In this document: in pieces, positions 1-64,000 of the stretch | How positions within the stretch are numbered: position 1 is the first letter of the stretch | How the letters are laid out: every line of letters begins with the position of its first letter | DNA from: Candidatus Micrarchaeia archaeon | GTDB lineage: Archaea; Micrarchaeota; Micrarchaeia; Burarchaeales; JACRGF01 | Assembly (NCBI GenBank): GCA_038870455.1 | Contig: JAWCPB010000001.1 | Coordinates: 3,734 to 67,733 of the forward strand | Reading direction: 5' to 3' | DNA: 64,000 nucleotides | Notes under the pieces: generated by a model | What the model was told of the DNA's origin: nothing | The model's input: only the letters and a program-made list of their open reading frames with translations | The model's database searches: none | Position numbers and translations under genes: made by a program

Positions 1-387
1 CAGAATGAAGAACTCGCCCGTGAGCGAGACAACGCCCCTTGAAATGTGCGTCGCGAGAGTCCTCGCGCCCCGCCTCTGTCTTTTGTCGTTGTCCGCAAGC
101 AGGCTGAGCGCCGCATGAAGATGCACGAAAGGCTTTCCCTCCTTCAGCGAAACGTTTCCGTGCGCGGCGAGCTCAACCGGCCCCCTGATGGTTTCGGTTT
201 TTGGGTTGAGCCTTTCCGTGCTTGCGGCCGTGATGAGCTCGGCTTCCTTGAGCGCGCCGATTCCCCAAACCGCTCCGGAGCGGATGCCGTGCACGGCGCA
301 CGCCCGGGCGAGCCCTTCGACGAGCTCTTCCCCGGGCTCGAACCTGACGGCGATTAACCTGCCCGTCTTCAGCTTCCTTGACTCCAA
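1..387 (-). CDS. PPC/DUF296-domain protein, N-terminal part (gene runs off window start)
   Basis: Manual minus-strand translation in the ilvH frame is open from about 387 to position 1. It reads ...GRLIAVRFEPGEELVEGLARACAVHGIRSGAVWGIGALKEAELI...PVELAAHGNVSLKEGKPFVHLHAALSLLADND... This matches the DUF296/PPC pattern (GIGAL... then HLH motif). There is no ATG; a TTG at 385-387 is the putative start. It is absent from the ORF track because it is edge-truncated with a non-ATG start. Confidence 0.5.
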   Translation of the reverse strand, partial: MESRKLKTGRLIAVRFEPGEELVEGLARACAVHGIRSGAVWGIGALKEAELITAASTERLNPKTETIRGPVELAAHGNVSLKEGKPFVHLHAALSLLADNDKRQRRGARTLATHISRGVVSLTGEFFIL

Positions 388-402
388 GGGAAATCACTTC
401 CT

Positions 403-912
403 TCAATCGCGCGAAAGCGCGGTGATGCCCGTCCTCACCATCTCTTTTATGCCGAAGGGCCTGATGAGCTCGACGAACGCGTCTATCTTGTCAGCCGGGC
501 CGGTCACCTCGACTATCATCGAGTTCGCGCCCACGTCGATGACCCTTCCCCTGAATATGCTGGTGAAGTTCATGAGCTCGTTTCTCGCGGCGAAGTCCTT
601 CACGTGTATTTTCGCGAGCGCAATCTCCCTCGTCACGGCCTTCTCGGGCTCCATCTCAATGACTTTAATCGTCTCCACGAGCTTGCTGAGCTGCTTGATT
701 ATCTGTTCGACAGTGTGGTCGTCTCCGGTCGTCGTTATCGTCATGCGCGAGAGGCCGGGCTTCTCCGTCTTTCCAACAGTTATCGTGTTCATGTTGAACC
801 CTCTCCTGGAGAACACTCCGGAAATCCTCTGCAGCACGCCGAACTTGTCTTCCACGAGAAGCGACAGTATGTGCTCGTGCGGAGTTCCGTTTCCCTTCGC
901 GTTGCCAGCCAT
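403..912 (-). CDS. ilvH: acetolactate synthase small (regulatory) subunit, ACT domain
   Basis: ACT-domain sequence HILSLLVEDKFGVLQRISGVFSRRGFNMNTITVG..., typical IlvH/IlvN. The ATG at 912 lies 4 nt after the ilvB stop. The longer ORF-track start at 951 would overlap ilvB. Confidence 0.88.
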   Translation of the reverse strand: MAGNAKGNGTPHEHILSLLVEDKFGVLQRISGVFSRRGFNMNTITVGKTEKPGLSRMTITTTGDDHTVEQIIKQLSKLVETIKVIEMEPEKAVTREIALAKIHVKDFAARNELMNFTSIFRGRVIDVGANSMIVEVTGPADKIDAFVELIRPFGIKEMVRTGITALSRD

Positions 913-916
913 CTGC

Positions 917-2650
917 TCACCCCGTCCCAAGCATTTTCTTTGACAGCGCATCCACCTTGCCGCACAGCGGGCTTGGAATCATGCGGTCGTTCCTGCCGCC
1001 TGCCGGCACCATGGGCAGCACATCAATCTCGGGGTCTATGACGATGTCAAGCGCGTATATGACGTCGCTCTCAAGGCCCCGCTTTATGGCTTCCTTGAGC
1101 TCGCTGGGCCTCTCCACCCTCTCCCCGTCCCCGCCGTAGCTCTGGAAGAGCTTTATGAAATCAGGAAGCGGGTGCAGTTTGGTGTGCGAGTACCTCTTTT
1201 CCATGAACAGCTTCTGCCACTGCTTAACCATTCCAAGCCATCCGTTGTTGAGTATGCAGATGACTGTCGGCAATCCGTAATGCACGCTGGTTGCAATCTC
1301 TTGGTTCGTCATCAGCACGCTCCCGTCTCCCGCGATGTCTATAACGTGCATATCCGGCCGCGCGGCCTTCACCCCGATGGAAGCGGGCAGGCCGAAGCCC
1401 ATCGTGCCGAGGCCTCCGCTGGAAATGAAGCGCCTCGGCTCCCTCGCCTCCGTGAAGTGCATGGCCCACATCTGGTTCTGCCCCACCTCAGTGACGAAAA
1501 TCGTCTTTTCCCTGGGAGTGTGCAGGTTCAGCTCCTTGATCACTCTCGCAGGATGCAGCGGGGCATTCTCCAGCGCGCCGTAGTTGCAGTTGCAGGCTTC
1601 CTTGAGTTCCCTGCACCTCCTGCTCCACTCGCTTTCCTTCTTCCTGGTCTTTTCCAGTCCAGCGAGTATTGCCGCGAGCGCCTTTTTCGCATCCGCCTGA
1701 ATGGGCACATCGGGCCTCACGTTCTTTCCAATCTCGGCCGCGTCAATGTCGATATGAATTATTTTCGCGTGCGGGGCGAAGTGCTTGATGTCCGCAGTCA
1801 CCCTATCGTCGAACCTGCACCCGACTGCCAGCACGACATCGGCTAGAGTGAGCGCGGTGTTCGCCCCAATCCTCCCATGCATTCCCACGGGCCCCAGGCA
1901 CAGAGGGTGAGTGTCGTCCACCACTCCCTTGGCCATGAGCGTGTAGACAACGGGTGCAAACAGGATCTCGCTGAGCCTCGCCACTTCCTTGTGCGCGCCC
2001 GAGATGATGACTCCCCCTCCGGCAAGTATGACCGGCTTCTCTGCAGAAATCAGCACCTCCACCGCCTTCTTCACCTGAACAGGATGCGGCTCGTACTTCG
2101 GCTGGTAGCCCGGAATGGTGATGGTCTCTGGGTACTCGAACTCAATTTCTGCATTCTGAACGTCTTTAGGCAGGTCAATCGCCACCGGCCCCGGCCTTCC
2201 GGCTGTCGCTATGGTGAAGGCCATCTTCATTATTTTCGGCAGCTCCTCCGGATTCATGACCTTGAAGTTGTGCTTCGTGATGGGCATGGTTATCCCGAAC
2301 ACATCGGCTTCCTGGAACGCGTCGTTGCCGATCAGGCTTCGGATGACCTGTCCTGTCATGGCTACGACCGGCACGCTATCCATGTACGCGTCCGCCAGGC
2401 CGGTAGTCAAATTCGTTGCGCCTGGCCCGCTTGTCGCCACGCACACCCCGACTTTTCCGCTAGCTCTTGCATAACCCTCTGCGGCATGCGCCGCCCCCTG
2501 CTCATGCCTCACGAGATAATGCGTGAGCTCCGGATAGTCGAGGAGCGCGTCGTAAAAAGGCATGATGGCTCCTCCCGGAAGCCCGAACATGTGCTTGACC
2601 TTTTCTCTCTTCAAGGCCTCGCAAATGGCCTTCGCTCCCTTCATCCTCAC
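917..2650 (-). CDS. ilvB: acetolactate synthase large subunit (TPP-dependent)
   Basis: 577 aa. N-terminus KAICEALKREKVKHMFGLPGGAIMPFYDALL, plus the TPP-binding GDG...N region and FAD region. Operon with ilvH. Confidence 0.93.
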   Translation of the reverse strand: MRMKGAKAICEALKREKVKHMFGLPGGAIMPFYDALLDYPELTHYLVRHEQGAAHAAEGYARASGKVGVCVATSGPGATNLTTGLADAYMDSVPVVAMTGQVIRSLIGNDAFQEADVFGITMPITKHNFKVMNPEELPKIMKMAFTIATAGRPGPVAIDLPKDVQNAEIEFEYPETITIPGYQPKYEPHPVQVKKAVEVLISAEKPVILAGGGVIISGAHKEVARLSEILFAPVVYTLMAKGVVDDTHPLCLGPVGMHGRIGANTALTLADVVLAVGCRFDDRVTADIKHFAPHAKIIHIDIDAAEIGKNVRPDVPIQADAKKALAAILAGLEKTRKKESEWSRRCRELKEACNCNYGALENAPLHPARVIKELNLHTPREKTIFVTEVGQNQMWAMHFTEAREPRRFISSGGLGTMGFGLPASIGVKAARPDMHVIDIAGDGSVLMTNQEIATSVHYGLPTVICILNNGWLGMVKQWQKLFMEKRYSHTKLHPLPDFIKLFQSYGGDGERVERPSELKEAIKRGLESDVIYALDIVIDPEIDVLPMVPAGGRNDRMIPSPLCGKVDALSKKMLGTG

Positions 2651-2846
2651 GGCTTACACCTCTCATGCAAGTTTTTTATCCTCTTTTGTCTGCTCATGTT
2701 TTTGCACCTCGCAGCTCAAGCCAGAATAGCGCGGCTTGAGCTCACCTAAGAACGACTACGCTGACAAGAAGAGAAACAGCCCTTTGCTCCGCGTAGTCAA
2801 ACAACATGCTTACCCGCCAATATTGTGGCCAAACGAATTTAAAAAC

Positions 2847-3704
2847 CTAACGAGGCGCTCGCGCGATAATGATACGCTCTTTTAAATCAACTTTCTTCCC
2901 AGCGAAATCAATCCACCTCACCGTTGCTTCCAAGGCGTCATTCGTTTCTTTTTTCACAAAAACGCGCGCGTCTATTCCTGCCTCCAAAGCCTCCAGCGCT
3001 TCCTTCCTCTCGTCATCCGAGATTTGCGTGACCAGCCACACGTTCCTCCCATCGTGCTCTAGCCTCCCCAGAACAGCTCGCTTGCCGCATTGGTAATCCA
3101 CCAAATAAGTACCTCTGTACTCGACTTCGTCATCGTGATTTGCCACAACCCGAACTTCTGCGAGTACCGGCGGAATGTCTTTGAGCTTTGTCAGCTCATC
3201 AAGTTTTTTCCCAAATCTAGTTTCAAGCAGTTCATCGATTTTATTCGCGTCCACGCCGGGTTTTCCGCAAATCTTTTCTAGCGACATTATCGCCGCGCGC
3301 CTGCAAACATACTGGCTGTCACCCTCCATCGCCTCCACCAGCACCAAAATCTCGTCCGCTCCGCCAAGCAGGCCCAGCGCCTCAAGGCAGTTGTGCCTCA
3401 CAATCCAATCCGTATCGCTAATTGCCTTTTCCCCTAGTACCCCAAGAACATTCTTAGAAGAATAGCCAATTTCCCCAAGCATCATGGCCGCGAGGTCCCT
3501 GTTCTCATCCCCGCGCTTGAGCGCCTGCACGAGCTTTTCGATTTCCTCGGCGGCATTGCCTTCAAGCAGCCTGCGCTTGATTGCATCACGACGCGCTTTA
3601 TAACCAGACAGCAACTTCTTTCTTTCAGGACTAGCTTCGGCGTAAAGATTCCGCCGGCTGCCTGCCACTCTTCCCATAAGTCCAGTTGATAGGCATTCAA
3701 ACAA
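2847..3704 (-). CDS. HEAT/PBS-lyase repeat protein, hypothetical
   Basis: Repeated ...LGEIG...A...ALGLLG... HEAT-like units. No catalytic motifs. Confidence 0.55.
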   Translation of the reverse strand: MFECLSTGLMGRVAGSRRNLYAEASPERKKLLSGYKARRDAIKRRLLEGNAAEEIEKLVQALKRGDENRDLAAMMLGEIGYSSKNVLGVLGEKAISDTDWIVRHNCLEALGLLGGADEILVLVEAMEGDSQYVCRRAAIMSLEKICGKPGVDANKIDELLETRFGKKLDELTKLKDIPPVLAEVRVVANHDDEVEYRGTYLVDYQCGKRAVLGRLEHDGRNVWLVTQISDDERKEALEALEAGIDARVFVKKETNDALEATVRWIDFAGKKVDLKERIIIARAPR

Positions 3705-3716
3705 ATAAATAGCTTT

Positions 3717-4037
3717 CTACTTCGCGGGCCTTTCCTCGAGTTTTTTCCTGAACCCGTTGAATTCCTGAAGTAGCTTCGCGTACTCTTTTTCGGGAATCGC
3801 GTCCGCCCTGAGCACGAGCGAGCTTTCACCGCCTGAGACAAAGTTCTCGATGAGCGCCACACCCGGCTTTCCCGCCTTCTCCTTCTCCAGCAGCTTCCTG
3901 TGCATCTCTCCCACAACCCTCTCCAAATCAACAATCAGCTCGGTGAAGCTCTCGTGCAGGTCCTCCAAATCTTTTGCTTGTTTCTCAAGCCTCGCGATCT
4001 CCTCCTTCAGCCTCCGCTTTAGCAGCGTGCGCTTCAT
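3717..4037 (-). CDS. small coiled-coil protein, hypothetical
   Basis: 106 aa, charged heptad-rich (RLEKQAKDLEDLHESFTELIVDLERV). Tightly packed between neighbours on the same strand. Confidence 0.5.
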   Translation of the reverse strand: MKRTLLKRRLKEEIARLEKQAKDLEDLHESFTELIVDLERVVGEMHRKLLEKEKAGKPGVALIENFVSGGESSLVLRADAIPEKEYAKLLQEFNGFRKKLEERPAK

Positions 4038-4046
4038 TTTCTCGCC

Positions 4047-5345
4047 TCACCTCGGCTTGAGGCGGCCCCACTTGGCGAGCGCGCGAGCGAGCTCGGGATG
4101 CCTTTTTGCCTTTTCCTCAAGGCTCTCTCCTTCCATCACCGCCTCGATGGCTTGCCTGAGCGCCTTCGCGCCAGCGCGCGTGCCATCGGGGTGGCCGTGA
4201 ATTCCTCCGCCTGCCTGAATGATTATGTCGCTTCCGAAAATTGACATCACGTCCGGCACAAGGCCCGGGTGCAGCCCTCCTGAAGAGACGGGAAACACGG
4301 GCTTGAGGCCGAACCAGTCCTGCGAGAGGTTGAGCGGGAGACTTTCATCCACCTTCTGCTTTGTAATCACTTCCTGAATTCGCTTTACTTCCTCCCTCGT
4401 TCCCACGAGCTTTCCCACGGCTGTCCCTATGTGAAGCTGGTCGACTCCAACAAGCCTGAGGAGCTTTGCCAGGCAAAGCATGCTCACCCCGTGCTTCGGG
4501 TTTCTCGTGAAAGCCGCGTGCATGGCCCTGTGCGCGTGAATGGCCAGCCCATAATCCTGGCAGGCTTCGCGCGCTGTCTGGAGTCCGGCAAAGCCGGCCG
4601 TCACCACATCCACCATGGCGTATTCCCATCCCAAGTCATACAAGAGTTTTGCCCTCTTCAGCATTTCCTTTGTTTCCGCAGTGATGTTGAGGAGCGCGCT
4701 CTTTCGCTCTCCCGTCTCCCTCTCCGCCCTCGCCCTCATCTTCGCGCACAGCCTGACTCTCTCCTCGAACCGGTTGAACTCCAGCGAAGTCAGGTTTTCA
4801 TCGTCCTTGACCAAGTCTATCCCGCCAGCCCAAGCCTCGTATGCAACCTCAGCGTGTTCTTTCGCCGAAAAGCCGACTTTAGGCTTTGGGACTGTCGCCG
4901 TAATGGATCTCTTCGGCTCCCTGAAAATCCTTCTTACTCCGGCTATGCCGAACTGCGGTCCTCTGAAGGCCCGCACATATTCTTTCGGCAGCGTGATGTC
5001 AATGAGCCTGAGATTGGCGAGCGCCTTCATCCCGAAAATGTTTCCGGCCACCCCGCTCAAGAGCTGCGGCGCGTTTCCTTTTTCCCAAAGCTCAAGCGGA
5101 TAACACAGTTTCGCAAGGCTTCCCTTCACCTCGAAAGCCATGCCCTTGAGCCTCTTTATTCTGGGCGGCAGCCGCGCGAGCGTAGTCCAGGTCCCCACCG
5201 AGCTCTCGGAAGCCATCCTGCCGAGCGCCTCGTCGCGCGCGATGCCTTCGGCCGGCTCGAAGTAAAAGAGCGCAACTAGGTCGCTTTTCGCCGGCCTTTC
5301 CCCAAAATCAACGAATTCCTCGTACCACTCGATTTTTCCTGCCAC
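4047..5345 (-). CDS. rbcL: ribulose-1,5-bisphosphate carboxylase/oxygenase large subunit, archaeal form III
   Basis: 432 aa. Carries the KPKVGFSAKEHAEVAYEAWAGGIDLVKDDENL catalytic-lysine region and the GGGIHGHPDG loop-6/C-terminal motifs of RbcL. There is no small subunit, and the length fits form III. Confidence 0.9.
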   Translation of the reverse strand: MAGKIEWYEEFVDFGERPAKSDLVALFYFEPAEGIARDEALGRMASESSVGTWTTLARLPPRIKRLKGMAFEVKGSLAKLCYPLELWEKGNAPQLLSGVAGNIFGMKALANLRLIDITLPKEYVRAFRGPQFGIAGVRRIFREPKRSITATVPKPKVGFSAKEHAEVAYEAWAGGIDLVKDDENLTSLEFNRFEERVRLCAKMRARAERETGERKSALLNITAETKEMLKRAKLLYDLGWEYAMVDVVTAGFAGLQTAREACQDYGLAIHAHRAMHAAFTRNPKHGVSMLCLAKLLRLVGVDQLHIGTAVGKLVGTREEVKRIQEVITKQKVDESLPLNLSQDWFGLKPVFPVSSGGLHPGLVPDVMSIFGSDIIIQAGGGIHGHPDGTRAGAKALRQAIEAVMEGESLEEKAKRHPELARALAKWGRLKPR

Positions 5346-5367
5346 GCGCCTGTTTCTCCCGCGTGGT

Positions 5368-6039
5368 TTAAAGGCTTTCTGTGGAGAGAAACCGGAGGAT
5401 CTTTTTTCTTTCTCCCAAGCCCCTCACGAGCAGGTCCGCTCCCGCCCTCGCCAGCTTCACCCTCGGCTCAAATCCTGTGGCAACCCCGATCACACACATT
5501 CCTGCGTTTCTCGCCGCCTTTATCCCGATGGCTGAATCCTCAATCACAGTGCATGCGCTCGGCTTGGCACCGAGCCGCCTCGCAGTCCTCAGCAGGAGGT
5601 CTGGCGATGGCTTCGGCCTATCGCCGGCCTCTGTGGTGGTGACGGCGTCAAAGAACGCGGTGAGGCCATAGTGTCTGAGGAAAGCCTTTACGAGCGCAAG
5701 CCGGTTTGATGTGGCCAGGCCTATGCGCATGCCTGTTTTTCTCAGCGCGCGTAAAAGCGGCCTTGCGCCCGGCGTGAGCTTGTTCCTGCCTGCCATGCGG
5801 GCTTGTATGAGCGTCTTTCTTTTTGCGATGCGCTCGATCACGCTCGCGCTTTTGTTCAGCCCCTTGTAGTCGAAGAATCGTTTTATGAGCAAAAAAGGAC
5901 CTTGTCCCCAGAAACGCCTTATCTCGTCCTTCGTTATCGCATAGCCGGCCTCAGCGAGCGCCTGCTTGTATGCGGCAATCCCCGCCTCCCGCGTGTCGGC
6001 CAGCACGCCGTCAAAGTCGAAGATGACAGCCTTGGCCAC
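5368..6039 (-). CDS. HAD-superfamily hydrolase (phosphatase/beta-PGM-like)
   Basis: Motif I DFDGVL at the N-terminus. Motif III-IV region ...GIKAARNAGMCVIGVATG. Confidence 0.8.
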   Translation of the reverse strand: MAKAVIFDFDGVLADTREAGIAAYKQALAEAGYAITKDEIRRFWGQGPFLLIKRFFDYKGLNKSASVIERIAKRKTLIQARMAGRNKLTPGARPLLRALRKTGMRIGLATSNRLALVKAFLRHYGLTAFFDAVTTTEAGDRPKPSPDLLLRTARRLGAKPSACTVIEDSAIGIKAARNAGMCVIGVATGFEPRVKLARAGADLLVRGLGERKKILRFLSTESL

Positions 6040-6050
6040 AAAACAGCCCC

Positions 6051-7730
6051 TCAGCCGCCCGTTTCTTCCACATAAATCGGCGTGCGCGTTAGGGTGAGCT
6101 TGGCCACGCGGAACTGCGTGGGAATCTCATAGCTCTCGTTGCCGAAGACGCTGCTCACGCGCAGGGCCGCGGAGTCGCTCGTGAAATTCACTCTCTTGGG
6201 CTCGCTGCTCCAGAAGACATACACGGGCGCGGGCTTGCCCGGCACAACAAACTTGTACGCGCGCACCCCAGGCCCGTAATCGGGCATTTCAATGGAGGTA
6301 AAGCGGTCAATCTGGCTTATCAGGAATTTGAGCGCATAGAAGGCGGGCCTCTTTCTACCGTCGTACCTGACGAGCGCGTAGGAATTCTCTTCTTCTGAAA
6401 GGGCGGGCCCTTCCTTTAGGCGCGCGTAGAAAATCTTCTGGGCCCCGTTGGCGAGCGCGAACACATAACTCCTGACGAGCACCGCGGCCTGCTCCTCCTC
6501 GCTCAGGCTCTCCACGCCAGCCCCATACCGGTCGTGAGTGAAATTGCCTGTCGGATAGGCGACTTCGGTCAGCCAGACCGTCTTGTCAAGGTTGTTCCTG
6601 GCAAGAACGTTCTTGAACGCGAGCAGATTCACGCCCTCACCGGCGTTGTTGGCGTGCAGCGAGGCGATGTAGAAGAAGTCTTTTGCACCGTACTGAAGCG
6701 TGTATTCAAAGAAATTGATTGTCGGAACATCCAGATCGGGCAGCCCGCCGTAGAGAACCTCGCAGTCCGGGCACGCGGCCTTCACAGCAGAGTAGGTGGC
6801 CCTGAGCAGGCTCGCGTACTCGAACGATGTCCCCTTGAAGTAAGGCGTGTTCCCGCTTCCAAGCGACGGCCTGTCCATCACTTCCCAGTGCTTGATGGGC
6901 TGGCGAAGGCCGGGCATGTCCTCCACGCCGTCTCCATCGTACCTCTCCACGAGCGCTCTGGCAAACTTTTCATACCTCTGGATGTTGCACGGCGCGCACC
7001 TGAACAGCGACAGCGAGCCGATTCCCTGGAACCTGCACTCGTTTCCATGGCAGGACAGCTGGTCCCAGTTGTTGAAAGGCCAGATTATGGCCTGTATGGA
7101 TAGGTTGTTGGCCTGCGAGCGGGCAACATACGCGTCGGTGAGGTTGAAGTCATAGCTTCCGTTGTTCGCTTCGACGATGTTCCAGTCAAACGGCCCTGTC
7201 ACGGGCCTGTTCCATCCCACTCCCAGCTCTGCGGCCGCGGAATAGTCGTTGTCGGCACCCACCACCCCAAAGTACGAAGAGGAAGAAGGTGGGGGCGGGC
7301 TGACAGTGATGTTAGTGACGTTCTGAGTTGCGTTAGCAGGCGCGGCGCAGTCGGCAGGGCACGCGCTCGCGTCCTCGCCAGCCTCGCATGCACCGTTTCC
7401 GCAGCAGCCGCTTCGCGTCTTCACCTCGCACGCGCCGGCTTCGCAGGTCTTGTACTGGCATGCGGTGATGTTGCCCGAGCAGCCCGCCTGCTCCCCGCTC
7501 AAGGGAGTGTGCGCGCAGGAGTAGTTGGTCTGCGCCGAGCAGTAGTCGCTCGTGCACGGGTTTGCGTCATCGCACGAGGGAGGGCACATTCTTGAAGGGG
7601 GCACGGGACACTGTGAGGCGTTTTCCACCAGCGTGCCGTCCGGGCACTGGAACTTAGGGGGAGCAAGGCAGCCCAGCAGAAACAGGGAAAATGCTGCCAA
7701 CGCGATTAACGCAAGCCTCTTCATTCCCAC
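6051..7730 (-). CDS. secreted Cys-rich glycoprotein with TIM-barrel glycoside-hydrolase-like C-terminal domain
   Basis: N-terminal signal/lipobox-like FLLGC, followed by ~100 aa with >25 Cys (CxxGxC units). Many N-x-S/T sequons. The C-terminal 400 aa resemble GH-type (beta-glycosidase/cellulase-like) TIM barrels (...WLTEVAYPTG...). The family call is tentative. Confidence 0.55.
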   Translation of the reverse strand: MGMKRLALIALAAFSLFLLGCLAPPKFQCPDGTLVENASQCPVPPSRMCPPSCDDANPCTSDYCSAQTNYSCAHTPLSGEQAGCSGNITACQYKTCEAGACEVKTRSGCCGNGACEAGEDASACPADCAAPANATQNVTNITVSPPPPSSSSYFGVVGADNDYSAAAELGVGWNRPVTGPFDWNIVEANNGSYDFNLTDAYVARSQANNLSIQAIIWPFNNWDQLSCHGNECRFQGIGSLSLFRCAPCNIQRYEKFARALVERYDGDGVEDMPGLRQPIKHWEVMDRPSLGSGNTPYFKGTSFEYASLLRATYSAVKAACPDCEVLYGGLPDLDVPTINFFEYTLQYGAKDFFYIASLHANNAGEGVNLLAFKNVLARNNLDKTVWLTEVAYPTGNFTHDRYGAGVESLSEEEQAAVLVRSYVFALANGAQKIFYARLKEGPALSEEENSYALVRYDGRKRPAFYALKFLISQIDRFTSIEMPDYGPGVRAYKFVVPGKPAPVYVFWSSEPKRVNFTSDSAALRVSSVFGNESYEIPTQFRVAKLTLTRTPIYVEETGG

Positions 7731-7734
7731 ACGC

Positions 7735-8538
7735 TCACTTTATTCCAAGCTCTGCGGCTCTCCTTGCGGCGGCCTCGAAAGCTTTTGCCAGCGCTTCTCT
7801 GAACTTCGCGCTTTTTAACTCTTTCATTCCCGCCTCGGTCGCGCCGCCCGGTGTGGCCACCTGCGAAATCAACTCCTTCGGAGGCAGGCCCGTTTTCTCC
7901 ACCATCTTTCCGGCCCCGAGGCAGGTCTGGGCGGCCAGCTCAAGCGCGATGTCTTTCGGCAGGCCAGCCCTCTCGCCTGCCTCGGCGAGCGCGCCGACGG
8001 CTTCATAGAAATAGGCCGGCCCGCATCCGCTCAACGCAGTCACCGCATCCAACAGTTCTTCCTTCACGCGCACGATTTTTCCCACAGAGCCGAAGAGGCA
8101 CTCGACAACCGCGGCGTCCTTCTCGCCCGCCGTTTTTCCGAGCGCGTAGGCGCTCGCGCCCTCGCCCACGAGGCAAGGGGCGTTTGGCATGACCCTCGCA
8201 ACCCGCGCTCCGGGAAGCTTGGCTTCGACGAAGCTGATGGAAACGCCCGCGGCTATGGAAATAACGAGCTTGCCCGCCGCCCGCCCGGCAATTTCCTCGA
8301 GGACAGCCGGCACGGCCTGCGGCTTGACGCACACGAGAACCACATCGCTTTTTTGCAAGACTTCGTTGTTGTTCCCCGCAGCCTTCACGCCCAGCTCTTT
8401 CGCCAGCGCGGCCGCCTTTCCGCCGCTGGCATCACTCACGATTATCCGTCTCGGGTCAACCGCCTTTGCCGCGAGAAGGCCCTTGACCAGCGCGCTGCCC
8501 ATCTTTCCGGCGCCGATGAAGCCGATGGTTTCCTTCAA
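7735..8538 (-). CDS. proC: pyrroline-5-carboxylate reductase
   Basis: GFIGAGKMGSALVKGL Rossmann motif plus P5CR C-terminal dimerisation domain (...ATPGGATEAG...). Confidence 0.9.
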   Translation of the reverse strand: MKETIGFIGAGKMGSALVKGLLAAKAVDPRRIIVSDASGGKAAALAKELGVKAAGNNNEVLQKSDVVLVCVKPQAVPAVLEEIAGRAAGKLVISIAAGVSISFVEAKLPGARVARVMPNAPCLVGEGASAYALGKTAGEKDAAVVECLFGSVGKIVRVKEELLDAVTALSGCGPAYFYEAVGALAEAGERAGLPKDIALELAAQTCLGAGKMVEKTGLPPKELISQVATPGGATEAGMKELKSAKFREALAKAFEAAARRAAELGIK

Positions 8539-8548
8539 TGCCAGGCAA

Positions 8549-8916
8549 TCACCTTATGCACGCATAGCTTGCCGGCGAAGAGCCTAGGGGAGCGACGACC
8601 TCTGCTTTGACGGCCTGCGTTTCTCCGGGAAACAGCAGCTTGCTGCACACGAGCTTTTCGGCGAGCACTTCCGCGCTTTTTCCGACCGCCTGCACTCTCG
8701 CGCACCCGCTGGCCAGCATGCCCCCTTCGTTCTTGAAACTCACGTCAAGCCTCAGCACTGTGGAAAAGCCGCTTTGCTCAAAAGAAGGATTTGAGCAGGC
8801 GAAGGTCACTCTCGAAGAGCCCGTGAAAGCGGCGGCCACTGGCGGAGGCTGCGCCACGCAAGCTGCCAGAAAAGCCACCATCACAACCGCCAACCCCACC
8901 CCGCCTCGCGCCATAA
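8549..8916 (-). CDS. small secreted/lipoprotein-like protein, hypothetical
   Basis: The internal start MARGGVGLAVVMVAFLAACVAQ gives a signal peptide with a lipobox-like AAC. The longer ORF-track N-terminus would overlap the proS start, so it was shortened. Confidence 0.45.
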
Positions 8917-8959
8917 TCCCATCCAACCAATTTAAACCTTTTCGAATATAAAAGCATGC

Positions 8960-10372
8960 GTGCAGCTCGACAAAAGCAATTTCTCCGAATGGTTTTCGCA
9001 GGTCGTTGAGCAAGCCGACATAATAGACATCCGGTATCCCGTCAAGGGCATGCCCATCTACAAGGGATGGGGTTATGCCGCCCTCCGCGCGTGCTTCAAC
9101 CTCCTCGAAGAGAAGCTCAATGCCTCTGGCCACCAGCAGATGCTATTTCCCCTCCTCATTCCCGAAGACCAGTTCGGCAAGGAAGCCGAGCACATCGCCG
9201 GCTTCGCCGACGAGGTGATGTGGGCCACGCACGCCGGCCTCGAGCGCATGGAGAGGAAGCTCGCCGTGCGCCCCACGAGCGAGACCGTCATGTACCCCAT
9301 GTTCGCGCTGTGGATCCGCTCGCACGCCGACCTTCCCCTGCGCGTGCATCAGACCTGCTGCGTGTACAGGTACGATACGAAAACGACGCGGCCGCTCATC
9401 CGCGGCAGGGAGATTTTCTGGAACGAGGCGCACTGCGTGCACGCGAGCGAGGAGGACGCTGAAAAACAGATTCGCGAGGCGTTCCGCATCTACAGCGAGT
9501 TCTACGCCGCCCTCGGCGTGCCTTTCCTCGCCCTCCGCAGGCCGGAGCACGACAAGTTCCCTGGCGCGGCTTATTCCATCGCGCTCGACGTGCTCATGCC
9601 CGATGGCAAGGTCCTCCAAGCCGCTACCATCCACAACCTGGGCGAGAACTTTTCGCGCGTCTACAGCATAGAGTTCGACGACGAGAAGGGCGGCAAGCAC
9701 TTTGCGAAGCAGACCACTTACGGAATTAGCATGCGGTGCTTGGCCGCGGTCATCGCGGTTCACGGCGACAACAAGGGCCTCGTCCTGCCGCCGGCCATCG
9801 CCCCCGTGCAGGCGGTGATCGTCCCAATCCTGAGCGCCGAAAAGGGAAAAGAAGCCCTCGAAGCCTGCAGGAAGATAGAGGACAGGCTGCGGCGCGCAGG
9901 CATCCGCGTCGCCCTGGACGAGCGCGAGGTCAGGCCGGGCGAGAAGTTTTACCACTGGGAGGGCAGGGGCGTACCCGTACGAATAGAAGTGGGCCCGAAA
10001 GACGTTGCTGCAAGCAAAGCGGTCGTCGCGCTGAGGACGGGCGAAAAGAAGAGCGTGCCGCAGGAGGAGATTGTCGAAGAAGTCAGGAAAGCCTTTGAAA
10101 CAGTTCTCTTCGAATTGCGGAAGAAAGCCGAGGCAGGCCTGCGCGCCCGTCTCTCAACCGCGAGGAATACGGCTGAGCTGAAAAAGGCGATTGAAAAAGC
10201 AGGCGGTTTCGTCAAGGCCGGCTGGTGCGGCGAAGTCGATTGCGCCAACGCGATCCAGGAAGCCACGACTGCAGAAGTGAGGGGCACGGAATTCGGCAAG
10301 CCAAAGGAAAAGAGCGTCTGCATCCACTGCGGCAAAGAAGGTTTTGCCGCGTGGTTCGCCAAAGCCTACTGA
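8960..10372 (+). CDS. proS: prolyl-tRNA synthetase, archaeal/eukaryotic type
   Basis: 470 aa. Class II aaRS motifs, archaeal-type architecture with a C-terminal Zn-binding domain (CIHCGKEG). Confidence 0.93.
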   Translation: MQLDKSNFSEWFSQVVEQADIIDIRYPVKGMPIYKGWGYAALRACFNLLEEKLNASGHQQMLFPLLIPEDQFGKEAEHIAGFADEVMWATHAGLERMERKLAVRPTSETVMYPMFALWIRSHADLPLRVHQTCCVYRYDTKTTRPLIRGREIFWNEAHCVHASEEDAEKQIREAFRIYSEFYAALGVPFLALRRPEHDKFPGAAYSIALDVLMPDGKVLQAATIHNLGENFSRVYSIEFDDEKGGKHFAKQTTYGISMRCLAAVIAVHGDNKGLVLPPAIAPVQAVIVPILSAEKGKEALEACRKIEDRLRRAGIRVALDEREVRPGEKFYHWEGRGVPVRIEVGPKDVAASKAVVALRTGEKKSVPQEEIVEEVRKAFETVLFELRKKAEAGLRARLSTARNTAELKKAIEKAGGFVKAGWCGEVDCANAIQEATTAEVRGTEFGKPKEKSVCIHCGKEGFAAWFAKAY

Positions 10373-10401
10373 TTTTAACCCGTTTCTCCAGAAATAAATT
10401 C

Positions 10402-10525
10402 AGCCCCGTCGTCTAGCGACCCTTTTTCGTCGAAACGAAAAAGCGTCGACGGAAAAAGGTCGGGCAATGGCCAAGGATTCGAGGCTTTGGACCTCGAGAC
10501 GTCGGTTCGAATCCGACCGGGGCTA
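10402..10525 (+). tRNA. tRNA-Gln (anticodon UUG) with ~51-nt intron in the D-loop
   Basis: Acceptor AGCCCCG (10402-08) pairs with CGGGGCT (10518-24); A1:U72 is typical of archaeal tRNA-Gln. D stem GTCT / GGAT. Anticodon arm CGAGG-CTTTGGA-CCTCG with anticodon TTG at 10487-89. T arm GTCGG-TTCGAAT-CCGAC. Removing 10417-10467 (itself a long hairpin) gives a 73-nt mature tRNA. No encoded CCA. Confidence 0.8.
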
Positions 10526-10532
10526 TAACAAG

Positions 10533-11783
10533 TCAGCCGTGCCAAGTCTCTATCCTGAACGGGATCTCGACCGCCTTTTTCCTGAGCTGTTCCTCCACTT
10601 CCATGCGCACTTTCTTCAGCCTCTCCGAGCCCCGGAGTTCCGGTACCTTCTCGAGCAGGAACGTCAGGAAGAGGTGGTTGAATTTCTCAGGGAACTCCAT
10701 CATCGGCATGTGGCCGCAAGCCATCTTGACGAACGTGGCCATGTTGCCGCCGTTCCCGCTGTTTATCACGCTCGCAATCTCTTCTCCATGCCTCCAATGC
10801 ACGAGCACATCGTTGAGCCCGGCCAGCACGAGCGTGGGCGCGTGGATGTCTTTCAGGAAGGGATATAGGTTCATTCTCCTCATCGCCCTGAGCGCCATCG
10901 CCATTGTCTCGACCGGAACCTCCAGCGCCCTCTGCATGAGGAGTTTCAGCTCCTCATTATCCAAGCCGTTCTCACTGTTCCTGAAAACAGTACCAGTTAT
11001 CAGCGAATAGAAGATGCGGCGAAACAGCGCGTTATTCACCAGCCACGTGTTTTTCAACCTATCGATAAACGGCGCGTACTCCAGCTCAAACGAGAGGAGA
11101 TCCACCCACGGCCCCAGCCGCTGCAGGTTGACGGGAAGCGTCTTGAACGGGTCGCCGTAAGGCGCCGAGAGGAGCGCCATCGCGGCGATTTTGTCGCCGT
11201 TGAATTCCTTGTAGAATTCCAGCGCGGTCAGGCCGCCCATCGAATGGCCCACGAGTATGGTCCTCTTTATTCCCTCGCTTTTCAGTATGACCGCCACGTC
11301 CTTCGCGCAATCATGGATGTACGTCGCCGTGGTGCTCGCGCCCAGCTCGGACTCGAAGTGCCCTCTCGTTCTAACCTTTATTATCCTGAAGTGCTTTCCC
11401 AGCAGGGCCGCCTGTTGCCCGTAAATGCTCGGGTAGCAGCCCCAGCCAGGCAGCATCACTATCGCGATATCTGAAACCGGCTTTTTGGGATTGTGATCAG
11501 AGTAGCAAATTCTCGCGCCGTCGTGAGACTTTATCGCCTTCAGCGGGTCGCCGTGCCTCGTTTTTCCGATAACCTCTGGAGTGACCGCACGCACCTCACT
11601 ATCCGGAGCACAGCCCGGCTTCCTCCGGATTGCTGACCTGAAATCTTCCGCTGCCCTCTCAACCCTCAAGAACGCTCTGCGAAAAACCCCATTTCCATTC
11701 TGCGGTTGAAGAAAATTGCTATGCAAACTGGGTGGCGCCCACTCTATGGCAACTCTGCTCTTCGCTGCAGTCCGGCCGCCCAT
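10533..11783 (-). CDS. alpha/beta-hydrolase fold protein
   Basis: Nucleophile elbow GHSMGG, preceded by an oxyanion-hole HGW-like MLPGWG. The true start is probably internal, since the first ~80 codons look non-coding. Confidence 0.7.
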   Translation of the reverse strand: MGGRTAAKSRVAIEWAPPSLHSNFLQPQNGNGVFRRAFLRVERAAEDFRSAIRRKPGCAPDSEVRAVTPEVIGKTRHGDPLKAIKSHDGARICYSDHNPKKPVSDIAIVMLPGWGCYPSIYGQQAALLGKHFRIIKVRTRGHFESELGASTTATYIHDCAKDVAVILKSEGIKRTILVGHSMGGLTALEFYKEFNGDKIAAMALLSAPYGDPFKTLPVNLQRLGPWVDLLSFELEYAPFIDRLKNTWLVNNALFRRIFYSLITGTVFRNSENGLDNEELKLLMQRALEVPVETMAMALRAMRRMNLYPFLKDIHAPTLVLAGLNDVLVHWRHGEEIASVINSGNGGNMATFVKMACGHMPMMEFPEKFNHLFLTFLLEKVPELRGSERLKKVRMEVEEQLRKKAVEIPFRIETWHG

Positions 11784-11859
11784 GAGTAAAATATTCTCAG
11801 AGAAGGTTGTTTATAAAGCTTGCGCTAGGCATTTTTTGCTGCGTCTCTTGCGTAAATTC

Positions 11860-12159
11860 CTATACGCCCTCTGGAATGATTGGAGGGCGCTCATCAGTTC
11901 CCAGCAGGATGTATGTGATGAACTTGTACGCATAGGTGATGTAGAGCGTTATGAACTTGTGCAGCGTAGCATTGCGCTTTGCCAGCAGCAGGATGTGCAG
12001 CCACTGGATGACAAAGCAGACCCACCCCACAAAGCCGAGGACGGCCGTGACGATGTACAGTGGAATGGCCCACAGGAATCGAATGATGAGCTCAAGCCTG
12101 CTGGCCGGCTCGGCATAGCTGACCTCCAACTTCACTGTCTCCATACGACCACCTCGCAC
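11860..12159 (-). CDS. small membrane protein, DUF4389-like
   Basis: Two TM helices. RLELIIRFLWAIPLYIV resembles the DUF4389 family. Confidence 0.45.
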   Translation of the reverse strand: MRGGRMETVKLEVSYAEPASRLELIIRFLWAIPLYIVTAVLGFVGWVCFVIQWLHILLLAKRNATLHKFITLYITYAYKFITYILLGTDERPPIIPEGV

Positions 12160-12170
12160 GCTATTTAACC

Positions 12171-12872
12171 TCAGTCTTTTTCAATCTTCTCTTTTTTCTC
12201 CTCACGCGCGTACTCCTCCATCACACGAATGCTCTTCACCTCTGGGAGAAGCCGCAGGGCATTCGCCACGAAACTCGCCTTGTTGATGAGAAAGTCAGCG
12301 TCTTTCTTTACTTCCGCTGGAAAGGTGACCTCGACTACGTTCCCATCCACCCTGACTTTTCCCCGCAGCTCGTTGTTCTCGAGCAGCGCGTTTATCTTCT
12401 GCTCGAGCGAGGTGAGCTTCTCCACGACTTTTACCTCATAAGACAGCGTCTGGCCGGCCAGCAGGTGGTTGAAGTCCACCATCACCCTGCCCGAGCTCAC
12501 GCTCTTCACCACTGCTGTGGCGTTGTCTATGTTCACGAGCTGGCCTGGGTAGGGCTCGATGCCGCGCCTCTTGAACTCGCTCTCGGGCAGCACGCGCACG
12601 AGACCCGGATCCCTCTGCCCGAAGGCCATGTCCGGGGAAATCTCGACTTTCCTGCTTTCCCCCACCTCCATGCCCTCGAGCGCCTCGTCAAGGCCTTTGA
12701 TCACCGTGCCCCTGCCGACGACAACCAGCCCAGGCGCGTACCGCGCCTTTTCGTCGAAAATGCCCTCCTTCTTGGCCACATCAGCGCTCGTGGTGTCGAA
12801 AACGCGGTTGTCGCCCGCCGTCCTTCCAGTGTATTCTATTCTGATAAAGTCCCCTTTGCCGACTTTCGCCAT
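12171..12872 (-). CDS. FKBP-type peptidyl-prolyl cis-trans isomerase (long archaeal type with IF insert)
   Basis: Matches the archaeal FKBP N-terminus (GDFIRIEYTGR...DGRVFDTT...). The length implies the IF chaperone insert and a C-terminal domain. Confidence 0.85.
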   Translation of the reverse strand: MAKVGKGDFIRIEYTGRTAGDNRVFDTTSADVAKKEGIFDEKARYAPGLVVVGRGTVIKGLDEALEGMEVGESRKVEISPDMAFGQRDPGLVRVLPESEFKRRGIEPYPGQLVNIDNATAVVKSVSSGRVMVDFNHLLAGQTLSYEVKVVEKLTSLEQKINALLENNELRGKVRVDGNVVEVTFPAEVKKDADFLINKASFVANALRLLPEVKSIRVMEEYAREEKKEKIEKD

Positions 12873-12939
12873 TGGAAAACCTCCTTTGCTCTTTTGCCCG
12901 GAAACACAAATAAATGCTTGCTAGGCAATAAACCCCATC

Positions 12940-14127
12940 GTGAGCACGCTGTTTTCGAGAGAGAACATCATCAAAGCCGCAGTCGTTTTGTTCGTCTTGG
13001 CCTTTCTCTTCGAACTGTTCGCCTTCGCCCCGCGGCAGGCAGCTCCCCCTCCTCCCCCTGAGCCCGAGGAGCAGGTCGAGACGGTCGTGGGGGTTGCGCT
13101 CATCAACGCGACAATAACCTCTTACGCGGCTGAGCTCGACGTGTTCGGTTCCTCTCCTGAAATAGATTCCGCAATCAACGAGCTGAGGAAGGAAGGCAAA
13201 ATCCTTTACACGAACAGGCTCTCGCCCAACAGGACGGTGCTCAACCTCGCAGGCTCCTCGCAGGCGGCGGAGGTTGCAGCGAGGCTCGCGCGCACAGGCG
13301 CGAGCGTGCTGGGCCGGGCGAGCGCAATCATTCCCGGGGCCGTCGAATTCACCATCTCAACCGGAACGCTGCTCGCCTCAACGGGCGGCCGCGCCGTTTT
13401 TCCCCTGGACCCGAGAATCGGGGTGGGCGAGAACGTGACCATCCGCATCACCGCGCTCATCCAGCGGGGCGCAGTGGTCCAGACCGACGTCCCACGCGTC
13501 GTCCCGCAGGCCGAGGATGTTCTGCTCACCGCTGACATCAAGAACTTCACCGCGGAAGCCAAGGCCGTGCTCACGCTCGCTTGGGAAAACAGGCTGGTGA
13601 ATGCGCAGGAAATCCTAAAGGGCCTCAACGAAAGCCTGCCTGGCGCGCGCGCCGCAGGCTATTCCCTCATTCCGGCAATCGGGGTGGAGAACGCGAGCGC
13701 TCCGCTCGACGCCCTGCGCAACCTGTCTTTCGTCGTGGGCGTGCAGGAGAACATCGTCACCGTGCAGGACAACTTCACCGACAGGGCGCTCGCCGAAAAA
13801 GAGATTCTCGCCGTTGCCGGCGTGAACGCCTCCCTCGTTTTTCCGGACGCGAGGCTCAACATCTCATTCACCCTGCCCGAGAACGCTAACATCACGGAGC
13901 TGGAGGCGTTGCTGGCCGCCCGCTTTAACGCCACGCGCGCGCGCATCCTGCGCTTTGCCGCGCTCGAGTTGTCCGACAAAGCCGAGGGGCGCGGCGGCCG
14001 CCTGCTCGAGGTTCTCGACAGGAGGGCGAGCGGTTTCGTGGATGCCGACAAGCAGCTCGGGGACTCGGTGCTCGCGGCCGCAAAAGCCAGCGTGGTGGGA
14101 AGCAAGATAGTCAAAGCGGAAATCTGA
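12940..14127 (+). CDS. membrane-anchored extracellular protein, hypothetical (N-glycosylation-sequon rich)
   Basis: N-terminal TM helix, then a Pro-rich linker (PPPPPEPEE), then ~330 aa with >12 N-x-S/T sequons. Confidence 0.5.
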   Translation: MSTLFSRENIIKAAVVLFVLAFLFELFAFAPRQAAPPPPPEPEEQVETVVGVALINATITSYAAELDVFGSSPEIDSAINELRKEGKILYTNRLSPNRTVLNLAGSSQAAEVAARLARTGASVLGRASAIIPGAVEFTISTGTLLASTGGRAVFPLDPRIGVGENVTIRITALIQRGAVVQTDVPRVVPQAEDVLLTADIKNFTAEAKAVLTLAWENRLVNAQEILKGLNESLPGARAAGYSLIPAIGVENASAPLDALRNLSFVVGVQENIVTVQDNFTDRALAEKEILAVAGVNASLVFPDARLNISFTLPENANITELEALLAARFNATRARILRFAALELSDKAEGRGGRLLEVLDRRASGFVDADKQLGDSVLAAAKASVVGSKIVKAEI

Positions 14128-14177
14128 TATCTTTTTATACCCCCTTCCCTCTTTGCTTTCCGGGAGGTGAGCAGAGC

Positions 14178-14438
14178 ATGGCTGAAAGAAAGCAAGTAGG
14201 CGTGGTGAGACACTACTACAACAAGATAGGCGTGGCAGCCATCGACCTCAGCGACGGGCTGAAGGTCGGCGACAAAATCGTCATCGAGGCCAACGAGGGG
14301 CCCGTCGAGCAGGTGGTCTCCAGCATGCAGATAGAGCACAAGGCCGTCGCCAAGGCTTCCGCGGGCCAGAGCGTCGGAATGAAAGTGGCTGCCAGAGTCC
14401 GCGAGGGAGACCCCGTCTTCAAGATTGTTGAGGGTTAA
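14178..14438 (+). CDS. EF-Tu domain-2-like small beta-barrel protein
   Basis: 86 aa. G-x-V-x-xG-x-IxxGD-x-V-x-I pattern typical of translation-factor domain II barrels. Confidence 0.5.
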   Translation: MAERKQVGVVRHYYNKIGVAAIDLSDGLKVGDKIVIEANEGPVEQVVSSMQIEHKAVAKASAGQSVGMKVAARVREGDPVFKIVEG

Positions 14439-14962
14439 GCCAGTTTGTCCCCGCCTGCGACAGCGCGCACGCGCTGCACTCCCTTCACCTCGTCTATGAA
14501 AGAGGCCACTTCAGCCGGCACGAGCCTCCTCCATTCCCTCGTTCCCCTCAGCATGCTCCTCCTTATCCTCGTGGCGTCGAAAGCCTTCCTGTCGAACAGC
14601 GGCGTGCTCCTCACTTCCTTGCCGGCGTCTTCAAAAAGCTTTTTTACGAGAGGGTTGTTGGAATAAACGACTTCATACGCGGGCACGAGGGAATTCACGT
14701 GCGCCACCCACAGCGCGTTGTTCATGATGTCCGGAACAGACAGCACGATGGCGCGGGAGTAGTAGCTGCGTTTGGCGAGCACCCTGACAATCATGTCAAT
14801 CCTCTCGCCCACAGTGAAGGGATTGTCAATGTCATAGCACTTCTGGGAGGAGCCCACGAGCACGATGAGGCGCTCGCACTCCTCTTTCTCAAGAATCCAC
14901 TCGATTGCCTTGAGGTGGCCCGTGTGAAAAGGCTGGAACCTGCCGATGAAAAGCCCCCTCAT
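14435..14962 (-). CDS. nadM: nicotinamide-nucleotide adenylyltransferase (archaeal NadM)
   Basis: MRGLFIGRFQPFHTGHL (the nucleotidyltransferase HxGH motif) aligns with the archaeal NMNAT N-terminus. The start was moved to the M that matches homologues. Confidence 0.88.
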   Translation of the reverse strand: MRGLFIGRFQPFHTGHLKAIEWILEKEECERLIVLVGSSQKCYDIDNPFTVGERIDMIVRVLAKRSYYSRAIVLSVPDIMNNALWVAHVNSLVPAYEVVYSNNPLVKKLFEDAGKEVRSTPLFDRKAFDATRIRRSMLRGTREWRRLVPAEVASFIDEVKGVQRVRAVAGGDKLA

Positions 14963-15013
14963 GGCCCTCTCTTGGTAGCGCATAATTAAAAAGTTTGGTG
15001 GGGAGAAAAAATC

Positions 15014-15949
15014 ATGGAAAGGCGTGTTTTCGCCCTGCTGGCCGCAGCGCTGCTGACCGGTTGCCTCGGCATCCAGCTTCCCTTCCTCGGAGGCGAGCCC
15101 AACCTCGTTCCCTCAAAGGCGGACTTCGTGCTCACCCTGCGCATCGGCGACATCGTCAGCGACCCTGATATCCTCAAGCTCCTCAACAAGAGCGGAACCG
15201 AGTTCGAGGCCGAACTCCGCCAGGCCGAGAGCGAGACGGGCATCGACGCGAGGAAGGTGGGCAAGCTCATCATCTTCGGCAGGACCCGCGCGGGCCAGCC
15301 CTACACGGGCACCATCGCATCCGGCCAGATCGACCAGCAGGCTTTCGTCTCGAAGGCGAGGGCCGGAAAAGCCGTGGTCGAACAGACGTACCAGGGCTAC
15401 ACGATCTACGTAGAGCCCAAGCCCCCTGGAAATGTTTTCGCATTCATCGACGGCGTTCTCGTCTCTGGAACGCGCGAAGCCGTGCAGGACGTCATTGACG
15501 TGAAGAGGGGAGCGGCCAGGCCGTTCGACAGCGAGCAGGCGAACGAGGCAGCCGACAGGGTTGACAGGAACGCGAAGGCATTCCTCATCATGCTGGGAGA
15601 GGCCGCGCCAGCCGCGCCCATTCCCGGCACACAGGGCCTGCCGGCGCAGGCGATCGCCCTCTCGCTCGACAAGCAGGGAGGCAGTGTCGCAATCAAGGCG
15701 GCAGTTCTCGCGAACGACTCCGCGGCGGCCAGCCGCGCTTTCAACTCCATCAACGGAGGCGTTTCTCTGCTGAGGGCCCTCTCCGAGCCCGGCAGCGCGC
15801 GCGAGCGCTTCTTAAACCAAATACGGGTCGAGGCGCAGGGGAATTTCGTTCTCGTGGACATTGCGACCACGGTGGCCGACCTCGAGGCTTTCGGGGGCGA
15901 TATGGCCAGGCGGCCAGCCGCGCCAACGCCATCGCCGCAGGCGCGGTAG
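15014..15949 (+). CDS. secreted lipoprotein-like protein, hypothetical
   Basis: Signal peptide with lipobox-like LTGC. Confidence 0.5.
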   Translation: MERRVFALLAAALLTGCLGIQLPFLGGEPNLVPSKADFVLTLRIGDIVSDPDILKLLNKSGTEFEAELRQAESETGIDARKVGKLIIFGRTRAGQPYTGTIASGQIDQQAFVSKARAGKAVVEQTYQGYTIYVEPKPPGNVFAFIDGVLVSGTREAVQDVIDVKRGAARPFDSEQANEAADRVDRNAKAFLIMLGEAAPAAPIPGTQGLPAQAIALSLDKQGGSVAIKAAVLANDSAAASRAFNSINGGVSLLRALSEPGSARERFLNQIRVEAQGNFVLVDIATTVADLEAFGGDMARRPAAPTPSPQAR

Positions 15950-16004
15950 CACGGACAGGCGCGGGTTTAAATACCACTTCCGACTATAAAAAATAACTAA
16001 TTCT

Positions 16005-16832
16005 GTGGTTCAAATGATTGATGAGAAAGAATTTGACGCGCTCACGCCCAAAAACCGCCCCTACGCTAGCGAGCCGACTGGCAAACTCGTGAACATGTTT
16101 TTTGCACAGGGGGAGTCTGTGGGGGCGGTCGTTTCAGAGCTCGCGGTCAGGGCAAGAAAGGGGGACAACGCTGCACTCGGAGGGCTTCTCCTGGCTCTCC
16201 AGAAAGAGAACAAGAAGCTGAGCCGGCTGGCTGCTAAGGCGCTTGGGTTGGTCGGCAAGCCCGCGCTCGACAGAATCCTGTCCACCGAACTTCTTGATCC
16301 CAGCAAGCGCGAGGGCAGCGTTAGGGACGCCGCGCTCGCCGCGCTCGCCGAGATAGGCAAAAACGACTGGAACGCGTTCGTCGAAAAGCTGTTCGTCATA
16401 GTGTCTGAGGGCAAGATCTCAAACAATCTGACCGGGCTGATTGAAGCAACCGTGCTCATCGCCCTCGCCACGGAGGAAAAAACCGCCCGCGAGGCCGTCA
16501 GCGCGTTGATGTTCGCATCGGAGCATCCAGAGCAGCTGGTCAGCGCCAACATTTTGGACAATTTGAAGGCTATTGCCGATGCGAGGAAAGAGTTCGAGCC
16601 CTCCGTGGATGACTTCATCAAAGCCAAAGCAAAACGCGAGGAAGAGGCGGCGCGGGAGAAACAGCGGATTCTAGAGAAAAACGCGAACGGCTCTGTGGCG
16701 ATCGCCCGCGTGCCCATAGTCAAAGTGCCGGGAGTGCCGAAAAACGGAACAGTCGTCCCAATCGAAGACGAGAAGCCCGCGGGAAAAGTCGTCCACATCG
16801 AGCAAGCCCGCGCGAGAAAGGCGGCAAAGTAA
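16005..16832 (+). CDS. HEAT-repeat protein, hypothetical
   Basis: Repeated A..ALG.IG / AA.ALG..G units, with a K/E-rich tail. Confidence 0.5.
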   Translation: MVQMIDEKEFDALTPKNRPYASEPTGKLVNMFFAQGESVGAVVSELAVRARKGDNAALGGLLLALQKENKKLSRLAAKALGLVGKPALDRILSTELLDPSKREGSVRDAALAALAEIGKNDWNAFVEKLFVIVSEGKISNNLTGLIEATVLIALATEEKTAREAVSALMFASEHPEQLVSANILDNLKAIADARKEFEPSVDDFIKAKAKREEEAAREKQRILEKNANGSVAIARVPIVKVPGVPKNGTVVPIEDEKPAGKVVHIEQARARKAAK

Positions 16833-16867
16833 CAGGCTTTAATAGTTTCTCCAACAAATTACTTTCC

Positions 16868-17048
16868 GGGCCGGTAGATCAGCGGTAAAACCCTTTTCCG
16901 ACGCTTCGGAAAAGCGTTTACGGAAAAGGTTTCGCGTGAGATCGCCGCCTTCGCATGCCTCTCTGGGATCAGAAAAAGGCGGAGGCCAGGGGTTCAAACC
17001 GAACCGCGGGAACTAGTCCGGCGGTTGGTGAAAATCCCCTCCGGTCCA
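16868..17048 (+). tRNA. tRNA-Ala (anticodon CGC) with three introns (D-loop, anticodon loop 37/38, T-loop)
   Basis: Acceptor GGGCCGG / CCGGTCC with the G3:U70 Ala identity pair. D stems GATC (16877-80 and 16940-43). Anticodon arm CCGCC-TTCGCA[21-nt intron 16956-16976]A-GGCGG. Variable AGGCC. T arm AGGGG-TTCAAA[~36-nt intron 16999-17034]T-CCCCT. The D-loop carries an ~50-nt insert (about 16887-16936). The spliced product is near-identical in its stems to canonical archaeal tRNA-Ala. Confidence 0.75.
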
Positions 17049-17205
17049 CACGCGCTTCATGCGCTCCTTTTGTCAGTAGTTTTCTATGCCGTATGGACTC
17101 GTCTGCCTCCACTTGCCTGGAAGGCATACAAGGAAGAGGAATTCACTCCGCCGAAAATAACGAAATTGCTCTGGCTCACAGCCAGCCATCCCCAGCAAAT
17201 CGTCC

Positions 17206-17478
17206 TTAGGACTTTCTTTTCACGAACAACCCGCACCAGCACCTGCCCCAATTGCTCCACGCTTCCTGTATCTTGAAGTTGCACGGGCACAGGAGCTCCA
17301 GGTCCTTTTGCTTGTCCCCGCTCGTCAGCCTGCACGGGCAGTACTTGAGGCCTTTTGTCTTCTCCAGGGCAAAAACCCCTTTTACAATAAACTCGACGTG
17401 CGCGCTGTCCGGGTTGAGCTCGAAGTCCTTTCCTTCGGTAAATCCCTTGAGGAGCTCAAGCCACTCGATTTCATTCAC
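17206..17478 (-). CDS. ferredoxin:thioredoxin reductase catalytic-subunit-like protein (FTR-like)
   Basis: 90 aa with CPCR...CPC...CWC Cys arrangement, like FTR catalytic chain / FDR. GTG start 6 nt after the stop of the upstream rubredoxin-like ORF, in the same frame. Confidence 0.7.
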   Translation of the reverse strand: MNEIEWLELLKGFTEGKDFELNPDSAHVEFIVKGVFALEKTKGLKYCPCRLTSGDKQKDLELLCPCNFKIQEAWSNWGRCWCGLFVKRKS

Positions 17479-17484
17479 TTGAGC

Positions 17485-17640
17485 TCACCCAGCCACTTGC
17501 TCGATGATCGCCATCGCCTCCTCCTTTGTCACTTCGATGTAGGCGTTTTTCGCCCCGCACGTGGGGCAGATTTCTGGCGGCATGCGGCCCACATGCACGT
17601 CGCCGCAGACGGTGCAGCGGAAGAATTTTTTCGCAGGCAT
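17485..17640 (-). CDS. rubredoxin-like zinc-ribbon protein (51 aa)
   Basis: Manual translation: MPAKKFFRCTVCGDVHVGRMPPEICPTCGAKNAYIEVTKEEAMAIIEQVAG, with CxxC...CxxC. Below the ORF-track length cutoff. A TATA-like TTAAATAAAA lies ~25 nt upstream. Confidence 0.6.
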   Translation of the reverse strand: MPAKKFFRCTVCGDVHVGRMPPEICPTCGAKNAYIEVTKEEAMAIIEQVAG

Positions 17641-17993
17641 GATTTTATATGCGAAAAGCTTTTATTTAACCTTCATGCCTCCTTTTTCTGGTGTGGGGTT
17701 TGCGCGTCAATCTTTTTCAGCGTCAGCCGATTCCAGCCTGGCCGCTGGTCCGATGGGAAAAGGCTGGCGAGGCATGGGATGCCAGCACGCGGCCGGGCGG
17801 AGTTCCTTTCGCCCGCGTGAGCAAAGCCTTCGTCTGTGTGCTTGGTAAAACCGGGGGAGTCGTCGCCTCGTTCATCGACAATGCGCTCTCACTTTCGATA
17901 GATGCTCCTTTTCTGGCCTTCAACGAGCTTTGTCACCTGCGCGTGGCGAAAGCGCACACCAAAAGCGAGCTTCTGCTGCGGGAAGAGGGCTCG

Positions 17994-18248
17994 ATGTACG
18001 GGCAGACAATCAAAATCTGTGCGGATGCCGCTGAACGCGTTTTCAAGAAACTATGGAAGAGCGCGCCCCGGCAGGCTCGCGTCGTCCTGTCCGCGTGGCT
18101 GGACAGGATAGAGCGCCTGAAAGAATGCATTCCGGAAGCCGTAATGCCGAAGTACGACGGGTTTGAAGTGCGTGCGCGCATGGGGCGCGCACTGCCCGCG
18201 AAAGACTTCGCACGCATTCCGCCCTTGCTCGAGCCTTTTGGCGGCTAA
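17994..18248 (+). CDS. hypothetical protein (weak)
   Basis: In-frame ATG inside the GTG-started ORF 17691-18248. No recognisable domain. Convergent 4-nt overlap with ftsZ. Confidence 0.25.
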   Translation: MYGQTIKICADAAERVFKKLWKSAPRQARVVLSAWLDRIERLKECIPEAVMPKYDGFEVRARMGRALPAKDFARIPPLLEPFGG

Positions 18249-19318
18249 ATGTAGTTGATGTCCTCAAGGCCCAGCACGAGCTTCGCGTCCTGCTGCCTCT
18301 CGAGCGGCTTTCCGAGAATCTGCGGCGATGTTATGCCGGTCATTATCGCGGTGACGACGACCTGGTCCTCGAGCTCCGGCGACAGCCTCGCCCCCCAGAT
18401 GACATTGGCGTTCTCGTCGAAAGCCTCGGTCAGCTTCTCCCCTATCGTTGTCGCTTCGCCGAGAGTCAGCGTGGGCGAGCCGGCTATGTGAATGAGCGCG
18501 CCCTTGGCCCCCGTGTAATCCACGTCGAGAAGCGGGTTGGTGAGCGTGCTCTTGACGGCCTTCTCCACCTTGTCGGTTCCCTTTCCCTCCCCGACCGCGA
18601 TCATGGCCACGCCCGCGTTGTTCATGATCGCCTTTACATCCGCGAAGTCGATGTTCACGAGGCTCGGCAGCGTGATGGTGTCGCTTATTCCCTTGACGGC
18701 CTTGGCGACGATCTCGTCCGCGATCTGGAAGGCCTGGTTCATGGGCAGGTTCGGCACGTAGCTGACGAGGCGGTTGTTGTCTATGATGACCACCGTGTCG
18801 CAGATTTTCTTGAGCTGGTCTATTCCCCAGTAGGCCTTTTCTATCCTCGCCCTCTCGAGGCTGAACGGAAAGGTCACCATGGCCACGACAATCGCTCCCT
18901 GTTCCTTCGCCACTTCAGCGATGACCGGTCCGGCGCCCGTGCCCGTTCCCCCGCCCATTCCCGCGCTGAGGAACACGAGCTCGCTGCCAGCCAGCACTTC
19001 CCTCAGACTGTCCCTGCTCGCTTCCGCACACTTCTGCGCTACTTCGGGGAATCCGCCGGCTCCCAGCCCGCGCGTGATGGACTGGCCGATGAGCACTCTC
19101 CTGCTCGCCTCGACAATACGCAGGTGCGTGGCGTCCGTGTTTATCGCAACCGTGTCCGCGCTGCGTATGCCCATTTTCGTGAGGCGGTTTACCGTGTTGC
19201 AACCCGCCCCTCCCACGCCAACCACAGCAATTCTTATCCTGTCGGACGAGGTTGAGGCCTCGGGCTGGGGCTGCCCGCTTCCAAGAACCGAGTTAATCAA
19301 ACTCTCCACTGCCACCAC
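18245..19318 (-). CDS. ftsZ: cell division GTPase FtsZ (paralog A)
   Basis: Tubulin signature GGGTGTG, AVVGVGGAGCN, N-terminal GTPase and C-terminal domains. 357 aa. Confidence 0.95.
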   Translation of the reverse strand: MVAVESLINSVLGSGQPQPEASTSSDRIRIAVVGVGGAGCNTVNRLTKMGIRSADTVAINTDATHLRIVEASRRVLIGQSITRGLGAGGFPEVAQKCAEASRDSLREVLAGSELVFLSAGMGGGTGTGAGPVIAEVAKEQGAIVVAMVTFPFSLERARIEKAYWGIDQLKKICDTVVIIDNNRLVSYVPNLPMNQAFQIADEIVAKAVKGISDTITLPSLVNIDFADVKAIMNNAGVAMIAVGEGKGTDKVEKAVKSTLTNPLLDVDYTGAKGALIHIAGSPTLTLGEATTIGEKLTEAFDENANVIWGARLSPELEDQVVVTAIMTGITSPQILGKPLERQQDAKLVLGLEDINYI

Positions 19319-19378
19319 CTGCCTCGGGGAAATTCCCCCTCTTCCGGTCGCCTGTAAGGCGAAGCGGCTTTTCCCGCC

Positions 19379-20449
19379 TCACCCGATTATCTCAATGTCG
19401 CCGTACGCCACTTCCTTTGGCTTGTCCTCGAACGGCTTGCCGAGCACGCTCGCGCCCTTCACGCCCGTGACTATGGCGACTATCTCTATCTTCCCGTCAT
19501 AGCCTGGTATGAGGCGCGCTCCCCACTTGACGTTCGCCTTGGGATCCATTCTCTCAGTGATTATCTCGCCTGCCTTTATCGCGTCGCCGAGCGTGAGGTC
19601 GCTTCCCCCGCTTATGTGGATGATCGCCCCGCTCGCACCCTCGAAATCAACGTCAAGCAGGCGGTTCTTAAGCACTCCCTCCGAGGCTCCGGCCACCTTG
19701 TCGGTTCCCTTTCCCTCCCCGACCGCGATGAATCCGACTCCCCCTCCGCCCATGATCGCCCTCACGTCGGCGAAGTCGATGTTGATGAGGCTCGGCTGGG
19801 TGATTGTCCAGACCAAGCCGCCGATGGCCTTGGCGAGAATCTCGTCGGCCACCGAGAAAGCGTCGTTCATGGGCAGGTTGGGCACAAGCTGCACCAGCCT
19901 GTTGTTGTCGAGCACTATGCACGAATCCACCACTTTCCTGAGATTGGTTATTCCCTCGTCGGCCTTGACTCTCCTCGCCCTCTCGAGGCTGAACGGGTAA
20001 GTCACCATGGCCACGACAATCGCTCCCTGTTCCTTGGCGATCTGGGCGACGATCGGTGCCGCGCCCGTGCCCGTTCCCCCGCCCATTCCCGCGCACACAA
20101 ACACGAGGTGTGCATTGGAAAGCTCTTTCTCCAAAAGGTGCCTGTCGACCTCGGCCGCCTTCGCCCCGGTTTCGGGATAGCCCCCGGCTCCCAGCCCGCG
20201 CGTGATGGACTGGCCGATGAGCAACTTCTTGGCCGCCTCATTCACCACGCTCAGGTGCTGCCTGTCCGTATTTATGGCCAACAGCTCGCACCCTTTCACG
20301 CCCGCCCTCACTAGCCGGTTGATGGTGTTGTTTCCAGCACCGCCCACGCCGGCGACCACTATCTTTATGCTCTCGGAGCCAAAGTTTTCCTGAGCTGGCC
20401 CCTGCTCTCCCATAACGCTTTTTATCAAACTCTCCATACTGATCGCCAC
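19379..20449 (-). CDS. ftsZ: cell division GTPase FtsZ (paralog B)
   Basis: GGGTGTGAAP, VAGVGGAGNN. 356 aa. About 55% identical to paralog A by eye. TATA TATTTAAATA at 20468-77. Confidence 0.95.
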   Translation of the reverse strand: MAISMESLIKSVMGEQGPAQENFGSESIKIVVAGVGGAGNNTINRLVRAGVKGCELLAINTDRQHLSVVNEAAKKLLIGQSITRGLGAGGYPETGAKAAEVDRHLLEKELSNAHLVFVCAGMGGGTGTGAAPIVAQIAKEQGAIVVAMVTYPFSLERARRVKADEGITNLRKVVDSCIVLDNNRLVQLVPNLPMNDAFSVADEILAKAIGGLVWTITQPSLINIDFADVRAIMGGGGVGFIAVGEGKGTDKVAGASEGVLKNRLLDVDFEGASGAIIHISGGSDLTLGDAIKAGEIITERMDPKANVKWGARLIPGYDGKIEIVAIVTGVKGASVLGKPFEDKPKEVAYGDIEIIG

Positions 20450-20467
20450 GCCATCTTGATAATGCGG

Positions 20468-20477
20468 TATTTAAATA
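20468..20477 (-). promoter_or_regulatory. TATA box for ftsZ paralog B
   Basis: TATTTAAATA lies 19-28 nt upstream of the ATG at 20449. Confidence 0.5.
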
Positions 20478-20546
20478 CTTTTCGCTCGCCTCTCGGACGC
20501 GCGTGCGCGTGTGCAGCTATAAAAATTGTGCTGCGCAAACCGCCTC

Positions 20547-20906
20547 ATGGCAGCGGAAAAAAATCCTGCGAAAAAATCTTCCGGAAAAATTTCTGAGAAA
20601 GACGTGCTCGGCGCGCTGAAGGCAGTTATCGACCCCGAGATAGGCATTGACATCGTGGATCTGGGCCTCGTGTACGAAATTAAGATAGACGCGGAAAACA
20701 GCGTGCATGTGAAGATGACTCTCACCACTCCCTTCTGCCCGCTGGGACCCATGATTCTCAACAACGCAGAGCGCGCCGTGCAGGGAATCAAGGGCGTGAA
20801 GAGCGCGAAAGTCGAGCTCGTGTTCGAGCCGCCTTGGACTCCGGACAGAATGAGCACGGAAGCAAAAAAATCGCTTGGCTTCACGCAGCCCGCGCAGACC
20901 CCTTAA
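20547..20906 (+). CDS. DUF59/MIP18-family Fe-S cluster assembly protein (SufT-like)
   Basis: Conserved DPEIGIDIVDLGLVY...TTPFCP motif. ATG at 20547 with TATAAAAA ~23 nt upstream. The ORF-track TTG start is 21 nt further up. Confidence 0.8.
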   Translation: MAAEKNPAKKSSGKISEKDVLGALKAVIDPEIGIDIVDLGLVYEIKIDAENSVHVKMTLTTPFCPLGPMILNNAERAVQGIKGVKSAKVELVFEPPWTPDRMSTEAKKSLGFTQPAQTP

Positions 20907-22213
20907 GTCACTCCAATCTTCGCCATCGCGTTTCTCGGGTTCTCGTAGTAGGCCTGCGTGAATTCGCTGAGCTGCTTTATCTCGCGGATGCCCGCCCTGG
21001 CGAGCGCGCGCAGCACCTTCACGCGCAGCGCAAGCTCGTCCATGACTTCCTTGGGCGAAATGCCCGCCGCGGACGCCAGGCGGTCCCTGTAAATCACGCT
21101 GGGATGTACATTCACCATGCTGCCCGTGTGCGGGTCGAAGGAGCACAGGTCGCTGAGGAGAACTTTCTTCTCAATCCCCCCCGTCTCGGTCACCTGCCCG
21201 ACCACTCGCCTCAGCCTGCCATTCACCCAATAGTGCCGCGTGACGATGAAAACATCGATGAGCGGAATGACCTCGGTCGGGACGCTCATGGGAACGTTTT
21301 CAAGGCGCATGACGGCCTCCCTCGCGCTGTTGGCGTGCAGCGTGCCCATGCAGATTTTTCCTATGTTCATGGCGGTCATGAGGTCGTTGGCCTCGTTTCC
21401 CCGCACTTCGCCGACGATTATCCTGTTTGGGTGCATGCGCATGCTGTTTTTGACGAGGTCCTGCATGGTCAGCTCCTCGGTCGTCTCGAGCCGAGCGGTG
21501 TTCTCGTTCGCCTCGGTGTTCAGCTCGAGCGTGTCCTCGATGACCACGATCCTCTCGTTGGCGGGAAAGAAGGAAAACAGGGCGTTGAGCATCGTCGTCT
21601 TGCCAGAGCCGGGCATTCCCGCGATGAGTATGTTGGCCGGCTTTATGCGCAGCCCGTCCGCGTACAGCCAGAACTGCGCGGCCAGCTCAACGCTCATGGT
21701 GTTGTTTTCGACCAGGTCGATGAGCGAGAGGGGCCTCTTGTTGAACTTCCTGATTGTAATCTGCGGCCCGAAGGGCGAGGCTATGACGTTCGCCCTGCTT
21801 CCCTCCGGCAGGTGGAAGTTGTTTATGTCGTTCAGCCTGTCTTTTCCTGAGAGCACGAGCAGGCGCTTTACAAACAGGTTGAGCTGTTCGAGTGTTCTGA
21901 ATTTCCTGTCGGTCTTGACCATGCCTTCTTTCGTGGAGAACGTGTAGATGGGCTTGAGGCCGTTTATCATTATGTCCTCAATCTCCTCCCTTCTCATCAG
22001 GTCGTCGAGCTCCCCGTAGCTCAGCACGTTCCGGATGAGCGCGTTCTTCTTCTCCTCGCTGATTTTTCCATAAACTTCCCTGACGGCCTCGCCGACGATT
22101 CTCTCCTGCTCCTCCCTCGTCTGCACGAAGGAAAGCCTTCCCACGAGCTTTTCGAGCAGCCTCTCTTCCTTCTCCTCTTCCTCGGTTTTGCTTGTTTCAA
22201 TCTCGAGCTTCAT
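20903..22213 (-). CDS. GspE/VirB11/FlaI-family secretion ATPase (type II/IV secretion system protein E-like)
   Basis: Walker A IAGMPGSGKTTMLNAL. Asp box ERIVVIEDTLEL, Walker B and His box region (RIIVGEVRG, GTLHAN). 436 aa, shorter than archaellum FlaI. 22 nt downstream of the last membrane paralog on the same strand. Confidence 0.88.
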   Translation of the reverse strand: MKLEIETSKTEEEEKEERLLEKLVGRLSFVQTREEQERIVGEAVREVYGKISEEKKNALIRNVLSYGELDDLMRREEIEDIMINGLKPIYTFSTKEGMVKTDRKFRTLEQLNLFVKRLLVLSGKDRLNDINNFHLPEGSRANVIASPFGPQITIRKFNKRPLSLIDLVENNTMSVELAAQFWLYADGLRIKPANILIAGMPGSGKTTMLNALFSFFPANERIVVIEDTLELNTEANENTARLETTEELTMQDLVKNSMRMHPNRIIVGEVRGNEANDLMTAMNIGKICMGTLHANSAREAVMRLENVPMSVPTEVIPLIDVFIVTRHYWVNGRLRRVVGQVTETGGIEKKVLLSDLCSFDPHTGSMVNVHPSVIYRDRLASAAGISPKEVMDELALRVKVLRALARAGIREIKQLSEFTQAYYENPRNAMAKIGVT

Positions 22214-22234
22214 GCGACTCTCCTCGCGTGCAGT

Positions 22235-23263
22235 CTATATTAATCTAATCAGCCCCTGGGCGATCTCGGCGACGTTCGCGCCCAGCAGGTCGGATAGCTG
22301 CTTCACCGCAGTGAATGTTACGGTCAGCGCCATGAGTGGGTATATGTAGGCTTCCATGAACATGAAGGGGATGAGCCTGCCCACAGTGGTAAGGTAGGCT
22401 ATTATTCCAGTGTTTTTTACCTTCCATATAAAACTCAGCTGCGCGATGCCTTCCTGCGTTGCACACTGCTCCCTCAGCGCCTCCACATTGTACTCCACGC
22501 AGCTCAGCAGGTCGTGCTGGGCCGCCACCGATAATATGAGCGCATAGCTGAAGGGATACACCAGATACATGCCGATGGCCAGCCCCATGAGGAAGGCGCC
22601 CGCCCCCCTTGTGTAAGGCAGCACGCGCAGCACAACGCCGAGGGGCAGGAATATCGTAAACATGGTGTCCGCGACAAAGTTGAGAAGTTGCCTCTGGAAA
22701 TAGTTAGCGATGAGCAACCACGTCGAAAGCTGGGCTATCTGATGGGCAATGTTGGAAGGATAGGAGAAGGGCCAGCCCGTGACGGTGTGCACGCCATAGC
22801 TCGACAGCGTCACACTCGCCATTGTATCCACGACCAGCGCAATGCGCAGCGCCGTGACATAATAACGCCTGAGGCAGTCCAGCGTGCTGTTGAGATAAAA
22901 GTGGGTGAGGCTGAACGGATTGTCGGGTTGGATGACTCCCGGGGGTATGACCGACAACACTGGGTTATTGACAGCCAGCTCGCGCGTAGTGTTTGCCACG
23001 CCGGTGGAGATGAGGCCGGTGAAGGCGATGAGGCCGAACACGAGCATGGCGCTGGCCATCGCCTGCAGGAATTCACTCCGCGCCCACTTTTTTGCTTCGG
23101 GCAGGTCAAAGATGACTGAGACCATGTAGGCGAGCGCCACAAGAAATATGGATGTGAGCACAGCCAGCGCGGCGGCCTGCTGCCACACCAGCCCGGCCCC
23201 AGTCGTCCAGGCCGTCGTGACCGCAGCCTGCGTTGCCTGCCCGAAATCCGCCTGCAACATCAT
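22235..23263 (-). CDS. paralogous polytopic membrane protein P1 (unknown family)
   Basis: Multiple TM helices. Shared motifs WARSEFLQ, FLPLGVVLRVLPYTRGAGAFLMGLAIGMYLVYP, and C-terminal LGANVAEIAQGLIRLI. Confidence 0.7.
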   Translation of the reverse strand: MMLQADFGQATQAAVTTAWTTGAGLVWQQAAALAVLTSIFLVALAYMVSVIFDLPEAKKWARSEFLQAMASAMLVFGLIAFTGLISTGVANTTRELAVNNPVLSVIPPGVIQPDNPFSLTHFYLNSTLDCLRRYYVTALRIALVVDTMASVTLSSYGVHTVTGWPFSYPSNIAHQIAQLSTWLLIANYFQRQLLNFVADTMFTIFLPLGVVLRVLPYTRGAGAFLMGLAIGMYLVYPFSYALILSVAAQHDLLSCVEYNVEALREQCATQEGIAQLSFIWKVKNTGIIAYLTTVGRLIPFMFMEAYIYPLMALTVTFTAVKQLSDLLGANVAEIAQGLIRLI

Positions 23264-24678
23264 ATCATCCTCGTGAGGTTGGACACATCCACCTCCTCCC
23301 CAAAGAACCGCGAGAGGTCGCGCGCGATGGTTACAAGCAGGATGAAATTAAAAGCCGGCAGCAGAATGGCCCCAATGAGAATATAAGAGGCCACCCGGAT
23401 AAGCCCAAAGATCGCGTATGTGCCGCCCACCAGCGCCAGCAGCGTGCCGCCCAGCGCGCCCTTGAGCAAAGCCATTCCACCCAGCCTGCCTATCGCCGTC
23501 ATCGATGTCAGCACGGGCGCCAGGTAGGCTACAAGGACTGCCCATACCGTATGCCCAATAATGGCGAGCATTCCCAGCGCGTCCTCTTCGCTCACCGACC
23601 AAGCAGACCGAGGCACCTTGCAGGACGTGCACACGCCGCCCTCACATTCTCCTGAGAAACAATCGCTGCCCGCGTCACATGCATCGCCAGGATAGCCGAG
23701 CTCAAGACATCTGTTCGGCTGGTTTGGGTCGAACCTTCCAGAACAGCACTCCTGCGCCGTGCTGGCTTCTCCCGCAAAAATACATGGGGGGCAACTCCCA
23801 TCTGCATCGCATGTCAGGCCACCACAGCACTCGGTCGTCGAGTAGGGCCTGCACCTGTACTGGGAGGAGAGGGCGCCCATCACGTCATTTGTGGCATCGG
23901 CAATCGCCAGCATGTTTATTCCGAGCAGGATTGGATAGAACACGAACAGCGCCACGGCAATACCCATGAGCGCGCCACCGAATCCGCGCGTGAAGCTGAA
24001 GCACCTCAGCACAACACCCACGGGCAGCACGATGTTGAACATGGATACGAGGATGAACTTGAGTATCTCGGCCTGCACGAGGTTGGTTATCCAGGCGATT
24101 GTAAAGGACTGCAGCATGAGGTTGAGCCCGCTCTCGAGCGCCGAGAGCCCGGCCATGGGCTGGACGCTGACGCCATATCCGCCGGGCTGCATGCCGCTCG
24201 CATAGCTCGTGGCGATTGCCACGCGCCACTGCAGCACAAAGGCGTGCAACCATCCAGTTATTATTTTTTCATTCAGCCACCTCACATACTCAAAGGCATA
24301 GTCATACAGGTTCGGCGTTGTGCCGGCGGGCATGCCGACGAGGTTTGGGTCGAATCCGAAAAGCGCCGGAAAGCTCGGGCTGCACAGCACGCCCACGGCC
24401 AGCACGAGGTTGGCCACGATGACCAGGCTCGCCGCCGTTTGGTAAAACTCGTTCTTCGCCCACGTCGCCGCGCCCGCGATGCCCAGCACGGTTGCTCCCA
24501 TGTACGCGAGCACAAGGATGAAGAAGGAGAGCAGCGCGCCCAGCGTGGCCCAGCCGGCCCACGAGCCCCAGCTCGCCGTTATGCCGCACGCGTACGCGGC
24601 GCTCGTTGAGATGGGTGGGGATATGCTCACACACCCCGCCAGCGCGAATGCGCCCAGCACAACAAACATCCTGTTCAT
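23260..24678 (-). CDS. paralogous polytopic membrane protein P2 with Cys-rich extracytoplasmic insert
   Basis: Lipobox-like LAGC signal. WAKNEFYQ. VLPVGVVLRCFSFTRGFGGALMGIAVALFVFYP. A ~90-aa insert with 20 Cys (CCGGLTCDADGSCPPC...). C-terminal FGEEVDVSNLTRMI. 4-nt overlap with P1. Confidence 0.7.
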   Translation of the reverse strand: MNRMFVVLGAFALAGCVSISPPISTSAAYACGITASWGSWAGWATLGALLSFFILVLAYMGATVLGIAGAATWAKNEFYQTAASLVIVANLVLAVGVLCSPSFPALFGFDPNLVGMPAGTTPNLYDYAFEYVRWLNEKIITGWLHAFVLQWRVAIATSYASGMQPGGYGVSVQPMAGLSALESGLNLMLQSFTIAWITNLVQAEILKFILVSMFNIVLPVGVVLRCFSFTRGFGGALMGIAVALFVFYPILLGINMLAIADATNDVMGALSSQYRCRPYSTTECCGGLTCDADGSCPPCIFAGEASTAQECCSGRFDPNQPNRCLELGYPGDACDAGSDCFSGECEGGVCTSCKVPRSAWSVSEEDALGMLAIIGHTVWAVLVAYLAPVLTSMTAIGRLGGMALLKGALGGTLLALVGGTYAIFGLIRVASYILIGAILLPAFNFILLVTIARDLSRFFGEEVDVSNLTRMI

Positions 24679-24682
24679 GTCA

Positions 24683-25885
24683 TCACACTATCTTGGAGAG
24701 CGCTTGCAGATTGACGTCGGCTCCCAAAATATTTGCCAGTCCTCTTATCGCCGTGAAGGTGATGAGCAGCTGGAGGGCAGGCATGACAAATCCCAGCACG
24801 ACTGTCATGTAAACAAAATAGCCAATGAGCATGATGAGAATGACGGTCAGCGCAGGAATCAGCTTTCCCGTGGGCAGCAGGAAGAGCAGAAAGAACACCT
24901 CCCCAAGATAGACAAAACCGCTCGGATTGAGCAGTGTGGACACGGCGTTCACCAGATGCTCGCGCATTGGCTCAGTGATTCTCTCAGCCACATCGAGTGC
25001 GGTGCAGCTCGGCGGAAGCGGCGCGCCGAAGCAGTACGCCCTTGCCATGTGCGCCTTCAGAAATTCGAACGACATGATGTATGTGAGCGGCCACACCACA
25101 TAGAACCCCACGGCGATGGCGATGAGCGCGCCGCCCGCGCTGCGCGTGAATGGGAACGTCCGCAAAAGAATCCCGACGGGAAGAAAGATCGGCATCATGG
25201 TGTCACGGACAAACTTGAGAAAAACCTGCTGCCCTATGATGCTGGCCAGCGCGAGTCCCTGCCCATTAAGCACTATGGCGAGCGCATCCAGGATTGGGCG
25301 CAGCGCCACGCCCGGCTGTATGGTTATGCCCACACGCATGGGCGCGATGGAGACGGTCGAGGAGGCGAGCACCCCAAATGCTATGTTCATGCCGTTGAAA
25401 ATGATGTAAAATACTATCACTATCCTTTGCGCGATGGCGAGAAATTGCTCGGCAACCTGGAATGCATCGTTGGCGGATACGGTGAGGCCCGCCGAAACCC
25501 TCTCCAGGTACCATGGCAGGTAAAACAGCGGGACGAAAACCTGATCGATGAAGCTGATTATGACGAACATCGCGCCAACGAAAATCGCGGTGGCGACGAG
25601 CTGGTACAGCTCGTTCTTTGCCCATACAAGCAAGGAGGGCATGCCGAAGCCGAACGCCAGCATGAACATCACAGCGACAACAAAAGACGAGAGCAGCAGG
25701 GCGATCATCGTTGGGCCATACCAGTTCACTCTCGTCTCGCACGTTCCCGTCTCGGTGAGGTAGGTGCCCGGGCAGCATCCACCTGGCCCGGGCGGCGCCC
25801 CCGCGCCCGTGCACCGCTGTATCGTGCCGAGGCAGCCAGACAAGAGTATGAGCCCGACCAGCGCGAGCGCCCACGCCCTCATCAT
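24683..25885 (-). CDS. paralogous polytopic membrane protein P3
   Basis: LLSGC signal. WAKNELYQ. FLPVGILLRTFPFTRSAGGALIAIAVGFYVVWP. C-terminal LGADVNLQALSKIV. Confidence 0.7.
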   Translation of the reverse strand: MMRAWALALVGLILLSGCLGTIQRCTGAGAPPGPGGCCPGTYLTETGTCETRVNWYGPTMIALLLSSFVVAVMFMLAFGFGMPSLLVWAKNELYQLVATAIFVGAMFVIISFIDQVFVPLFYLPWYLERVSAGLTVSANDAFQVAEQFLAIAQRIVIVFYIIFNGMNIAFGVLASSTVSIAPMRVGITIQPGVALRPILDALAIVLNGQGLALASIIGQQVFLKFVRDTMMPIFLPVGILLRTFPFTRSAGGALIAIAVGFYVVWPLTYIMSFEFLKAHMARAYCFGAPLPPSCTALDVAERITEPMREHLVNAVSTLLNPSGFVYLGEVFFLLFLLPTGKLIPALTVILIMLIGYFVYMTVVLGFVMPALQLLITFTAIRGLANILGADVNLQALSKIV

Positions 25886-26955
25886 ATCAACCTCGTTAGC
25901 CCGGCGATCTCAATGTCGCCGCCGAGATTCTGCGAGAGTATCTTCACAAAAGATATCGTGGTGATGAGGCTCACAAACGGCACGAAGGTGGCATAGATAA
26001 GGATTTTGGCCGTTTTCTCAAACACGCCCTCGTCACCGATGAGCCAGCTTCCACCGGTGAGCGTGCCGGTAATGGCATCCCATAGCCCGAAGTTTTCGGG
26101 CTTGTGCGGCACAAGACTCTTGCCCAAACCCGTGCCTTGCGCGCTCGTGTATGCCTCCTCCAACGCGCTCGGGTCGATGATGAGCACGTATGTTTTGGCC
26201 GTGGTGGCGCCCACCACGGCGTGAGCCAGCAGATAGACAATGGGTAGCACGAAATAGACGCCTATGGCCACCGCCATGAGCAGTCCCCCGAGCCTTCGCG
26301 TCATGAAGAACGAGCGCAGCACAATGCCGAGCGCCAGTAGCGTCGGATACAGCGAGAACATCGTCAGATCGAAAAAGACCTCAACGGCCTTCATGACTAT
26401 CATGACCTTGGTGATGAGGTCAAACGTGGTGTTGAGGCTGTCGGTGATGACATGAAAACCTGCGAGCGGGGTGAACATGAAGTTGAGCCACGGTGCAACC
26501 AGCCCCTCCCAGCCCACGGACATCGATGCCAGCATGAGCAGCCATGAGTTCGTGCGCAGGATGAGTTTGTTCATCTCCCTCAGGTTGGAATACATCGCAG
26601 TCGTGTAGTTGCGGGCCAGCAGGATGTGGCATCCAGTTCCCGTGCAGCCCACATCGGCCGCCAGCGCGGCATCCAAGCTCGTCAGCAGCCCGACGAGCGC
26701 GGCCACGATGACGAGGCTGGCGATTGCCTGGTACAGCTCGTTCTTGCCCCACGTCTTGAGGTGAGCGATGTTGAAACCGAAGCCCACCGCATAGGCTAGT
26801 GCTGTCAGCATCAGCATGATGAACGCGAGCGTGAGCGCCTCGGCCCGCCAGTCCCACGGCGTGCCGCCCCACAGCGTGGTGATTGGCTTTCCCCCGAGCG
26901 TCACACAGCCCGACAGCAGGAGCAGGGCAAGCACGGCCACAAGCACTTTTTTCAT
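25882..26955 (-). CDS. paralogous polytopic membrane protein P4
   Basis: LLSGC signal. WGKNELYQ. LGIVLRSFFMTRRLGGLLMAVAIGVYFVLP. C-terminal LGGDIEIAGLTRLI. Confidence 0.7.
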   Translation of the reverse strand: MKKVLVAVLALLLLSGCVTLGGKPITTLWGGTPWDWRAEALTLAFIMLMLTALAYAVGFGFNIAHLKTWGKNELYQAIASLVIVAALVGLLTSLDAALAADVGCTGTGCHILLARNYTTAMYSNLREMNKLILRTNSWLLMLASMSVGWEGLVAPWLNFMFTPLAGFHVITDSLNTTFDLITKVMIVMKAVEVFFDLTMFSLYPTLLALGIVLRSFFMTRRLGGLLMAVAIGVYFVLPIVYLLAHAVVGATTAKTYVLIIDPSALEEAYTSAQGTGLGKSLVPHKPENFGLWDAITGTLTGGSWLIGDEGVFEKTAKILIYATFVPFVSLITTISFVKILSQNLGGDIEIAGLTRLI

Positions 26956-26959
26956 CGCA

Positions 26960-27898
26960 TCATCTACCCAGCTTGTGTATGATGACTTTTACGGTTGCCT
27001 TGATGAATGTAGTGGTGATCACCATGCTCAGCGCGGGCAGGAAGACCGCCTGGGGAATGACATGGCTGATGGTCAGAAACGCCTTGCACTGCCTGCGCGG
27101 ATCAAAATAGCTGAAAATCCCGAAACGGCTCACATCACCCGGGTTGGCAGGCGTGCCCGGATCGAGCGGCACGCTGCACAGCCCGAAGAGTCCCAGCTTT
27201 GCGCTCGGGTCGTTGATGTCGCTCCAGATCACATCGGCGACCATGGCGTTCATCACATAAGTGAGCGGAAACACCACGTAGAAGCCAAAGGCTGCTGCCA
27301 TGAGGAACGCGCCCGCATCCCTGGTGAAGGAGATGCCTCTCAGCAGAATGCCCGCGGGCAGCACGATTTGGAACATGGTGGCCTGGATGAACTGCAACAG
27401 CACCTGCTGCAACAGCAGGCTTGAGAGAAGGGGCCCGAGGATGTTCTCGAGCAAGTTGATGTTGTTGGCAAGTCCCTTTAGCCCGGCGAGCGGCGCATAG
27501 CTGAATCCCCACGCCGTGGGTCCTATCTGCACCGCGTACTGCCCGATGACATTCGCTTCGTACGCCAACGCAAACAGCTCCATCATGGTGGGCACGGCCT
27601 GCGTCCACACCAGCTCGGTGAGATACTTGTCCGCTATGTCAAACGGATTGCCTCCGGCGAGCTGCAGCGAGAGCTGGCAGGCCAGGCTCGAGAAAAACGC
27701 CGCGTTGGCCAGCAGGAAAAGCGTCAGAAGGACTTGGAAGAACTCCTCCTTCGCCCACGCCTGCCAGCCGGGCCTTGCAAACAGCGGGGCCACCATGTAC
27801 ACCCCGCCGACAAACATGAACACGATGAGCATGGCTACGGCAACGGTGTCGCCAATTCCCGGCAGGGGAGCGCAATACGAGAGAGTTGCGGCAGGCAT
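26960..27898 (-). CDS. paralogous polytopic membrane protein P5
   Basis: The start was reset to the internal ATG (MPAATLSY...), 2 nt after the P6 stop. WAKEEFFQ. VLPAGILLRGISFTRDAGAFLMAAAFGFYVVFP. The C-terminus is divergent. Confidence 0.65.
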   Translation of the reverse strand: MPAATLSYCAPLPGIGDTVAVAMLIVFMFVGGVYMVAPLFARPGWQAWAKEEFFQVLLTLFLLANAAFFSSLACQLSLQLAGGNPFDIADKYLTELVWTQAVPTMMELFALAYEANVIGQYAVQIGPTAWGFSYAPLAGLKGLANNINLLENILGPLLSSLLLQQVLLQFIQATMFQIVLPAGILLRGISFTRDAGAFLMAAAFGFYVVFPLTYVMNAMVADVIWSDINDPSAKLGLFGLCSVPLDPGTPANPGDVSRFGIFSYFDPRRQCKAFLTISHVIPQAVFLPALSMVITTTFIKATVKVIIHKLGR

Positions 27899-27900
27899 GC

Positions 27901-29588
27901 TCACACCAACTTGGTCATCCCAGCCAGCTGCGTCTCTCCACCGAGCGAGCCTGACAACGAGCGGAAGAATGTTATGACGATTATGATGTCGACTACGGTC
28001 AGCACAGTCACCACAAGCAGCTTTCTCACCACAATGGGCAGCGCCCACTCGTCTGGAACCAACCAGGTAAAGGTCGGATTATCGGTGAGGCCGGCGTTGG
28101 GGCACAGGGCCGGCACGCTGCCTTTGCACGATGAACATGGCTGCTGTGCCGTGTTGGCATCGCACGTGATGTAGTCATACGCAGCGTACACATAATACGT
28201 GGGCCAAAGGCTCTGGAAAGAGCCAGAGCCCACCGCCCCAAGTAGGCTAACCAGTGGCGAGCCCGCCACCACCCCAACGCCCGTGATGCCGGCGAAAAGC
28301 AGCTGCCCGCCCACCGATTTCCACACCTCTCCCGCCCGCTCGTACTCCCGCCTCAGCCAGCACATGACCTGATACCATTTGCACGCGGGCTTCACCGTGA
28401 CATTGAGGCTGGCCTCGGCCATGTCCTGGCAATAACCACGCGGGTCACACCCGCCGTAAGACGTGCCATCGGGCCTAACCACTACAGGGCATCCTTCGCT
28501 GCAGGGCGTGGCGTTTATCGTTGTCACCACAACCCCGTACTCAAAAAGACCCTCGCCCGGATTGCTCACGGGAAAGTTAACGGGCACGCCAGCGGCATAA
28601 GCCCCTTCACCGAGCCATACGAAATCCGTAGACGCGCCCTCCTTCCACTCTCTGTACCACACATCATAAGTGCCATTGGGCGCCTGGATGAGAAAAGTGA
28701 GGTTGAAATAGCCGGTCCCGCCGACAGTGCTGAGGGGCGAGAAAAAGGCAATCTTACCAATGCGTCCGAGGTCGCTTTCGACAATCCTCCACTCCGGCGG
28801 GATGTCGCCAGCCGCGCTGTACTGCGCCACAACATCTCTGTCATACTCATAGATGCCCTTATTGAGGGCGAGCGTGAGCGGAAACACGACATACCCCGAT
28901 ATGGCGAGCGCGATGATGGTCGAGCCAAGCTTTCGCGTCAGACTGAACGTCCTGAGTATCAGGCCGAATGGCAGGAAAAACGTGAAGAACTGCTCGTATA
29001 TAAACTCCAGCAGCGCTTGCTGGGCCATGAGATTGACGATGGTGAGCGCGGCGGCGTCGGCGATTTTTACAATCATCCCGTTCACCATCGTCAGCCCCAC
29101 CAGCGGGCTGATGCCCACGTTGGGCATCGTTGTGCCGATGGGAATCCCAAAAAGCTGCGGATAGAGCACGGTGCCCATTGTACCGAGCGTGCCTATGCCG
29201 GCATCGAGCGTCAGCAGGCGGGTATAAACGCGCGTCAGGTCGTTCAGCGTCTCGCTCAGATAAGCATAGCCGAGGCCGATGTGGCTGTAGCCACCCGTCA
29301 TGTCTGACACAATTGTGTTAAGCACGGTCAGCGAGGAGAAGACAAGGCCCACCATGAGCGCGCTCACCGCCGCTTCGGCGAGCTCGTTCTTTGCCCATGC
29401 CTGCAGCTCGGGCGAGCGAAGCAGCTCGGACAGCATGTACGCAATTGCCACGAACAGGAACGAGATGGCAACTGCCGTGAGGGCGATCGAAAACCAAAAC
29501 GCCTCGCCTCCCCACGTTGTCTGTATCGACGTTGTCACATTGAGCAGGAACTGCTCGGGCGGCGCGGTCGGGGAAGGCAGGGTCATCT
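27901..29588 (-). CDS. paralogous polytopic membrane protein P6 (largest; extra Cys-containing extracytoplasmic domain)
   Basis: The start was reset to the ATG at 29586 (MTLPSPTAPP...). The ORF-track N-terminal 207 aa overlap leuS on the other strand and follow the TATA box. WAKNELAE. FLPFGLILRTFSLTRKLGSTIIALAISGYVVFP. C-terminal LGGETQLAGMTKLV. Confidence 0.7.
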
Positions 29589-29613
29589 CTATCGAGGTTT
29601 TTACTTCTCCACG

Positions 29614-29624
29614 CTTTAAATAGG
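29614..29624. promoter_or_regulatory. bidirectional TATA-box promoter (membrane-paralog operon / leuS)
   Basis: CTTTAAATAGG lies ~29 nt upstream of the P6 ATG (29586, minus strand) and 22-29 nt upstream of the leuS GTG (29644, plus strand). Confidence 0.55.
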
Positions 29625-29643
29625 TTATCTGTGAAAAAACCGC

Positions 29644-32430
29644 GTGGGGCAATCCATCGAGGAAAAATGGCAGAAAAGATGGGCCGAGGCCAGGCTGTTC
29701 GAGGCCGAGCCGCAGCCAGGCAGGAAAAAGTTTTACCTCACCGCGGCGTATCCCTACCCCAATTCTCCGCAGCACATCGGCCACGCCCGGACATACACGA
29801 CTACCGACGTTTATGCGCGGTTCAAGCGCGCCCAAGGATACAACGTGCTTTTTCCCATGGGCTTTCACGTCACGGGCACGCCCATCCTCGCAATGGCAAA
29901 GAGGCTCGCGGCCAGGGAAGAGGAGCTGCTGAGCCTTTTCGAAAAGGTTTTCGGCATCCCGAAAGAAATCTCGCTTTCCCTCGCCGAGCCCACCGCGCTC
30001 GTGGCCTTCTTCTCGCGCGAAATCGAGCAGGGCATGCGCGAGATGGGCTTTTCGATTGACTGGCGCAGGAAGTTCTACACCTATGACCCCGACTACAATG
30101 CATTCATTCAGTGGCAGTTCCGCAAGCTGAAGGAAAGAGGCTTCATCACCAAAGGCGCGCACCCCGTTCCCTGGTGCCCGCGCGACAACCAGGCCGTGGG
30201 AAGCCACGACACAAGGGGAGACATAGACCCTGAGCTCGGCGAATTCACGCTCATAAAGTTCGCCTTCGGCGACGCCTTCCTTCCCGCCGCCACCCTGCGC
30301 CCCGAGACGATTTACGGCGTGACCAGCATGTGGATAAATTCCGATGCCGACTATGTCAGGGCGCGCGTGGATGACGAGAACTGGATTGTCTCAAAGGAAG
30401 GGGCGGAGAAGCTGGCCGCCCAGGGAAGAAAAGTGGAGGTGCTCGCGCAGCTCAAGGGCTCCGATGTTAAAGGCGAGTGCATTAATCCCATCAACAGCCA
30501 GCCCGTGCCGATTTTCCCAGCTTCATTCGTCGATCCCTCGAACGCCACGGGCGTTGTCATGAGCGTGCCAGCCCACGCTCCATACGACTACTTAGCCCTC
30601 CGCGATTACCTCCGCACGGCTGGCCAGCTCTCCCGGCTCGAGGCCATGCTCGTTCCCGTGCTGAAGATAGAGGGCTATGGCAGCGCGCCGGCAAAGGAAA
30701 TCAGCGAGGCCATGGGCATAGCGAGCCAGAATGACCCCAAAGCCGAGGAGGCGACGAGGGAAATCTACAGGAAGGAGGCGCACACGGGGGTGATGGTCGC
30801 CGGAAAATACGCCGGCGAGCGCGTGCTCACCGCGAAGGAAAAAATAAAGGCCGACCTGCTGGGCGAGGGAAAGGCCTCGCTCCTTCACGAGATCATCAAC
30901 GGCCCCGTGTATTGCAGGTGCGGCGCCCGTTGCATCGTAAAGAGCATCAAAGATCAGTGGTTCATTGACTACGGCAATGCCGCCTGGAAACGCGCCGCGC
31001 TGGAGTGCCTGCAGGGCATGCGTGTCATCCCACAGAAAACCATTCCGGAGTACGAATACACCATCGGCTGGCTTAAGGAGAAAGCCTGCACGAGAGCCCA
31101 GGGACTGGGCACCCGCTTTCCATTCGACGAGCGCCAGATGATTGAGGCGCTCAGCGACTCGACCATCTACATGGCATACTACACGGTGGTTCACATACTG
31201 CGCCGGGAGGAAATCCCCTTGTCCGAAGCCGCGTTCGACTACATCTTCCTAGGGAGGGGGAAGGGCTCTCCCGCGCTGGACGCCGCCAGGCGGGAGTTCC
31301 TCTACTGGTATCCCCTCGACTCGCGGCATTCGGCCACCGACCTCGTGCACAACCACCTGACGTTCTTCATTTTCAATCACACCGCGGTTTTCCCGCGCGA
31401 GCTATGGCCCAGGCAGATCGTCACAAACGGCTTTGTGCTCATGGAGGGAAGCAAGATGAGCAAGAGCCTTGGCAACATCCTTCCCCTGCGCCTTGCCATA
31501 AGAAAGTACGGCGCGGACGTCGTGCGCTTCAGCGTGGTCTCGGGCGCCGACCTGGCGCAGGATGCCGACTTCAACGAAACCCTTGCCGAGGCGATTTCCA
31601 CTCGCCTCAAGTACTTCGCTTCGCTGGCCGAAATCGCTGCCACCGCGAGTTCCCGCGAGCTCAACCACCTAGACCGATGGATGCTCTCCAGGCTCCACCG
31701 GAAAATACGCGACTACGAGAAGAACATGGAGGAACTGCGCTTCCGCGAGGTGGCCCAGGATGTCTTCTACAACCTGGCCAACGAGCTGCGCTGGTACGCC
31801 CGGCGCACCGGAAAGGCCAATGGCCGCGTGCTGCGCGAAGTGCTCGAGAACTGGATTCTCCTCATCGCTCCATTCATGCCCCACTTTGCCGAGGAGGCAT
31901 GGGAGCGGCTTGGGAAAAAACAGTTTGTCAAGGAAGCGGCGTTCGTCTCGGCAGCCTCCCTGCCCGAGCCCGACGAAACAAAAATAAGCCCGCTGGACGA
32001 GCTGGGCGAGGAAATAGTCATCAGCACGCGCGGGGACATCGAAAACATTCAGAAAATCACTGGGAAGAAGGCAAAGCGCATTTTCCTGTATGTCGCAGCC
32101 GACTGGAAACGCGCCCTCTATCGTCTGTTGTTTGAAGAAAAGAAGTTCGAGCCCGCCATTAAGCGGGCAATGGCCGACGCGGTCTTAAGGCAACACGCGA
32201 AAGACGCGTCCAGGGTGCTGGCGGCCCTTGCGAAAAACATCGGCGGGCTCTCGCCCGTCTGCCCGAGCCAGGCCGAGGAGGAGGCTGTGCTGCGCGAGGC
32301 CATTCCCTTTCTCTCCGGAGAGTTCGGCGGAGCCGAAGTGGCTGTCGCGAGGGAAGAGGACGCGCCCGCCCCGCACGCGGCAAAAGCCGAGGGGACTATG
32401 CCTTTAAAACCGAGCATATTCATTGAATAA
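29644..32430 (+). CDS. leuS: leucyl-tRNA synthetase, archaeal type
   Basis: 928 aa. HIGH (PQHIGHARTYT) and KMSKS (GSKMSKSLGN) motifs with a CP1 editing insert. GTG start. Confidence 0.95.
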   Translation: MGQSIEEKWQKRWAEARLFEAEPQPGRKKFYLTAAYPYPNSPQHIGHARTYTTTDVYARFKRAQGYNVLFPMGFHVTGTPILAMAKRLAAREEELLSLFEKVFGIPKEISLSLAEPTALVAFFSREIEQGMREMGFSIDWRRKFYTYDPDYNAFIQWQFRKLKERGFITKGAHPVPWCPRDNQAVGSHDTRGDIDPELGEFTLIKFAFGDAFLPAATLRPETIYGVTSMWINSDADYVRARVDDENWIVSKEGAEKLAAQGRKVEVLAQLKGSDVKGECINPINSQPVPIFPASFVDPSNATGVVMSVPAHAPYDYLALRDYLRTAGQLSRLEAMLVPVLKIEGYGSAPAKEISEAMGIASQNDPKAEEATREIYRKEAHTGVMVAGKYAGERVLTAKEKIKADLLGEGKASLLHEIINGPVYCRCGARCIVKSIKDQWFIDYGNAAWKRAALECLQGMRVIPQKTIPEYEYTIGWLKEKACTRAQGLGTRFPFDERQMIEALSDSTIYMAYYTVVHILRREEIPLSEAAFDYIFLGRGKGSPALDAARREFLYWYPLDSRHSATDLVHNHLTFFIFNHTAVFPRELWPRQIVTNGFVLMEGSKMSKSLGNILPLRLAIRKYGADVVRFSVVSGADLAQDADFNETLAEAISTRLKYFASLAEIAATASSRELNHLDRWMLSRLHRKIRDYEKNMEELRFREVAQDVFYNLANELRWYARRTGKANGRVLREVLENWILLIAPFMPHFAEEAWERLGKKQFVKEAAFVSAASLPEPDETKISPLDELGEEIVISTRGDIENIQKITGKKAKRIFLYVAADWKRALYRLLFEEKKFEPAIKRAMADAVLRQHAKDASRVLAALAKNIGGLSPVCPSQAEEEAVLREAIPFLSGEFGGAEVAVAREEDAPAPHAAKAEGTMPLKPSIFIE

Positions 32431-32440
32431 GCTGGTCAGT

Positions 32441-32968
32441 ATGGTTCTTGAGTCAAAGGAAAGCAGGGCGGGCGCGCTGAGCGCGCTGGGCGCGGTCGTT
32501 CTCGCCTACGCGTTTTACTCTCTGTACCTCGCCGCGCAGGTTCCCGCCTCTTCCTTTCCGAGCATCACCGCGCGCTCGGCCGCGCTCATCGGCAGCGCGG
32601 CGCTGCCAGCCGGCGTCGGCTTCGCGCTCCTGTTTCTCGGAGTCACGATGCTGTTCGCCACCGCGCGCTCGGCCGCTTTCTTCGTGCTCGCGGCCCTCGC
32701 GTGGCTCTACGCCGCCTACAGCCTGCACAGCCTCGGCTCGGTCGCCGCCACGACCGACATCCCGTCCTATGCGACGCACGTCGGGATTCCCGTGGTGGCG
32801 TTCGCTTTCCTGGCCGCCGCGGGCATGTTCGTGGCCGATCGCGAAAGGTCAGCCCGGCTGAAGAGCCTCGAGGAGGAGGTCGCTTCGCTCCGCGCAGCGC
32901 TGGAGGAGGAAAAGGCGAAGCGCGCAGAAGCTGAGAAAAAGGCGAGCCCGTTTCTCATAAAAGAATAG
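32441..32968 (+). CDS. membrane protein with C-terminal coiled coil, hypothetical
   Basis: Four hydrophobic helices followed by LKSLEEEVASLRAALEEEKAKRAEAEKK. ATG at 32441. The ORF-track TTG at 32423 overlaps the leuS stop. Confidence 0.5.
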   Translation: MVLESKESRAGALSALGAVVLAYAFYSLYLAAQVPASSFPSITARSAALIGSAALPAGVGFALLFLGVTMLFATARSAAFFVLAALAWLYAAYSLHSLGSVAATTDIPSYATHVGIPVVAFAFLAAAGMFVADRERSARLKSLEEEVASLRAALEEEKAKRAEAEKKASPFLIKE

Positions 32969-33008
32969 TTTATTAATTTCTGCGAAGAATATTTTCGGTG
33001 GTTCTTCT

Positions 33009-33398
33009 ATGAAAATCGTCATCTCCGACCCGAAGGCAGGAAACACTTTTCAGACCGAGCTCGAAAAGAGCAAAGAGGGCGCGCTGGCGGGCTTGAAGAT
33101 AGGCGACGTTTTCGACGGGGCGCTCGTGGGCGCGCCGGGCTACCGCCTGCGCATCACTGGCGGAAGCGACAGGGAGGGCTTTCCCATGCGCGCCGACGTG
33201 TCTGGTCCCAGGCGGGCCAGCGTCCTGCTTTCGGGGCCCCCGGGCTTCCGCCCCTCCAGAAAGGGCGAGCGCGGGAGAAAGAGCGTCAGGGGGAACACCG
33301 TCAGCGACGCCATCGCCCAGCTGAACACCGTGGTCGCCGAGGCCGGCGCCAAGCCGCTCGCCGAGCTTTTCCCGTCCAAGCCCAAGGAGAAGAAGTAG
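33009..33398 (+). CDS. rps6e: 30S ribosomal protein S6e
   Basis: MKIVISDPKAGNTFQ...GYRLRITGGSDREGFPMR matches eS6. Confidence 0.9.
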   Translation: MKIVISDPKAGNTFQTELEKSKEGALAGLKIGDVFDGALVGAPGYRLRITGGSDREGFPMRADVSGPRRASVLLSGPPGFRPSRKGERGRKSVRGNTVSDAIAQLNTVVAEAGAKPLAELFPSKPKEKK

Positions 33399-33818
33399 AT
33401 GAAGCTCATACTCGTTCCCACAGACGGCTCGCCCGCCGCCCGCCGCGCGCTCTCCAAAGCGCTGGAGCTCGCAAGAAAATTCAAGAGCAAAATCATCGCC
33501 GCTAACGTCATCGAGCCGGTGGGCTGGACCGTCGCCACGGCGGACGCGCTCGTGCTCGAGGCCAGGGCGCAGGAGTGGCAGGCCGGCGTGCTCAAGGAAG
33601 CCGAGAGGATGGCGCGCGGCAAGGGCGCGAGGATAAGGACGGCCGCCCTGCGGGGAGTGGTCGCGGACGAGCTCGTCGCCTATGCGAAGAAAACAAAATG
33701 CGACCTCATCGTGATGGGCTCCAGGGGCCTCTCGCGCACGGACAGGTTCCTCCTCGGCAGCGTCAGCGACAGGGTGCTGCACCACGCGCCCTGCAGCGTA
33801 TTGATCGTGAGAAAATAA
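33399..33818 (+). CDS. universal stress protein (UspA family)
   Basis: KLILVPTDGS...DLIVMGSRG...GSVSDRVLHHAPCSVLIV. The start abuts the S6e stop. Confidence 0.88.
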   Translation: MKLILVPTDGSPAARRALSKALELARKFKSKIIAANVIEPVGWTVATADALVLEARAQEWQAGVLKEAERMARGKGARIRTAALRGVVADELVAYAKKTKCDLIVMGSRGLSRTDRFLLGSVSDRVLHHAPCSVLIVRK

Positions 33819-33831
33819 GAGCGGGGAGTTT

Positions 33832-35049
33832 GTGGCACAGGCTGAAGTGAACATAGGAATGCTCGGGCACGTCGATCACGGAAAGACTGCGCTAACCCAC
33901 GCGCTGACCGGCGTCTGGACTGACACGCACAGCGAGGAAATCAAGCGCGGCATCACCATAAAGCTCGGCTATGCCGACGCCGTCTTCCGCAAATGCCCCA
34001 AGTGCGGCGAGCCCCAGGCCTTTACAACAAAGGAAAAGTGCCCAAAATGCGGCTCGGCCACAGACGTTCTCAGGCGCGTTTCCTTCATCGACTCGCCGGG
34101 CCACGAGACGCTCATGACCACAGCCATCGCGGCCTCAAGCGTCATGGACGGGGCGCTTCTCGTCATCGCGGCGAACGAGCCGTGCCCCCAGCCTCAGACG
34201 CTCGAGCACCTCATGGTGCTTGACATCCTCGGCGTGAAGAATGTCATCGTCATCCAGAACAAGATAGACCTTGTGTCGAGAGAAAAAGCGCTTGAGAACT
34301 ACAACCAGATTAAAAAATTCTTGAGCGGCACTGTGGCGGAAAACGCCCCGGTCATTCCGGTCGCGGCAAACTATTTCGCGAATCTGGATCTCGTCATCCA
34401 GGCCATCGAAAAGCACATTCCGACTCCCAAGCGCGACGCGGGCGCGCCCTTCCGCATGTACGTGGCGCGCTCTTTCGACGTTAACAAGCCCGGTACGGAT
34501 ATAGACAAGCTCGTGGGCGGGGTGGTCGGCGGCTCCATCATACAAGGCACGGTGCGCGTGGGAGACGAGATTGAGCTGCGTCCTGGAATTTCAAGGGGCG
34601 CCGAGAAGGAGGGCAGGGAACCCTCGCACGAGCCCATCGTCACGCGCGTGGAGAGCCTGAGCGTTGGAAGCGAGAGACTGGAGGAAGCGCGGCCCGGCGG
34701 CCTCGTGGCCATCGGCACCCGCCTCGACCCGGCCCTCACAAAAGCCGATTCCCTTGTCGGCAACCTCGTGGGCAAGCCCGGCACGCTGCCCGAGCTCGTC
34801 AGTGAGGCGGAGCTTGATTTCGTGCTGCTCAAGCGCGTCGACCTCGAAAACCCGCCGCTGAGGCAGAACGAGCCGCTTGTGCTAAGCGTCGGCACGACAA
34901 CAGCCATCGGCTTCGTGGATAAGATAAAGAAAAACATCCTGTCGCTCAAGCTCAAGCGTCCGATCTGCGCCAAAAAGGGAAGCAAGGTCGCGCTCTCCCG
35001 CCGCCTGGGCCAGCGATGGCACCTCGCCGGCTACGGCACGCTGCGCTAA
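33832..35049 (+). CDS. eif2g: translation initiation factor aIF2 gamma subunit
   Basis: G1 GHVDHGKT, a zinc ribbon (CPKCG...CPKCG), DSPGHE and NKID motifs, and domains II/III. Confidence 0.95.
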   Translation: MAQAEVNIGMLGHVDHGKTALTHALTGVWTDTHSEEIKRGITIKLGYADAVFRKCPKCGEPQAFTTKEKCPKCGSATDVLRRVSFIDSPGHETLMTTAIAASSVMDGALLVIAANEPCPQPQTLEHLMVLDILGVKNVIVIQNKIDLVSREKALENYNQIKKFLSGTVAENAPVIPVAANYFANLDLVIQAIEKHIPTPKRDAGAPFRMYVARSFDVNKPGTDIDKLVGGVVGGSIIQGTVRVGDEIELRPGISRGAEKEGREPSHEPIVTRVESLSVGSERLEEARPGGLVAIGTRLDPALTKADSLVGNLVGKPGTLPELVSEAELDFVLLKRVDLENPPLRQNEPLVLSVGTTTAIGFVDKIKKNILSLKLKRPICAKKGSKVALSRRLGQRWHLAGYGTLR

Positions 35050-35097
35050 CGCTAATCTCCAATTTTGCAAGCCGACGAAGTCATCGTTTGGTTCTGA

Positions 35098-35769
35098 TTA
35101 GCAGATGCTCGTGAAAGTCACGTTCTGCGAATAAGTCCCCGGGGGCGTGCCGGAAGGGGGCCTGAGCTGGAAGTACGCCGTGAAAGAGCCCGAGCCGACG
35201 AGCGAGTAGTACACCGTCGCATCGCTTTCCGCCAGCAGGCTCTTTGAAGCAAACGGTACGCCGCTCTGGTTCGCCCACCGCGTGGCGTTCGCGGGCATGC
35301 TTTTCCCCGCATCGGTCCAGTTCGTTCCCCTAACCAGCACGTCGGCCGCCTGCACCACCAGCCCCGGAACCTCATCGCCGTAGCCCGCGCCGCTCACCAC
35401 GCTTCCCGAAATCCGCAAGCCCGCCCCCTTCTCAACGAAAAAAACGTAGGACCACCCGCTCCAGCTTTCAACGCGGGAATTCTCCACGAGCAGGGATGCG
35501 TTTCCGGCCACGCTCACAGCGAATTCCCCGTCGCGCGATGCATTGACCAGCAGCGTGACGTTCCTCAAAACCAGTTTCCCCGTCACGTTCAGGTTCCCGT
35601 TCAGCACCACCCCGCCGTCCGCGCACGCCTGTTCAGTCGGTACAATCCAATCGCCTTTTTCTGGCGGAGCGCATCCCGACGGCGGAAGCACCGCGGCCGC
35701 GTAAACCTTTCCCCTCGGAGCGGGTTGCAGCAGCCCCGCGCACCCGGCGAGCACGATTGCAAGCGCCAT
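35098..35769 (-). CDS. secreted lipoprotein-like protein with beta-helix-like repeats, hypothetical
   Basis: LAGCAG signal/lipobox. Repeated NxT sequons and GxxxV repeats suggest a right-handed beta-helix. Confidence 0.45.
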   Translation of the reverse strand: MALAIVLAGCAGLLQPAPRGKVYAAAVLPPSGCAPPEKGDWIVPTEQACADGGVVLNGNLNVTGKLVLRNVTLLVNASRDGEFAVSVAGNASLLVENSRVESWSGWSYVFFVEKGAGLRISGSVVSGAGYGDEVPGLVVQAADVLVRGTNWTDAGKSMPANATRWANQSGVPFASKSLLAESDATVYYSLVGSGSFTAYFQLRPPSGTPPGTYSQNVTFTSIC

Positions 35770-35820
35770 CAGTTCCGCGCGTCCATCGCTTTTCTTTAAA
35801 TCCTCACACTATATTTAATT

Positions 35821-37977
35821 GTGCGCAAGAGGTTTGTGGAAGGCGCGAGACGACCCATCTTCTCCAAGTGCGAGGTAGCCGCCGCGCTTTGGAACGTGCT
35901 GCGCAACCGCGGGATAGAGAGGCTCTACAAGCACCAGGCCCAAGGCATTCGCCTCATCCGGCGAGGCAGAAACGTCGTCGTCACGGCTCCCACGGCGAGC
36001 GGCAAGAGCGAGATCTGCCTCATCCCAGTCATGGAAGCCGCCCTCCAGGGCAAGCGCTCGCTCCTCCTGTTTCCCACGAAAGCGCTGTCGCGCGACCAGC
36101 TCGCCCGCCTCAGGGAATTCTCCATTCTCGGCATCCGCTCCGACGTGTATGATGGCGACACGCCGCCGCACCACCGCGAAAAAATCCGCGCCGACTTCCC
36201 CCACATCATCGTCTCGAACATTGACATGCTCCATCACATGCTGATGAACTCGCGTCTCTTCAACCCCTTATGGAAATCGCTCAAGTTTGTTGTCATCGAC
36301 GAAGTCCATTACTACTCTGGCGCGCTGGGCGCGCACGCCGCAAACATTCTCCGGAGGCTCAAGCGCGCGTTGTCTCGCTTCAAAGCAAAGCCGCAGTTCA
36401 TCTGCCTTTCCGCAACAGTCGGCAACGCCAAGCACTTCGCCGAGTCCCTGGCAGGCGAGCCCTTCTCGCTCGTTGACGCGCGTTTTGCCTCCCGCTCTCC
36501 GCTCGAGCACCTCATCATCGTTCCCGAAGAGCGCTCTTACACAACCGAAGCGGTTGGCCTCGCTGAAGAACTCCTCTCTAAACGCCACTGCCGCAAGCTT
36601 CTCCTGTTCGCGAACTCGCACGCTGTTGTGGAGAGGGTTGGGCTCATGGCGAGAGAAAAGGGCCTTTTCCTGAAAGCATATAGGGCCGGCCTCGAGAGGG
36701 AAGCGCGCCGCCGCCTCGAGCAGGAGTTCAAGACAGGCAATCTCAACGCGCTGGCCGCCACTTCCGCTCTCGAATTGGGAATGGACATCGGCGCTGTCGA
36801 TGCGGTCATCCTCGCCGGTTTTCCGGGCAGCATCACGCGCGTGCGCCAGCGCATCGGCAGAGCGGGCAGGAAAGGCCAGAAGGCGGTTGCTGCCTACATC
36901 GCGAGGGCAAACCCGCTTGATGTGTATTACGCCGAGCACCCAAAGGAATACCTGCACGGCGAGCCTGAAAACTGTTTCGTGAATGTCGAGAACGAGCACA
37001 TCCTCAAGCCCCACCTGCTGGCGGCCGCAAGGGACCACCCACTTTCCGAGGAGGAACTCCCCCTTTTCGGCGAGCCTGCTCCCCGCCTCTTCGCCGAACT
37101 CAAGCGCGAGGGCCTACTCAAAGAATGGGCGGGCGGCTGGATTCCGACCAAGGAGGGCCTGCGCCTGCTGCGCGCGCTCTCCATCCGCGGCGCAAGTGAG
37201 GCCATCCGCATTTACGATGTCAGCGCGCAGAAGTTCATCGGTGAAAGGGAAGAAGCGATGGCGCTCGGCGAGCTTTTCCCCGGCGCGATATACCTTCACG
37301 GAGGCGAGAAGTTCGAAAGCGAGCGGCTCGACCTTGATAAAAAGATCGCTTTCGTGCGCCTCATGCGCACCCCGACCACCGAATACACGACGGCCCTGCG
37401 CGAACGCCATGCCGAAATACTCGAGACGCGCAGGCAGCGCCCCGCTCTCGGCTGTAATCTTTTCTTCGGCCGCGTGCACATCACTGACGAAGTGTATGGC
37501 TATGTCGTGCGCGATTTCTTTCGCGAAGACGTCGCCCGCAAGCACCTTCTGCAAACCCCTCTGCGCCACGAGTTTGACACGCTCGCGCTGTGGGTCGATC
37601 TGCCTGAGAAAATTGTTTTCTCCACCGATAACTTTGGCGACGGCCTTCACGGCGTGGAACACGTGGCCATCGCCATGGCTCCCGCGCTGACAGGGGCTGA
37701 CCCCGGCGAGCTCGGAGGCATTTCCTACCCCAGCGGCCGCATGTTCGTTTATGAGGGCTATGAAGGCGGTGTGGGCGCCACGGAAATATTTTTCGACAAG
37801 TTCGAGAAAATCCTTCGCATGGGAGCCGCCCGCCTCTTCTCCTGCCGGTGCAAGAGCGGATGCCCGGCGTGCGTGCTCGACCCTCTGTGCGGCAACAACA
37901 ACCAGCACCTAGACAAGGCGGCGGCTAGAGAGATACTGCACAAAATTTTCGGCGAGAGAGGCCACGGCCAGACTTAA
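35821..37977 (+). CDS. DEXH-box helicase with C-terminal DUF1998 zinc-finger domain (YprA/MrfA-like)
   Basis: Helicase motifs: Walker A (APTASGKSE), DEVH, SAT, and motif VI (QRIGRAGR). C-terminal four-Cys CRCKSGCPACV...C, typical of DUF1998. GTG start, with TATA-like TATATTTAA ~10-20 nt upstream. Confidence 0.8.
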   Translation: MRKRFVEGARRPIFSKCEVAAALWNVLRNRGIERLYKHQAQGIRLIRRGRNVVVTAPTASGKSEICLIPVMEAALQGKRSLLLFPTKALSRDQLARLREFSILGIRSDVYDGDTPPHHREKIRADFPHIIVSNIDMLHHMLMNSRLFNPLWKSLKFVVIDEVHYYSGALGAHAANILRRLKRALSRFKAKPQFICLSATVGNAKHFAESLAGEPFSLVDARFASRSPLEHLIIVPEERSYTTEAVGLAEELLSKRHCRKLLLFANSHAVVERVGLMAREKGLFLKAYRAGLEREARRRLEQEFKTGNLNALAATSALELGMDIGAVDAVILAGFPGSITRVRQRIGRAGRKGQKAVAAYIARANPLDVYYAEHPKEYLHGEPENCFVNVENEHILKPHLLAAARDHPLSEEELPLFGEPAPRLFAELKREGLLKEWAGGWIPTKEGLRLLRALSIRGASEAIRIYDVSAQKFIGEREEAMALGELFPGAIYLHGGEKFESERLDLDKKIAFVRLMRTPTTEYTTALRERHAEILETRRQRPALGCNLFFGRVHITDEVYGYVVRDFFREDVARKHLLQTPLRHEFDTLALWVDLPEKIVFSTDNFGDGLHGVEHVAIAMAPALTGADPGELGGISYPSGRMFVYEGYEGGVGATEIFFDKFEKILRMGAARLFSCRCKSGCPACVLDPLCGNNNQHLDKAAAREILHKIFGERGHGQT

Positions 37978-38714
37978 CTCGCTGCGGCAGCGCAGTTCTG
38001 CTGGCACTGAGCCTGCTGGTCCGCTGGCAGCAGCGCGCACGCGCTCAAGCACTGCTGCAGAAGACCCTCGCCCGGCGGCTGGCTCTCAGGCGGCGGCTGT
38101 GGCGGCATCAGCCCGCCCAACAGATCCGCATAGCTGCAAACGCTTCCGGGCGTTGCAAACTTTTCATCGCCGAATACATCGGGATTGCACTGGAAGTTCG
38201 TTGGAGGAATGCTCTCAAGCTCGCTGGCGCTTGCCGCCTCAGCCCCTCCGGCTGGCGGCTGCGCGGCCTCCTGTGGTGTCATTCTCAGCCAATCGCAGTT
38301 TTTTCCCATCGCCGCGAACGCCTGCTTCATCTGCGCGCCGACCTGCAGGTACGTCTCGCCGCCCCTCACCACCGTGATAATGGGCTCAGTCATTTCGGGC
38401 GGTCTCGTCTCAGTCCTGAAGTTGCTTCCCCGCAGCCACAGGTTTGTTGTGATGGACCGGCCGCCCTCTGTCGTTGTAACCGTGCATCTCACCGGCATCC
38501 CGAGCGCGACCAACTGCGCAAAACCCATCCCGAGAAGCGACTGCACCTCCGGTTGAGTGGGGACGCTCGGCGCGGGTTGGGCAGGCGTGGCGGGCTGTGC
38601 CGGCTGTGACGGCGTGGGCTGGCCAGGCCCCGAAACATTCTGCTGTGTCGGTGCGCCCTCACATCCTGCAAGAAGCAACATTCCGAAAACAACCAATGCG
38701 GCTACGTATTTCAT
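37974..38714 (-). CDS. secreted lipoprotein-like protein with Pro/Gln-rich linker, hypothetical
   Basis: MKYVAALVVFGMLLLAGCEG signal with lipobox, then a PTPSQPAQPATPAQPAPSVPTQP linker and a Cys-containing C-terminus. Confidence 0.5.
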   Translation of the reverse strand: MKYVAALVVFGMLLLAGCEGAPTQQNVSGPGQPTPSQPAQPATPAQPAPSVPTQPEVQSLLGMGFAQLVALGMPVRCTVTTTEGGRSITTNLWLRGSNFRTETRPPEMTEPIITVVRGGETYLQVGAQMKQAFAAMGKNCDWLRMTPQEAAQPPAGGAEAASASELESIPPTNFQCNPDVFGDEKFATPGSVCSYADLLGGLMPPQPPPESQPPGEGLLQQCLSACALLPADQQAQCQQNCAAAAS

Positions 38715-38775
38715 CAACGCACCCCCTTAACTCTTTTTCATCCATGTTTTTAAGCGTAGCGCACAAACTTTCCAC

Positions 38776-39435
38776 ATGGCAAACAATCATCCAAGCCTGA
38801 GGTTCATTGAAGACGTTCTCCTCGCTTCGTTCGGCGTGGCCATCGCTGCGCGCGGGCTCGCTGAACTCTATTATACTCTTTTCAGAACATTCGCCCTAGC
38901 GAACGACTCTATCCGCATCAGCGAAGCGCTTGGCTGGCTGCTCCCGCCCGCAGGCCTGGCCGCCGCCCACATCAGCGTAGGTGTTGCGGCCGCAGTCATC
39001 GCCGCTAGGACAGGGAAATTCGAGGAAACCTCGTCGCTCGTCACGTCGGCCTTCGTGGCGCGCTTCTGGCCCATCCCGGTTCTTGCGGCCGTGGGGGCAG
39101 TCGTATCGCTTATTCTCGGCATTATTGCCAGGGCGTTCGTCGCCCTCCCGCCCGGCTCTAGGCCAGAGACCTTCCTACTGCCCGCCGCCCTGCTGATCAC
39201 CGGCGGGCTCGGGTGCATGGCCGGAACTTACTTCGGAGTTTATTTCGAGGCCAAGCCGGATGAAGCCAGGAGGCACAGGTGGTTTGCCATCCCGTACGCG
39301 CTCGTGGGAGGATTGGGCGCAGGCCTCGTGCTCGCCAGCCTGGAGCTGGAATCCGCCCCCCTGCTCCTCTCCGGCTCCCTGCTCCTTGGCCTCTTCCTCC
39401 GCTACGCCTTTCTCAACTACCTGCACGGGAAATGA
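38776..39435 (+). CDS. integral membrane protein, hypothetical
   Basis: Six predicted TM helices. No known motif. Confidence 0.45.
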   Translation: MANNHPSLRFIEDVLLASFGVAIAARGLAELYYTLFRTFALANDSIRISEALGWLLPPAGLAAAHISVGVAAAVIAARTGKFEETSSLVTSAFVARFWPIPVLAAVGAVVSLILGIIARAFVALPPGSRPETFLLPAALLITGGLGCMAGTYFGVYFEAKPDEARRHRWFAIPYALVGGLGAGLVLASLELESAPLLLSGSLLLGLFLRYAFLNYLHGK

Positions 39436-39973
39436 GCGCAATCTTCCTGAAGTTCTCCTCCATCCTCCTTCTTATTTTCGGAAACCTCATCCCGGCCGCG
39501 GGATGAAAGGTGGCAAAAAATTTTCTCCCTTCTTTCTCGACAACCTTCCCTGCGACCTCCCCAAGTTTTTTCCCAAGCACATCGGCAACCGCCACTTCCC
39601 CTAATAATATAATCAGTCTCGGGTTCACGGCCTCGATTTGCGCCTTCAGGTAAGAGAGGCACGCGGCCAGCTCGTCAGCCCTCGGCTTCCTGTTCTTCGG
39701 CGGAAAGCACTTTACTGCCGAAGTTATGAATACTCCGCTCCGCTCTATCCCCGCCTTTACCAGCAGTTTATCCAAAAACCTCCCAGCCATTCCCACGAAA
39801 GGCTTTCCGCTCTCGTCTTCTCTCCTGCCCGGCGCTTGTCCCACGAAAAAAAGTTTCGCACCCGCTGGCCCTTCCCCGGGCACGGCCTTTTTCCTTGACT
39901 TGGAGAGCCTGCACAAGGAACACGCCCGAATCTGCCTTGCCAGCTCCTCCAGCCTATTTTCAACCTGCTTCAC
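39413..39973 (-). CDS. udg: uracil-DNA glycosylase, family 4 (Fe-S)
   Basis: CxxC N-terminus, GEGPAGAKLFFVGQAPG (motif A), and HPAA (motif B). Confidence 0.88.
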   Translation of the reverse strand: MKQVENRLEELARQIRACSLCRLSKSRKKAVPGEGPAGAKLFFVGQAPGRREDESGKPFVGMAGRFLDKLLVKAGIERSGVFITSAVKCFPPKNRKPRADELAACLSYLKAQIEAVNPRLIILLGEVAVADVLGKKLGEVAGKVVEKEGRKFFATFHPAAGMRFPKIRRRMEENFRKIALISRAGS

Positions 39974-40413
39974 GCAACTCCACCATGTTTCAAAAAACTA
40001 TTAGATTTTTCTAATAATCTTTTTGCATTTTCAAAAGTAAGCTTCTCCAAAGCCTTTTTGAAAGGCAGCCACTCAAAACCAATATGCTCAAAAGAAAGCT
40101 TGACCTCCTTTTGTTTTGTCTCAGCGAGCTGGAAATAAACAGTCTTGGCAACCGTTTTTCCTTCTCTTCTAAAAAAATATTTGAGCTTCTCGCGAAAACC
40201 CGGAACAAATTCCACATCAGTTATTCCAGTTTCCTCCGCGATCTCCCTCCTCGCCGTCTCCTCTACGCTCTCGCCTTTTTCAATCTTCCCCTTTGGAAAA
40301 TCCCAATGCCCTTCTTCATAATGCAGGATGAGGTAGAGGATCTGCCCACCTTCTCTCCTGAAGACAATCGCGCCTGAAGAAAACTCGAGCGGCACGTTGC
40401 TCTTTTGATTCAT
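39970..40413 (-). CDS. NUDIX hydrolase
   Basis: Nudix box GKIEKGESVEETARREIAEETG. Markedly AT-rich relative to its surroundings. Confidence 0.85.
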   Translation of the reverse strand: MNQKSNVPLEFSSGAIVFRREGGQILYLILHYEEGHWDFPKGKIEKGESVEETARREIAEETGITDVEFVPGFREKLKYFFRREGKTVAKTVYFQLAETKQKEVKLSFEHIGFEWLPFKKALEKLTFENAKRLLEKSNSFLKHGGVA

Positions 40414-40568
40414 AACTTTTAAATTCCTGGATGTCCGCGCTGACAGAAAGTTAGGAAGCTTTTAACACCACTTCAGTAAACTCATTATCAAGTCTGGTTT
40501 TTTCAAAACTTCTTATGGTTCACTGCTACAGTGTTAAGCGGGTTTTATGGCACGTGGAAGCACGCTTA

Positions 40569-41855
40569 TCAGGTGTTTGAGCTTAAAGATGGGCAATGTC
40601 CTTTAATTAGTTTACTGATACGGTATTCCCAGGCACATTCAATAAAACGAGCTATAATTATTGCGGAGTTTTGAATGGCCCGTGGAACGAGTACGTTTGC
40701 CTGCTTAAAGCATTCCTCATCGCTTAATTTTCCAATTTTATTTTGATACGGATCAGTGCCGGGCACATCAACGCTCCTGAACTCTTGCGTCTCTCTTGCC
40801 ATATTGTCAACAAAATCAGCGAGTTTTTCCATAGCATTCTCCCAAGTCCAGCTGGGGTTCTCTTTCGGCGGTTCTAGGGGACCGCTATCCCAAATAGTTA
40901 TGTTCATTTTTCCCCTTCCGCGCCTAATATCAGGATAATCCCTCTTCTTTAGCCATTGCTCGAGCGAATCGAGTTTTCCAAAAAATACCGTTGGACCATG
41001 AACATCATTGTGCACATGGGCGGGCACGTGGAGATCGGCTATAAGATGGAGGATGTGGCCGAGCACGCAAAAGGCCTCTGACTTTTCGCCATTCGCATAC
41101 AGTTCCATCCCCCAATGCCAGAAAATTTTTATCCTGTCAAGCGCGCTCTGGAATCTGATTTCTCCATTTTGAATGTTCAGTCCCCTGTCTCCCTCGGCGC
41201 GCATAGGATCGTAGAAGTGACCCATGTACGGTCTGTTGATGGGATCGGCTTCAATCGCCTCACCTACCATTTTCTTCCATAATTTAGCAATACCCATAAA
41301 AATTCCTTGAAGCGGGCCGATCTTCTGGTTCAAATAGCGCTGAGCAAATTCTCTACCACTTTTGAAAGGCTCAGATGGTGCCTTAACAAACAGATCCTCA
41401 AGCTTCTCACCGGGTCTGAAAATGTAGTCCTCTGCCAGCGCACCCACCATTATCTGCCAGGTGTGCTCAATGGCTTCTGGCTTGCCACTCAGTTTGGCAG
41501 CGTGAAAGGCTATGTACTCGTGGCAGGCTCCGTCAGCATGGCGAAGTTTTGCCACTTCCCGCTGAGCCGCGAAAATGTTGTATGGAGGAATTTCCTGCCA
41601 TTTCGCAATCTTTCTGCTCAATCCATCTGGCAGTGGGCCCGTGCTAAATTTCAACACTGAAGTGAGAGGTCGGCTTTCAACCTCAACAAGGGGAAGGCAT
41701 TTTGCAAATGCGTGCGCTGGCTGAAGGGAAGGTGGAAAGAGTCTATCAAAAACTTGGTTAATCTTTCCAACAAAGTTTTCGAATTTTCTATTTACTTTCT
41801 GTTTGGCCTCCCCCCTCATGAAATTATTTTTCTCGCCAGAGTATTTAAAGGACAT
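40569..41855 (-). CDS. zinc-dependent phospholipase C-like protein
   Basis: Motifs GHFYDP and HILHLIADLHVPAHVHND resemble the Zn-coordinating H/D residues of bacterial PLC/alpha-toxin N-domain (DHFWDPD, HYFGDIDTPYH). Lower GC than the neighbouring genes. Confidence 0.5.
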   Translation of the reverse strand: MSFKYSGEKNNFMRGEAKQKVNRKFENFVGKINQVFDRLFPPSLQPAHAFAKCLPLVEVESRPLTSVLKFSTGPLPDGLSRKIAKWQEIPPYNIFAAQREVAKLRHADGACHEYIAFHAAKLSGKPEAIEHTWQIMVGALAEDYIFRPGEKLEDLFVKAPSEPFKSGREFAQRYLNQKIGPLQGIFMGIAKLWKKMVGEAIEADPINRPYMGHFYDPMRAEGDRGLNIQNGEIRFQSALDRIKIFWHWGMELYANGEKSEAFCVLGHILHLIADLHVPAHVHNDVHGPTVFFGKLDSLEQWLKKRDYPDIRRGRGKMNITIWDSGPLEPPKENPSWTWENAMEKLADFVDNMARETQEFRSVDVPGTDPYQNKIGKLSDEECFKQANVLVPRAIQNSAIIIARFIECAWEYRISKLIKGHCPSLSSNT

Positions 41856-41870
41856 CCATGATTATAGTGC

Positions 41871-42437
41871 ATGAAGAACTTGCTCATAGTGCTGGCCGTG
41901 CTTCCGCTCGCCGGCGCTTCCGTGAGCGATGTGAAATTTTCGTTCATTGACAGCAGTGGAAACAAGGTTGATTTTTACCCGGCTGGTTATTCTGGAAAAG
42001 TTTCGGTCAGGGCTGAAATCAGCGACGCGGCGTATCCCGAGTGGGTGGCTGGCGAGGTGAGATATACCTTAAGGTGCGAACTCATTGACCAGAATGGAAC
42101 CAGGCTCAGGCTTCCGGAGGCGATGATTGGATGCATTGCCATCAGCGGGCCCGGTGTGTTGAAAAACTGCAGGAAGGAAGTCTCTTTCGAATTCAGGGCC
42201 GAATACGTGAAAGGCGGGAGCGTGGAATGCTTTCTTGACGAGCAAAAGGCTTTTTCGAGCACTATCCCGTTTGCGCAGTTTGTCTCCCAGCCGCCCGTAC
42301 AGCCTCCAGCACAGCCGGCCGTACAGCCTCCGGCTCAATATCAAACGCAGCAGGGACCGGTCTGCTGTGCTGGCATAGGCCTGCTACTCCTCGGGTTGTT
42401 TTTGCTTTGTTCCGGGGAGGTGGATTGTCCTTCCTAA
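41871..42437 (+). CDS. secreted protein with C-terminal hydrophobic anchor, hypothetical
   Basis: Signal peptide LPLAGAS, a PPVQPPAQPAVQPPAQ linker, and a C-terminal TM. ~54-nt convergent overlap with lpdA. Confidence 0.45.
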   Translation: MKNLLIVLAVLPLAGASVSDVKFSFIDSSGNKVDFYPAGYSGKVSVRAEISDAAYPEWVAGEVRYTLRCELIDQNGTRLRLPEAMIGCIAISGPGVLKNCRKEVSFEFRAEYVKGGSVECFLDEQKAFSSTIPFAQFVSQPPVQPPAQPAVQPPAQYQTQQGPVCCAGIGLLLLGLFLLCSGEVDCPS

Positions 42438-43760
42438 AGCGTCCTCGACCGCCTCCTTGAAGGCTTCGGGGAGCGTGGGGTGCGCGTGAATCGTTGAAGC
42501 GACGTCCTCTGCTTTCGCTTTGAGTTTGATCGCCAATGCGGCTTCGGCGATGAGCTCGCTGGCGTGGGCGCCGACGATAAGCGCGCCGCACAACACGCTC
42601 TTTTTGATGAAGACTTTCACAAAACCCATTTTTTCACCTATGCATGCGGCCTTGCTGCTCGCTGCGAAAGGAAACCTCCCCACCAAAACGCCGGTTTTTT
42701 CCTCGGTTTTGCCGACGCGCGCGATCTCGGGCTGGGTGAAAATGCAGGCAGGCAGCACGACCGAGTCAAAGGTTGTTTGCTCCCCCATGATGTTCTCCGC
42801 GGCGACTACTCCCTGTGCGCTGGCTTCGTGCGCGAGCCTTCCACCCGCGGCATCGCCAATGGCATAGATGTTTGGAATGTTTGTCTGCATGCGCGCGTTC
42901 GTTTTGATCCCCCGCCCGTCGAATGCCACACCAACCGCCCGCAAGCTCGCCTCGTCGATATCTGGCTTTCTGCCGATGGCCACGAGAATCTTCTCAGCCT
43001 CCACTTTCTCTCCGCCAGCAATGATCGTTTCTCCATCAATTTTCTCGACTCTTTTTCCCAACACAAAATGCACGCCCGCGCGCTTGAGGGAGTTGAAGAG
43101 AAGCTGGGAGGCTTCAGCGTCCTCGAAAGGGAGAATGCTGTCGGCCATCTCAATGACCGTCGTCTTCACGCCGAGCGCGCTGAACGCGCACGCGAACTCA
43201 ACACCTTCAACTCCGCCGCCGATGACTGCGATGGACTCCGGCTTCTCGCTTAGGCTCCATATTGTTTCGCTCGAGAGAATGTTTCCGCCGAAGCGGGCGA
43301 AAGGAAGCTCGGTGGGCAGCGAGCCTGTTGCGATGACAATATTATTTGTTTGAAGCTGCCTGCCTGCGGCTGCGACAGTGTTTCTTGACTTGATAACGCC
43401 GGTTCCTTGAATTATTTCGACGCCGTTGCTCTGGAGGAGGAGCTCTACGCCTTTCGAGAGGCTGGCCGCGATGGCACTCGCGCGCTTCATGGTTGCAGCA
43501 AAATCAACGGAGGCCGTTGCGTTGATGCCGAATGCCTTTGCCCTGCCTATTTTTTCGGCGAGCTCCGCCGATGCGAGCAGGGCTTTTGTGGGAATGCAGC
43601 CCGTGTTTGTGCAGGTTCCGCCCAGCTTCGCCCTTTCCACGAGCGCGACCTTTCCGCCGAGCTGTGCGGCGCGAATGGCGCAGACATACCCGCCCGGCCC
43701 TCCGCCGACCACGACGGCGTCAAAAGGCAAGGCCTCACCTGTTAGACCCTGTTCAGCCAC
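42384..43760 (-). CDS. lpdA: dihydrolipoyl dehydrogenase (E3 / glycine-cleavage L-protein)
   Basis: FAD motif VVGGGPGGY, redox-active disulfide GGTCTNTGCIPTK, NAD-binding motif (GGGVEGVE), and C-terminal HAHPT...E. Confidence 0.92.
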   Translation of the reverse strand: MAEQGLTGEALPFDAVVVGGGPGGYVCAIRAAQLGGKVALVERAKLGGTCTNTGCIPTKALLASAELAEKIGRAKAFGINATASVDFAATMKRASAIAASLSKGVELLLQSNGVEIIQGTGVIKSRNTVAAAGRQLQTNNIVIATGSLPTELPFARFGGNILSSETIWSLSEKPESIAVIGGGVEGVEFACAFSALGVKTTVIEMADSILPFEDAEASQLLFNSLKRAGVHFVLGKRVEKIDGETIIAGGEKVEAEKILVAIGRKPDIDEASLRAVGVAFDGRGIKTNARMQTNIPNIYAIGDAAGGRLAHEASAQGVVAAENIMGEQTTFDSVVLPACIFTQPEIARVGKTEEKTGVLVGRFPFAASSKAACIGEKMGFVKVFIKKSVLCGALIVGAHASELIAEAALAIKLKAKAEDVASTIHAHPTLPEAFKEAVEDALGRTIHLPGTKQKQPEE

Positions 43761-44461
43761 TCCTCCGTGGCGTATTTGGTCTCTGCCAGCTCAGCCGCCC
43801 TTTCAAGTTCTTCTTTCGTGGGCTTGCTGGGCTCGAGCTGCGCGCCGAAGTGCGAGGAGAAGCCCCTTTTCAGCGCTTCCGCGACTTCTCCGAATTCCCT
43901 GTCCAGGCCGGTCACGCGCTCCTTCACGTTCTGGATGAGCTTGCCCCTCATCTTCTCATCGGGAACCTTGAGGAGGGAAAACATTTTCTCCACATCAACT
44001 TTCAGGAGAATCGTCCCGTGCTGGAGGAGAACTCCCTTTCTCCTCGTCTGTGCATTGCCGGAGAATTTCCTTCCGTTGCAGACCAGGTCGTTCAGGGGAA
44101 CGAACTGGCCTTGAACGCCGATGCCGGCCAAGCCTTTAAGGATGGCGTCGCACACAAGGCGATACGACGCGCGGATGTCAGCCGGATAGCTGCGGGTGAT
44201 GAATGAGTAAGTGAGTTCTGCGTCGTGGAAAACCGCTCCCCCACCAGTAATCCTTCTGACGACATCGACTCCAAGTTCTTCGCACTTTGCCACATCAACC
44301 TCTTCGGAAAGCCTCTGGAAATAGCCTATGGAGACAGCGGGCGGGTTCCACGCGTAAAGGCGCAGCGAAGGAACGTCGCCCGCCTGTTCCATCATGGCCT
44401 CGTCAAGCGCCATGTTCCAGAAGGCGTCATGCGAGCCTGTTTCGAGGAGCCTGATTCTCAA
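43742..44461 (-). CDS. lplA: lipoate-protein ligase A, catalytic N-terminal domain (LplA-N)
   Basis: RIRLLETGSHDAFWNMALDEAMM... and the K-containing RRITGGGAVFHD region of LplA. Probable TTG start 4 nt after the lplA-C stop. The ORF-track start at 44518 would overlap the upstream gene. Confidence 0.8.
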   Translation of the reverse strand: MRIRLLETGSHDAFWNMALDEAMMEQAGDVPSLRLYAWNPPAVSIGYFQRLSEEVDVAKCEELGVDVVRRITGGGAVFHDAELTYSFITRSYPADIRASYRLVCDAILKGLAGIGVQGQFVPLNDLVCNGRKFSGNAQTRRKGVLLQHGTILLKVDVEKMFSLLKVPDEKMRGKLIQNVKERVTGLDREFGEVAEALKRGFSSHFGAQLEPSKPTKEELERAAELAETKYATEEWLNRV

Positions 44462-44465
44462 TGCA

Positions 44466-44738
44466 TCACCTGCAGGCGGCCAGCACGGCCTGCGCCAGCT
44501 GCGCCGCATCAAACCCATACGCTTCCACGCCCGGGCGCTGGAGAAAGGCCTCCGCCTTTTTCTTTATTTCCTCCTCGTTCACAGGCGTTCCCTCAAGCGC
44601 CTTCTCCAGCTCGGCGATGGCGTCCTCTGGGTAGAAAAAGAAGTCTCCAGTGATTTTAATGCGGCGAATGACCTCGTCGAACTCCACGAAAATCTTGAGG
44701 AGTTTGCCTGCCTTGAAAACGCCCTTTCCACTCCTCAT
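44466..44738 (-). CDS. lplB: lipoate-protein ligase A, C-terminal accessory domain (LplA-C/LplB), separately encoded
   Basis: 90 aa. [18 protein letters not shown] resembles the stand-alone LplA C-domain seen in Thermoplasma-type split LplA. Confidence 0.7.
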
Positions 44739-46144
44739 CCCACCTCACCCTGCCATCTGAGGTTCGGCTGTCTCGCCGCGAGCACGCCGTCAAGCCTCCC
44801 AACAGGCGTGGTCTGTGGAGCTTGCCTGAGCAGCTCCGGGTTTGATTCAGCCTCCTGCGCTATTTTAATCATCGCATCCGCGAACGCGTCGAGCGTTGCC
44901 CTGCTCTCGGTTTCGGTTGGCTCAATCATGAGCGCTTCTTTTACAATGAGCGGGAAATAGATTGTGGGCGCATGGAAGCCATAGTCGAGCAGCCTCTTCG
45001 CGATGTCCATGGTGTGAATTCCTTTCGCGGCCTGCTTTTCTCCCGAGAGCACAAACTCGTGGCAGCACACCCTGTCGAAAGGAGGCGCGTAGTGGTTCTT
45101 GAGTTTTTGCAGGAGGTAGTTTGCGTTTAGGATGGAGGCTTCGCCTGCTTCCTTCAGCCTCGGGCCCAGCGCGCGGATGTACGCGTATGCCCTGACCATC
45201 ACGCCGAAGTTTCCCCAGAACGAGCGGACTTTGCCGATGGAGTCGGGCTTCCTGTAATCGAATGCGAATCTGTCGCCTTTCCTGACTATGCGGGGAACAG
45301 GCAGGTATTTTTCAAGCTCTGCTTTCACTCCGATGGGGCCCGAGCCCGGCCCTCCGCCTCCGTGCGGAGTGGAGAAGGTCTTGTGGAGATTGACGTGAAT
45401 CAAGTCAAACCCCTGGTCGCCCGGCCTGGTAAGGCCGAGCATGGCATTGAGGTTCGCTCCGTCGCAGTAGAAGAGAGCGCCCGCCTCATGCAGGATGCGC
45501 GCGATTTCCGAAATGTTCTCGTCAAAGAGGCCGAGCGTGTTCGGGTTTGTCAGCATAAGCATGGCGGTGTCGCCGTCAACGATGCGTTTCAGCTCAGCGA
45601 TGTCCACCCCACCCCTGGCATCGCTCTTCACGGTGACGACCGCGAACCCGCACGTGGCGGCCGAGGCCGGATTGGTGCCGTGCGCGCTGTCCGGCAGGAT
45701 GACCTTGCTTCTTTTTCCATTGAAGTGCTTTTTCGCAATCATGCAGGCGGTGAGCTCGCCGTGCGCGCCCGCGGCCGGCTGAAGCGAGAATGCGTCCATG
45801 CCGGTGATTTCGCAGAGATAACGCTCGAGCTCCCACATCAACTCAAGCGCGCCCTGGACTGTTTCTTCAGGCGCGAGCGGGTGGAGGCCGGAAAAGCCGG
45901 GCAGGCGGCAGGCGTCTTCATTGATTTTGGGATTGTATTTCATCGTGCAGGAGCCGAGGGGATAGAAGCCCGAATCCACGCCGTAGTTTTTCTGCGAAAG
46001 AGCCAGGTAGTGGCGGATCACATCGACTTCGCCGGCCTCAGGCATGGGGAGCTTTTCCCGCAGGAGTTCCTTCGGCAGATCAACTTCGTCCGCTTCTGGA
46101 ACGTGCTCGGCCGGCTTGCTCTTCAGTTCGAACAGGAGCTTCAT
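44735..46144 (-). CDS. gcvPB: glycine dehydrogenase (decarboxylating) subunit 2 (P-protein C-terminal half)
   Basis: PLP region [18 protein letters not shown]. 469 aa. Confidence 0.93.
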
Positions 46145-47412
46145 GCAACCGCCTTCTCGACCACCGCAACAAATTCGTCGATGTCCGCGCTGGTCGTGGT
46201 TTCAGTTGCGCACAGCAGCCACTCCCGCCTGCCGAGCGGAATCCCTCCGAGCATGCCTTTCTTCAGCAGAGCTTTGTTGAGTTTCTTTGGCGAGACGGGC
46301 GTGCTGGCCGCAAACTCGTTGTAAAAAGGCTTGTCATGGAGGAGGGCGAAGCCGAGGGAGGCAAGCCTGCTCTGGAGCTCGTGCGCTCTCTTGAAGGAAA
46401 GCGCGGCAACCCTTTGGAGACCGCTTTTTCCGAGGAGAGCCAGGTAAATCGTTGCGGCGAGCGTGTTGAGCGCGTGATTGGTGCAGATGTTTGAAGTCGC
46501 CCTCTCCCTCCTGATGTGCTGCTCCCTCGCCTGCAGGGTGAGGATGAAGCCCCTCTGCCCTCTTGAATCGACAGTCATCCCGGCAAGCCTTCCTGGCATC
46601 TTCTTTACGTGCTCGCTCCTCACCGCCATGAAAGCACCGTAGGGGCCTCCGAAATTCAACCCGTTGCCAAAGGCCTGCAGCTCTCCGACAACAATATCCG
46701 CGCCATAGTCCCCCGGGGGCTTGAGGAGCGCGAGCGAAGTCGGGTCAGAGACCGCCACAACCAAAAGCGCGCCCGCCGCGTGTGCGGCTTCAGCGAATTC
46801 ATCCACCCTCTCAATGCAGCCGAAGTAATTCGGATTCTGAACAATCGCGCATGCGGTTTTTTCTGAAATCTTTTTTCCAATCCTGAAGCCGCATGATTTC
46901 GCATATGTTCTCAGCGTCTTTTCGTATTCCGGGTTCAGCGGGTTGGCGATGAACGCCTCGCGCCTGCCCGTTTCCGAGCGCGAGAGGAAAAAGGCTTCGG
47001 CGAGCGCAGAGCCGGTCTCGTAGAGGCCTGCGTTTGCGGCGTCCATGCCGGTGAGCAGACAGATCAGAGTCTGGAATTCGTAGATTGCCTGGAGAGTCCC
47101 CTGGCTGACCTCCGGCTGGTATGGTGTATAAGCGGTGTAGAATTCTCCCCTGAGGAGAAGGTGATTGACTGCGGAAGGAATGTAATGATTATAGGCCCCC
47201 CCTCCACGGAAAACCCGCAGGAGCTTGTTCTTCTCACTCAGGGCCTTCATATGGCTTGCGAGCTCCAGCTCGCTCATCGGCTGCGGGAGGTCGAGTGGCC
47301 TGTTAAGCAAGGGAGCGAGCCCTGCTTTCTGGATGAGCTCATTCACGCTCGCCGCGCCAACTGCAGAGAGCATGGCGCGTTTGTCTTCTTCGGTCAGGGG
47401 AATGAAGTTCAT
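46141..47412 (-). CDS. gcvPA: glycine dehydrogenase (decarboxylating) subunit 1 (P-protein N-terminal half)
   Basis: 423 aa. Typical GcvPA N-terminus [13 protein letters not shown]...YTPYQPE. Confidence 0.92.
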
Positions 47413-47423
47413 GGCAAAAACCG

Positions 47424-47798
47424 TTAGTGCTGAGGTGCGCTCTTCGTGTATTCTTCGTACGCCTTTTCATCCATCAGCTTGTCGAGTTCTTTGAGGTTGG
47501 CCGGCTTGAGCTTGACCATCCAGCCCTTCTCGTACGGGGATTGATTGACCAGTTGGGGAGCAGTGAGCAGCTCGGAATTCACCTCGACTACCTCCCCGGA
47601 TACCGGAGCGTATACGTCGCTGCTCGCCTTCATGGAATCGACAACAGCGATGGAATCGCCCTGTTTGAACTTGGCGCCGACCTTCGGGAGCTCGAGCGAG
47701 ACGATGTCGCCCAAGGCCTTTTGGGCGAAGTCCGTGATTCCGACAAACGCAAGCCCTTCCTTGATTTCCACCCACTCGTGTTCTTTGGTGAATCTCAT
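47424..47798 (-). CDS. gcvH: glycine cleavage system H protein
   Basis: Lipoyl-lysine motif SMKASSDVYAPVSGEVVEVN. ATG at 47798 preceded by GGAGG. The ORF-track start at 47831 is the alternative. Confidence 0.88.
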   Translation of the reverse strand: MRFTKEHEWVEIKEGLAFVGITDFAQKALGDIVSLELPKVGAKFKQGDSIAVVDSMKASSDVYAPVSGEVVEVNSELLTAPQLVNQSPYEKGWMVKLKPANLKELDKLMDEKAYEEYTKSAPQH

Positions 47799-47817
47799 CC
47801 TACTCGCCTCCCAACAC

Positions 47818-48903
47818 CTACTTTCTTTCAATTTTATAAAATCTATGGCTTGTTGTCCTCGCCGGGAAAAGCCTCTCTCTTATTTTGATTTGAATCTGGC
47901 TCCCGAGAGGCAAATCCACGGGAACAAAACAAAAGCCGATGGGCTTGCCGAGCGTCGGGGAGAAAGTGCCGCTCGTCACCACGTCGAATTGTTTCCCGTT
48001 CACGAAAACCTCGTTGCCATGCCTGGGGACAGCGCGCTCTAGAAGCTCAAACCCCACCAGCTTGCGCTTTGGAGGGTTTGCGAGAAGCGCCCCTTTGCCG
48101 ATGAAATCCCCTTTGTCGAACTTGACCGTCCATGCCAGGGGCGCCTCGAGCGGGGTGATGTCATCCGTTATGTCGTTCCCATACAGCATGAGGCCCGCCT
48201 CAAGGCGCAGCGTGTCGCGCGCGCCCAGCCCGCAGGGCTTTATGCCGAACTCCGCGCCGGCTTCCATGAGCGCGTGCCACATCTTTTCAGCATGCTCGGG
48301 GGAAAAGTAAATCTCGAAGCCGTCTTCTCCAGTGTAGCCTGTCCTCGAGACGAGGCAGGGCACGCCCGCGACAGGAAATTCGGCGAAGTGGAAGTAGGCG
48401 ATGGAAGAGAGGTTGAAATCGGTGAGCTTCTGCAGAGTCGCCTGTGCCTTAGGCCCCTGCAGCGCGAGCTCCGCTACCTCGCTGCTGATGTTGCGCAACT
48501 CCGCCCCCTGCCGATTGTGTGCGTTCATCCAAGCCCAGTCCTTGTCGGTGGTGGAGGCGTTTACCACAATGAAAAAATCGTCGGCTTTCCGGCGATATAC
48601 GAGCAGGTCATCCACAACACCCCCTCGCTCGTTGCACATTGGGGAGTAGAGGGCCTGTCCGTCGGCGAGTTTTGAGGCATCGTTTGTGATGATGTGCTGA
48701 ATGAAGGCGAGCGCGTTTTCTCCCTTCACTTCAATCTCCCCCATGTGCGAAACATCGAAGAGCCCCACTGCTTTTCTCACGGCATCGTGTTCTTCTATGA
48801 TGGAGGAATACTGTACGGGCATCTCCCACCCGCCGAATTCCACCATCTTGGCGCCCAACGAACGATGGATGGCGTTGAACGGTGTGCTCTTCATCGGAAC
48901 CAC
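47818..48903 (-). CDS. gcvT: aminomethyltransferase (glycine cleavage T protein)
   Basis: TPFNAIHRSLGAKMVEFGGWEMPVQY, GcvT fold. 361 aa. Confidence 0.92.
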   Translation of the reverse strand: MVPMKSTPFNAIHRSLGAKMVEFGGWEMPVQYSSIIEEHDAVRKAVGLFDVSHMGEIEVKGENALAFIQHIITNDASKLADGQALYSPMCNERGGVVDDLLVYRRKADDFFIVVNASTTDKDWAWMNAHNRQGAELRNISSEVAELALQGPKAQATLQKLTDFNLSSIAYFHFAEFPVAGVPCLVSRTGYTGEDGFEIYFSPEHAEKMWHALMEAGAEFGIKPCGLGARDTLRLEAGLMLYGNDITDDITPLEAPLAWTVKFDKGDFIGKGALLANPPKRKLVGFELLERAVPRHGNEVFVNGKQFDVVTSGTFSPTLGKPIGFCFVPVDLPLGSQIQIKIRERLFPARTTSHRFYKIERK

Positions 48904-48946
48904 GCTCTCGGGAATGATTTAAAGTCATTTTTTATAATTACCTGTC

Positions 48947-50296
48947 ATGACCTCGCTCACCTTTTTCGGTGGCGTGAATGAGATAGGCGGCAACAAAATA
49001 CTCATCGAGGACCGAGCTACGCGCGTCTTCCTTGATTTTGGCCAGTCCTTTACGCTGCTTGATGGTTTTTTCGTGCCCGAGGCCTTCCTCAAGCCCCGCG
49101 AGCGGTTCGGCCTGCGCGACCTGCTCGCGCTCGGCCTCATACCGAGCCTTCCCGGCCTTTATTCAAAAAAGGCGCTGTCGCACTCAGAACTGAAATTCAG
49201 CGACCCCAAGTTCCACGGCATCTTCATCACACATGCGCACTTTGACCACGTGGCGCACCTCGAGTACCTGCATCCAGAAATCCCCATTTACCTCGGCGAG
49301 TGCACAAAGCTCATCTTGGACTCGATGCAGCAGACCATGGCCGGCGTGGAGCTTTACTCCGAGGAAAACAAGATTGAAACCTTCAGGACTGGCAAGGAAA
49401 TCAGGGTGGATTCGATTTCCCTCAAGCCTTTTCATGTGGACCACTCGGTCCCGGGCGCATACGGCTACATCGTGGCAACGAGCGAGGGCACGATGGCCTA
49501 CACCGGCGACCTGCGCATGCACGGTCCGCGCGCCGACATGACGGGCGAGTTCGTGGAAAAGGCGGGCGAGAGCGATGCCGACGCCCTCATCATCGAGGGC
49601 ACGCGCGTGCAGCCCGAGGAAAAGAGAAAGAATCACTCCGAGCAGGTGGTGTTGGAGGAGTCGATGAGGCTGGCGCGCGAGAGCAAGGGGTTCATACTCG
49701 CCATGCGCTACCCGCGCGACATAGACCGCTTCCGCACCTTCTATACGGTGGCTAAGGCGACGGGCAGGCAGCTCGTGATCTCGACAAAAACAGCACATCT
49801 TTTGCGCACGCTTCAGCGAGACCCACAGCTCAGGCTGCCCGACCCCCTCTCGGACCCCAACCTGCTCATCCACGACAGGCGCCTGCTCAGGCCCGGGCTG
49901 TGGGAGGAGCCCTTTCTCCAGCATGCCGTAACCTCGGGTTTTATCCGGGAAAATCAGTCAAAGCTGATTGTTGAGCTTGACTTCTATGCCCTGCCCGAGC
50001 TCATCGACATCCGCCCCGCGGGCGGAGACTGCATTCACTCCATGAGCGAGCCGTTCGAGGAGGATCCCCTCTCTCAAATTTCTGACGAGGTGCTCGACAA
50101 CTGGCTGAATCTGTTCGGCTTAAGGAAACACCAGCTGCATGCCTCCGGCCATGCCAGCAAGAGCCAGATTTTCGAGATGATTGAAAGGATAGGGCCGAAG
50201 AAAGTCTTCCCAATACACACGCTGAACCAGAGCCTATTCAGAGAAGCGAACGAGAAAACAGTGGTGGTGGAAAAGGGGAAAAAATACATTCTGTGA
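48947..50296 (+). CDS. rnj: ribonuclease J (archaeal beta-CASP metallo-beta-lactamase RNase)
   Basis: MBL motif HAHFDH and beta-CASP motifs (...HASGHAS). About 450 aa, typical of archaeal RNase J. Confidence 0.85.
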   Translation: MTSLTFFGGVNEIGGNKILIEDRATRVFLDFGQSFTLLDGFFVPEAFLKPRERFGLRDLLALGLIPSLPGLYSKKALSHSELKFSDPKFHGIFITHAHFDHVAHLEYLHPEIPIYLGECTKLILDSMQQTMAGVELYSEENKIETFRTGKEIRVDSISLKPFHVDHSVPGAYGYIVATSEGTMAYTGDLRMHGPRADMTGEFVEKAGESDADALIIEGTRVQPEEKRKNHSEQVVLEESMRLARESKGFILAMRYPRDIDRFRTFYTVAKATGRQLVISTKTAHLLRTLQRDPQLRLPDPLSDPNLLIHDRRLLRPGLWEEPFLQHAVTSGFIRENQSKLIVELDFYALPELIDIRPAGGDCIHSMSEPFEEDPLSQISDEVLDNWLNLFGLRKHQLHASGHASKSQIFEMIERIGPKKVFPIHTLNQSLFREANEKTVVVEKGKKYIL

Positions 50297-50314
50297 TTTT
50301 TGGCGCGACACGAA

Positions 50315-50953
50315 TTAGGCAGGAACCGTCTCATTCCTGTAAAGAGTCACGCTCCTCGTTTTCGTTACATTGGCCTTCCTGGGGAGCTCAGCGTAATGCA
50401 CGCCGTCGTGCGGGAGGATTGTTATCCGCACGTTGCCAAGGTCGATGTAACAGGAGTAGGGTCCGACATACTGCTCGGGCTTGAAGATGCCCGACGGCAG
50501 GACCACCTCGCGGCCAGACAACGCGTACATCTCGGTCACCACGTTGCTCACCCGAAAGTGGAGGTTGTGCTGCGGCGCGCTGTCCATCACGCCATCATAC
50601 TCAGCATTGAAATACACGTGAAACGGGTTGGGGTTTGACAGCACGAGCGAGGCGGCGCATTCCTCCTCGCTGTCAGAAACGTTCTGCGAGCGCACGATGG
50701 ACAGGTTCTTCACCTCCACATTCTGCGGGCCCGCGAGCACGCGCGCCATGAGCTCAACCTCTTCCACATAAGTTTCATTGACTTCATAAGGAACGAGGAC
50801 CGTGCGCGTGGCCGGGGTGATGTTTGCAGGAGGCGCGGGCGGGATAATTGGCGGCGTGGCATTCTGCGTGACGTTCGGCGCTGGCGGGGGCGGGAGAAGC
50901 GGGCATCCCAGCAGGAGCATGGCGATGGCAGCCACGAGCGCGAGGCGTTTCAT
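50315..50953 (-). CDS. secreted lipoprotein-like glycoprotein, hypothetical
   Basis: Internal start MKRLALVAAIAMLLLGCP (signal + lipobox), a Pro-rich linker, and several NxT/S sequons. The ORF-track N-terminus was discarded. Confidence 0.5.
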   Translation of the reverse strand: MKRLALVAAIAMLLLGCPLLPPPPAPNVTQNATPPIIPPAPPANITPATRTVLVPYEVNETYVEEVELMARVLAGPQNVEVKNLSIVRSQNVSDSEEECAASLVLSNPNPFHVYFNAEYDGVMDSAPQHNLHFRVSNVVTEMYALSGREVVLPSGIFKPEQYVGPYSCYIDLGNVRITILPHDGVHYAELPRKANVTKTRSVTLYRNETVPA

Positions 50954-51008
50954 TTTCCCTATTGCACATTGAAAAGCTATCTTTAAATACCAATAACTGC
51001 ATAAAAAA

Positions 51009-52007
51009 TTGCTCGTGCAACAAATCACCAAAAGGGAGGCAGCCCGCATCCGCTTCGCCGCGCGTGTTTTTGCCGGTGGCACAAACAAAGATACAGAGGA
51101 CTTTGAACGCATTCTGAAAAAGCTCTATGTGGGGGAAGGGCTCGAGAAGAGAAAAACAAAGCCCACTGAGATAGATCCGGACATCGTGGCAGGAAACAAA
51201 CTTGCTCTGAAAATTAGAGAACACCCTCTATACGACGAAATTCGTAAGCTTCCCATTGGAAACACAGCGGATCGCGTGACGACTTCTCTTGTTTTTTATT
51301 ACGGCATTGAAGGCGAGGATGTTCCGAGGGCCAAAGATTTCGTGAACGCGCTGCTGGAAAAGAACCCGGCCATTAACGAAAGCCCGGCCAAAATCTACGC
51401 TGGCTTGAAGTCGCCATCGGACGACATTGCCGCGGGTGCGGCCGAAAAGCTCTTTCTCACGCGCTCGCCCAGCGCGCCGCGCATTCTTCTCGCAATGTTG
51501 GCCAGCAGCGCCCGTTCGGGCCGTGCGACGCTGCTTGAGAAGGTCAAGGGCCTGCTGGCAGAGGCTGCGTTGCAGTCAGAAGAAAATTTCAGGAAAATCT
51601 CCATAGGGCTGGCGCGGCTTATTCCAAAAGGAGAGGAAGTCAGGAAGGCCGCCGAGGAAGTGCTGTATGCGCTTTTCTGGCACGACATTCCGGCCTTTCT
51701 CACATCGCTTAAGGAAAGCCGGCTGGCAAAAACGATCATCGCGGGAGGGACGGTCACAGCGCTCGTTGGGCTGGCCCACGCAGGAAGCGAGGGGGTTGAG
51801 GCCGCAAGAGCTCTTTTGGCCAAAAACTTCTGGGGGGCGCTAGCTAACGTCGTCTCGATGGCGCTTAATCTGGTTCCCGCCGCTTTTGGCGCGCTGTTCG
51901 CCAACAAATATCTCGCATCCTACACCGAGCTGGCCAACGATGTACAGACGCTGATAGGCGAGGCCTGGAGAAAAGCGGAAGCGTTCCTTTCCGCCAAAGT
52001 CGCGTGA
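51009..52007 (+). CDS. hypothetical protein (alpha-helical)
   Basis: 332-aa ORF with a TTG start. No recognisable motif. Confidence 0.4.
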   Translation: MLVQQITKREAARIRFAARVFAGGTNKDTEDFERILKKLYVGEGLEKRKTKPTEIDPDIVAGNKLALKIREHPLYDEIRKLPIGNTADRVTTSLVFYYGIEGEDVPRAKDFVNALLEKNPAINESPAKIYAGLKSPSDDIAAGAAEKLFLTRSPSAPRILLAMLASSARSGRATLLEKVKGLLAEAALQSEENFRKISIGLARLIPKGEEVRKAAEEVLYALFWHDIPAFLTSLKESRLAKTIIAGGTVTALVGLAHAGSEGVEAARALLAKNFWGALANVVSMALNLVPAAFGALFANKYLASYTELANDVQTLIGEAWRKAEAFLSAKVA

Positions 52008-52022
52008 GGCGTGCCGCAAGAC

Positions 52023-53567
52023 CTACTTTTTTCTTCCCTTAAACAACACCGCTAGGTCTTCCTCAATGCTGGCGGTGCTCTTCTCGCTTTCGGTGAGCTT
52101 TCCCTCGATTTTCTCGCGTCTCTCCTCGAGCCTGCGCAGCCTCTCGCCAGCGCTCCTACCGCCCTCCATCTGCTTGAGCAGCTCCTCAAAGCGCGCGCTG
52201 ATTTCCTTGCTTTCCTGAATCATCTGCGCCAGGCTCTTCTTGGCAGCATCGGCCTTGGCGTTCAGCGCCTCTTCCTTCTTGAGCACCTGTTTGACCTCGT
52301 ACTCATGGCTCTCGCTGAGCTCCTTGAGCTCCTTCAGGTACTTCCGCACGAAGCCCGTTTCCACGGCTTCCCTCAGGGCATTGAACTCGCTCTCGTTTTC
52401 CTTCACGTACGCAGTGAACTCGCCGAACTTCCTCTCGTACTCCTTTTGATAAGCGCTTATCCATTCATCGACCTTGCGCAGCTCGGCGATGGCCTTCTCG
52501 AGTTCGGCCACGCGCGCGTTCTCGCCATGCAGGCGTGCCCTAGCGTCGTCAATGCGCTTCTTGGTTTCGGCCTCGCTCTGCTTGAGCTTGGCGAGCGTTT
52601 CCTCCATGTCCTTTATTCTCGCGTTCTCAAGCTCGATGCGCTCCCGGGCTTCCTTGATGTGCGCCTTCGTCTCGCGCTCGATGTCGGACAGCCTGGCGAG
52701 CGCGTTCTCCATGTCGTCAAGGCTGGCCGTCTCCTTGGCGATGGTCTTCCTCGCCTCCTCCGAGCTCCTGGTCACGCCGGCCTGCAGCTCGCGCAGCAGG
52801 CTCACGGTCTGCTGTATCTTGCCGGTGGTCTCGTCGAGCGCCTTCCTGGCCTCCTCCTCCTTCTGCTTCAGCTTGAGCACGTCCAGCTCGACATTGCTTA
52901 TCATGTCCGGAATCTCGATGGCCCTCTGGCGCAGGCGCAGAATCTGCGTTTCCTTGGCCTGCAGGCGGTCTTCGAGCGCCTCCAGCTCGGCCTCGAGCCT
53001 TTTTGCAATGGGCAGGTAGGCATCACGCACGAGAGTTTCGCGCTCGCTCTTCAGCTCCTCAATCTCCTTGGCCTTCTGGTTGATTTCGGAAATCTTCGCC
53101 TTGAGCGCCTCGGACAAATCGACTATCTCCTTGGGCTTGGCCTCGCGCGCCGGCGCGGGCGTCTTGGCCTCAGGCTTTGCCTCCTCGGCCTTGACCGGCT
53201 TCTTTATCTCCTGCTGAATTTCCTTTGCTGACGAGAGAAGCCTCTCGAGCTTTTCCTCAAGCTGCGGCTTTTCCCTCGGCGCTACGGCCTGGGAGAGCGT
53301 CGGGAGCCTCGCCTCGCCCTTCCACACGGCGTAAGCGCGCGTGAGGTGATACTCTATCCTGACGAGGCCCTGTTCCTCGAGCACGCGGCACCACTTCTCG
53401 ACATCCCTCGTCCCGAGGCCCGTGCCCTTGGCGAGCTCGCTGACCTCGACGCGTCCCTTTTCCTTGAGCAGCCTCAGCACCCTGTCCACGTCAGTGCTGA
53501 TGAAAGCATCTTCCTTCGTCACGCAATCCCCCCACACATCAGAACCAACCGATGACTTTTCCGTCAA
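52023..53567 (-). CDS. winged-helix plus long coiled-coil protein, hypothetical
   Basis: N-terminal wHTH-like region (VLRLLKEKGRVEVSELAKGTGLGTRDVEKWCRVLEEQGLVRIE), then ~400 aa of heptad-repeat coiled coil. TTG start inside repeat copy 1, so the true start is uncertain. Confidence 0.6.
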   Translation of the reverse strand: MTEKSSVGSDVWGDCVTKEDAFISTDVDRVLRLLKEKGRVEVSELAKGTGLGTRDVEKWCRVLEEQGLVRIEYHLTRAYAVWKGEARLPTLSQAVAPREKPQLEEKLERLLSSAKEIQQEIKKPVKAEEAKPEAKTPAPAREAKPKEIVDLSEALKAKISEINQKAKEIEELKSERETLVRDAYLPIAKRLEAELEALEDRLQAKETQILRLRQRAIEIPDMISNVELDVLKLKQKEEEARKALDETTGKIQQTVSLLRELQAGVTRSSEEARKTIAKETASLDDMENALARLSDIERETKAHIKEARERIELENARIKDMEETLAKLKQSEAETKKRIDDARARLHGENARVAELEKAIAELRKVDEWISAYQKEYERKFGEFTAYVKENESEFNALREAVETGFVRKYLKELKELSESHEYEVKQVLKKEEALNAKADAAKKSLAQMIQESKEISARFEELLKQMEGGRSAGERLRRLEERREKIEGKLTESEKSTASIEEDLAVLFKGRKK

Positions 53568-53620
53568 CGCTTTTGCCGGATCGCCGGCAAAAGGGTTGTA
53601 TCGTTGGTTCCGATACCTCC
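53557..53620. repeat. 64-nt double-hairpin element, copy 1
   Basis: TTTTCCGTCAACGCTTTTGCCGGATCGCCGGCAAAAGGGTTGTATCGTTGGTTCCGATACCTCC. Hairpin 1 is CTTTTGCCGG/CCGGCAAAAG; hairpin 2 is GTATCG/CGATAC. Confidence 0.8.
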
Positions 53621-53673
53621 GAACCGCGGGAACCTACGGTTCCCCCAGTTCCAGGTTCCTCCTGACCCCTCCC

Positions 53674-53737
53674 TTTTCCGTCAACGCTTTTGCCGGATCG
53701 CCGGCAAAAGGGTTGTATCGTTGGTTCCGATACCTCC
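53674..53737. repeat. 64-nt double-hairpin element, copy 2 (identical)
   Basis: Exact duplicate of copy 1, separated by a 53-nt spacer that itself contains the hairpin GGGAACC/GGTTCCC. Followed by TTTTT. Confidence 0.8.
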
Positions 53738-53741
53738 TTTT

Positions 53742-54272
53742 TCATGCAGCGCCCGCAGGCGCGGCGATTATCGAAAACCTCCCGGGAAGCTTGAGCTTTG
53801 CCCTCCTCAATGCTTCTCTCGCGTGGCCAGCTTTCTCGGAAGTGGTTGAGAGGCGAAAGATCACCTGCCCCCTGTGCACCCTCGCCCCCCTGTCCGTGGG
53901 CCTGCCGTAAGCATGACGCATGCCCTTCTGCAGGCGGTCAGCACCCGCGCCCAGAATCATCTTGTTCTCGCGGATGACGTTATGCGGATAGACATCCACT
54001 TTCAAGAAATACCCGCCCGGAAGCGTCTTCTCCAAGTACTTGTTGGCAGCCTGCCGGGCGCTCTCAAGCGCATTGTCCCTCACCTGCACGCCCTCCTCGG
54101 CGACAAGACGGAAGAGCGAGTCGAAAGCAGGGTTCGCCTGTCCCATGGCATAAATACTGACGGCGTTGTGCGGCAGGGCCTTTACGAAGCTCTTTCTGGG
54201 CATTTTCTTGGAGTACCTGGTCCAAGCCGCTTTGTTCAAGCTCCTGCAGGTTCTCGCAGGCCGAAGGCCCAT
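53742..54272 (-). CDS. rpl10e: 50S ribosomal protein L10e (uL16)
   Basis: MGLRPARTCR..., NKMILGAGADRLQKGMR, RVHRGQVIF, and ALRRAKLKLPGR match uL16/L10e. Confidence 0.9.
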   Translation of the reverse strand: MGLRPARTCRSLNKAAWTRYSKKMPRKSFVKALPHNAVSIYAMGQANPAFDSLFRLVAEEGVQVRDNALESARQAANKYLEKTLPGGYFLKVDVYPHNVIRENKMILGAGADRLQKGMRHAYGRPTDRGARVHRGQVIFRLSTTSEKAGHAREALRRAKLKLPGRFSIIAAPAGAA

Positions 54273-54369
54273 GATAGACACCTCTATTCACAAAAGGCGT
54301 GCTAACATTAGCCGCGAGGCATATATAAAGATAGCGATTTCGTGCGCTTCAAACCACACGGCTCCACCA

Positions 54370-54789
54370 TCACGCTTTCCGTATGCTGGCGATTATCCTC
54401 GAGGTCTTGAATATCCTGCCGTTCAGGCGCTCCCTGATCTTCACGAGCCTTATTCCTTTTTTCCTCAGATTGGCGAAATCGCCTATGGGCTGGTCGTAGC
54501 CGAATGCTATTATGTCGGGCTTAACGCGCCGGACCACGGCGAACTTGTCGCGCGGGCTTCCGATGACGACCTTATCCACGGGCTTCAAGGAGGCGACTAT
54601 GCGCGCCCTGGCTTTTGCGGAGTGAATGGGCTGCCTTTTTTTGACGCGCCTAACCGTGGCATCCGCCGCGATGACCACCACGAGGACGTCGCCGAGCTTC
54701 TTCGCCTTCTCGAGAAAGAAAACATGGCCCGGATGCAGGATGTCGAAAACACCGCCCGTGAGTACGACTTTTTTCTTTTTCCCCGGCAT
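54370..54789 (-). CDS. cytidylyltransferase-family nucleotidyltransferase, probable FAD synthase RibL (or PPAT-like)
   Basis: VVLTGGVFDILHPGHVFFLEKAKKLGD resembles the archaeal RibL / (H/T)xGH nucleotidyltransferase family. Confidence 0.7.
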   Translation of the reverse strand: MPGKKKKVVLTGGVFDILHPGHVFFLEKAKKLGDVLVVVIAADATVRRVKKRQPIHSAKARARIVASLKPVDKVVIGSPRDKFAVVRRVKPDIIAFGYDQPIGDFANLRKKGIRLVKIRERLNGRIFKTSRIIASIRKA

Positions 54790-54793
54790 CCTC

Positions 54794-56167
54794 TCAGCCC
54801 AGTTTTTTCTTCAGCAGCCTGGCCACGATGGCCGGGTCCGCTTTTCCCCTCGTCTTCGCCATGACCTTGCCCGCGAGAAAGTTGAGCGCTCTGGCCTCGC
54901 CTGCCCTGTAGTCCTCGCCGGCCTTCGGATGCTCTGCCAGCACTTCCTCAACTATTTTTGCAATCTCGCGCTCGCTATCGATTCTCGCCAGCCCGCCGGC
55001 CTCTGCCTCCGCCTTTGCTGAAGAGATTTTCTTTTCAATGAGTTTGATGAGGAGTTCTTCCGCCACTTTCTCGGTTATTTTTTTGGAGAAAAGAAGCTCG
55101 AGGAGCTCGGAAACTTGTTTTTCGGACAGGCCCGAGTCTTTGAAGGCCAGGTTCCTCCAGTTCAGTTGTTTCTTGAGCGGGCCCCGCATCCAGAAGGCGA
55201 GCTCCTGGGGAGGGAATTTTTTTGCCAGCGACTCGAATAGATCGGCGAGCTCTTTTTCAGCAACAATAACCCACGCATCCTCCTCCCTTATCCTGTGCTT
55301 CCGCGCAATGCGCGCGCTCCTCTGCCTCGGAAGCTCGGGCAGGCTGAGGGAAGCGACAAGCTGCTGTGGGATGACGAGCGGGGGGATGTCGGGATCCGGG
55401 AAGTACCTGTAGTCTTCGGCGGCTTCCTTCTTCCGCAGGCCGATTGTGATGCCCTGCGCCTCGTCGTAGTGCCGCGTTTCCTGCGTCACCGCCATGCCCT
55501 TGGAGAGGAGGGCCTTCTGTCTGAGAATCTCGTAACTGAGTGCGGTGAATACTCCCTTAAAGGAGTTGATGTTCTTCACCTCGACGCGGCTTCCGCCCGC
55601 GAGCGAGATGTTGGCGTCGATGCGCGTGGAGCCAGCCTCCTCCCTCGCGGCATCCAGGTAGCCGAGTATGGCGGCCAGCTCTTCGAGGAAAGCGCGCGCG
55701 GCCTCCGGGGAGCGCAGGTCGGGCTCGGTGACGATCTCGACGAGCGGAATGCCCGACCTGTTGTAATCCACGAGGCCCTTCTTCAGCTCGTACCTGCCCG
55801 GGTCCTCCTCGAGGTGGAGCTCGCGGATGCGCACGCCCCCGAGCTTTCCATCGACTGCTATGGGCTTGCTGGTTCTCTGGTAGCCTGATGGCAGGTCCGG
55901 GTAGAAGTAGTGCTTTCTCTGAACGTGAATGGGCTTGCCCGTGAATATTTTCGCGCCGAGCGCGCGCGCCGTCCTCAACAGGTTTTCGAGCGCGCGCCGG
56001 TTTACGGACATGGGCTTGGCGCCCGGTTGGCCGGTGCAGACGGGGCAGACGTTCGTGTTCGCCTCCATCCCCTTGTAGCCCGCCCTGCAGGGACAGAATA
56101 GCTTGGCCTCGCTCTTGAGCTGCACGTGAATCTCAAGGCCGATGAGCAGATCTCTTGTTTCAGGCAT
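54794..56167 (-). CDS. gatB: aspartyl/glutamyl-tRNA amidotransferase subunit B
   Basis: IGLEIHVQL...CPCR...CPVC N-terminus and a C-terminal GatB/YqeY domain. Confidence 0.93.
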   Translation of the reverse strand: MPETRDLLIGLEIHVQLKSEAKLFCPCRAGYKGMEANTNVCPVCTGQPGAKPMSVNRRALENLLRTARALGAKIFTGKPIHVQRKHYFYPDLPSGYQRTSKPIAVDGKLGGVRIRELHLEEDPGRYELKKGLVDYNRSGIPLVEIVTEPDLRSPEAARAFLEELAAILGYLDAAREEAGSTRIDANISLAGGSRVEVKNINSFKGVFTALSYEILRQKALLSKGMAVTQETRHYDEAQGITIGLRKKEAAEDYRYFPDPDIPPLVIPQQLVASLSLPELPRQRSARIARKHRIREEDAWVIVAEKELADLFESLAKKFPPQELAFWMRGPLKKQLNWRNLAFKDSGLSEKQVSELLELLFSKKITEKVAEELLIKLIEKKISSAKAEAEAGGLARIDSEREIAKIVEEVLAEHPKAGEDYRAGEARALNFLAGKVMAKTRGKADPAIVARLLKKKLG

Positions 56168-57572
56168 GCCTTTCCTCCAGCAGTTTCATCGCCGCAAGAG
56201 CCTTTTCATCCTCAAACGCCTTTGCGTGGAACTGCGCGCCCACGCTCAGTCCGCCAATTTTCCCGCACGGGATCACGCCGGCGGGAATGCCGCACAGGTT
56301 CGCGCTGACAGTGAGGACATCGGAGAGGTACATCTCAAGCGGGTTGAGCTTCTCCCCGATTTTCCACGGAAGGACCGGCATGGCCGGCCCGAAGAGCACA
56401 TCGCACTTGGCGAGCGCGGCCTCGAATTCCTTCTTGAGCGCCGCGCGCGCCCTCAGCGTCTTGCCGAGCCACGCCTCATGGAATTCCTTCATGGTGATGA
56501 AAGTGCCGAGGAGAATGCGGCGCTTGACTTCCTTGCCGAGTGCCCTGTCACGCACTTCGCTGACCGCAGCGATGAGCGGCTTGGTGAGGTCGGCGGCCGC
56601 GCCGTACCGCAGGCCGTCGTACCTCTGCATGGCGGAAGAGAACTCGGCGAAGTTCAGGAGATAGTAAATGGGAATGGCGTACTCGATGGAGGGAATGGAG
56701 ACTTCGATGAGGGAAGCGCCGGTTTTCTCCAGCTTCCCTGCAGCCTCCCTCACGGCCTTTCCGACTTCCGCATTGACTCCTTCGAAAAACTGTTTTGGAA
56801 CGCCCACGCGCAGCCTTTCTTGAGCCGCGAGATTGAATTCCCTGGGCTTTACTCCCGCAGTGACAGGGTCGAGCTTGTCCTCGCCCGCGATGACTGAGAG
56901 CACCTGCGCGGCGCTCGCCGAGTCTGCCGCGAGCGGGCCGATCTGGTCGAGCGACATTCCCATGTCAATCAATCCGTAGCGCGAGACCAAGCCGTAAGAG
57001 GGCTTGAAGCCGACCACGCCGCAGAAAGCCGCTGGGCAGCGGATGCTTCCGCCCGTGTCGGTGCCGAGCGCGGCGTCGCAGAAGCCTGCCGCGACCGATG
57101 CGGCCGCGCCGCCGCTGCTCCCGCCCGGAACGCGCTCTTCATCAAGCGGGTTTCTGGTCGGGAAAAACGCGCTGTGAGTCGTGTCGCTTCCGCAAGCGAA
57201 TTCGTCCATGTTCGTGCTGCCGATGATTATTGCGTCCTCGGCGAGAAGGCGCTGCACAGCGGTCGCGGTGTATGGCGCAACGTAGTTTTCGAGCATTTTC
57301 GAGCTGCAGGTGGCCCTTTTTCCTTTCAAGCACAGGTTGCTTTTGATGGAGAAGACCACTCCGGCGAGCCGACCGAGCCTCTCGCCCCTCCTCGCCCTCG
57401 CATCAATTTCCCTGGCTTTCGCCAGCGCGTCTTTCTCAAACACCTCAACGAATGCATGAATGCGCCCATCCCTCTTGCGAATCGCCTCAAGAAAGCCCGC
57501 CGTGCGCTCTTCCGCGGATAGCCTGCCATCCCTCACCGCCTTTGCGGTCTCGAAGACGCCCATTTTATTCAC
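56160..57572 (-). CDS. gatA: glutamyl-tRNA(Gln)/aspartyl-tRNA(Asn) amidotransferase subunit A
   Basis: Amidase signature GGSSGGAAASVAAG...GTDTGGSIRCPAAFCG. Confidence 0.93.
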   Translation of the reverse strand: MNKMGVFETAKAVRDGRLSAEERTAGFLEAIRKRDGRIHAFVEVFEKDALAKAREIDARARRGERLGRLAGVVFSIKSNLCLKGKRATCSSKMLENYVAPYTATAVQRLLAEDAIIIGSTNMDEFACGSDTTHSAFFPTRNPLDEERVPGGSSGGAAASVAAGFCDAALGTDTGGSIRCPAAFCGVVGFKPSYGLVSRYGLIDMGMSLDQIGPLAADSASAAQVLSVIAGEDKLDPVTAGVKPREFNLAAQERLRVGVPKQFFEGVNAEVGKAVREAAGKLEKTGASLIEVSIPSIEYAIPIYYLLNFAEFSSAMQRYDGLRYGAAADLTKPLIAAVSEVRDRALGKEVKRRILLGTFITMKEFHEAWLGKTLRARAALKKEFEAALAKCDVLFGPAMPVLPWKIGEKLNPLEMYLSDVLTVSANLCGIPAGVIPCGKIGGLSVGAQFHAKAFEDEKALAAMKLLEERHA

Positions 57573-57850
57573 TCCAGCGACTTGGGCGCGGAAAGAAACC
57601 TGCCCTCCTTCCTGTTGAAGTTCGCGAGAATACCCTCAACCTCTTCGCATTCCTCCGCCATGTCCTCCCTGAGGGCGTTGGCGAGCTCCCTTCCGTAGTA
57701 ACGGGCCTCGCCTTCGCCCATCTTCCGTATTTTCGAGAAATGCGCGAGAATCTCCTCGAGCTCTTTCCTGAATGAAGCCAGCTCGGCCTGCGACAGGCGG
57801 AGCCTCGCGATCTCGGCGACCTTGCGCAGTGTTTCTTCAGAGAATTTCAC
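57569..57850 (-). CDS. gatC: amidotransferase subunit C
   Basis: 93 aa, GatC-like (VAEIARLRLSQAEL). Overlaps the gatA start by 4 nt. Confidence 0.8.
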   Translation of the reverse strand: MKFSEETLRKVAEIARLRLSQAELASFRKELEEILAHFSKIRKMGEGEARYYGRELANALREDMAEECEEVEGILANFNRKEGRFLSAPKSLE

Positions 57851-57859
57851 GGGCTCGCC

Positions 57860-59248
57860 TCACGGCATCCTCTTCCCGAAATACTCACGCAGCGCCAGTG
57901 TGCACGCCTCGTTCTTCAGAGCCTGCGCTCCCTCGAGCACCCTGAACCCCCTTCTCAGCGAAGCCGCGATGTGCGAGGGCAGGGCGTACTTCAGCGGGCG
58001 CGCCACGATCTCCTTCAGGAGTGAAGCCGCGGTGGTGTGCCGCCTTCTCTCTATCGCGACCGCCCTCGTCCCCTCAATGAACGGGCCTCCGAGCGCGCGG
58101 CCGTGTGCTGCCACGAAAGCATCGAGGTCCTGTGCATGCCACACGTCGGGACCCCTGACCTTCCTCGCGGGGGACAGCTCGGCGACCTCGAGCTCGAAGA
58201 GGAGGACGCACGATTTTTTCTCGTCGCTCCACCACCCGCTGCCGATGAGGCGGAAGCCGGCCGCCTCCAGGTGCTTCGAGACTGCATGCGCGGCTTTCTT
58301 GAGCTGGGGCCACAGCACGTCCGGAACGACGCCCGGAGCGCGGAATAGAAGGACGAGCACGTTCTTTCTCTCGGCGAGGGCTTTCCTGAGGCGGGCGGCC
58401 GAAATCTCTTTTTTCGCCGGGAAAAAGAACCTCTCGCTCGGCTTCTTCAAGAACTTTCTCGCCGCGCAGACGAACGTGGCGAGCGAGGCCTCGCTCACCA
58501 CGGCAGCGACGTTTCTCTCCCTGTCCACGGGATCAACGGCTATCATCGGTGTGGGGAACTTCTGGCCCAGCGCGCGCTCGTCATAATGCTTTTCCACGTC
58601 AATGACGGGTCTCCGCCACCTTTCGACCGCGGCAATCACGTTGGCGAAAGAACCGTAGTGCGCAACGAGCAGCTCGCACAAGTAGCCCGAAAAGCCTTCG
58701 ACTTTGAGCTCGGCGCCGTACGCGTCGATGCCTTTGAGGAAGGCCTTGAGCAGCCGCACGTCATCCCGCTGTTTTTCGGTGAGCCTGGCCTTGACCCACT
58801 TGGTGTGCAGCTGGCTCCTGTCCACGCTCGTGGCCTTCTCGCTGATCTCCTCTATCTTGTAGCTCGGGACGATGTCGGCGTCGCACGCCTCGAAGCTCGC
58901 GTGCAGGTAAGGATGCTCGGCGTAGCCAATCGTCCAGGGGTGGGGCGCGATGGCGGCCTTGGCCCACCGGAGGCCCAGCGTTTCGAGCTGTTTCCTGGAA
59001 TATGTTTTCGGAAATAGGATGAACACATCGAAGTCCCTGTCGCCCTTGAGGTTGGTTTGCTTGGCGATGCTGCCCGCGAGCTCGACCTCGACATCCCCCG
59101 GGATGACTGCCTTGAGCCGCGCCATGATTCTGTCCGCGAGCAGGCGCTCGGCGAACTCCTCGCTCCTTGTCGGTTTTATCTTCCGAAGCACACGCGCGCA
59201 CACCCGCTCGAGCTCTGCCGCGGTGGCTTCGATGCCGGTTTCCTTCAC
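57860..59248 (-). CDS. cca: CCA-adding enzyme (archaeal class I tRNA nucleotidyltransferase)
   Basis: GSIAKQTNLKGDRDFDVFILFP (catalytic DxD), YAEHPYLHA, and RLLKAFLKGIDAYGAE...GFSGYLCELLV. The start was moved to the GTG at 59248 (VKETGIE...) because the upstream AT-rich segment is the promoter. Confidence 0.88.
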   Translation of the reverse strand: MKETGIEATAAELERVCARVLRKIKPTRSEEFAERLLADRIMARLKAVIPGDVEVELAGSIAKQTNLKGDRDFDVFILFPKTYSRKQLETLGLRWAKAAIAPHPWTIGYAEHPYLHASFEACDADIVPSYKIEEISEKATSVDRSQLHTKWVKARLTEKQRDDVRLLKAFLKGIDAYGAELKVEGFSGYLCELLVAHYGSFANVIAAVERWRRPVIDVEKHYDERALGQKFPTPMIAVDPVDRERNVAAVVSEASLATFVCAARKFLKKPSERFFFPAKKEISAARLRKALAERKNVLVLLFRAPGVVPDVLWPQLKKAAHAVSKHLEAAGFRLIGSGWWSDEKKSCVLLFELEVAELSPARKVRGPDVWHAQDLDAFVAAHGRALGGPFIEGTRAVAIERRRHTTAASLLKEIVARPLKYALPSHIAASLRRGFRVLEGAQALKNEACTLALREYFGKRMP

Positions 59249-59267
59249 GCCCGTTATTTTACCAATC

Positions 59268-59281
59268 AATAATATTAATAA
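59268..59281. promoter_or_regulatory. bidirectional AT-rich TATA region (cca / pilin-like gene)
   Basis: AATAATATTAATAA lies ~25 nt from the cca GTG (minus strand) and ~25-33 nt from the ATG at 59304 (plus strand). Confidence 0.5.
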
Positions 59282-59303
59282 CGCGTATTGCATAGCTCTC
59301 TGC

Positions 59304-59729
59304 ATGAGGGGCCAGGCGGGCGTAGAGGTCCTCATTGTCGTCGGCATCATCGTCGTCCTGCTCATTCCGTTCATTCTCGGAATCTACGCGCAGGCGCAGA
59401 CTTTCGGTGACCAGGTGAACGTCAATCAGGCGGACAGGATGGCGCTCACGCTGTCGGAGGCCGTGGATGTCGTCGTGGCGAGCGGGGAGGGCAGCAACCT
59501 GACCGTTTTCGTGACCACGCCCGCGAACGTGCAGGAGATTCGGGCGGGCGGCCGCGAGATAGTCATCCGCCTGGCCGTCATAGGCGGAGAGACGGAGATA
59601 GTCAAGACGACCAGGGCGAACCTCACCAGCCAGAACCTGGACAGGATCCGCTCGCCCGGAACGTACAAGGTTTTCGTGGCCGCAGAGCGCTCCCCCGCGG
59701 GCGCGCTCGCGCGCATAGAGCCCGCGTGA
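59304..59729 (+). CDS. pilin-like protein with class III (type IV prepilin-like) signal peptide
   Basis: MRGQAGVEVLIVVGIIVVLLIPFILGI: short basic N-terminus, G-Q cleavage-site context, then a ~22-residue hydrophobic helix. 141 aa. The ORF-track upstream extension was rejected. Confidence 0.6.
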   Translation: MRGQAGVEVLIVVGIIVVLLIPFILGIYAQAQTFGDQVNVNQADRMALTLSEAVDVVVASGEGSNLTVFVTTPANVQEIRAGGREIVIRLAVIGGETEIVKTTRANLTSQNLDRIRSPGTYKVFVAAERSPAGALARIEPA

Positions 59730-59805
59730 AGGTGGGAGCACGCCGCTTTCAAAGCTCGAGGTTCTGGAGAGAAAGAGAAGGCGCCTGGCTTACTAGCTCG
59801 AGAGC

Positions 59806-60087
59806 GTGACGCGAGAGATCAGCGAGCTCACCCTCAAGGGAGCCAAGGAGCTTGCGAGGGAAGCGCATTCGTTCTTCACCGACATCGACGTCGTCGTGCT
59901 CCTGCTGTGGTCGCTCATCTCGCCCGCGGCGGGGCTCGCCTACATAGCATGGGTGAGGTATCCACGCCTGCGATTTTACGTCATCCCGCCTCTCGCGCTC
60001 GTGAGCATCGTGCAGTTTATCCTGCAGTGGAGCTGGGTGATTTACTTCCTGCTGCGGATGTTCAGAGCCCTGCCTTCGCTGCCTTAA
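59806..60087 (+). CDS. small membrane protein, hypothetical
   Basis: 93 aa with two hydrophobic helices. The competing antisense ORF 59749-60147 is Arg/Glu-rich low-complexity. Confidence 0.3.
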   Translation: MTREISELTLKGAKELAREAHSFFTDIDVVVLLLWSLISPAAGLAYIAWVRYPRLRFYVIPPLALVSIVQFILQWSWVIYFLLRMFRALPSLP

Positions 60088-61201
60088 AGCCCGCTCCCCT
60101 GCGGGTTTTTTTCGTCGCGCGCTCGAGCAGCTTGGCCAGCTCGTCAAGCAGGTTGTGGAAAATGAGCTTTAGGTCCCACCCTTGAATGCTGGCATTCACC
60201 CTCTCCTTGGCGGTCTGCACGCTGCCCGCCAGCGAGTAAAGGTGCCGGGCGCCCCTCACGCGCTGTTTTTTCGCCGCCACGCGCATTTTCTGGATGGTGT
60301 AGGCTTTTCCGTACTTGGCGAGGAACCTGTCCAAGTACCCGCGCAACACGCCAACGCTCTCCCTGTCCTCGGCGTCGAAGCCGCTGAGCTCAGCCCGCGG
60401 CTCCTCGACCACCAGGATGTTTCCGAAAATGTCTTTGGCTGAAATAAGCCCCAGCGGCCTCTCTCCCTCCCCGAGCACAATGAGCGTCGAAACGTTTTTG
60501 TCTGCCATGAGCAGCGCGGCGTCGGCGAGGCTTGCGTCCGGCGGAACCGCATCGACAGGCTCCCTCTTGAGGGAGCTCACGGGCTGTTCGCTGAGCCCCA
60601 GCCTTTCCCTGACAAGCGGGGGCCTGTCCTTCGGCTTGGCGAGCGCGGTGCTGAGCTCGAAAGTGCCTATCACCCCTGAAAACCGCCCGCTCTCGTCCAC
60701 CACAACGAGCCTCTTGACCTTTTTCTCCCTCATGCTCGCCCTCGCCGCAGCGAGGGAAGCGCTTTCCGGAATCGTGGCGGCCGGAGCGCTCATGAAGTCA
60801 GCCACCCTCCCCTTTGGAAGGAGGTTTCCCTTCGCCAGCGCAGCGAGCACTTCCGCCCTCGCCACCACCGCGGAGGGTTTTTCCCTCTCAACGACCGGCA
60901 GGGCCTTGAAAGGCGAGTTGTAGAACAGCCTGCAGATTTCCAGCAGGCTGGCGCCCCTCTCCACAGCGGGCGCCGGAACGGCGTACGCACCGGCCTTCGC
61001 CTTCGTGGGGTCGGGCGGCATTCTCGTGATGCACCTGTCGTCGATTATTCCCTCGTACTTTCCGTTCCTCGTGACGACCACGCACGTGCCTGTTTTCGCA
61101 AGCTCCGCCGCGACTTTGCTCAACGGTTCTTCGAAGTCGAACACGACGGGCTTCTGTTCCCTGATCTCCACCATGGCAACCCCCCTCATTTCCTCTCGCA
61201 C
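60062..61201 (-). CDS. CBS-domain protein (tandem CBS pairs + C-terminal domain)
   Basis: Four CBS-like units (...VADFMSAPAATIPESASLAAARASMREKKVKRLVVVDESGRFSGVIG...). Confidence 0.75.
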   Translation of the reverse strand: MREEMRGVAMVEIREQKPVVFDFEEPLSKVAAELAKTGTCVVVTRNGKYEGIIDDRCITRMPPDPTKAKAGAYAVPAPAVERGASLLEICRLFYNSPFKALPVVEREKPSAVVARAEVLAALAKGNLLPKGRVADFMSAPAATIPESASLAAARASMREKKVKRLVVVDESGRFSGVIGTFELSTALAKPKDRPPLVRERLGLSEQPVSSLKREPVDAVPPDASLADAALLMADKNVSTLIVLGEGERPLGLISAKDIFGNILVVEEPRAELSGFDAEDRESVGVLRGYLDRFLAKYGKAYTIQKMRVAAKKQRVRGARHLYSLAGSVQTAKERVNASIQGWDLKLIFHNLLDELAKLLERATKKTRRGAGFKAAKAGL

Positions 61202-61479
61202 GCCTTCTCAAGCTCGAAAAAATGCTGTTCGGACAGCACGAACCGCAGCTCGTGGCGGTCGCCCATGACGTCGAACGCGGTGAGCTGCGCCTCCACCTTC
61301 CCCAACTGCAGCCTCCTTGAAATCCTCAGCTCCCTCGCGTACCCGAGCGGAATTTTCAGCGACTGGCTTCCCTTCACCGCCAGCCCCCTCTCGCAAACCT
61401 CGATAGAGCCCGCCGGGGAGTCGAACGCGTCGCCGTAAATCGGGATTGACGAAATCGTTTTTCCAAGCAGCGCATCCAT
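61186..61479 (-). CDS. hypothetical small protein
   Basis: Internal ATG (MDALLGKTIS...). No motif. Confidence 0.35.
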   Translation of the reverse strand: MDALLGKTISSIPIYGDAFDSPAGSIEVCERGLAVKGSQSLKIPLGYARELRISRRLQLGKVEAQLTAFDVMGDRHELRFVLSEQHFFELEKACERK

Positions 61480-61553
61480 TGACAGTCGCCGAAGCCAATT
61501 GGGGAGATAGCCTTTAAATACGCATCTCCCAAAGTTAGGCAGCGAGGTAAAAA

Positions 61554-62132
61554 ATGGCAAGGCGCGTGCGAAAAGGGCAGTCTGCGATGGAGTACCTCAT
61601 CACCTACGGGTGGGCGCTGCTCATCATGCTCGCCGTGCTTGCCACGCTCTACTCCATGGGCCTCTTCCGGCCCTCGAGGTACATGCCCCAGGAGTGCGTC
61701 TTCCAGCCGAGCTTCACGTGCCCCTCGTTCATCCTCAAGCAGATTCCCACCGGGGGATACAACCTGTCCTTCACTGCGGTGAACGGCCTGGGCTTTGACA
61801 TCATCGTTGATGAAGCCAACCTGACTACGGAAGACGTGGGCATGCCGGGCAAGCAGGTTTATTCCTCCGCGCTCTGTTCGGCCACGGGCTTGCCGCGGTG
61901 CGAGGTTCTCGTGAATGGAAACTACCCGCCCACGGGTGTCGTACGGCCGGGCGACGCGGTGGTGTTCTCTTTCCTCATCTTTGAAAACACCGCCGCGCCT
62001 ACGGTGGGCTCGCTCGAGCGCGCTCACGTTTCGCTCGCCTATCGCAACTGCGCGGTGGCCACGCGGGACTGCGAGGACGGCACGCCCCACGTCATCAGCG
62101 GCAGGATAACCGCGGTTGTCGAGCCTGGCTGA
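61554..62132 (+). CDS. archaeal type IV pilin-like protein (class III signal peptide)
   Basis: MARRVRKGQSAMEYLITYGWALLIMLAVLATL: canonical KGQ|SAMEYL cleavage context for PibD-type prepilin peptidases. Cys-containing globular domain. Confidence 0.8.
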   Translation: MARRVRKGQSAMEYLITYGWALLIMLAVLATLYSMGLFRPSRYMPQECVFQPSFTCPSFILKQIPTGGYNLSFTAVNGLGFDIIVDEANLTTEDVGMPGKQVYSSALCSATGLPRCEVLVNGNYPPTGVVRPGDAVVFSFLIFENTAAPTVGSLERAHVSLAYRNCAVATRDCEDGTPHVISGRITAVVEPG

Positions 62133-62152
62133 GGCCCCGCCCACCGCCATAT

Positions 62153-62162
62153 TTTTATATAC
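62153..62162 (+). promoter_or_regulatory. TATA box upstream of smc
   Basis: TTTTTATATA lies ~32-41 nt upstream of the ATG at 62194. Confidence 0.45.
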
Positions 62163-62193
62163 CTTCAGCGAGCCTATTCTAGGCGACCCGTAA

Positions 62194-64000
62194 ATGTTTA
62201 TTTCGCGCATCCGCTTCCGTAACTTCAAGTCTTTCCGCTATGCAGACATTCCGCTCTCCAAGGGCTTTGTGTGCCTGGCAGGCCCCAACGGCTCGGGCAA
62301 GAGCAACATCTGCGACGCCATCCGCTTCGCGCTCGGCGAGAACTCGCTCAAGGCCATTCGCGCGAAGAAAGTCTCCGACCTCATAACCACGGGCGCGGAC
62401 AAGGCCGAAATCCACCTTCACCTCGACGGCGAGGCGGATTATGAGATAAAGCGCGCCATCCGAAGCGACGGCAAGACCGCGTACAGGCTGAACGGAAAGC
62501 GGACCACACGCAGCCTCGTGCTCGACGCGCTGCGGCCGCATGGCGTGGAGGCGAGCGCGCACAACGTCATCGCACAGGGCGAGGTTGAGCGCATCGTCCA
62601 GATGTCGCCCAAAGAAAGGCGGGAGATAATAGACCACGTGGCGGGCATCAGCGATTACGAGGAGAAGAAAAAGGAGGCACTGAGGGAGCTCGATGCAGTG
62701 GAGGGGAAAATCGGGGACGCAACGCTCATCCTCAAGGAAAGGGAGGGCGTGTTGGCCGAGCTCGAGAAAGAGCGTGATGCTGCGCTCAAGTACCTGGAAA
62801 TCAAGGGCAGGCTGCAGCGCCTCAAGGGCTCGCTGCTTTACACGGAGCTGCAGAAAGCTGAGAGGGACCACGCGCGCGCCGTGGAGAAGGGCGTGGCGCT
62901 CGCGGCCGAGCTCGACAGAATGCAGGGGGAGCTGGCCGCGCTCGATGCGAGGATAAAGGAGGGTGAGGCGAAACGCGATGCGATAGTCTCGAGCATCAAC
63001 GAGCTTGGCGGAACTGAGAAGGCGCTGCGCGAGGTGGAGGAACTCAAGCGCGCCCAAGCCCTCGAAGAGAACGAGAGGAAGAACAGGCAGGCCGAGGCGG
63101 GCAGGCTGCGGGGAAGGCTCAGGGAATTCATGGAAGAGGCGGACACGGTGGAGATGAAGCTCGGCGCTTTCGGCAGCGACGTGCGCGCCTGGAGCGAAGA
63201 GCTCGCGTCGCTCTCTAAGGAGCTGGCCGGCCTCGAGGCCGAGCGGGCTCGCCTGGAGGGGGAGGCCGGCGTGGGAACGCGCGCGCTCGAAGCCGCGAGA
63301 ACCGAGGTCGAGCTTCTAGGCCAGGCGCTCGAGTCCGCGAAAGACTCGCTCAACTCCCTCGAGCTCGAGAAGGCCAAGGCGCTTCAAGGAAAAGAGGCCG
63401 CGGCGCGCGAGCGCGCGCGCATTCAGGCCGAGCTGGAAGAGGGCGGCGGAAAAATCAGCGGGCTGAAGGAAAAAGCGAGGGAAGCGCTCGACGAAGCCGC
63501 CAAAGCAGGAAGGGAGCTCGACAACCTGTTCGCGAAGGAAAAGGAGTTGAACGCGCGCCTCGTCGAGCTCGAAAAAGAACTGCTTTCCGTGAGGGAAAAG
63601 TGGGCGGTCGCGAGAGCGGCCGCGGGCAGGGAGCCGGCCGCGGACGCCATCGACTTTGTTCGCTCGCTGCGCGACAAGCGGGTTGTCAAAGGCATTCACG
63701 GGACTGTCGGCGAGCTGTGCTCCTTCGCCCCGGACATTGCGGTCGCCGTGGAGGCGGCCGCCGGCCTGCGCCTCAACTACATCATCGTGGACAGCGTTGA
63801 TGCCGCGAGCGAGGCCGTCAGGCTTCTCAAGCAGAAGAAGGCAGGCAGGTGCACTTTCATTCCATTGGACAGGAAGTTCTCTGCGGCAAAGGCCGAGGCT
63901 CGGGAGGGCGCGCGCCCGCTCCTCGAACTCATCCAGTTCGATGCCAAGCTTCTGCCTGCCATGCACTATGTCTTCGGCGACACCCTGCTCGTCAAGGACC
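62194..64000 (+). CDS. smc: chromosome segregation protein SMC, N-terminal part (continues beyond window end)
   Basis: Manual translation from the ATG at 62194: MFISRIRFRNFKSFRYADIPLSKGFVCLAGPNGSGKSNICDAIRFALGE (Walker A head), a long coiled coil, then the hinge motif (GIHGTVGELCSF...DAKLLPAMHYVFGDTLLV). Absent from the ORF track because it is edge-truncated. Confidence 0.9.
   Translation, partial: MFISRIRFRNFKSFRYADIPLSKGFVCLAGPNGSGKSNICDAIRFALGENSLKAIRAKKVSDLITTGADKAEIHLHLDGEADYEIKRAIRSDGKTAYRLNGKRTTRSLVLDALRPHGVEASAHNVIAQGEVERIVQMSPKERREIIDHVAGISDYEEKKKEALRELDAVEGKIGDATLILKEREGVLAELEKERDAALKYLEIKGRLQRLKGSLLYTELQKAERDHARAVEKGVALAAELDRMQGELAALDARIKEGEAKRDAIVSSINELGGTEKALREVEELKRAQALEENERKNRQAEAGRLRGRLREFMEEADTVEMKLGAFGSDVRAWSEELASLSKELAGLEAERARLEGEAGVGTRALEAARTEVELLGQALESAKDSLNSLELEKAKALQGKEAAARERARIQAELEEGGGKISGLKEKAREALDEAAKAGRELDNLFAKEKELNARLVELEKELLSVREKWAVARAAAGREPAADAIDFVRSLRDKRVVKGIHGTVGELCSFAPDIAVAVEAAAGLRLNYIIVDSVDAASEAVRLLKQKKAGRCTFIPLDRKFSAAKAEAREGARPLLELIQFDAKLLPAMHYVFGDTLLVKD

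Follow-up and report, generated by a model that had tools for sequence, protein, structure and literature searches.

The transposed tRNA intron families of the Thermoproteales (Fujishima et al. 2010) are presented in reviews as evidence of intron gain by transposition, and according to the same reviews the mechanism by which archaeal tRNAs gain introns at many positions has been open since those families were described (PMC4090602, PMC3239211). Within the Micrarchaeota, ARMAN-2 possesses an epsilon-2 splicing endonuclease (PMC3239211), and the non-canonical tRNA introns of ARMAN-2 and its phylum are cut by this enzyme type (PMC3239211, PMC3488258, PMC12397907); the passages of PMC3239211 consulted on these introns describe neither a shared sequence module nor copies outside tRNAs. 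In eukaryotes, introner elements are short non-autonomous repeats that create or occupy introns, come with host splicing signals and explain bursts of intron gain, as outlined in PMC11282704.

The introns reported here belong to the same phylum as ARMAN-2 and lie in a 64-kb stretch of DNA from a Candidatus Micrarchaeia archaeon, the whole of which we call the window. They share with the ARMAN-2 and other micrarchaeotal introns a number of one to three per tRNA, positions in the D-arm, anticodon and T-loop, and the use of both strict hBHBh' (here tRNA-Gln) and relaxed hBH (here the tRNA-Ala T-loop) splice motifs. As in the Thermoproteales families, highly similar introns sit in different isoacceptors at different positions (Gln 15/16, Ala 20/21). 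In the accounts cited above those families are limited to one crenarchaeal order, whereas the module at the core of the introns considered here keeps the same ~20 specified bases across several archaeal phyla. Unlike those families as there described, it is built on a defined hairpin that co-varies and includes a conserved C-C mismatch, its 3' tail is likewise conserved, and further copies are found beyond tRNA genes, namely behind stop codons, as tandem arrays and in a single spacer with a filled and an empty state. It resembles the introners, as they are outlined in the source above, in carrying or reconstituting the signals needed by the host splicing machinery, and differs from them in that a protein endonuclease and a ligase act on a bulge-helix-bulge fold in place of the spliceosome, in that the hosts are tRNAs, and in that mobility is here something we infer.

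Bacterial REP elements and BIMEs, and the palindromic elements derived from IS200/IS605, are imperfect palindromes, 35-50 nt long and built of strictly Watson-Crick stems with a conserved mismatch; a short conserved motif lies beside the hairpin, and the elements occur in many copies per genome, after stop codons, between convergent genes and in arrays. To our knowledge REPs have not been found in tRNA introns or as providers of splice motifs. The module is like these elements in its imperfect palindrome, Watson-Crick arms, C-C irregularity, short conserved motif beside the hairpin, extragenic copies after stop codons and between convergent genes, and arrays, and its filled-versus-empty site agrees with a REP/MITE-like repeat. 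It differs in being archaeal and in its strong sense bias in tRNA genes, and no Y1/HUH transposase (RAYT or TnpA) was seen in the few annotated neighbourhoods. On the evidence below we hold with moderate confidence that the insert in the window's tRNA-Gln gene is a protein-spliced bulge-helix-bulge (BHB) intron whose core is one copy of a dispersed repeat of ~45 nt found in many archaeal lineages.

The tRNA-Gln(UUG) gene occupies positions 10402-10525 of the forward strand, with the coordinates and content given in the first-pass annotation. Removal of the 51-nt insert at 10417-10467, which follows nucleotide 15 (between tRNA positions 15 and 16), left a 73-nt cloverleaf recognised by ARAGORN as tRNA-Gln(ttg), with A1:U72 as claimed and discriminator A at 10525. 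In this spliced cloverleaf exon 1 (10402-10416) comprises the acceptor 5' strand, U8 and C9, the D-stem 5' strand GUCU, and A14 and G15, while exon 2 (10468-10525; Rfam tRNA match at 10469-10525) runs from the remaining D-loop to discriminator A73; CCA is not encoded. The first 15 nt of the gene are identical in four orthologues (L120, L121, L123 and L125). One of these, the intron-less tRNA-Gln of Ca. Gugararchaeum (L125), also lies downstream of ProRS and matches the spliced window tRNA at 62/73 positions; it reads GTCTAG followed directly by TGGCCAAGGAT, which is exactly the predicted exon junction.

A BHB scan placed the intron boundaries in a strict hBHBh' motif, with h of 3 bp, H formed by GUCU/GGGC (4 bp) and h' by GACC/GGUC (4 bp). 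The two 3-nt bulges, AG/C and AA/U (slash, splice site), are separated by the 4-bp helix. The long hairpin that had been proposed for the insert coincides with its minimum-free-energy structure (-23.3 kcal/mol, z=-4.4). Both the scan and the fold account for the 3' end of the intron (10453-10467): h' is made by its A-run and GGUC (10453-10461) together with the 5' strand S1, H by the host-specific GGGC (10462-10465) against the D-stem strand GUCU, and AA (10466-10467) together with exon U10468 makes up the 3' bulge. When introns were allowed, ARAGORN alternatively proposed a tRNA-Pro(cgg) with a 39-nt 'canonical' intron; we rejected this as an artefact, since it draws its anticodon from the module tail within the insert and since the orthologue points to Gln. 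No target-site duplication was evident at the Gln site.

The module of ~45 nt has the form nnACC-CUUUU-(variable stem-loop)-AAAAG-C-GUn'n'-ACGGAAAA. Its first copy in the window (10417-10457, forward strand) consists of S1 CGACCCUUUUU (10417-10427), the distal P2 stem-loop CGUCGAAACG (10428-10437), S2 AAAAAGCGUCG (10438-10448) and the tail ACGGAAAAA (10449-10457), and was matched by our covariance model R1 at 10415-10461 (53.8 bits, E=3.9e-14). The intron-side helix of the splice motif, h', arises from pairing of nACC(C)UUUU on the 5' side with AAAAGG(G)Un', which consists of an A-run and then GG(G)U-n' and lies where the intron ends.

A second copy lies in tRNA-Ala(CGC) (16868-17048, forward strand; G3:U70). 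This gene had been credited with a single intron and proved to have three, at 16888-16937 (D-loop), 16956-16976 (canonical 37/38) and 16999-17034 (T-loop), which leave a spliced sequence of 74 nt called tRNA-Ala(cgc) by ARAGORN. Intron 1 has H=4 and h'=4, with h broken by one A-A mismatch adjoining the D-stem; intron 2 scores H=3 and h=5, and intron 3 H=4, h=5 and h'=1. Copy 2 is AAACCCUUUU-CCGACGCUUCGG-AAAAGCGUUU-ACGGAAAA at 16888-16927 (forward strand; R1 16886-16932, 54.4 bits, E=2.5e-14) and is followed 3' by GGUU (h'), UCGC (H) and GU (bulge). The first-pass annotation had placed both inserts in the D-loop, which is correct, yet their positions differ, after nucleotide 15 in Gln and after nucleotide 20 in Ala.

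The proposed similarity of the two inserts holds: a global alignment gave 35/51 identical columns (69%), with all the named blocks present. Low-complexity A/T runs alike by chance, or convergence from the splice motif alone, might be invoked, as U- and A-runs are abundant in both introns and a helix beside the splice sites is required in any bulge-helix-bulge intron. We consider the probability of such an origin negligible. The alignment score of 52 was reached by 0/5000 shuffles (8.6+/-5.8; z=7.5), the gapped pattern has 3 matches in the window against 0 expected, and the shared blocks include GCGU..ACGG, which is neither helical nor of low complexity. The same blocks recur in at least ~85 archaeal assemblies with co-varying flanks. 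Furthermore, the tRNA-Gln intron at 15/16 is kept across Micrarchaeia with unrelated content in two of them (L121 and L123); the sequence is thus not determined by the site. Shuffles, pattern counts, R1 and co-varying flanks thus refute a chance low-complexity likeness; the introns are alike because both are copies of one element, and not through a signal peculiar to two tRNAs.

The covariance search returned exactly four module copies in the window at E~1e-14, the next match having E=0.058: those in the tRNA-Gln and tRNA-Ala D-loop introns and two in a non-tRNA spacer. Rfam gave no match at any of the copies, either at the gathering threshold or at E<=10, and we found no description of the module in the open-access literature. 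The two extragenic copies are identical repeats downstream of the L10e gene on the reverse strand (copy 3, 53669-53717, 54.7 bits, E=2.1e-14; copy 4, 53552-53600, 52.9 bits, E=7.3e-14). They lie in a lineage-specific insertion of ~190-205 nt (53536-53741, reverse strand) placed between the L10e stop codon and a retained ancestral spacer with the next gene's start codon. The spacer after L10e thus measures ~220 nt with two modules in the window versus ~22 nt in two relatives that lack the insertion (L126 and L127), whose L10e is 84% and 81% identical to that of the window. Imperfect inverted repeats, ATCGGAACCAACGAT / ATCGGTTGGTTCTGAT, mark the insertion edges; no second copy of this flanking repeat was found in the window or at any locus. 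The insertion folds with z=-5.5 and a 13-bp closing helix. Splicing of the whole insertion through a BHB was considered and rejected: candidate motifs exist, but a continuous 12-13-bp helix is clearly favoured. This L10e-downstream region (region X), the only clean filled-versus-empty site, has extra flanking sequence absent elsewhere, while the tRNA sites show turnover of intron content and no clean insertion.

Module loci were gathered with an exact pattern, and conservation at the pattern positions is therefore true by construction. The scan yielded at least 117 loci, 106 of them archaeal (~85-86 assemblies) and 11 bacterial. Hosts include DPANN phyla, Altiarchaeota, ANME-1, Methanocellales and Thermoplasmata; with at least ~85 archaeal assemblies in several phyla, the module is not confined to closely related genomes, and its lineage distribution is patchy. 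Among the matches listed, 'ACC' stands upstream of the pattern in 99/128 instances, and the two bases before it are Watson-Crick complementary to NN of GCGU-NN-ACGG in 98/99 and 96/99 cases. These P1 pairs are Watson-Crick in 194/198 cases and use 14 dinucleotide combinations among the matches listed. As ACC and its complementary flanks lie outside the search constraints, they mark true homology. The variable P2 stem has 234 Watson-Crick pairs, 0 G-U, 0 A-C and 8 C-C (among the matches listed). The C-C mismatch is invariant in module alignment A1, and the tail is present in essentially all of ~25 off-pattern copies found with the covariance model.

Among the matches listed, a tRNA was restored by a module-spanning deletion in 25/97 instances, against 0/83 at a control displaced by 400 nt. 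These 25 come from the relaxed reconstruction; the strict single-intron BHB reconstruction gave 19/105 hosts, and the counts refer to hosts with one intron. Taken together, the tRNA hosts represent at least 15 isoacceptors, and junctions are found in all arms. In strict-motif hosts the 5' splice site falls 0-2 nt before nnACC. Among the matches listed, an intact T-arm downstream of the module shares its strand in 30 cases, against 2 in which the T-arm is on the opposite strand. Copy number reaches four in 64 kb (the window) and five in 8 kb (L099), and tandem arrays occur at L056, L091 and L010. Copies outside tRNAs start at a distance of 2-5 nt from a stop codon, downstream of it; the genes in question are unrelated, and the copies often lie between convergent genes or ORFs. 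There is no evidence for a viral vector among the two viral-contig matches, one of which lies in coding sequence without the ACC context, the other being a weak variant of 25.7 bits. The suggestion of a mobile or duplicating intron family is thus well supported, and on a wider scale than first thought, by the four window copies, the at least ~85 archaeal assemblies and the many isoacceptors and positions, and further by the filled-versus-empty contrast at one non-tRNA site.

Sister genomes show the module in a decayed state. L120 and L131 are the orthologous Gln and Ala introns of a relative with 84% identical ProRS; these and a further orthologous Ala intron (L132) have kept S1 and the 3' h' strand S3, but S2, P1 and the tail have disappeared from them and they now escape detection by R1. 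Canonical module copies persist elsewhere (L010) in the genome that carries L120 and L131. Splicing does not require the most conserved blocks, AAAAGCGU..ACGG, since these have eroded in sister genomes whose tRNAs must still work. A conserved processing signal, one of the functions suggested earlier for the insert, accordingly fits the h' strands, which are kept in the decaying orthologues, and not the AAAAGCGU..ACGG blocks.

The same orthologues bear on the idea of a bistable fold by which the module would time splicing. During transcription S1 would at first be hidden in the S1:S2 hairpin, which the C-C mismatch weakens; with S3 transcribed, this hairpin would give way to the more stable S1:S3 pairing and an inner ACGCUU/AAGCGU hairpin, and the splice motif would arise. 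The minimum-free-energy fold is indeed S1:S3 in the Gln and Ala introns and S1:S2 in stand-alone copies; S1 has two alternative partners within compact tRNA introns, co-variation strongly supports S1:S2, and many subfamilies possess an internal ACGCU(U) that pairs perfectly with S2. We nevertheless judge such a device improbable. The same tRNAs are spliced in sister genomes without an intact S2, and 72/106 module instances have no immediately adjacent S3 (among the matches listed), many copies being outside introns. The conserved ACGG and the sequence identity across phyla would also be left unexplained.

Function as an RNA has a precedent in archaeal tRNA introns. Singh et al. reportedly described in 2004 a box C/D guide RNA encoded in an archaeal tRNA-Trp intron, and the Haloferax tRNA-Trp intron is a box C/D guide, that is, a conserved functional RNA inside an archaeal tRNA intron. 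By analogy, the module could be a host-beneficial structured RNA, the excised hairpin (probably a circle) with its C-C mismatch and ACGGAAAA tail binding a conserved archaeal protein or acting as a stable small RNA of the kind suggested in the first-pass annotation, and tRNA introns and 3' UTRs being mere convenient expression sites. This would agree with a core sequence identical in distant phyla, the strong preference for the sense strand in tRNA genes, the invariant mismatch and near-universal tail of the off-pattern copies, and a three-way co-variation of tail and stem. On balance we think it unlikely, given that S2, P1 and the tail are gone from orthologous introns whose tRNAs persist. 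The ~245 variable stem pairs among the matches listed include 0 G-U, an unusual composition for helices that are maintained at the RNA level; the P2 stem-loop, where specificity would reside, is hypervariable; and the lineage distribution noted above is uneven. Unlike the tRNA-Trp guide, the four window introns (Gln and three Ala) contain no C/D or C'/D' boxes, not even TGATG or CTGA, and there was no Rfam snoRNA match even at E<=10. Inspection by eye also led us to reject a K-turn (no GA opposite the tail), an H/ACA RNA (no pocket; ACG, not ACA), a hammerhead core (no CUGANGA), and the origin-recognition-box and Xer/dif consensus sequences.

The relation between tail and stem raises the further idea of a three-stranded structure, either a purine-motif triplex in the sense strand (ssDNA or RNA) or a U-A-U / C+-G-C triplex in the antisense strand, which would be recognised by an enzyme or block polymerases. 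The tail is a parallel complement of the pyrimidine strand and a mirror image of the purine strand. Parallel-complement runs of >=8 positions occur in 27% of the matches listed versus 6.5% with shuffled partners. The tail tracks at least 8 C/U patterns (for example L056, CUUUUCUUUCC / GAAAAGAAAGG, and L090, CUUUUCUCUUUUU / GAAAAGAGAAAAA), with coordinated triple changes at three stem levels in independent genomes (L090, L010, L055; L099, L016; L013, L098). Among the matches listed, this mirror relation is statistically real but confined in its long form to one low-complexity subfamily with homopyrimidine stems (26-28/106), whose near-mirror-symmetric sequences also allow ordinary antiparallel pairing. 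For the Gln and Ala introns of the window, pairing in h' accounts for the tail in full. In the module generally, the tail follows immediately upon the 4-bp P1 helix, and a turn would have no space. Triplexes of the purine motif made wholly of RNA are considered unstable. An ENE-like U-A-U triple helix is likewise not matched by the sense strand, where a single U-tract stands against two A-tracts; two U-rich strands clamping one A-rich strand would be conceivable in the antisense strand alone. We regard a three-stranded structure as very improbable.

We return to the dispersed repeat, and conclude that the module is best regarded as a REP/MITE-like and probably mobile element that supplies the intron half of the splice motif. 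Beyond the h' helix made by the module strands, the last six intron nucleotides are host-specific, and four of them pair with exon sequence immediately 5' of the intron, namely the D-stem strand GUCU in Gln and GCGG in Ala. This pairing makes the 4-bp central helix, and each splice site thereby comes to lie in a 3-nt bulge. On what is established for archaeal splicing, the endonuclease, in Micrarchaeota the broad-specificity epsilon-2 enzyme, would be expected to cut between 10416 and 10417 and between 10467 and 10468, and an RtcB-type ligase to join the exons and probably circularise the intron. The element itself would behave as a small non-autonomous mobile or duplicating DNA repeat of the REP/MITE kind and survive only where it is harmless, in introns, which are spliced out, and in 3' intergenic spacers. 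After insertion the internal strand AAAAG-C-GUn'n' and the ACGG tail may decay, while the splicing strands stay.

Certain observations bear on how such copies arise. The few annotated neighbourhoods, taken from relatives and from this organism's short-read contigs, showed neither a transposase nor a nuclease or reverse transcriptase. A new insert in a single-copy tRNA gene must splice at once, yet its last six nucleotides are host-specific; this counts against mobility, and simple cut-and-paste does not explain it. Selection at the RNA level, or RNA-mediated insertion, would account at least as well as DNA transposition for the 30:2 sense bias and for the fixed place of the module, always at the intron's 5' edge. 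Moreover, ~20 specified bases identical across phyla and the co-variation of tail and stem argue for strong functional constraint, which is not obviously to be expected of a purely selfish, decaying repeat. A bolder version of the dispersed-repeat interpretation, in which the module is a pan-archaeal non-autonomous mobile element of ~45 nt that creates or reseeds tRNA introns, its C-C mismatch and stem-matched ACGG-purine tail marking a three-stranded or otherwise unusual fold for an enzyme, is accordingly put forward as a tentative possibility that we would not expect to hold in full.

The module has a practical consequence for annotation in that it hides tRNA genes from standard finders. ARAGORN reported 0 tRNAs in the window, missing both the Gln and the Ala gene, and the Rfam tRNA model recovered only the 3' part of tRNA-Gln, at 29.3 bits against a threshold of 29. 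With the module recognised, the tRNA sets of DPANN and other uncultivated archaea would be annotated better; their apparent gaps at present enter into estimates of metabolism and completeness. Beyond annotation, the module may be a route by which archaeal tRNA genes gain introns. A sharply defined module that combines four properties makes this question testable: it occupies at least 15 isoacceptors in every tRNA arm, it spans several phyla, it exists outside tRNAs as well, and it is seen in both fresh and decayed states in sister genomes. If this reading is true, a mobile module would be the missing vector of archaeal tRNA intron gain and a counterpart of REPs or of the eukaryotic introners.

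The tRNA-Gln gene at 10402-10525 lies directly 3′ of the prolyl-tRNA synthetase (ProRS) gene, whose product matches a Candidatus Micrarchaeia MAG at 100%, and reads AGCCCCGUCGUCUAG, a 51-nt insert and then UGGCCAAGGAU... in the window sequence. ARAGORN found no tRNAs when run on the whole 64-kb window, and the Rfam match was limited to 10469-10525, where its 29.3 bits only just passed the threshold of 29. When 10417-10467 was removed, ARAGORN returned a clean 73-nt tRNA-Gln(UUG) with A1:U72. A scan for the archaeal splice motif hBHBh′ (outer helix h, central helix H, intron-side helix h′) placed a strict example exactly at these boundaries, with an h of 3 bp, an H of GUCU/GGGC in which the D-stem 5′ strand pairs with intron positions -6 to -3, an h′ of GACC/GGUC and 3-nt bulges AG|C and AA|U. 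In Ca. Gugararchaeum the tRNA-Gln has no intron in the equivalent place, and ...GTCTAGTGGCCAAGGAT... is continuous over the predicted junction. The canonical tRNA-Gln(UUG) claimed by the first-pass annotation was thus borne out, and because motif, spliced product and intron-less orthologue concur, we consider the call secure: the insert is very probably a bulge-helix-bulge intron. The tRNA-Pro that ARAGORN offered as an alternative for this locus was an artefact.

The tRNA-Ala(CGC) gene (16868-17048, plus strand), with the G3:U70 identity pair, contains three introns. The D-loop intron (16888-16937, after nt 20) has H=GCGG/UCGC and h′=AACC/GGUU; the second (16956-16976), at the canonical 37/38 position, has a relaxed motif; and the third (16999-17034), in the T-loop, has H=4, h=5 and a weak h′, a relaxed hBH-type motif that resembles the one reported for ARMAN-2 tRNA-Cys. 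Of the three, only the D-loop intron carries the module shared with the Gln intron. The blocks claimed to be common to the two inserts proved real: 35 of 51 alignment columns were identical, and the score of 52 compared with 8.6±5.8 in shuffled sequences, none of 5,000 reaching it. The insertion points within the D-loop differ (15/16 in Gln, 20/21 in Ala). The similarity almost certainly reflects a shared dispersed module.

Searching the window with the shared blocks revealed additional copies at 53552-53600 and 53669-53717 (minus strand), where there is no tRNA. All copies follow the architecture nn-ACC-C-UUUU-[variable stem-loop]-AAAA-G-C-GU-n′n′-ACGGAAAA. Scanning one genome per species with the pattern CTTTTN{8,26}AAAAGCGTNNACGGAAA gave at least 117 loci; among the matches listed, 106 were archaeal (∼86 assemblies) and 11 bacterial. 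The archaeal hosts listed comprised the DPANN groups Aenigmat-, Micr-, Woese-, Nano-, Iain-, Parv-, Undin- and Nanohaloarchaeota, together with Altiarchaeota, ANME-1/Methanophagales, Syntrophoarchaeum, Methanocellales and Thermoplasmata. The flanking context was absent from the 11 bacterial matches listed, of which a single locus (L067, 21 bits) reached E≤0.01 with R1, a covariance model of the module built from a 59-sequence alignment.

The archaeal matches are homologous, since they share features that the search pattern left unconstrained. Among the matches listed, 99 of 128 instances have ACC ahead of the U-run; in these, the two bases before ACC form Watson-Crick pairs with the NN of GCGU-NN-ACGG (98/99 and 96/99), using 14 dinucleotide combinations. 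Within the 59-sequence alignment the outer pair was standard in 59/59 and used all four Watson-Crick types; the inner pair was standard in 57/59. Covariation scored 0.324, against 0.084 after shuffling. R1 detected exactly four copies in the window (E∼1e-14; next match E=0.058) and 122 + 24 matches in the fetched loci, ∼25 of them off the search pattern with a recognizable tail still present. Rfam has no family at any module copy, even at E≤10, and no description of the module was found in the searchable open-access literature.

Many instances visibly lie within tRNA genes. Deleting the module-spanning segment restored an ARAGORN tRNA in 25 of 97 instances, compared with 0 of 83 when the deletion was shifted by 400 nt as a control; the true number of tRNA hosts is at least this high, since multi-intron hosts such as the window tRNA-Ala are missed. 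At least 15 isoacceptors are represented among the restored hosts, and their junctions fall in the D-loop, the anticodon and variable regions, the T-arm and the acceptor end; an Aenigmatarchaeon (L009) carries the module in tRNA-Gln at the identical D-loop site. In strict-motif instances the 5′ splice site falls 0-2 nt before nnACC, which puts the module at the intron's 5′ edge. Some copies lie immediately 3′ of a tRNA end, and in ANME-1 and relatives non-tRNA copies start 2-5 nt past the stop codons of various unrelated genes, frequently where two genes converge. Tandem arrays with a period of 46-50 nt occur at L056, L091 and L010. Those at L056 (173-404) and L091 (7645-7843), from one Ca. 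Iainarchaeum MAG, hold four head-to-tail modules with periods of 46 and 50 nt, apparently within anticodon-region introns of tRNA genes, so one intron can hold several modules. Three copies in one uncultured archaeon (two at L071, one at L110) are followed by one and the same ∼45-nt extension with a TTTATATA box, which suggests that the repeated unit is longer or that the module was placed before a repeated promoter. A viral-classed IMG/VR contig (L119, 5696-5739, minus strand) gave a weak, divergent module-like match of 25.7 bits with UGAGUC replacing nnACCC; the other viral match was a chance hit in coding sequence.

The 5′ strand of the module, S1 (CGACCCUUUUU), has two possible partners. 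In the minimum-free-energy folds of the Gln and Ala introns it pairs with the tail A-run plus GGUC or GGUU, which corresponds to the long hairpin first claimed for the Gln insert; this helix is h′ of the splice motif, and the next four bases, GGGC in Gln and UCGC in Ala, are specific to the host and pair with the exon. Alternatively, S1 pairs with the internal strand S2 (AAAAG-C-GUn′n′) to give the module hairpin, which co-varies and contains an invariant C-C mismatch; this is the preferred fold of stand-alone copies. From pathway knowledge and the literature on the Micrarchaeota enzyme (PMC3239211), the splicing endonuclease would cleave at the intron ends and RtcB would ligate the exons.

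The 3′ tail is more than a passive spacer. Among off-pattern variants, S1, S2 and the tail show coordinated changes at three positions: ACCC/GCGU/ACGG becomes ACC/CGU/ACG (L090, L010, L055), and AC/GU/AC becomes AG/CU/AG (L099, L016) or GC/GC/GC (L013, L098). In a homopyrimidine-stem subfamily the tail complements the pyrimidine strand in parallel orientation and so mirrors the purine strand. Parallel-complement runs extend to 13 positions, and runs of at least 8 occur in 27% of instances versus 6.5% with shuffled partners. These observations point to a three-strand relationship, as a triplex or a fold read by an enzyme, although the mirror relation is limited to 26-28 instances, all of low complexity, of the 106 among the matches listed, and ordinary antiparallel pairing accounts for the tail in the window Gln and Ala introns.

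Among 100 distinct stems, the variable pairs of the distal stem-loop P2 comprised 234 Watson-Crick, no G-U, no A-C and 8 C-C pairs, and 194 of 198 pairs in the 4-bp helix P1 were Watson-Crick. Helices maintained solely as RNA usually contain wobble pairs. The module stems resemble REP/MITE-type DNA repeats in that they look like perfect inverted repeats bearing a single specific irregularity. A genome with an 84% identical ProRS has orthologous Gln (L120) and Ala D-loop (L131) introns at equivalent sites; these keep S1 and S3 (the A-run plus GG(G)Un′ at the intron 3′ end), with S2, P1 and the tail eroded, as does the Ala intron of a more distant relative (L132). R1 detected none of these three introns. 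The blocks best conserved across phyla are therefore dispensable for splicing. Canonical copies remain elsewhere in the L120/L131 genome (L010), and canonical copies look young. In further relatives (L121, L123) the intron at Gln 15/16 is an unrelated hairpin, and in Gugararchaeum there is none; the site is a fixed intron position whose content turns over. The tRNA-Gln at L121 (4413-4720; 66% identical ProRS) also contains another intron, a long one, close to the anticodon-stem/variable region. Its components are a homopyrimidine/homopurine hairpin (CCCCUUUUCUUUCUUUUCGG...CCGAAAAGAAAGAAAAG), a further purine tract and a tail-like end, ACGCGGAAAGAAA, and this intron may be a diverged relative of the module.

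The two stand-alone window copies lie in extra sequence (53536-53741, minus strand) between the L10e gene and the next gene that is missing in close relatives. In relatives with 84% and 81% identical L10e the next gene begins ∼22 nt after L10e, and this ancestral spacer (GUGUGGGGGGAUUGC-GUG) is retained in the window beside the start codon, with an extra 190-205 nt upstream of it. The ends are imperfect inverted repeats forming a 12-13-bp helix, the content is a 64-nt [flank+module] unit in two exact copies, and folding of the region as a whole gives z=-5.5. No other match to the unit's flank occurred in the window or compared loci. The extra sequence is a DNA-level insertion. In an independent short-read Logan assembly of the same organism (L129), the contig with identical L10e ends ∼34 nt past the gene, at the insertion start, which fits repeated DNA breaking short-read assemblies.

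On balance we favour an intron-forming element of REP/MITE-like type that is dispersed and probably mobile. A route through RNA, such as reverse splicing, or a model of host function is also plausible: the sense bias is strong, with an intact T-arm following the module on its own strand in 30 cases and on the other strand in 2; the module is flush with the intron 5′ edge; and a new insertion would have to gain host-complementary 3′ bases.

Elsewhere in the window, a 12-nt tandem repeat, GCCCATTCCCCC (2.2 copies), occurs at 18941-18966 and 20069-20094 in two adjacent ∼356-aa minus-strand ORFs (18245-19318 and 19379-20449), which suggests a tandem gene duplication.

The nearest known systems are the transposed intron families of Thermoproteales and the disrupted tRNAs of ARMAN-2; by behaviour, they are bacterial REP elements and eukaryotic introners. 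Cross-phylum sequence identity, a defined structure and copies outside tRNA genes set the module apart from known intron families. With ARAGORN silent on the window and Rfam recovering half of tRNA-Gln barely above threshold, standard finders fail here, and the tRNA complements of MAGs of this kind are likely under-annotated.

Follow-up and report, generated by a model that had tools for sequence, protein, structure and literature searches.

The 64,000-nt stretch of DNA analysed here (the window) carries a 181-nt locus at 16868-17048 that a sequence-only reading had described as a tRNA-Ala(CGC) gene interrupted by three introns, in the D-loop, at position 37/38 and in the T-loop at 59/60. In-silico splicing together with ARAGORN divides this locus into four exons, and BHB scoring places the three introns between them, all on the + strand. 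Exon 1 (16868-16886) contains the acceptor 5′ strand, U8, the D-stem 5′ strand and D-loop nucleotides 14-20. It is followed by intron 1 (16887-16938, 52 nt), which lies in the D-loop between nucleotides 20 and 21 (20/21). Exon 2 (16939-16955) supplies A21, the D-stem 3′ strand, G26, the anticodon stem 5′ strand and loop nucleotides 32-37 with the anticodon CGC, and intron 2 (16956-16976, 21 nt) interrupts the canonical position 37/38. Exon 3 (16977-16998) runs from nucleotide 38 through the anticodon stem 3′ strand, the variable loop and the T-stem 5′ strand to T-loop nucleotides 54-59, where intron 3 (16999-17034, 36 nt) separates 59 from 60. Exon 4 (17035-17048) completes the molecule with U60, the T-stem 3′ strand, the acceptor 3′ strand with U70 and the discriminator A73; CCA is not encoded.

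Removal of these 52, 21 and 36 nt, in agreement with the intron sizes and positions of the sequence-only reading, gives a 72-nt product, GGGCCGGTAGATCAGCGGTAGATCGCCGCCTTCGCAAGGCGGAGGCCAGGGGTTCAAATCCCCTCCGGTCCA. ARAGORN calls it as tRNA-Ala(CGC); its cloverleaf is standard and no universal tertiary nucleotide is missing. The product has G3:U70, A73, U8, A14, G18G19, U33, T54T55C56 and A58, and its T-loop reads TTCAAAT. Alanine identity is indicated by the pairing of G16870 with T17045 (G3:U70), by A73 at 17048 and by the anticodon CGC, which is of the NGC type. In the unspliced 64-kb window ARAGORN found no tRNA anywhere, and Rfam gave no match around the unspliced tRNA-Ala locus, even at E <= 10.

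Both flanks of the gene carry candidate signals that we read from the sequence. A TATA-box-like TTTAATA at 16838-16844 (+), centred ~27 nt upstream of tRNA nucleotide 1, is a candidate archaeal promoter; the region is partly conserved in the orthologous locus described below, where the counterpart reads TTAAATA. Downstream, the 3′ trailer (17050-17071, +) forms a hairpin, GCGC-TTCAT-GCGC, and then a T-run, which together are a candidate termination or processing signal. The trailer string CACGCGCTTCATGCG is conserved in the orthologous locus.

Each exon-intron junction was scored against a BHB layout in which the intron's 3′ end is paired to four nucleotides of the exon, a 3-nt bulge lies on each side and the cut falls after the second bulge nucleotide. 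Intron 3 has a strict hBHBh′ form, with a fully paired central helix (UUCA:UGAA, 4/4), bulges AAC and AAU, the 5-bp T-stem as outer helix and an inner helix in which a G·G mismatch separates C:G from AACCGC:GCGGUU (6 bp). Intron 1 is near-strict: its central helix, (A)GCG:CGC(G), pairs at 3/4 positions with one A·G, the bulges are GUA and UGA, the outer helix is the D-stem (4 bp) and the inner helix is AAACC:GGUUU (5 bp). Intron 2 is a relaxed HBh′ structure with central helix UUC(G):(A)GAA (3/4, one G·A), bulges CAU and AAA, the 5-bp anticodon stem outside and a weak inner helix of ~1 bp. Expressed as central/outer/inner base pairs (window, then ortholog), the scores are 3/4/5 and 3/4/10 for intron 1, 3/5/1 and 3/5/2 for intron 2, and 4/5/1 in both genomes for intron 3. 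The junction check that accompanied the original claim therefore came out in its favor in both genomes, with the same three classes of structure. BHBs as loose as that of intron 2 arise by chance ~23 times per 181 nt in the window, so intron 2 is supported by the tRNA product and the ortholog and not by the motif. Unconstrained RNAfold of the 181-nt precursor gave a minimum free energy of -84.3 kcal/mol and recovered all four tRNA stems (acceptor, D, anticodon and T); the fold with all three BHBs enforced is at -74.7 kcal/mol, 9.6 above that minimum.

Conservation of the tRNA-Ala gene in a relative

Assembly GCA_038890815.1, labelled 'Candidatus Micrarchaeia archaeon', encodes an FtsZ that is 94% identical to the FtsZ of the window. 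We fetched a 21-kb locus around this homolog (L001), which is syntenic with the window, and found that an intergenic gap in it carries an ortholog of the three-intron tRNA-Ala. All four exons are identical (72/72 nt), and introns 1, 2 and 3 are 42, 15 and 31 nt long in the ortholog compared to 52, 21 and 36 nt in the window. Every difference lies inside an intron: 10 substitutions over 88 aligned intron nt plus 21 indel nt, as opposed to 0 of 72 exon nt (Fisher p = 0.002 for substitutions alone). Intron 1 of the ortholog has a 10-nt deletion and 6 substitutions, the changes in intron 3 are confined to the inner helix and terminal loop of the intron, and the BHB cut sites are unchanged at all three junctions. 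The 5′ flank of the gene has diverged as well, with 10 substitutions and 16 gap nt in 60 nt. This is the pattern predicted for exons that are held by purifying selection next to introns that drift. Since identical exons stand beside diverged introns, we take the locus to be a functional spliced gene and chance resemblance and pseudogene decay to be ruled out. A strict pattern of the three-intron tRNA-Ala architecture matched once among 185,579 species-representative genomes, and the match was the GCA_038890815.1 relative. Because one ortholog was found, the comparative support comes from two genomes.

We also asked if the region could be explained with fewer introns, the refutation that the sequence-only reading had named for itself. 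Every single-segment excision was made and ARAGORN was left free to add an anticodon-loop intron. The only result was a poor 'tRNA-Leu(CAG)' model, which appears once the T-loop intron alone is excised. That model places a 70-nt intron in the anticodon loop, has a broken D-stem, has no long variable arm and retains G3:U70. Its 70-nt intron is without a BHB (central/outer/inner at best 4/1/0), and its identity shifts between the genomes: the identical procedure yields 'tRNA-Val(GAC)' in the ortholog. The existence of such a model favors the view that the locus is a decaying tRNA pseudogene or another tRNA with fewer introns, such as 'tRNA-Leu(CAG)'. However, the defects of the Leu model speak against another tRNA, and 72 of 72 exon positions kept next to diverged introns and flanks speak against a pseudogene; we regard this explanation as very improbable. 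Our data instead make it very likely that this Micrarchaeota (DPANN) archaeon has a functional tRNA-Ala(CGC) gene here, from which three BHB introns are predicted to be spliced.

Host lineage and the predicted processing pathway

The FtsZ gene lies 1.2 kb downstream of the tRNA-Ala, and nearly all named relatives of this FtsZ are labelled Micrarchaeota or Micrarchaeia. The FtsZ best matches and the 21 kb of synteny, rather than a phylogeny, place the host in the Micrarchaeota (DPANN). The sequence-only reading had noted that the introns occur in an FtsZ-encoding archaeon. The introns themselves stand; that description needs qualification, as FtsZ points to Micrarchaeota, where such introns are known. 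According to the ARMAN-2 study, 56% of the tRNA genes of that organism are disrupted, with introns at 59/60 among them, its ε2 EndA cuts both strict and relaxed BHBs, and three is the maximum number of introns recorded per archaeal tRNA gene (Fujishima et al. 2011, PMC3239211). The ε2 endonuclease occurs in ARMAN-1, ARMAN-2 and Mancarchaeum, and broad-specificity endonucleases have been linked to multi-intron tRNAs (Kaneta et al. 2018, PMC5829648). Because Micrarchaeota are already documented with multi-intron tRNAs, non-canonical introns and a broad-specificity endonuclease (PMC3239211, PMC5829648), a three-intron tRNA here is expected and not anomalous, and the tRNA-Ala is a further instance of a phenomenon known in DPANN.

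The closest comparison is to the disrupted tRNAs of ARMAN-2 (Fujishima et al. 2011, PMC3239211; Hirata et al. 2012, PMC3488258), which belong to the same phylum-level group. Both systems have more than one intron per gene, a mixture of strict and relaxed BHBs, and genes that are missed by standard tRNA finders. However, the examples in the main text of PMC3239211 have one or two introns per gene and ours has three, and neither a D-loop 20/21 intron nor a three-intron tRNA-Ala is among the ARMAN-2 cases described in that main text. The processing enzyme of ARMAN-2 is an ε2 three-unit endonuclease, whereas ε2 is presumed here from lineage. The multi-intron tRNAs of Thermoproteales, as cited in PMC3239211, are similar in having up to three BHB introns per gene, in the clustering of intron positions just 3′ of stems and in the need for a broad-specificity endonuclease. 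They differ in belonging to TACK archaea with an (αβ)2 enzyme, whereas the present host is a DPANN archaeon presumably with ε2.

On this basis the transcript might be processed as follows. Transcription would start from the TATA-like box ~27 nt upstream and give a precursor of ~181 nt plus leader and trailer. In this precursor the D-, anticodon and T-stems would each extend into a 4-bp helix between two 3-nt bulges, formed by the 3′ end of the intron and the first four nucleotides of the loop. The archaeal splicing endonuclease, in this phylum most likely of the broad-specificity ε2 type, would make six cuts in total, one behind the second nucleotide in every bulge. An RtcB-type ligase would then join the four exons and probably circularise the introns. 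RNase P and RNase Z would trim the ends, the CCA-adding enzyme would add CCA, and AlaRS would recognise G3:U70. The gene for a CCA-adding enzyme is in the window (57860-59374, -), and a Pfam scan of 50 window ORFs detected neither EndA nor RtcB. The window also encodes ProRS, GatA/GatB and aIF2γ.

A conserved core shared by BHB introns

A second disrupted tRNA, tRNA-Gln(UUG), is present in the window at 10402-10525 (+). Excision and ARAGORN define exon 1 (10402-10416), a 51-nt intron (10417-10467) at position 15/16 whose BHB central helix is paired at 4/4, and exon 2 (10468-10525). Its exons are identical in L001, where the intron is 45 nt. The sole Rfam match in the window is the 3′ portion of this gene, 10469-10525, with the D arm missing. 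That segment was considered as a tRNA-Pro(UGG) beside ProRS and this was rejected, as ARAGORN after excision gives tRNA-Gln(UUG) with A1:U72.

The Gln intron at 15/16 is homologous to Ala intron 1 at 20/21 (z = 6-7 against shuffles; z = 6.1 for the alignment). These two are homologous introns at different positions in different tRNAs of one genome, the arrangement by which intron movement is recognised in Thermoproteales. Ala introns 2 and 3 have no relatives in other loci except for a weak 15-nt match at 53619-53633 (E = 0.015).

What the Gln intron and Ala intron 1 have in common is AACCCTTTT … AAAAGCGT(T/C)NACGGAAAA. In Ala intron 1 the core consists of AACCCUUUU, a variable covarying hairpin and then AAAAGCGUUNACGGAAAA; it occupies 16889-16929 (+), with block 1, AACCCTTTT, at 16889-16897, the hairpin spacer CCGACGCTTCGG, and block 2, AAAAGCGTTTACGGAAAAGG, at 16910-16929. 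We defined the element as block 1 AACCCTTTT, a spacer of 2-66 nt and block 2 AAAAGCGT(T/C)NACGGAAAA, between BHB splice sites. Ala intron 1 matches both blocks exactly; its core begins 2 nt past the 5′ splice site and stops 9 nt before the 3′ splice site, distances that agree with the mode of the family.

Allowing up to 2 mismatches (<=2), the block-2 20-mer has 4 copies in the window, where 0 are expected by chance. Two exact 65-nt direct repeats, each with the core, lie on the - strand at 53673-53737 and 53556-53620, downstream of the L10e gene in the gap between it and the next ORF. These repeats (53556-53737) are free-standing copies of the core element, and no Rfam family matches them (E <= 10). 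In L001 the core has decayed: the Ala copy has the 10-nt deletion and 4 core mismatches, and the Gln core is degenerate. Since these copies decayed while the tRNA exons stayed identical, neither splicing nor the host tRNA requires the core.

Metagenome contigs scanned for exact matches gave at least 120 loci. The core is present in at least 100 metagenome loci, with 107 unique copies across the fetched sequences, which total 777 kb (both figures include the window). Although block 1 was outside the search pattern, it lies within 90 nt upstream in 92 of 110 unique matches among those listed and is near-invariant, its AA being kept in 89 and 85 of 90 copies and its third C in 87 of 90. Judging from divergent copies, the trailing GG is the least conserved part of the motif. 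The spacer, 2-66 nt long, forms a hairpin with compensatory changes: 52 double-change cells were counted, whereas shuffled data gave 21.9 (none of the 500 shuffles attained 52), and every slid register scores lower.

Among core copies in tRNA genes, 39 give a junction-spanning tRNA after one excision, 36 of them in sense and 3 in antisense orientation. Of the 24 tRNA copies with good BHBs, 14 interrupt position 37/38, 8 fall on the variable/T side and 2 on the D side. In 15 of these 24 cases the distance from the 5′ splice site to the start of the core is 1-3 nt, and in 18 the distance from its end to the 3′ splice site is 7-10 nt (modal distance 9 nt, 11/24). Because the spacing to both splice sites is tight, the element is essentially the whole intron.

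Core copies are not limited to tRNA genes. They were found inside archaeal 16S and 23S rRNA (L062, L030 and L112), directly after an intact SRP RNA gene (L022), and as free-standing or tandem intergenic copies at 53.6 kb of the window and in L121, L113 and L082. The hosts represent three phylum-level groups. Micrarchaeota account for the window, L001, L002/L058 and L084, and Thermoplasmata for L041 and L006; L062/L027 and L015 are core-bearing contigs that cluster with proteins of Methanosarcinales-labelled MAGs. L041 also encodes an EndA, a 336-aa two-unit protein 69% identical to Thermoplasmatales MAG proteins, and a search with an M. jannaschii EndA sequence as the query matched only this Thermoplasmatota α′2-like enzyme. 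A single viral-contig match to the core has no block 1 and looks like chance.

Several searches around the core gave negative results. No ORF-bearing (autonomous) or ORF-sized variant was found in the 777 kb of fetched sequence, window included, and no transposase was found with the core copies in the fetched loci. By eye, the core has no discernible K-turn, box C/D or H/ACA signature. Block 2 is complementary to a conserved 16S segment over 9 nt, which by our own estimate is at chance level. Sequence-string and topic searches of the literature, in which few subscription journals were covered, found no description of the core motif.

Origin and significance of the core

These data indicate that Ala intron 1 is a copy from a family of conserved-core BHB introns and not an arbitrary insert. 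A wider reading, slightly less likely than not, is that it is a member of a so far undescribed group of miniature BHB introns that share the core and have spread across Micrarchaeota, Thermoplasmata and Methanosarcinales-affiliated lineages, where they are located in tRNAs at many positions, in 16S/23S rRNA and in intergenic transcripts. By analogy with intron transposition in Thermoproteales, the most likely reading, and the one we prefer, is that the family spreads as a mobile intron whose surviving copies are limited to sites that can form a BHB. The occurrence of one core in a range of positions, host RNAs and phyla, with some antisense and free-standing copies, is consistent with such movement, as is the quick decay of the core in L001 next to identical tRNA exons. 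Against it, selection on an RNA function could account just as well for the hairpin covariation and the near-invariant blocks, copies in one genome differ in their spacers, and a transposase, a target-site duplication and an autonomous copy were not found among the fetched loci. Because copies within one genome carry different spacers, the family does not have the look of recent bursts.

The same differing spacers, which indicate that one genome's copies are not recent duplicates, would also fit a core that is selected by the host as a functional RNA module, for example a clamp that folds so as to present the BHB, a site bound by a protein, or a small (circular) RNA released by splicing from tRNA and rRNA precursors, which are abundant. 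Contigs of three phylum-level groups carry near-invariant blocks 1 and 2, the sense bias is strong (36 to 3), and the compensatory hairpin changes extend to tRNA-Asp genes that carry the element at one site, 37/38 (CGACGCTTCG in one and CGGCGCTCCG in the other). However, three antisense copies in tRNA genes have acceptable BHBs, the L001 copies decayed beside identical tRNA exons, and neither a K-turn, box C/D or H/ACA signature (by eye) nor an Rfam match was found, and we consider a host-selected module rather unlikely, if still a serious competitor. The antisense copies, by giving the element both orientations, are instead expected of a MITE-like DNA transposon that inserts at neutral sites, for which pre-existing introns and short intergenic spacers would be safe havens; the core would then be nested within an older intron rather than make up the intron. 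The termini of the core, AACCCTTTT(C) and (G)GAAAAGGGTT, form partial inverted repeats, the free-standing and tandem intergenic copies (at 53.6 kb of the window, L121, L113 and L082) fit such an element, and the copy in L022 sits right behind an intact SRP RNA gene. But the spacing from core to splice sites is tight in the 24 tRNA cases and therefore leaves no residual 'older intron' sequence, which disfavors a nested transposon. In addition, by eye the flanks show no target-site duplication, positions more than 2 nt upstream of AACCC are unconserved, and the fetched loci contain no autonomous ORF-bearing copy. A nested transposon thus appears distinctly improbable.

It is a feature of euryarchaeal pre-tRNA-Trp that its intron hosts a box C/D guide RNA. 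A functional RNA of this kind within a BHB intron would explain both the conservation and the sense bias of the core. Unlike the pre-tRNA-Trp intron, the core has no discernible C/D boxes or K-turn, and its presence in a wide range of host RNAs excludes a role as cis guide to a single target.

For the mobile intron that we prefer, the closest precedent is the transposition of introns in Thermoproteales, where intron gain by movement has been inferred (Fujishima 2010, as summarised in PMC4090602). The transposed introns outlined in that summary differ from the present element in three ways. The core consists of a variable hairpin flanked by 9 and ~18 nearly invariant nt; its copies are distributed over Micrarchaeota, Thermoplasmata and Methanosarcinales-labelled contigs; and it is found also in 16S and 23S rRNA, after an SRP RNA gene, as free-standing tandem copies and occasionally in antisense.

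Taken alone, the tRNA-Ala adds to the documented examples of extremely disrupted tRNA genes in DPANN. Because ARAGORN missed both disrupted tRNAs and Rfam gave the 3′ part of one, annotations of Micrarchaeota MAGs will under-count tRNAs, and this may lead to decoding capacity being wrongly inferred as missing. Of these findings, it is the conserved intron core that merits further work. If the wider reading is true, a BHB intron family of such reach, mobile or functional, would for the first time be defined by sequence. A family recognisable by its short sequence signature would lend itself to tests by comparative genomics and simple biochemistry, for which the many copies, in both orientations and free-standing, the decayed and intact orthologous pairs and the hosts in several phyla would be useful.

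Element copies within rRNA genes

We found the conserved core of the element inside archaeal rRNA genes, in the sense orientation. In two loci (L062 and L112) the host is a 16S rRNA gene, and in L030 as well as in L033 and L035, where the gene was assigned by sequence, the host is a 23S rRNA gene. The 23S match in L030 is 4960 nt long compared to the 2987-nt model, which indicates that this gene carries several large insertions.

Copies between genes and a larger layout beside SRP RNA

The element is also found free-standing. The stretch separating the L10e gene from the following ORF has two exact 65-nt direct repeats with a period of 117 nt (53556-53737, minus strand), and each contains the conserved intron core and is preceded by the hairpin GTATCG-GAACCAA-CGATAC. 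An Rfam search with these repeats matched no family. Their flank, GGAGGTATCGGAACCAA, was found again beside the element in two other loci, L022 and L125. In L022 (2041-2500) Rfam identifies an intact archaeal SRP RNA with 113.7 bits, and directly 3' of it comes AACCCTTTTT, then a 66-nt spacer, block 2, the helix GGAACCAAGG…CCATTGGTTC, and TGATGCG. The Micrarchaeota loci L002 (7770-8010, minus strand) and L058 have this larger arrangement, some 200 nt long, in common with L022, and in them it adjoins FtsZ. It could be an extended version of the element, or else an unrecognised small RNA.

Neighbouring genes and other features

Directly downstream of tRNA-Ala is a tandem pair of FtsZ paralogs (18245-19318 and 19379-20449, minus strand), which is kept in L001-L004, L001 being the syntenic locus of the related genome GCA_038890815.1. 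An ATPase of the T2SSE/archaellum type, annotated on the basis of L001, occupies 20903-22213 and lies upstream of a run of six large ORFs of 342-768 aa without a Pfam match (22235-30207, minus strand). Synteny with L001 covers this run, which could be a lineage-specific gene cluster for a surface structure or pilus. The Micrarchaeota window also encodes a RuBisCO large-subunit homolog (4047-5345, minus strand; Pfam E = 1.5e-90), presumably of form III with a role in nucleotide salvage. In L080, an element-bearing contig, longest-ORF translation revealed a SAM synthetase (MAT) gene (about 8072-10459, minus strand), apparently split by an intein-like insert.

Other tRNA hosts and the requirements for excision

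A second disrupted tRNA gene, tRNA-Gln(UUG) with A1:U72, is present at 10402-10525 (plus strand). Its 51-nt intron (10417-10467) occupies the non-canonical position 15/16 and is homologous to intron 1 of tRNA-Ala. ARAGORN did not detect this gene, and the Rfam match covered the 3' part only, with the D arm missing.

On the Thermoplasmatota contig L041, a tRNA-Glu gene (3590-3720) contains the element at 37/38 and appears to carry a further insert in the T-loop (GGGTTCGAAT|GCACACATT…). The same contig encodes a two-unit (α'2-like) EndA of 336 aa (8583-9590, minus strand); the element together with the apparent T-loop insert is unexpected for a splicing endonuclease of strict specificity.

Three copies of the element are antisense to the host tRNA gene: L012, L049 (tRNA-Val D-loop) and L037 (tRNA-Leu). 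The outer helix is absent in L037. Since the BHB geometry is still acceptable in L012 and L049, excision does not need the RNA sequence of the core itself.

Follow-up and report, generated by a model that had tools for sequence, protein, structure and literature searches.

The two open reading frames at positions 17206..17640 (minus strand) of the analysed window, by which we mean the whole stretch of 64,000 nucleotides, very probably form a normal bicistronic operon. It would encode a rubredoxin-like (Rd) iron protein and, behind a genuine TGA stop, a stand-alone FDR-type protein that resembles the FTR catalytic subunit. That gene 2 starts in the frame of gene 1 is a coincidence; about one in three pairs of neighbouring genes would share a frame by chance, and such adjacency hence carries little weight on its own. 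We regard the locus as an unremarkable example of a two-gene form of the FDR family that is conserved but biochemically uncharacterised. Its parts are:

17640..17485 (-), Rd-like gene 1, ATG start and TGA stop, a 51-aa ORF with the translation MPAKKFFRCTVCGDVHVGRMPPEICPTCGAKNAYIEVTKEEAMAIIEQVAG
17487..17485 (-), TGA stop codon of gene 1, read from the sequence
17479..17484 (-), intergenic spacer GCTCAA of 6 nt, corresponding to the two in-frame codons GCT CAA
17478..17206 (-), FTR-like gene 2, GTG start at 17478..17476 and TAA stop at 17208..17206, 90 aa

An earlier note on this DNA had reported a 51-aa rubredoxin-like ORF ending in TGA and, two codons further on in the same frame, a GTG that opens a 90-aa FTR-like ORF. 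Both ORFs are present, and they match the Pfam families PF21349 and PF02943, respectively. In NCBI the ORFs stand as two separate proteins of a Candidatus Micrarchaeia MAG, on a contig of 85,448 bp: MEM3030119.1 for the Rd-like one (a hypothetical protein) and MEM3030118.1 for the FTR-like one (FTR catalytic domain-containing protein). An exact-protein look-up found no second contig, and the sequence is thus known from a single assembly; scans of genome and metagenome contigs with the read-through sequence gave only distant relatives. The G+C content of the window is 58.8%, and in a scan for other interrupted genes this high-GC sequence gave long open stretches in all frames.

Gene 2 encodes a member of the FTR catalytic subunit/FDR family, as shown by its matches in Pfam and, for both sequence and fold, in the PDB. 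Its product matches PF02943 (FeThRed_B) with E=7.2e-17 and 61.8 bits against a cut-off of 22. The cysteine motif CPC-x14-CPC-x13-CWC (C47PC49, C64PC66, C80WC82) aligns with the motifs of the PDB entries 4tpu and 7pwe, and all six cysteines are invariant in 52 aligned stand-alone homologues. An AF2 model of the 90-aa protein reached a pLDDT of 84.9, and with this model Foldseek retrieved 7pwe (TM 0.73), 4tpu (TM 0.71) and 1dj7_A (TM 0.62). The pair does not fit a classical heterodimeric FTR of the plant type: the third motif is CWC and not CHC, and the adjacent gene is Rd-like and not the variable subunit FeThRed_A.

The gene 1 product matches PF21349, the rubredoxin-like domain of rubrerythrin (E=5.2e-11, 42.2 bits, cut-off 26.5). 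It also matches rubrerythrins in the PDB and, weakly, zinc-ribbon families in Pfam. Two cysteine pairs, C9xxC12 and C25xxC28, are both invariant among 11 aligned stand-alone homologues, and a short C-terminal helical tail follows them. Gene 1 is 52-68% identical to stand-alone Rd genes that lie upstream of FTR-like genes or in oxidative-stress clusters. The 51-aa query itself returned three proteins only, owing to the word-index limit of the search; these are encoded by stand-alone Rd genes beside cupredoxin, SOD or rubrerythrin genes, with no FTR gene. Stand-alone relatives of this kind (L002 3001..3147, L008 194..379, L010 400..555) are 64-68% identical over their full length. Genes next to such FTR-less Rd genes encode Fe-SOD and rubrerythrin (L008) or cupredoxin (L009, L010), or are unrelated (L002). 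Because Rd-like relatives occur without an FTR gene, the small Rd-like protein may serve several partners.

The two-gene reading is carried mainly by the relatives of gene 2. With the 90-aa protein as query we obtained 104 matches, and 84 of the 103 non-self matches were FTR-only proteins, mostly from DPANN archaea. The closest of these have 88-97 aa and are 55-68% identical, many from Woesearchaeota, Nanoarchaeota and Aenigmarchaeota. Of the 20 neighbours at the smallest distance, 19 are stand-alone, and a neighbour-joining tree paired the window protein with a stand-alone homologue (P0134), although this tree, built on about 85 residues, lacks robustness. Among 1.84 billion cluster representatives (50%-cluster library), an unbiased scan found 401 matches, the four best being 88-93 aa long. 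We inspected eight related loci in seven distinct arrangements, listed here with the length of the Rd protein, the junction and the FTR start codon:

L011, Woesearchaeota: Rd 48 aa, junction -8 nt, FTR start TTG
L012, JGI metagenome: Rd about 50 aa (called as 83), junction -4 nt (ATGA), FTR start ATG
L013/L014, JGI metagenomes: Rd 50 aa, junction +1 nt, FTR start ATG
L015, Aenigmarchaeota: Rd 48 aa, junction -4 nt, FTR start ATG
L016, JGI metagenome, 520-kb contig: Rd 47 aa, junction -4 nt, FTR start ATG
L017-L019, three separate ENA assemblies: Rd 48 aa, junction +22 nt, FTR start TTG
L020/L021, WOR-1 bacterium: Rd present but uncalled by annotators, junction -8 nt, FTR start TTG

At all eight loci a small Rd-like gene (47-50 aa) lies directly upstream of the FTR-like gene, and in every case the two are offset by a frame of 1 or 2. 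These gene pairs are out of frame and therefore cannot be readthrough products. In the WOR-1 bacterium (GCA_001302785.1) the rubredoxin-like ORF at 2350..2508 runs 8 nt into the start of the FTR-like gene; gene callers thus sometimes miss the small Rd genes of this module. We found no description of a two-gene Rd/FTR-like module in the literature.

The start of gene 2 can be placed by the same relatives. In an alignment of 52 stand-alone sequences, which begin with MN[KE]EEL, Met1 is conserved to at least 90%, and the MNEIEW of the window aligns with these starts residue for residue. As the GTG coincides with the conserved Met1, we take the codon at 17478 to be the true start of gene 2.

Around the junction and upstream of gene 1, three further features were noted:

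17485..17489 (-), Shine-Dalgarno-like GGTGA that includes the TGA stop and ends 6 nt upstream of the GTG
17449..17490 (-), RNA hairpin with the stem GGG.GAGCUCAAGU / GCUUGAGCUC-CUC, 13 bp, 9 of which form a perfect core, with the U of UGA as a bulge
17660..17669 (-), TATA-like box TTAAATAAAA, taken from the sequence itself, with its centre about 25 nt before the Rd ATG

GGTGA matches the Shine-Dalgarno core complementary to the 3' end of 16S rRNA; the window contains no 16S gene. Of all start-like triplets in the window, 4.8% have a Shine-Dalgarno 5-mer upstream, so that the GGTGA match taken alone is roughly a 1-in-20 chance event. Clear Shine-Dalgarno motifs at similar spacing are found upstream of several other window genes. 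Among the relatives, (G)GTGA(T) or GGTG stands 5-7 nt before the FTR start at L011, L015, L016 and L017, and at L011, L015 and L016 the GGTGA-like motif is encoded by a conserved Rd tail ending in KVM.

Huber et al. 2023 (PMC10666635) regard gene distances of -8 to +10 nt as predictive of termination-reinitiation and find gene pairs in this range enriched in subunits of heteromeric complexes. The +6 nt of the window lies in this range, as do all relatives except the one at +22 nt, and the adjacency of the two genes is conserved. Translational coupling, one of the possibilities raised in the earlier note, is thus plausible, given the 6-nt gap, the Shine-Dalgarno-like GGTGA over the stop codon and the orthologous pairs that mostly overlap by 4 or 8 nt. 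From these sequence features we consider the two genes most likely to be translationally coupled.

The hairpin may add to this coupling. A perfect 9-bp inverted repeat (GAGCUCAAG / CUUGAGCUC), with its arms at 17486..17478 and 17460..17452, begins at the GA of the stop codon. Within the folded stem are buried the stop codon, the spacer, the Shine-Dalgarno-like motif and two of the three GUG bases. Its minimum free energy of -19.2 kcal/mol for 45 nt falls in the lowest 3.2% of 8528 windows (z = -3.26 against shuffles), and the 64 kb contain 18 perfect hairpins of at least 9 bp. The layout fits an occlusion of the gene 2 start until a terminating ribosome melts the stem, but it could also be due to chance, and we give it low weight. 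Start-site occlusion of this type, melted by the terminating ribosome, has also been discussed by Huber et al. 2019 (PMC6728339). As a conserved element the hairpin was rejected, as it is absent from the homologous junctions and present in the window only. A templated mutation in the quasi-palindrome was considered as an origin of the TGA.

The TATA-like box suggests a leaderless or near-leaderless bicistronic mRNA; a sigma-70 promoter scan is inapplicable to an archaeal promoter. Just upstream of the Rd gene and overlapping this box, a 4-codon mini-ORF with a strong Shine-Dalgarno motif (aaaggaggcATGaaggttaaaTAA) lies at 17686..17661 (-), probably by chance. A candidate operon terminator lies beyond the FTR-like gene at about 17185..17154 (-), where a weak stem (CTGGCT/AGCCAG) precedes a T-rich run. 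The roughly 370 nt downstream of the FTR-like gene (16833..17205) contain no ORF with a Pfam match and no Rfam match.

In a second group of relatives, both domains form one polypeptide. With the read-through product as query, 510 proteins were found; nearly all of the best 120 have 138-157 aa and carry PF21349 followed by PF02943, with Aminicenantes, Acidobacteriota and Methanomassiliicoccales among the sources named in these 120. Such fused proteins with an N-terminal Rd number hundreds in the databases. The 144 codons of the window read-through are collinear with them (usually 138-148). The pair may be described, as the earlier note had done, as a split version, namely the two-gene counterpart of fused Rd/FTR-like disulfide reductases. 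Its description of the methanogen FDR as a fusion of FTR and then Rd also holds, since PDB 4tpu has its FTR domain at residues 17-89 and its Rd motif at 137-166. The opposite domain order claimed for the window is indeed reversed with respect to 4tpu; it is not unusual, however, as the order with an N-terminal Rd is common in databases. At two other loci (L003 2447..3261 and L004 1317..2134) the FTR-like gene directly follows a rubrerythrin gene whose product has an N-terminal Rd domain, with an overlap of 1 nt in L003. In both loci the next gene is desulforedoxin-like, and in L004 it is followed by a Fe/Mn SOD gene. This pairing with rubrerythrin is a third way to combine an Rd module with the FDR core.

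A rival reading is that the window carries a gene that was split only recently, or an artefact. An ancestral fused Rd-FTR gene would then have received its linker TGA by a point mutation or by a sequencing or assembly error, which we consider unlikely. Just as unlikely in our view is what would have to follow from it, i.e., that the downstream half survives through a chance in-frame GTG and a Shine-Dalgarno-like motif, or that the gene is simply broken. Some observations do point this way. Both ORFs lie in one frame, no more than two codons apart, the collinearity with the fused homologues extends over all 144 codons, and the sequence stems from a single assembly. The Rd half has its best match in the Rd domain of a fused protein (P0003/P0122; 33 of 40 positions identical), ahead of stand-alone Rd proteins with 29-31 identical positions, and its tail (...EQVAG) aligns with the linker (...EDIAG) of this closest fused homologue. 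In the DNA alignment to the latter, the TGA of the window stands opposite ATA and the GTG start opposite ACG; a TGA arising after GGG would moreover by itself create GGTGA. As the Rd half and its tail resemble domain and linker of a fused protein, a recent split in the window lineage is possible. The gene of the closest fused homologue (L006 5624..6097, archaeal MAG GCA_046761145.1) is located between TrxR-like/ADH genes and a Trx-like gene, and its contig shows no synteny with the window.

Against a recent split or an artefact stands the GTG, which falls exactly on the initiator Met conserved in 51 stand-alone homologues. Among the FTR relatives, the nearest are stand-alone proteins with their own upstream Rd genes, and both halves in the window are complete domains with all cysteines present. 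Furthermore, ACG is one step from ATG, and a fusion that arose from the two-gene state hence fits the alignment at least as well. A single substitution separates the window junction from a fusion. Fused Rd-FTR proteins that keep this domain order are abundant as well, from which it follows that fusion and fission recur in the family. The TGA/ATA and GTG/ACG alignment, together with the likeness of the Rd half to a fused protein, indicates that small changes were enough for the family to move between a one-gene and a two-gene form.

Less probable still is a programmed readthrough of the UGA by some ribosomes, perhaps stimulated by the hairpin, which would yield a 144-aa fused protein in addition to the two separate products. 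The earlier note had raised the possibility that the TGA is recoded or read through, and it had itself looked to the orthologues for an answer: these consistently encode two genes. At the eight related loci each FTR-like gene begins at an ATG or TTG of its own, outside the frame of the Rd gene, and the two-gene clade shows no sign of selection for a fused product. Frames do match in the window, the product would have the architecture of an abundant fused family, and the stop codon marks the beginning of an unusually stable hairpin. This hairpin, however, is not conserved, and as it covers the start codon it fits the occlusion of a ribosome-binding site better than a stimulation of readthrough. 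TGA is moreover the commonest stop in the window, ending 30 of 60 long non-overlapping ORFs, and can thus be taken as an ordinary stop codon there. It falls in the variable interdomain linker, where the aligned position of the fused homologues is not conserved and never Cys, and the region has no Rfam matches. As the window holds the only in-frame pair beside the eight inspected loci and has a strong hairpin at the stop, the UGA might be leaky. We regard it as highly improbable that three products are made, i.e., free Rd, free FTR-like protein and a fused Rd-FTR protein laid out like the mostly bacterial enzymes; if this were true, the family would have at this locus a living intermediate between its split and its fused state.

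Selenocysteine insertion or a genome-wide reassignment of TGA, either of which would make both ORFs one gene, is effectively refuted and retains next to no probability: nothing but the in-frame TGA itself speaks for it, whereas TGA terminates half of the long window ORFs, no conserved Cys lies opposite the stop, a redox residue has no obvious role in an interdomain linker, no tRNA-Sec occurs within the window, and a search for a SECIS-like element in 16800..17720 gave no Rfam match at all (Rfam may not model archaeal SECIS elements).

In the proposed bicistronic operon, a ribosome that finishes the Rd gene would re-initiate at the GTG, aided by GGTGA and possibly gated by the hairpin, and re-initiation would lead to both proteins being made together. 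The Rd-like and the FTR-like protein might then associate non-covalently. The Rd module could pass single electrons, ultimately from ferredoxin, to the Fe-S/disulfide site, and this site would reduce disulfides of thioredoxin- or glutaredoxin-like partners and so contribute to thiol and oxidative-stress defence. Judged by homology and context, the best-supported role of the pair is that of a two-subunit ferredoxin- or rubredoxin-linked disulfide reductase in such defence. FDRs are Fe-S enzymes related to FTRc (PMC6262447, PMC7278568), and the FDR of M. acetivorans is reported to reduce a thioredoxin, given as MaTrx5 in the text and as MaTrx1 in Table 1 of the source (PMC6262447).

At related loci, the Rd/FTR pair or its fused form is found among genes for rubrerythrins, desulfoferrodoxin and encapsulated-ferritin-like proteins. 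Further redox neighbours there include Grx/Trx-like proteins, a TrxR-like flavoprotein, redoxin with DsbD_TM, ferredoxin and pyruvate:ferredoxin oxidoreductase. A motif scan and the neighbouring genes revealed no thiol-redox neighbours and no thioredoxin-like partner in the window; the pair is surrounded by genes for a HEAT-repeat protein, two FtsZ proteins and an Fe-S assembly protein. The FtsZ genes are tandem paralogues of 357 and 356 aa at 18245..19318 (-) and 19379..20449 (-), just upstream of the Rd region, the first with Tubulin and FtsZ_C domains. The only other Fe-S-related gene near the pair encodes the PF01883 Fe-S cluster assembly protein (20526..20906 (+), E=2.8e-23). Farther away, a borderline Rfam tRNA match of 57 nt at 10469..10525 (+), with 29.3 bits at a gathering score of 29 and not found by ARAGORN, could be a false positive or else a tRNA that is atypical, truncated or split.

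The consequences of these results are modest: a recoding candidate is removed. Where fused homologues exist, two neighbouring domain-sized ORFs in one frame argue only weakly for recoding. The FDR-type module recurs with a rubredoxin-like partner in several forms, as a linked gene (DPANN, WOR-1), as an N-terminal fusion and as a C-terminal fusion, and the interconversion of split and fused forms seems to need point mutations only. The two-subunit form may belong to the minimal redox-defence kit of archaea with small genomes.

Among known systems, the DPANN and WOR-1 two-gene modules (e.g., Woesearchaeota GCA_019323515.1 and Aenigmarchaeota GCA_016934325.1) resemble the window in gene order, in sizes (47-50 and 88-97 aa), in identity (55-68% for the FTR half, 52-60% for the Rd half), in the MN[KE]E start and in their tight junctions. 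The window differs by its in-frame spacing of +6 nt, compared with -8, -4, +1 or +22 nt out of frame, by an Rd tail that is 2-3 residues longer and by the stable hairpin, which only the window has. It also lacks the oxidative-stress neighbours seen at most other loci of these modules. The fused Rd+FTR proteins, including the archaeal MAG protein MFQ6135998.1, share with the pair the domain order, collinearity over the full length at 47-57% identity, and the same six cysteines and two CxxC pairs. They are, however, one polypeptide with a linker of 10-20 residues, where the window has a stop and a restart codon. With the coupled pairs of Huber et al. (PMC6728339, PMC10666635) the window has in common a unidirectional gene pair at a distance within -8 to +10 nt, a Shine-Dalgarno motif within the upstream gene or at its end, and products that are likely subunits of one complex; its spacing of +6 nt is less common than -4 or -1.

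Regarding the enzymes of solved structure, the six cysteines in these relatives hold a [4Fe-4S] cluster and form a redox-active disulfide, and the gene 2 protein keeps all six. The FDR of Methanosarcina acetivorans (4TPU) is similar in its domain (E=7e-14), its fold (TM 0.71, 32% identity), its CPC...CPC...C(Y/W)C motif and its associated rubredoxin-type module. In contrast to the separate upstream Rd gene of the window, this module is C-terminal and fused, and the third motif of 4TPU is CYC instead of CWC. In fold, the glutaredoxin/FDR fusion of Desulfotalea psychrophila (7PWE) comes closest (TM 0.73, 33% identity), and it shows that the FDR core is a module joined to different redox partners, its own being a fused N-terminal glutaredoxin and not a rubredoxin. 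The FTR catalytic subunit of plants and cyanobacteria (1DJ7 chain A) shares the Pfam family, the fold (TM 0.62) and the arrangement of the six cysteines with the gene 2 protein, yet is only 16-19% identical, and the classical enzyme has a CHC motif and pairs with a variable subunit.
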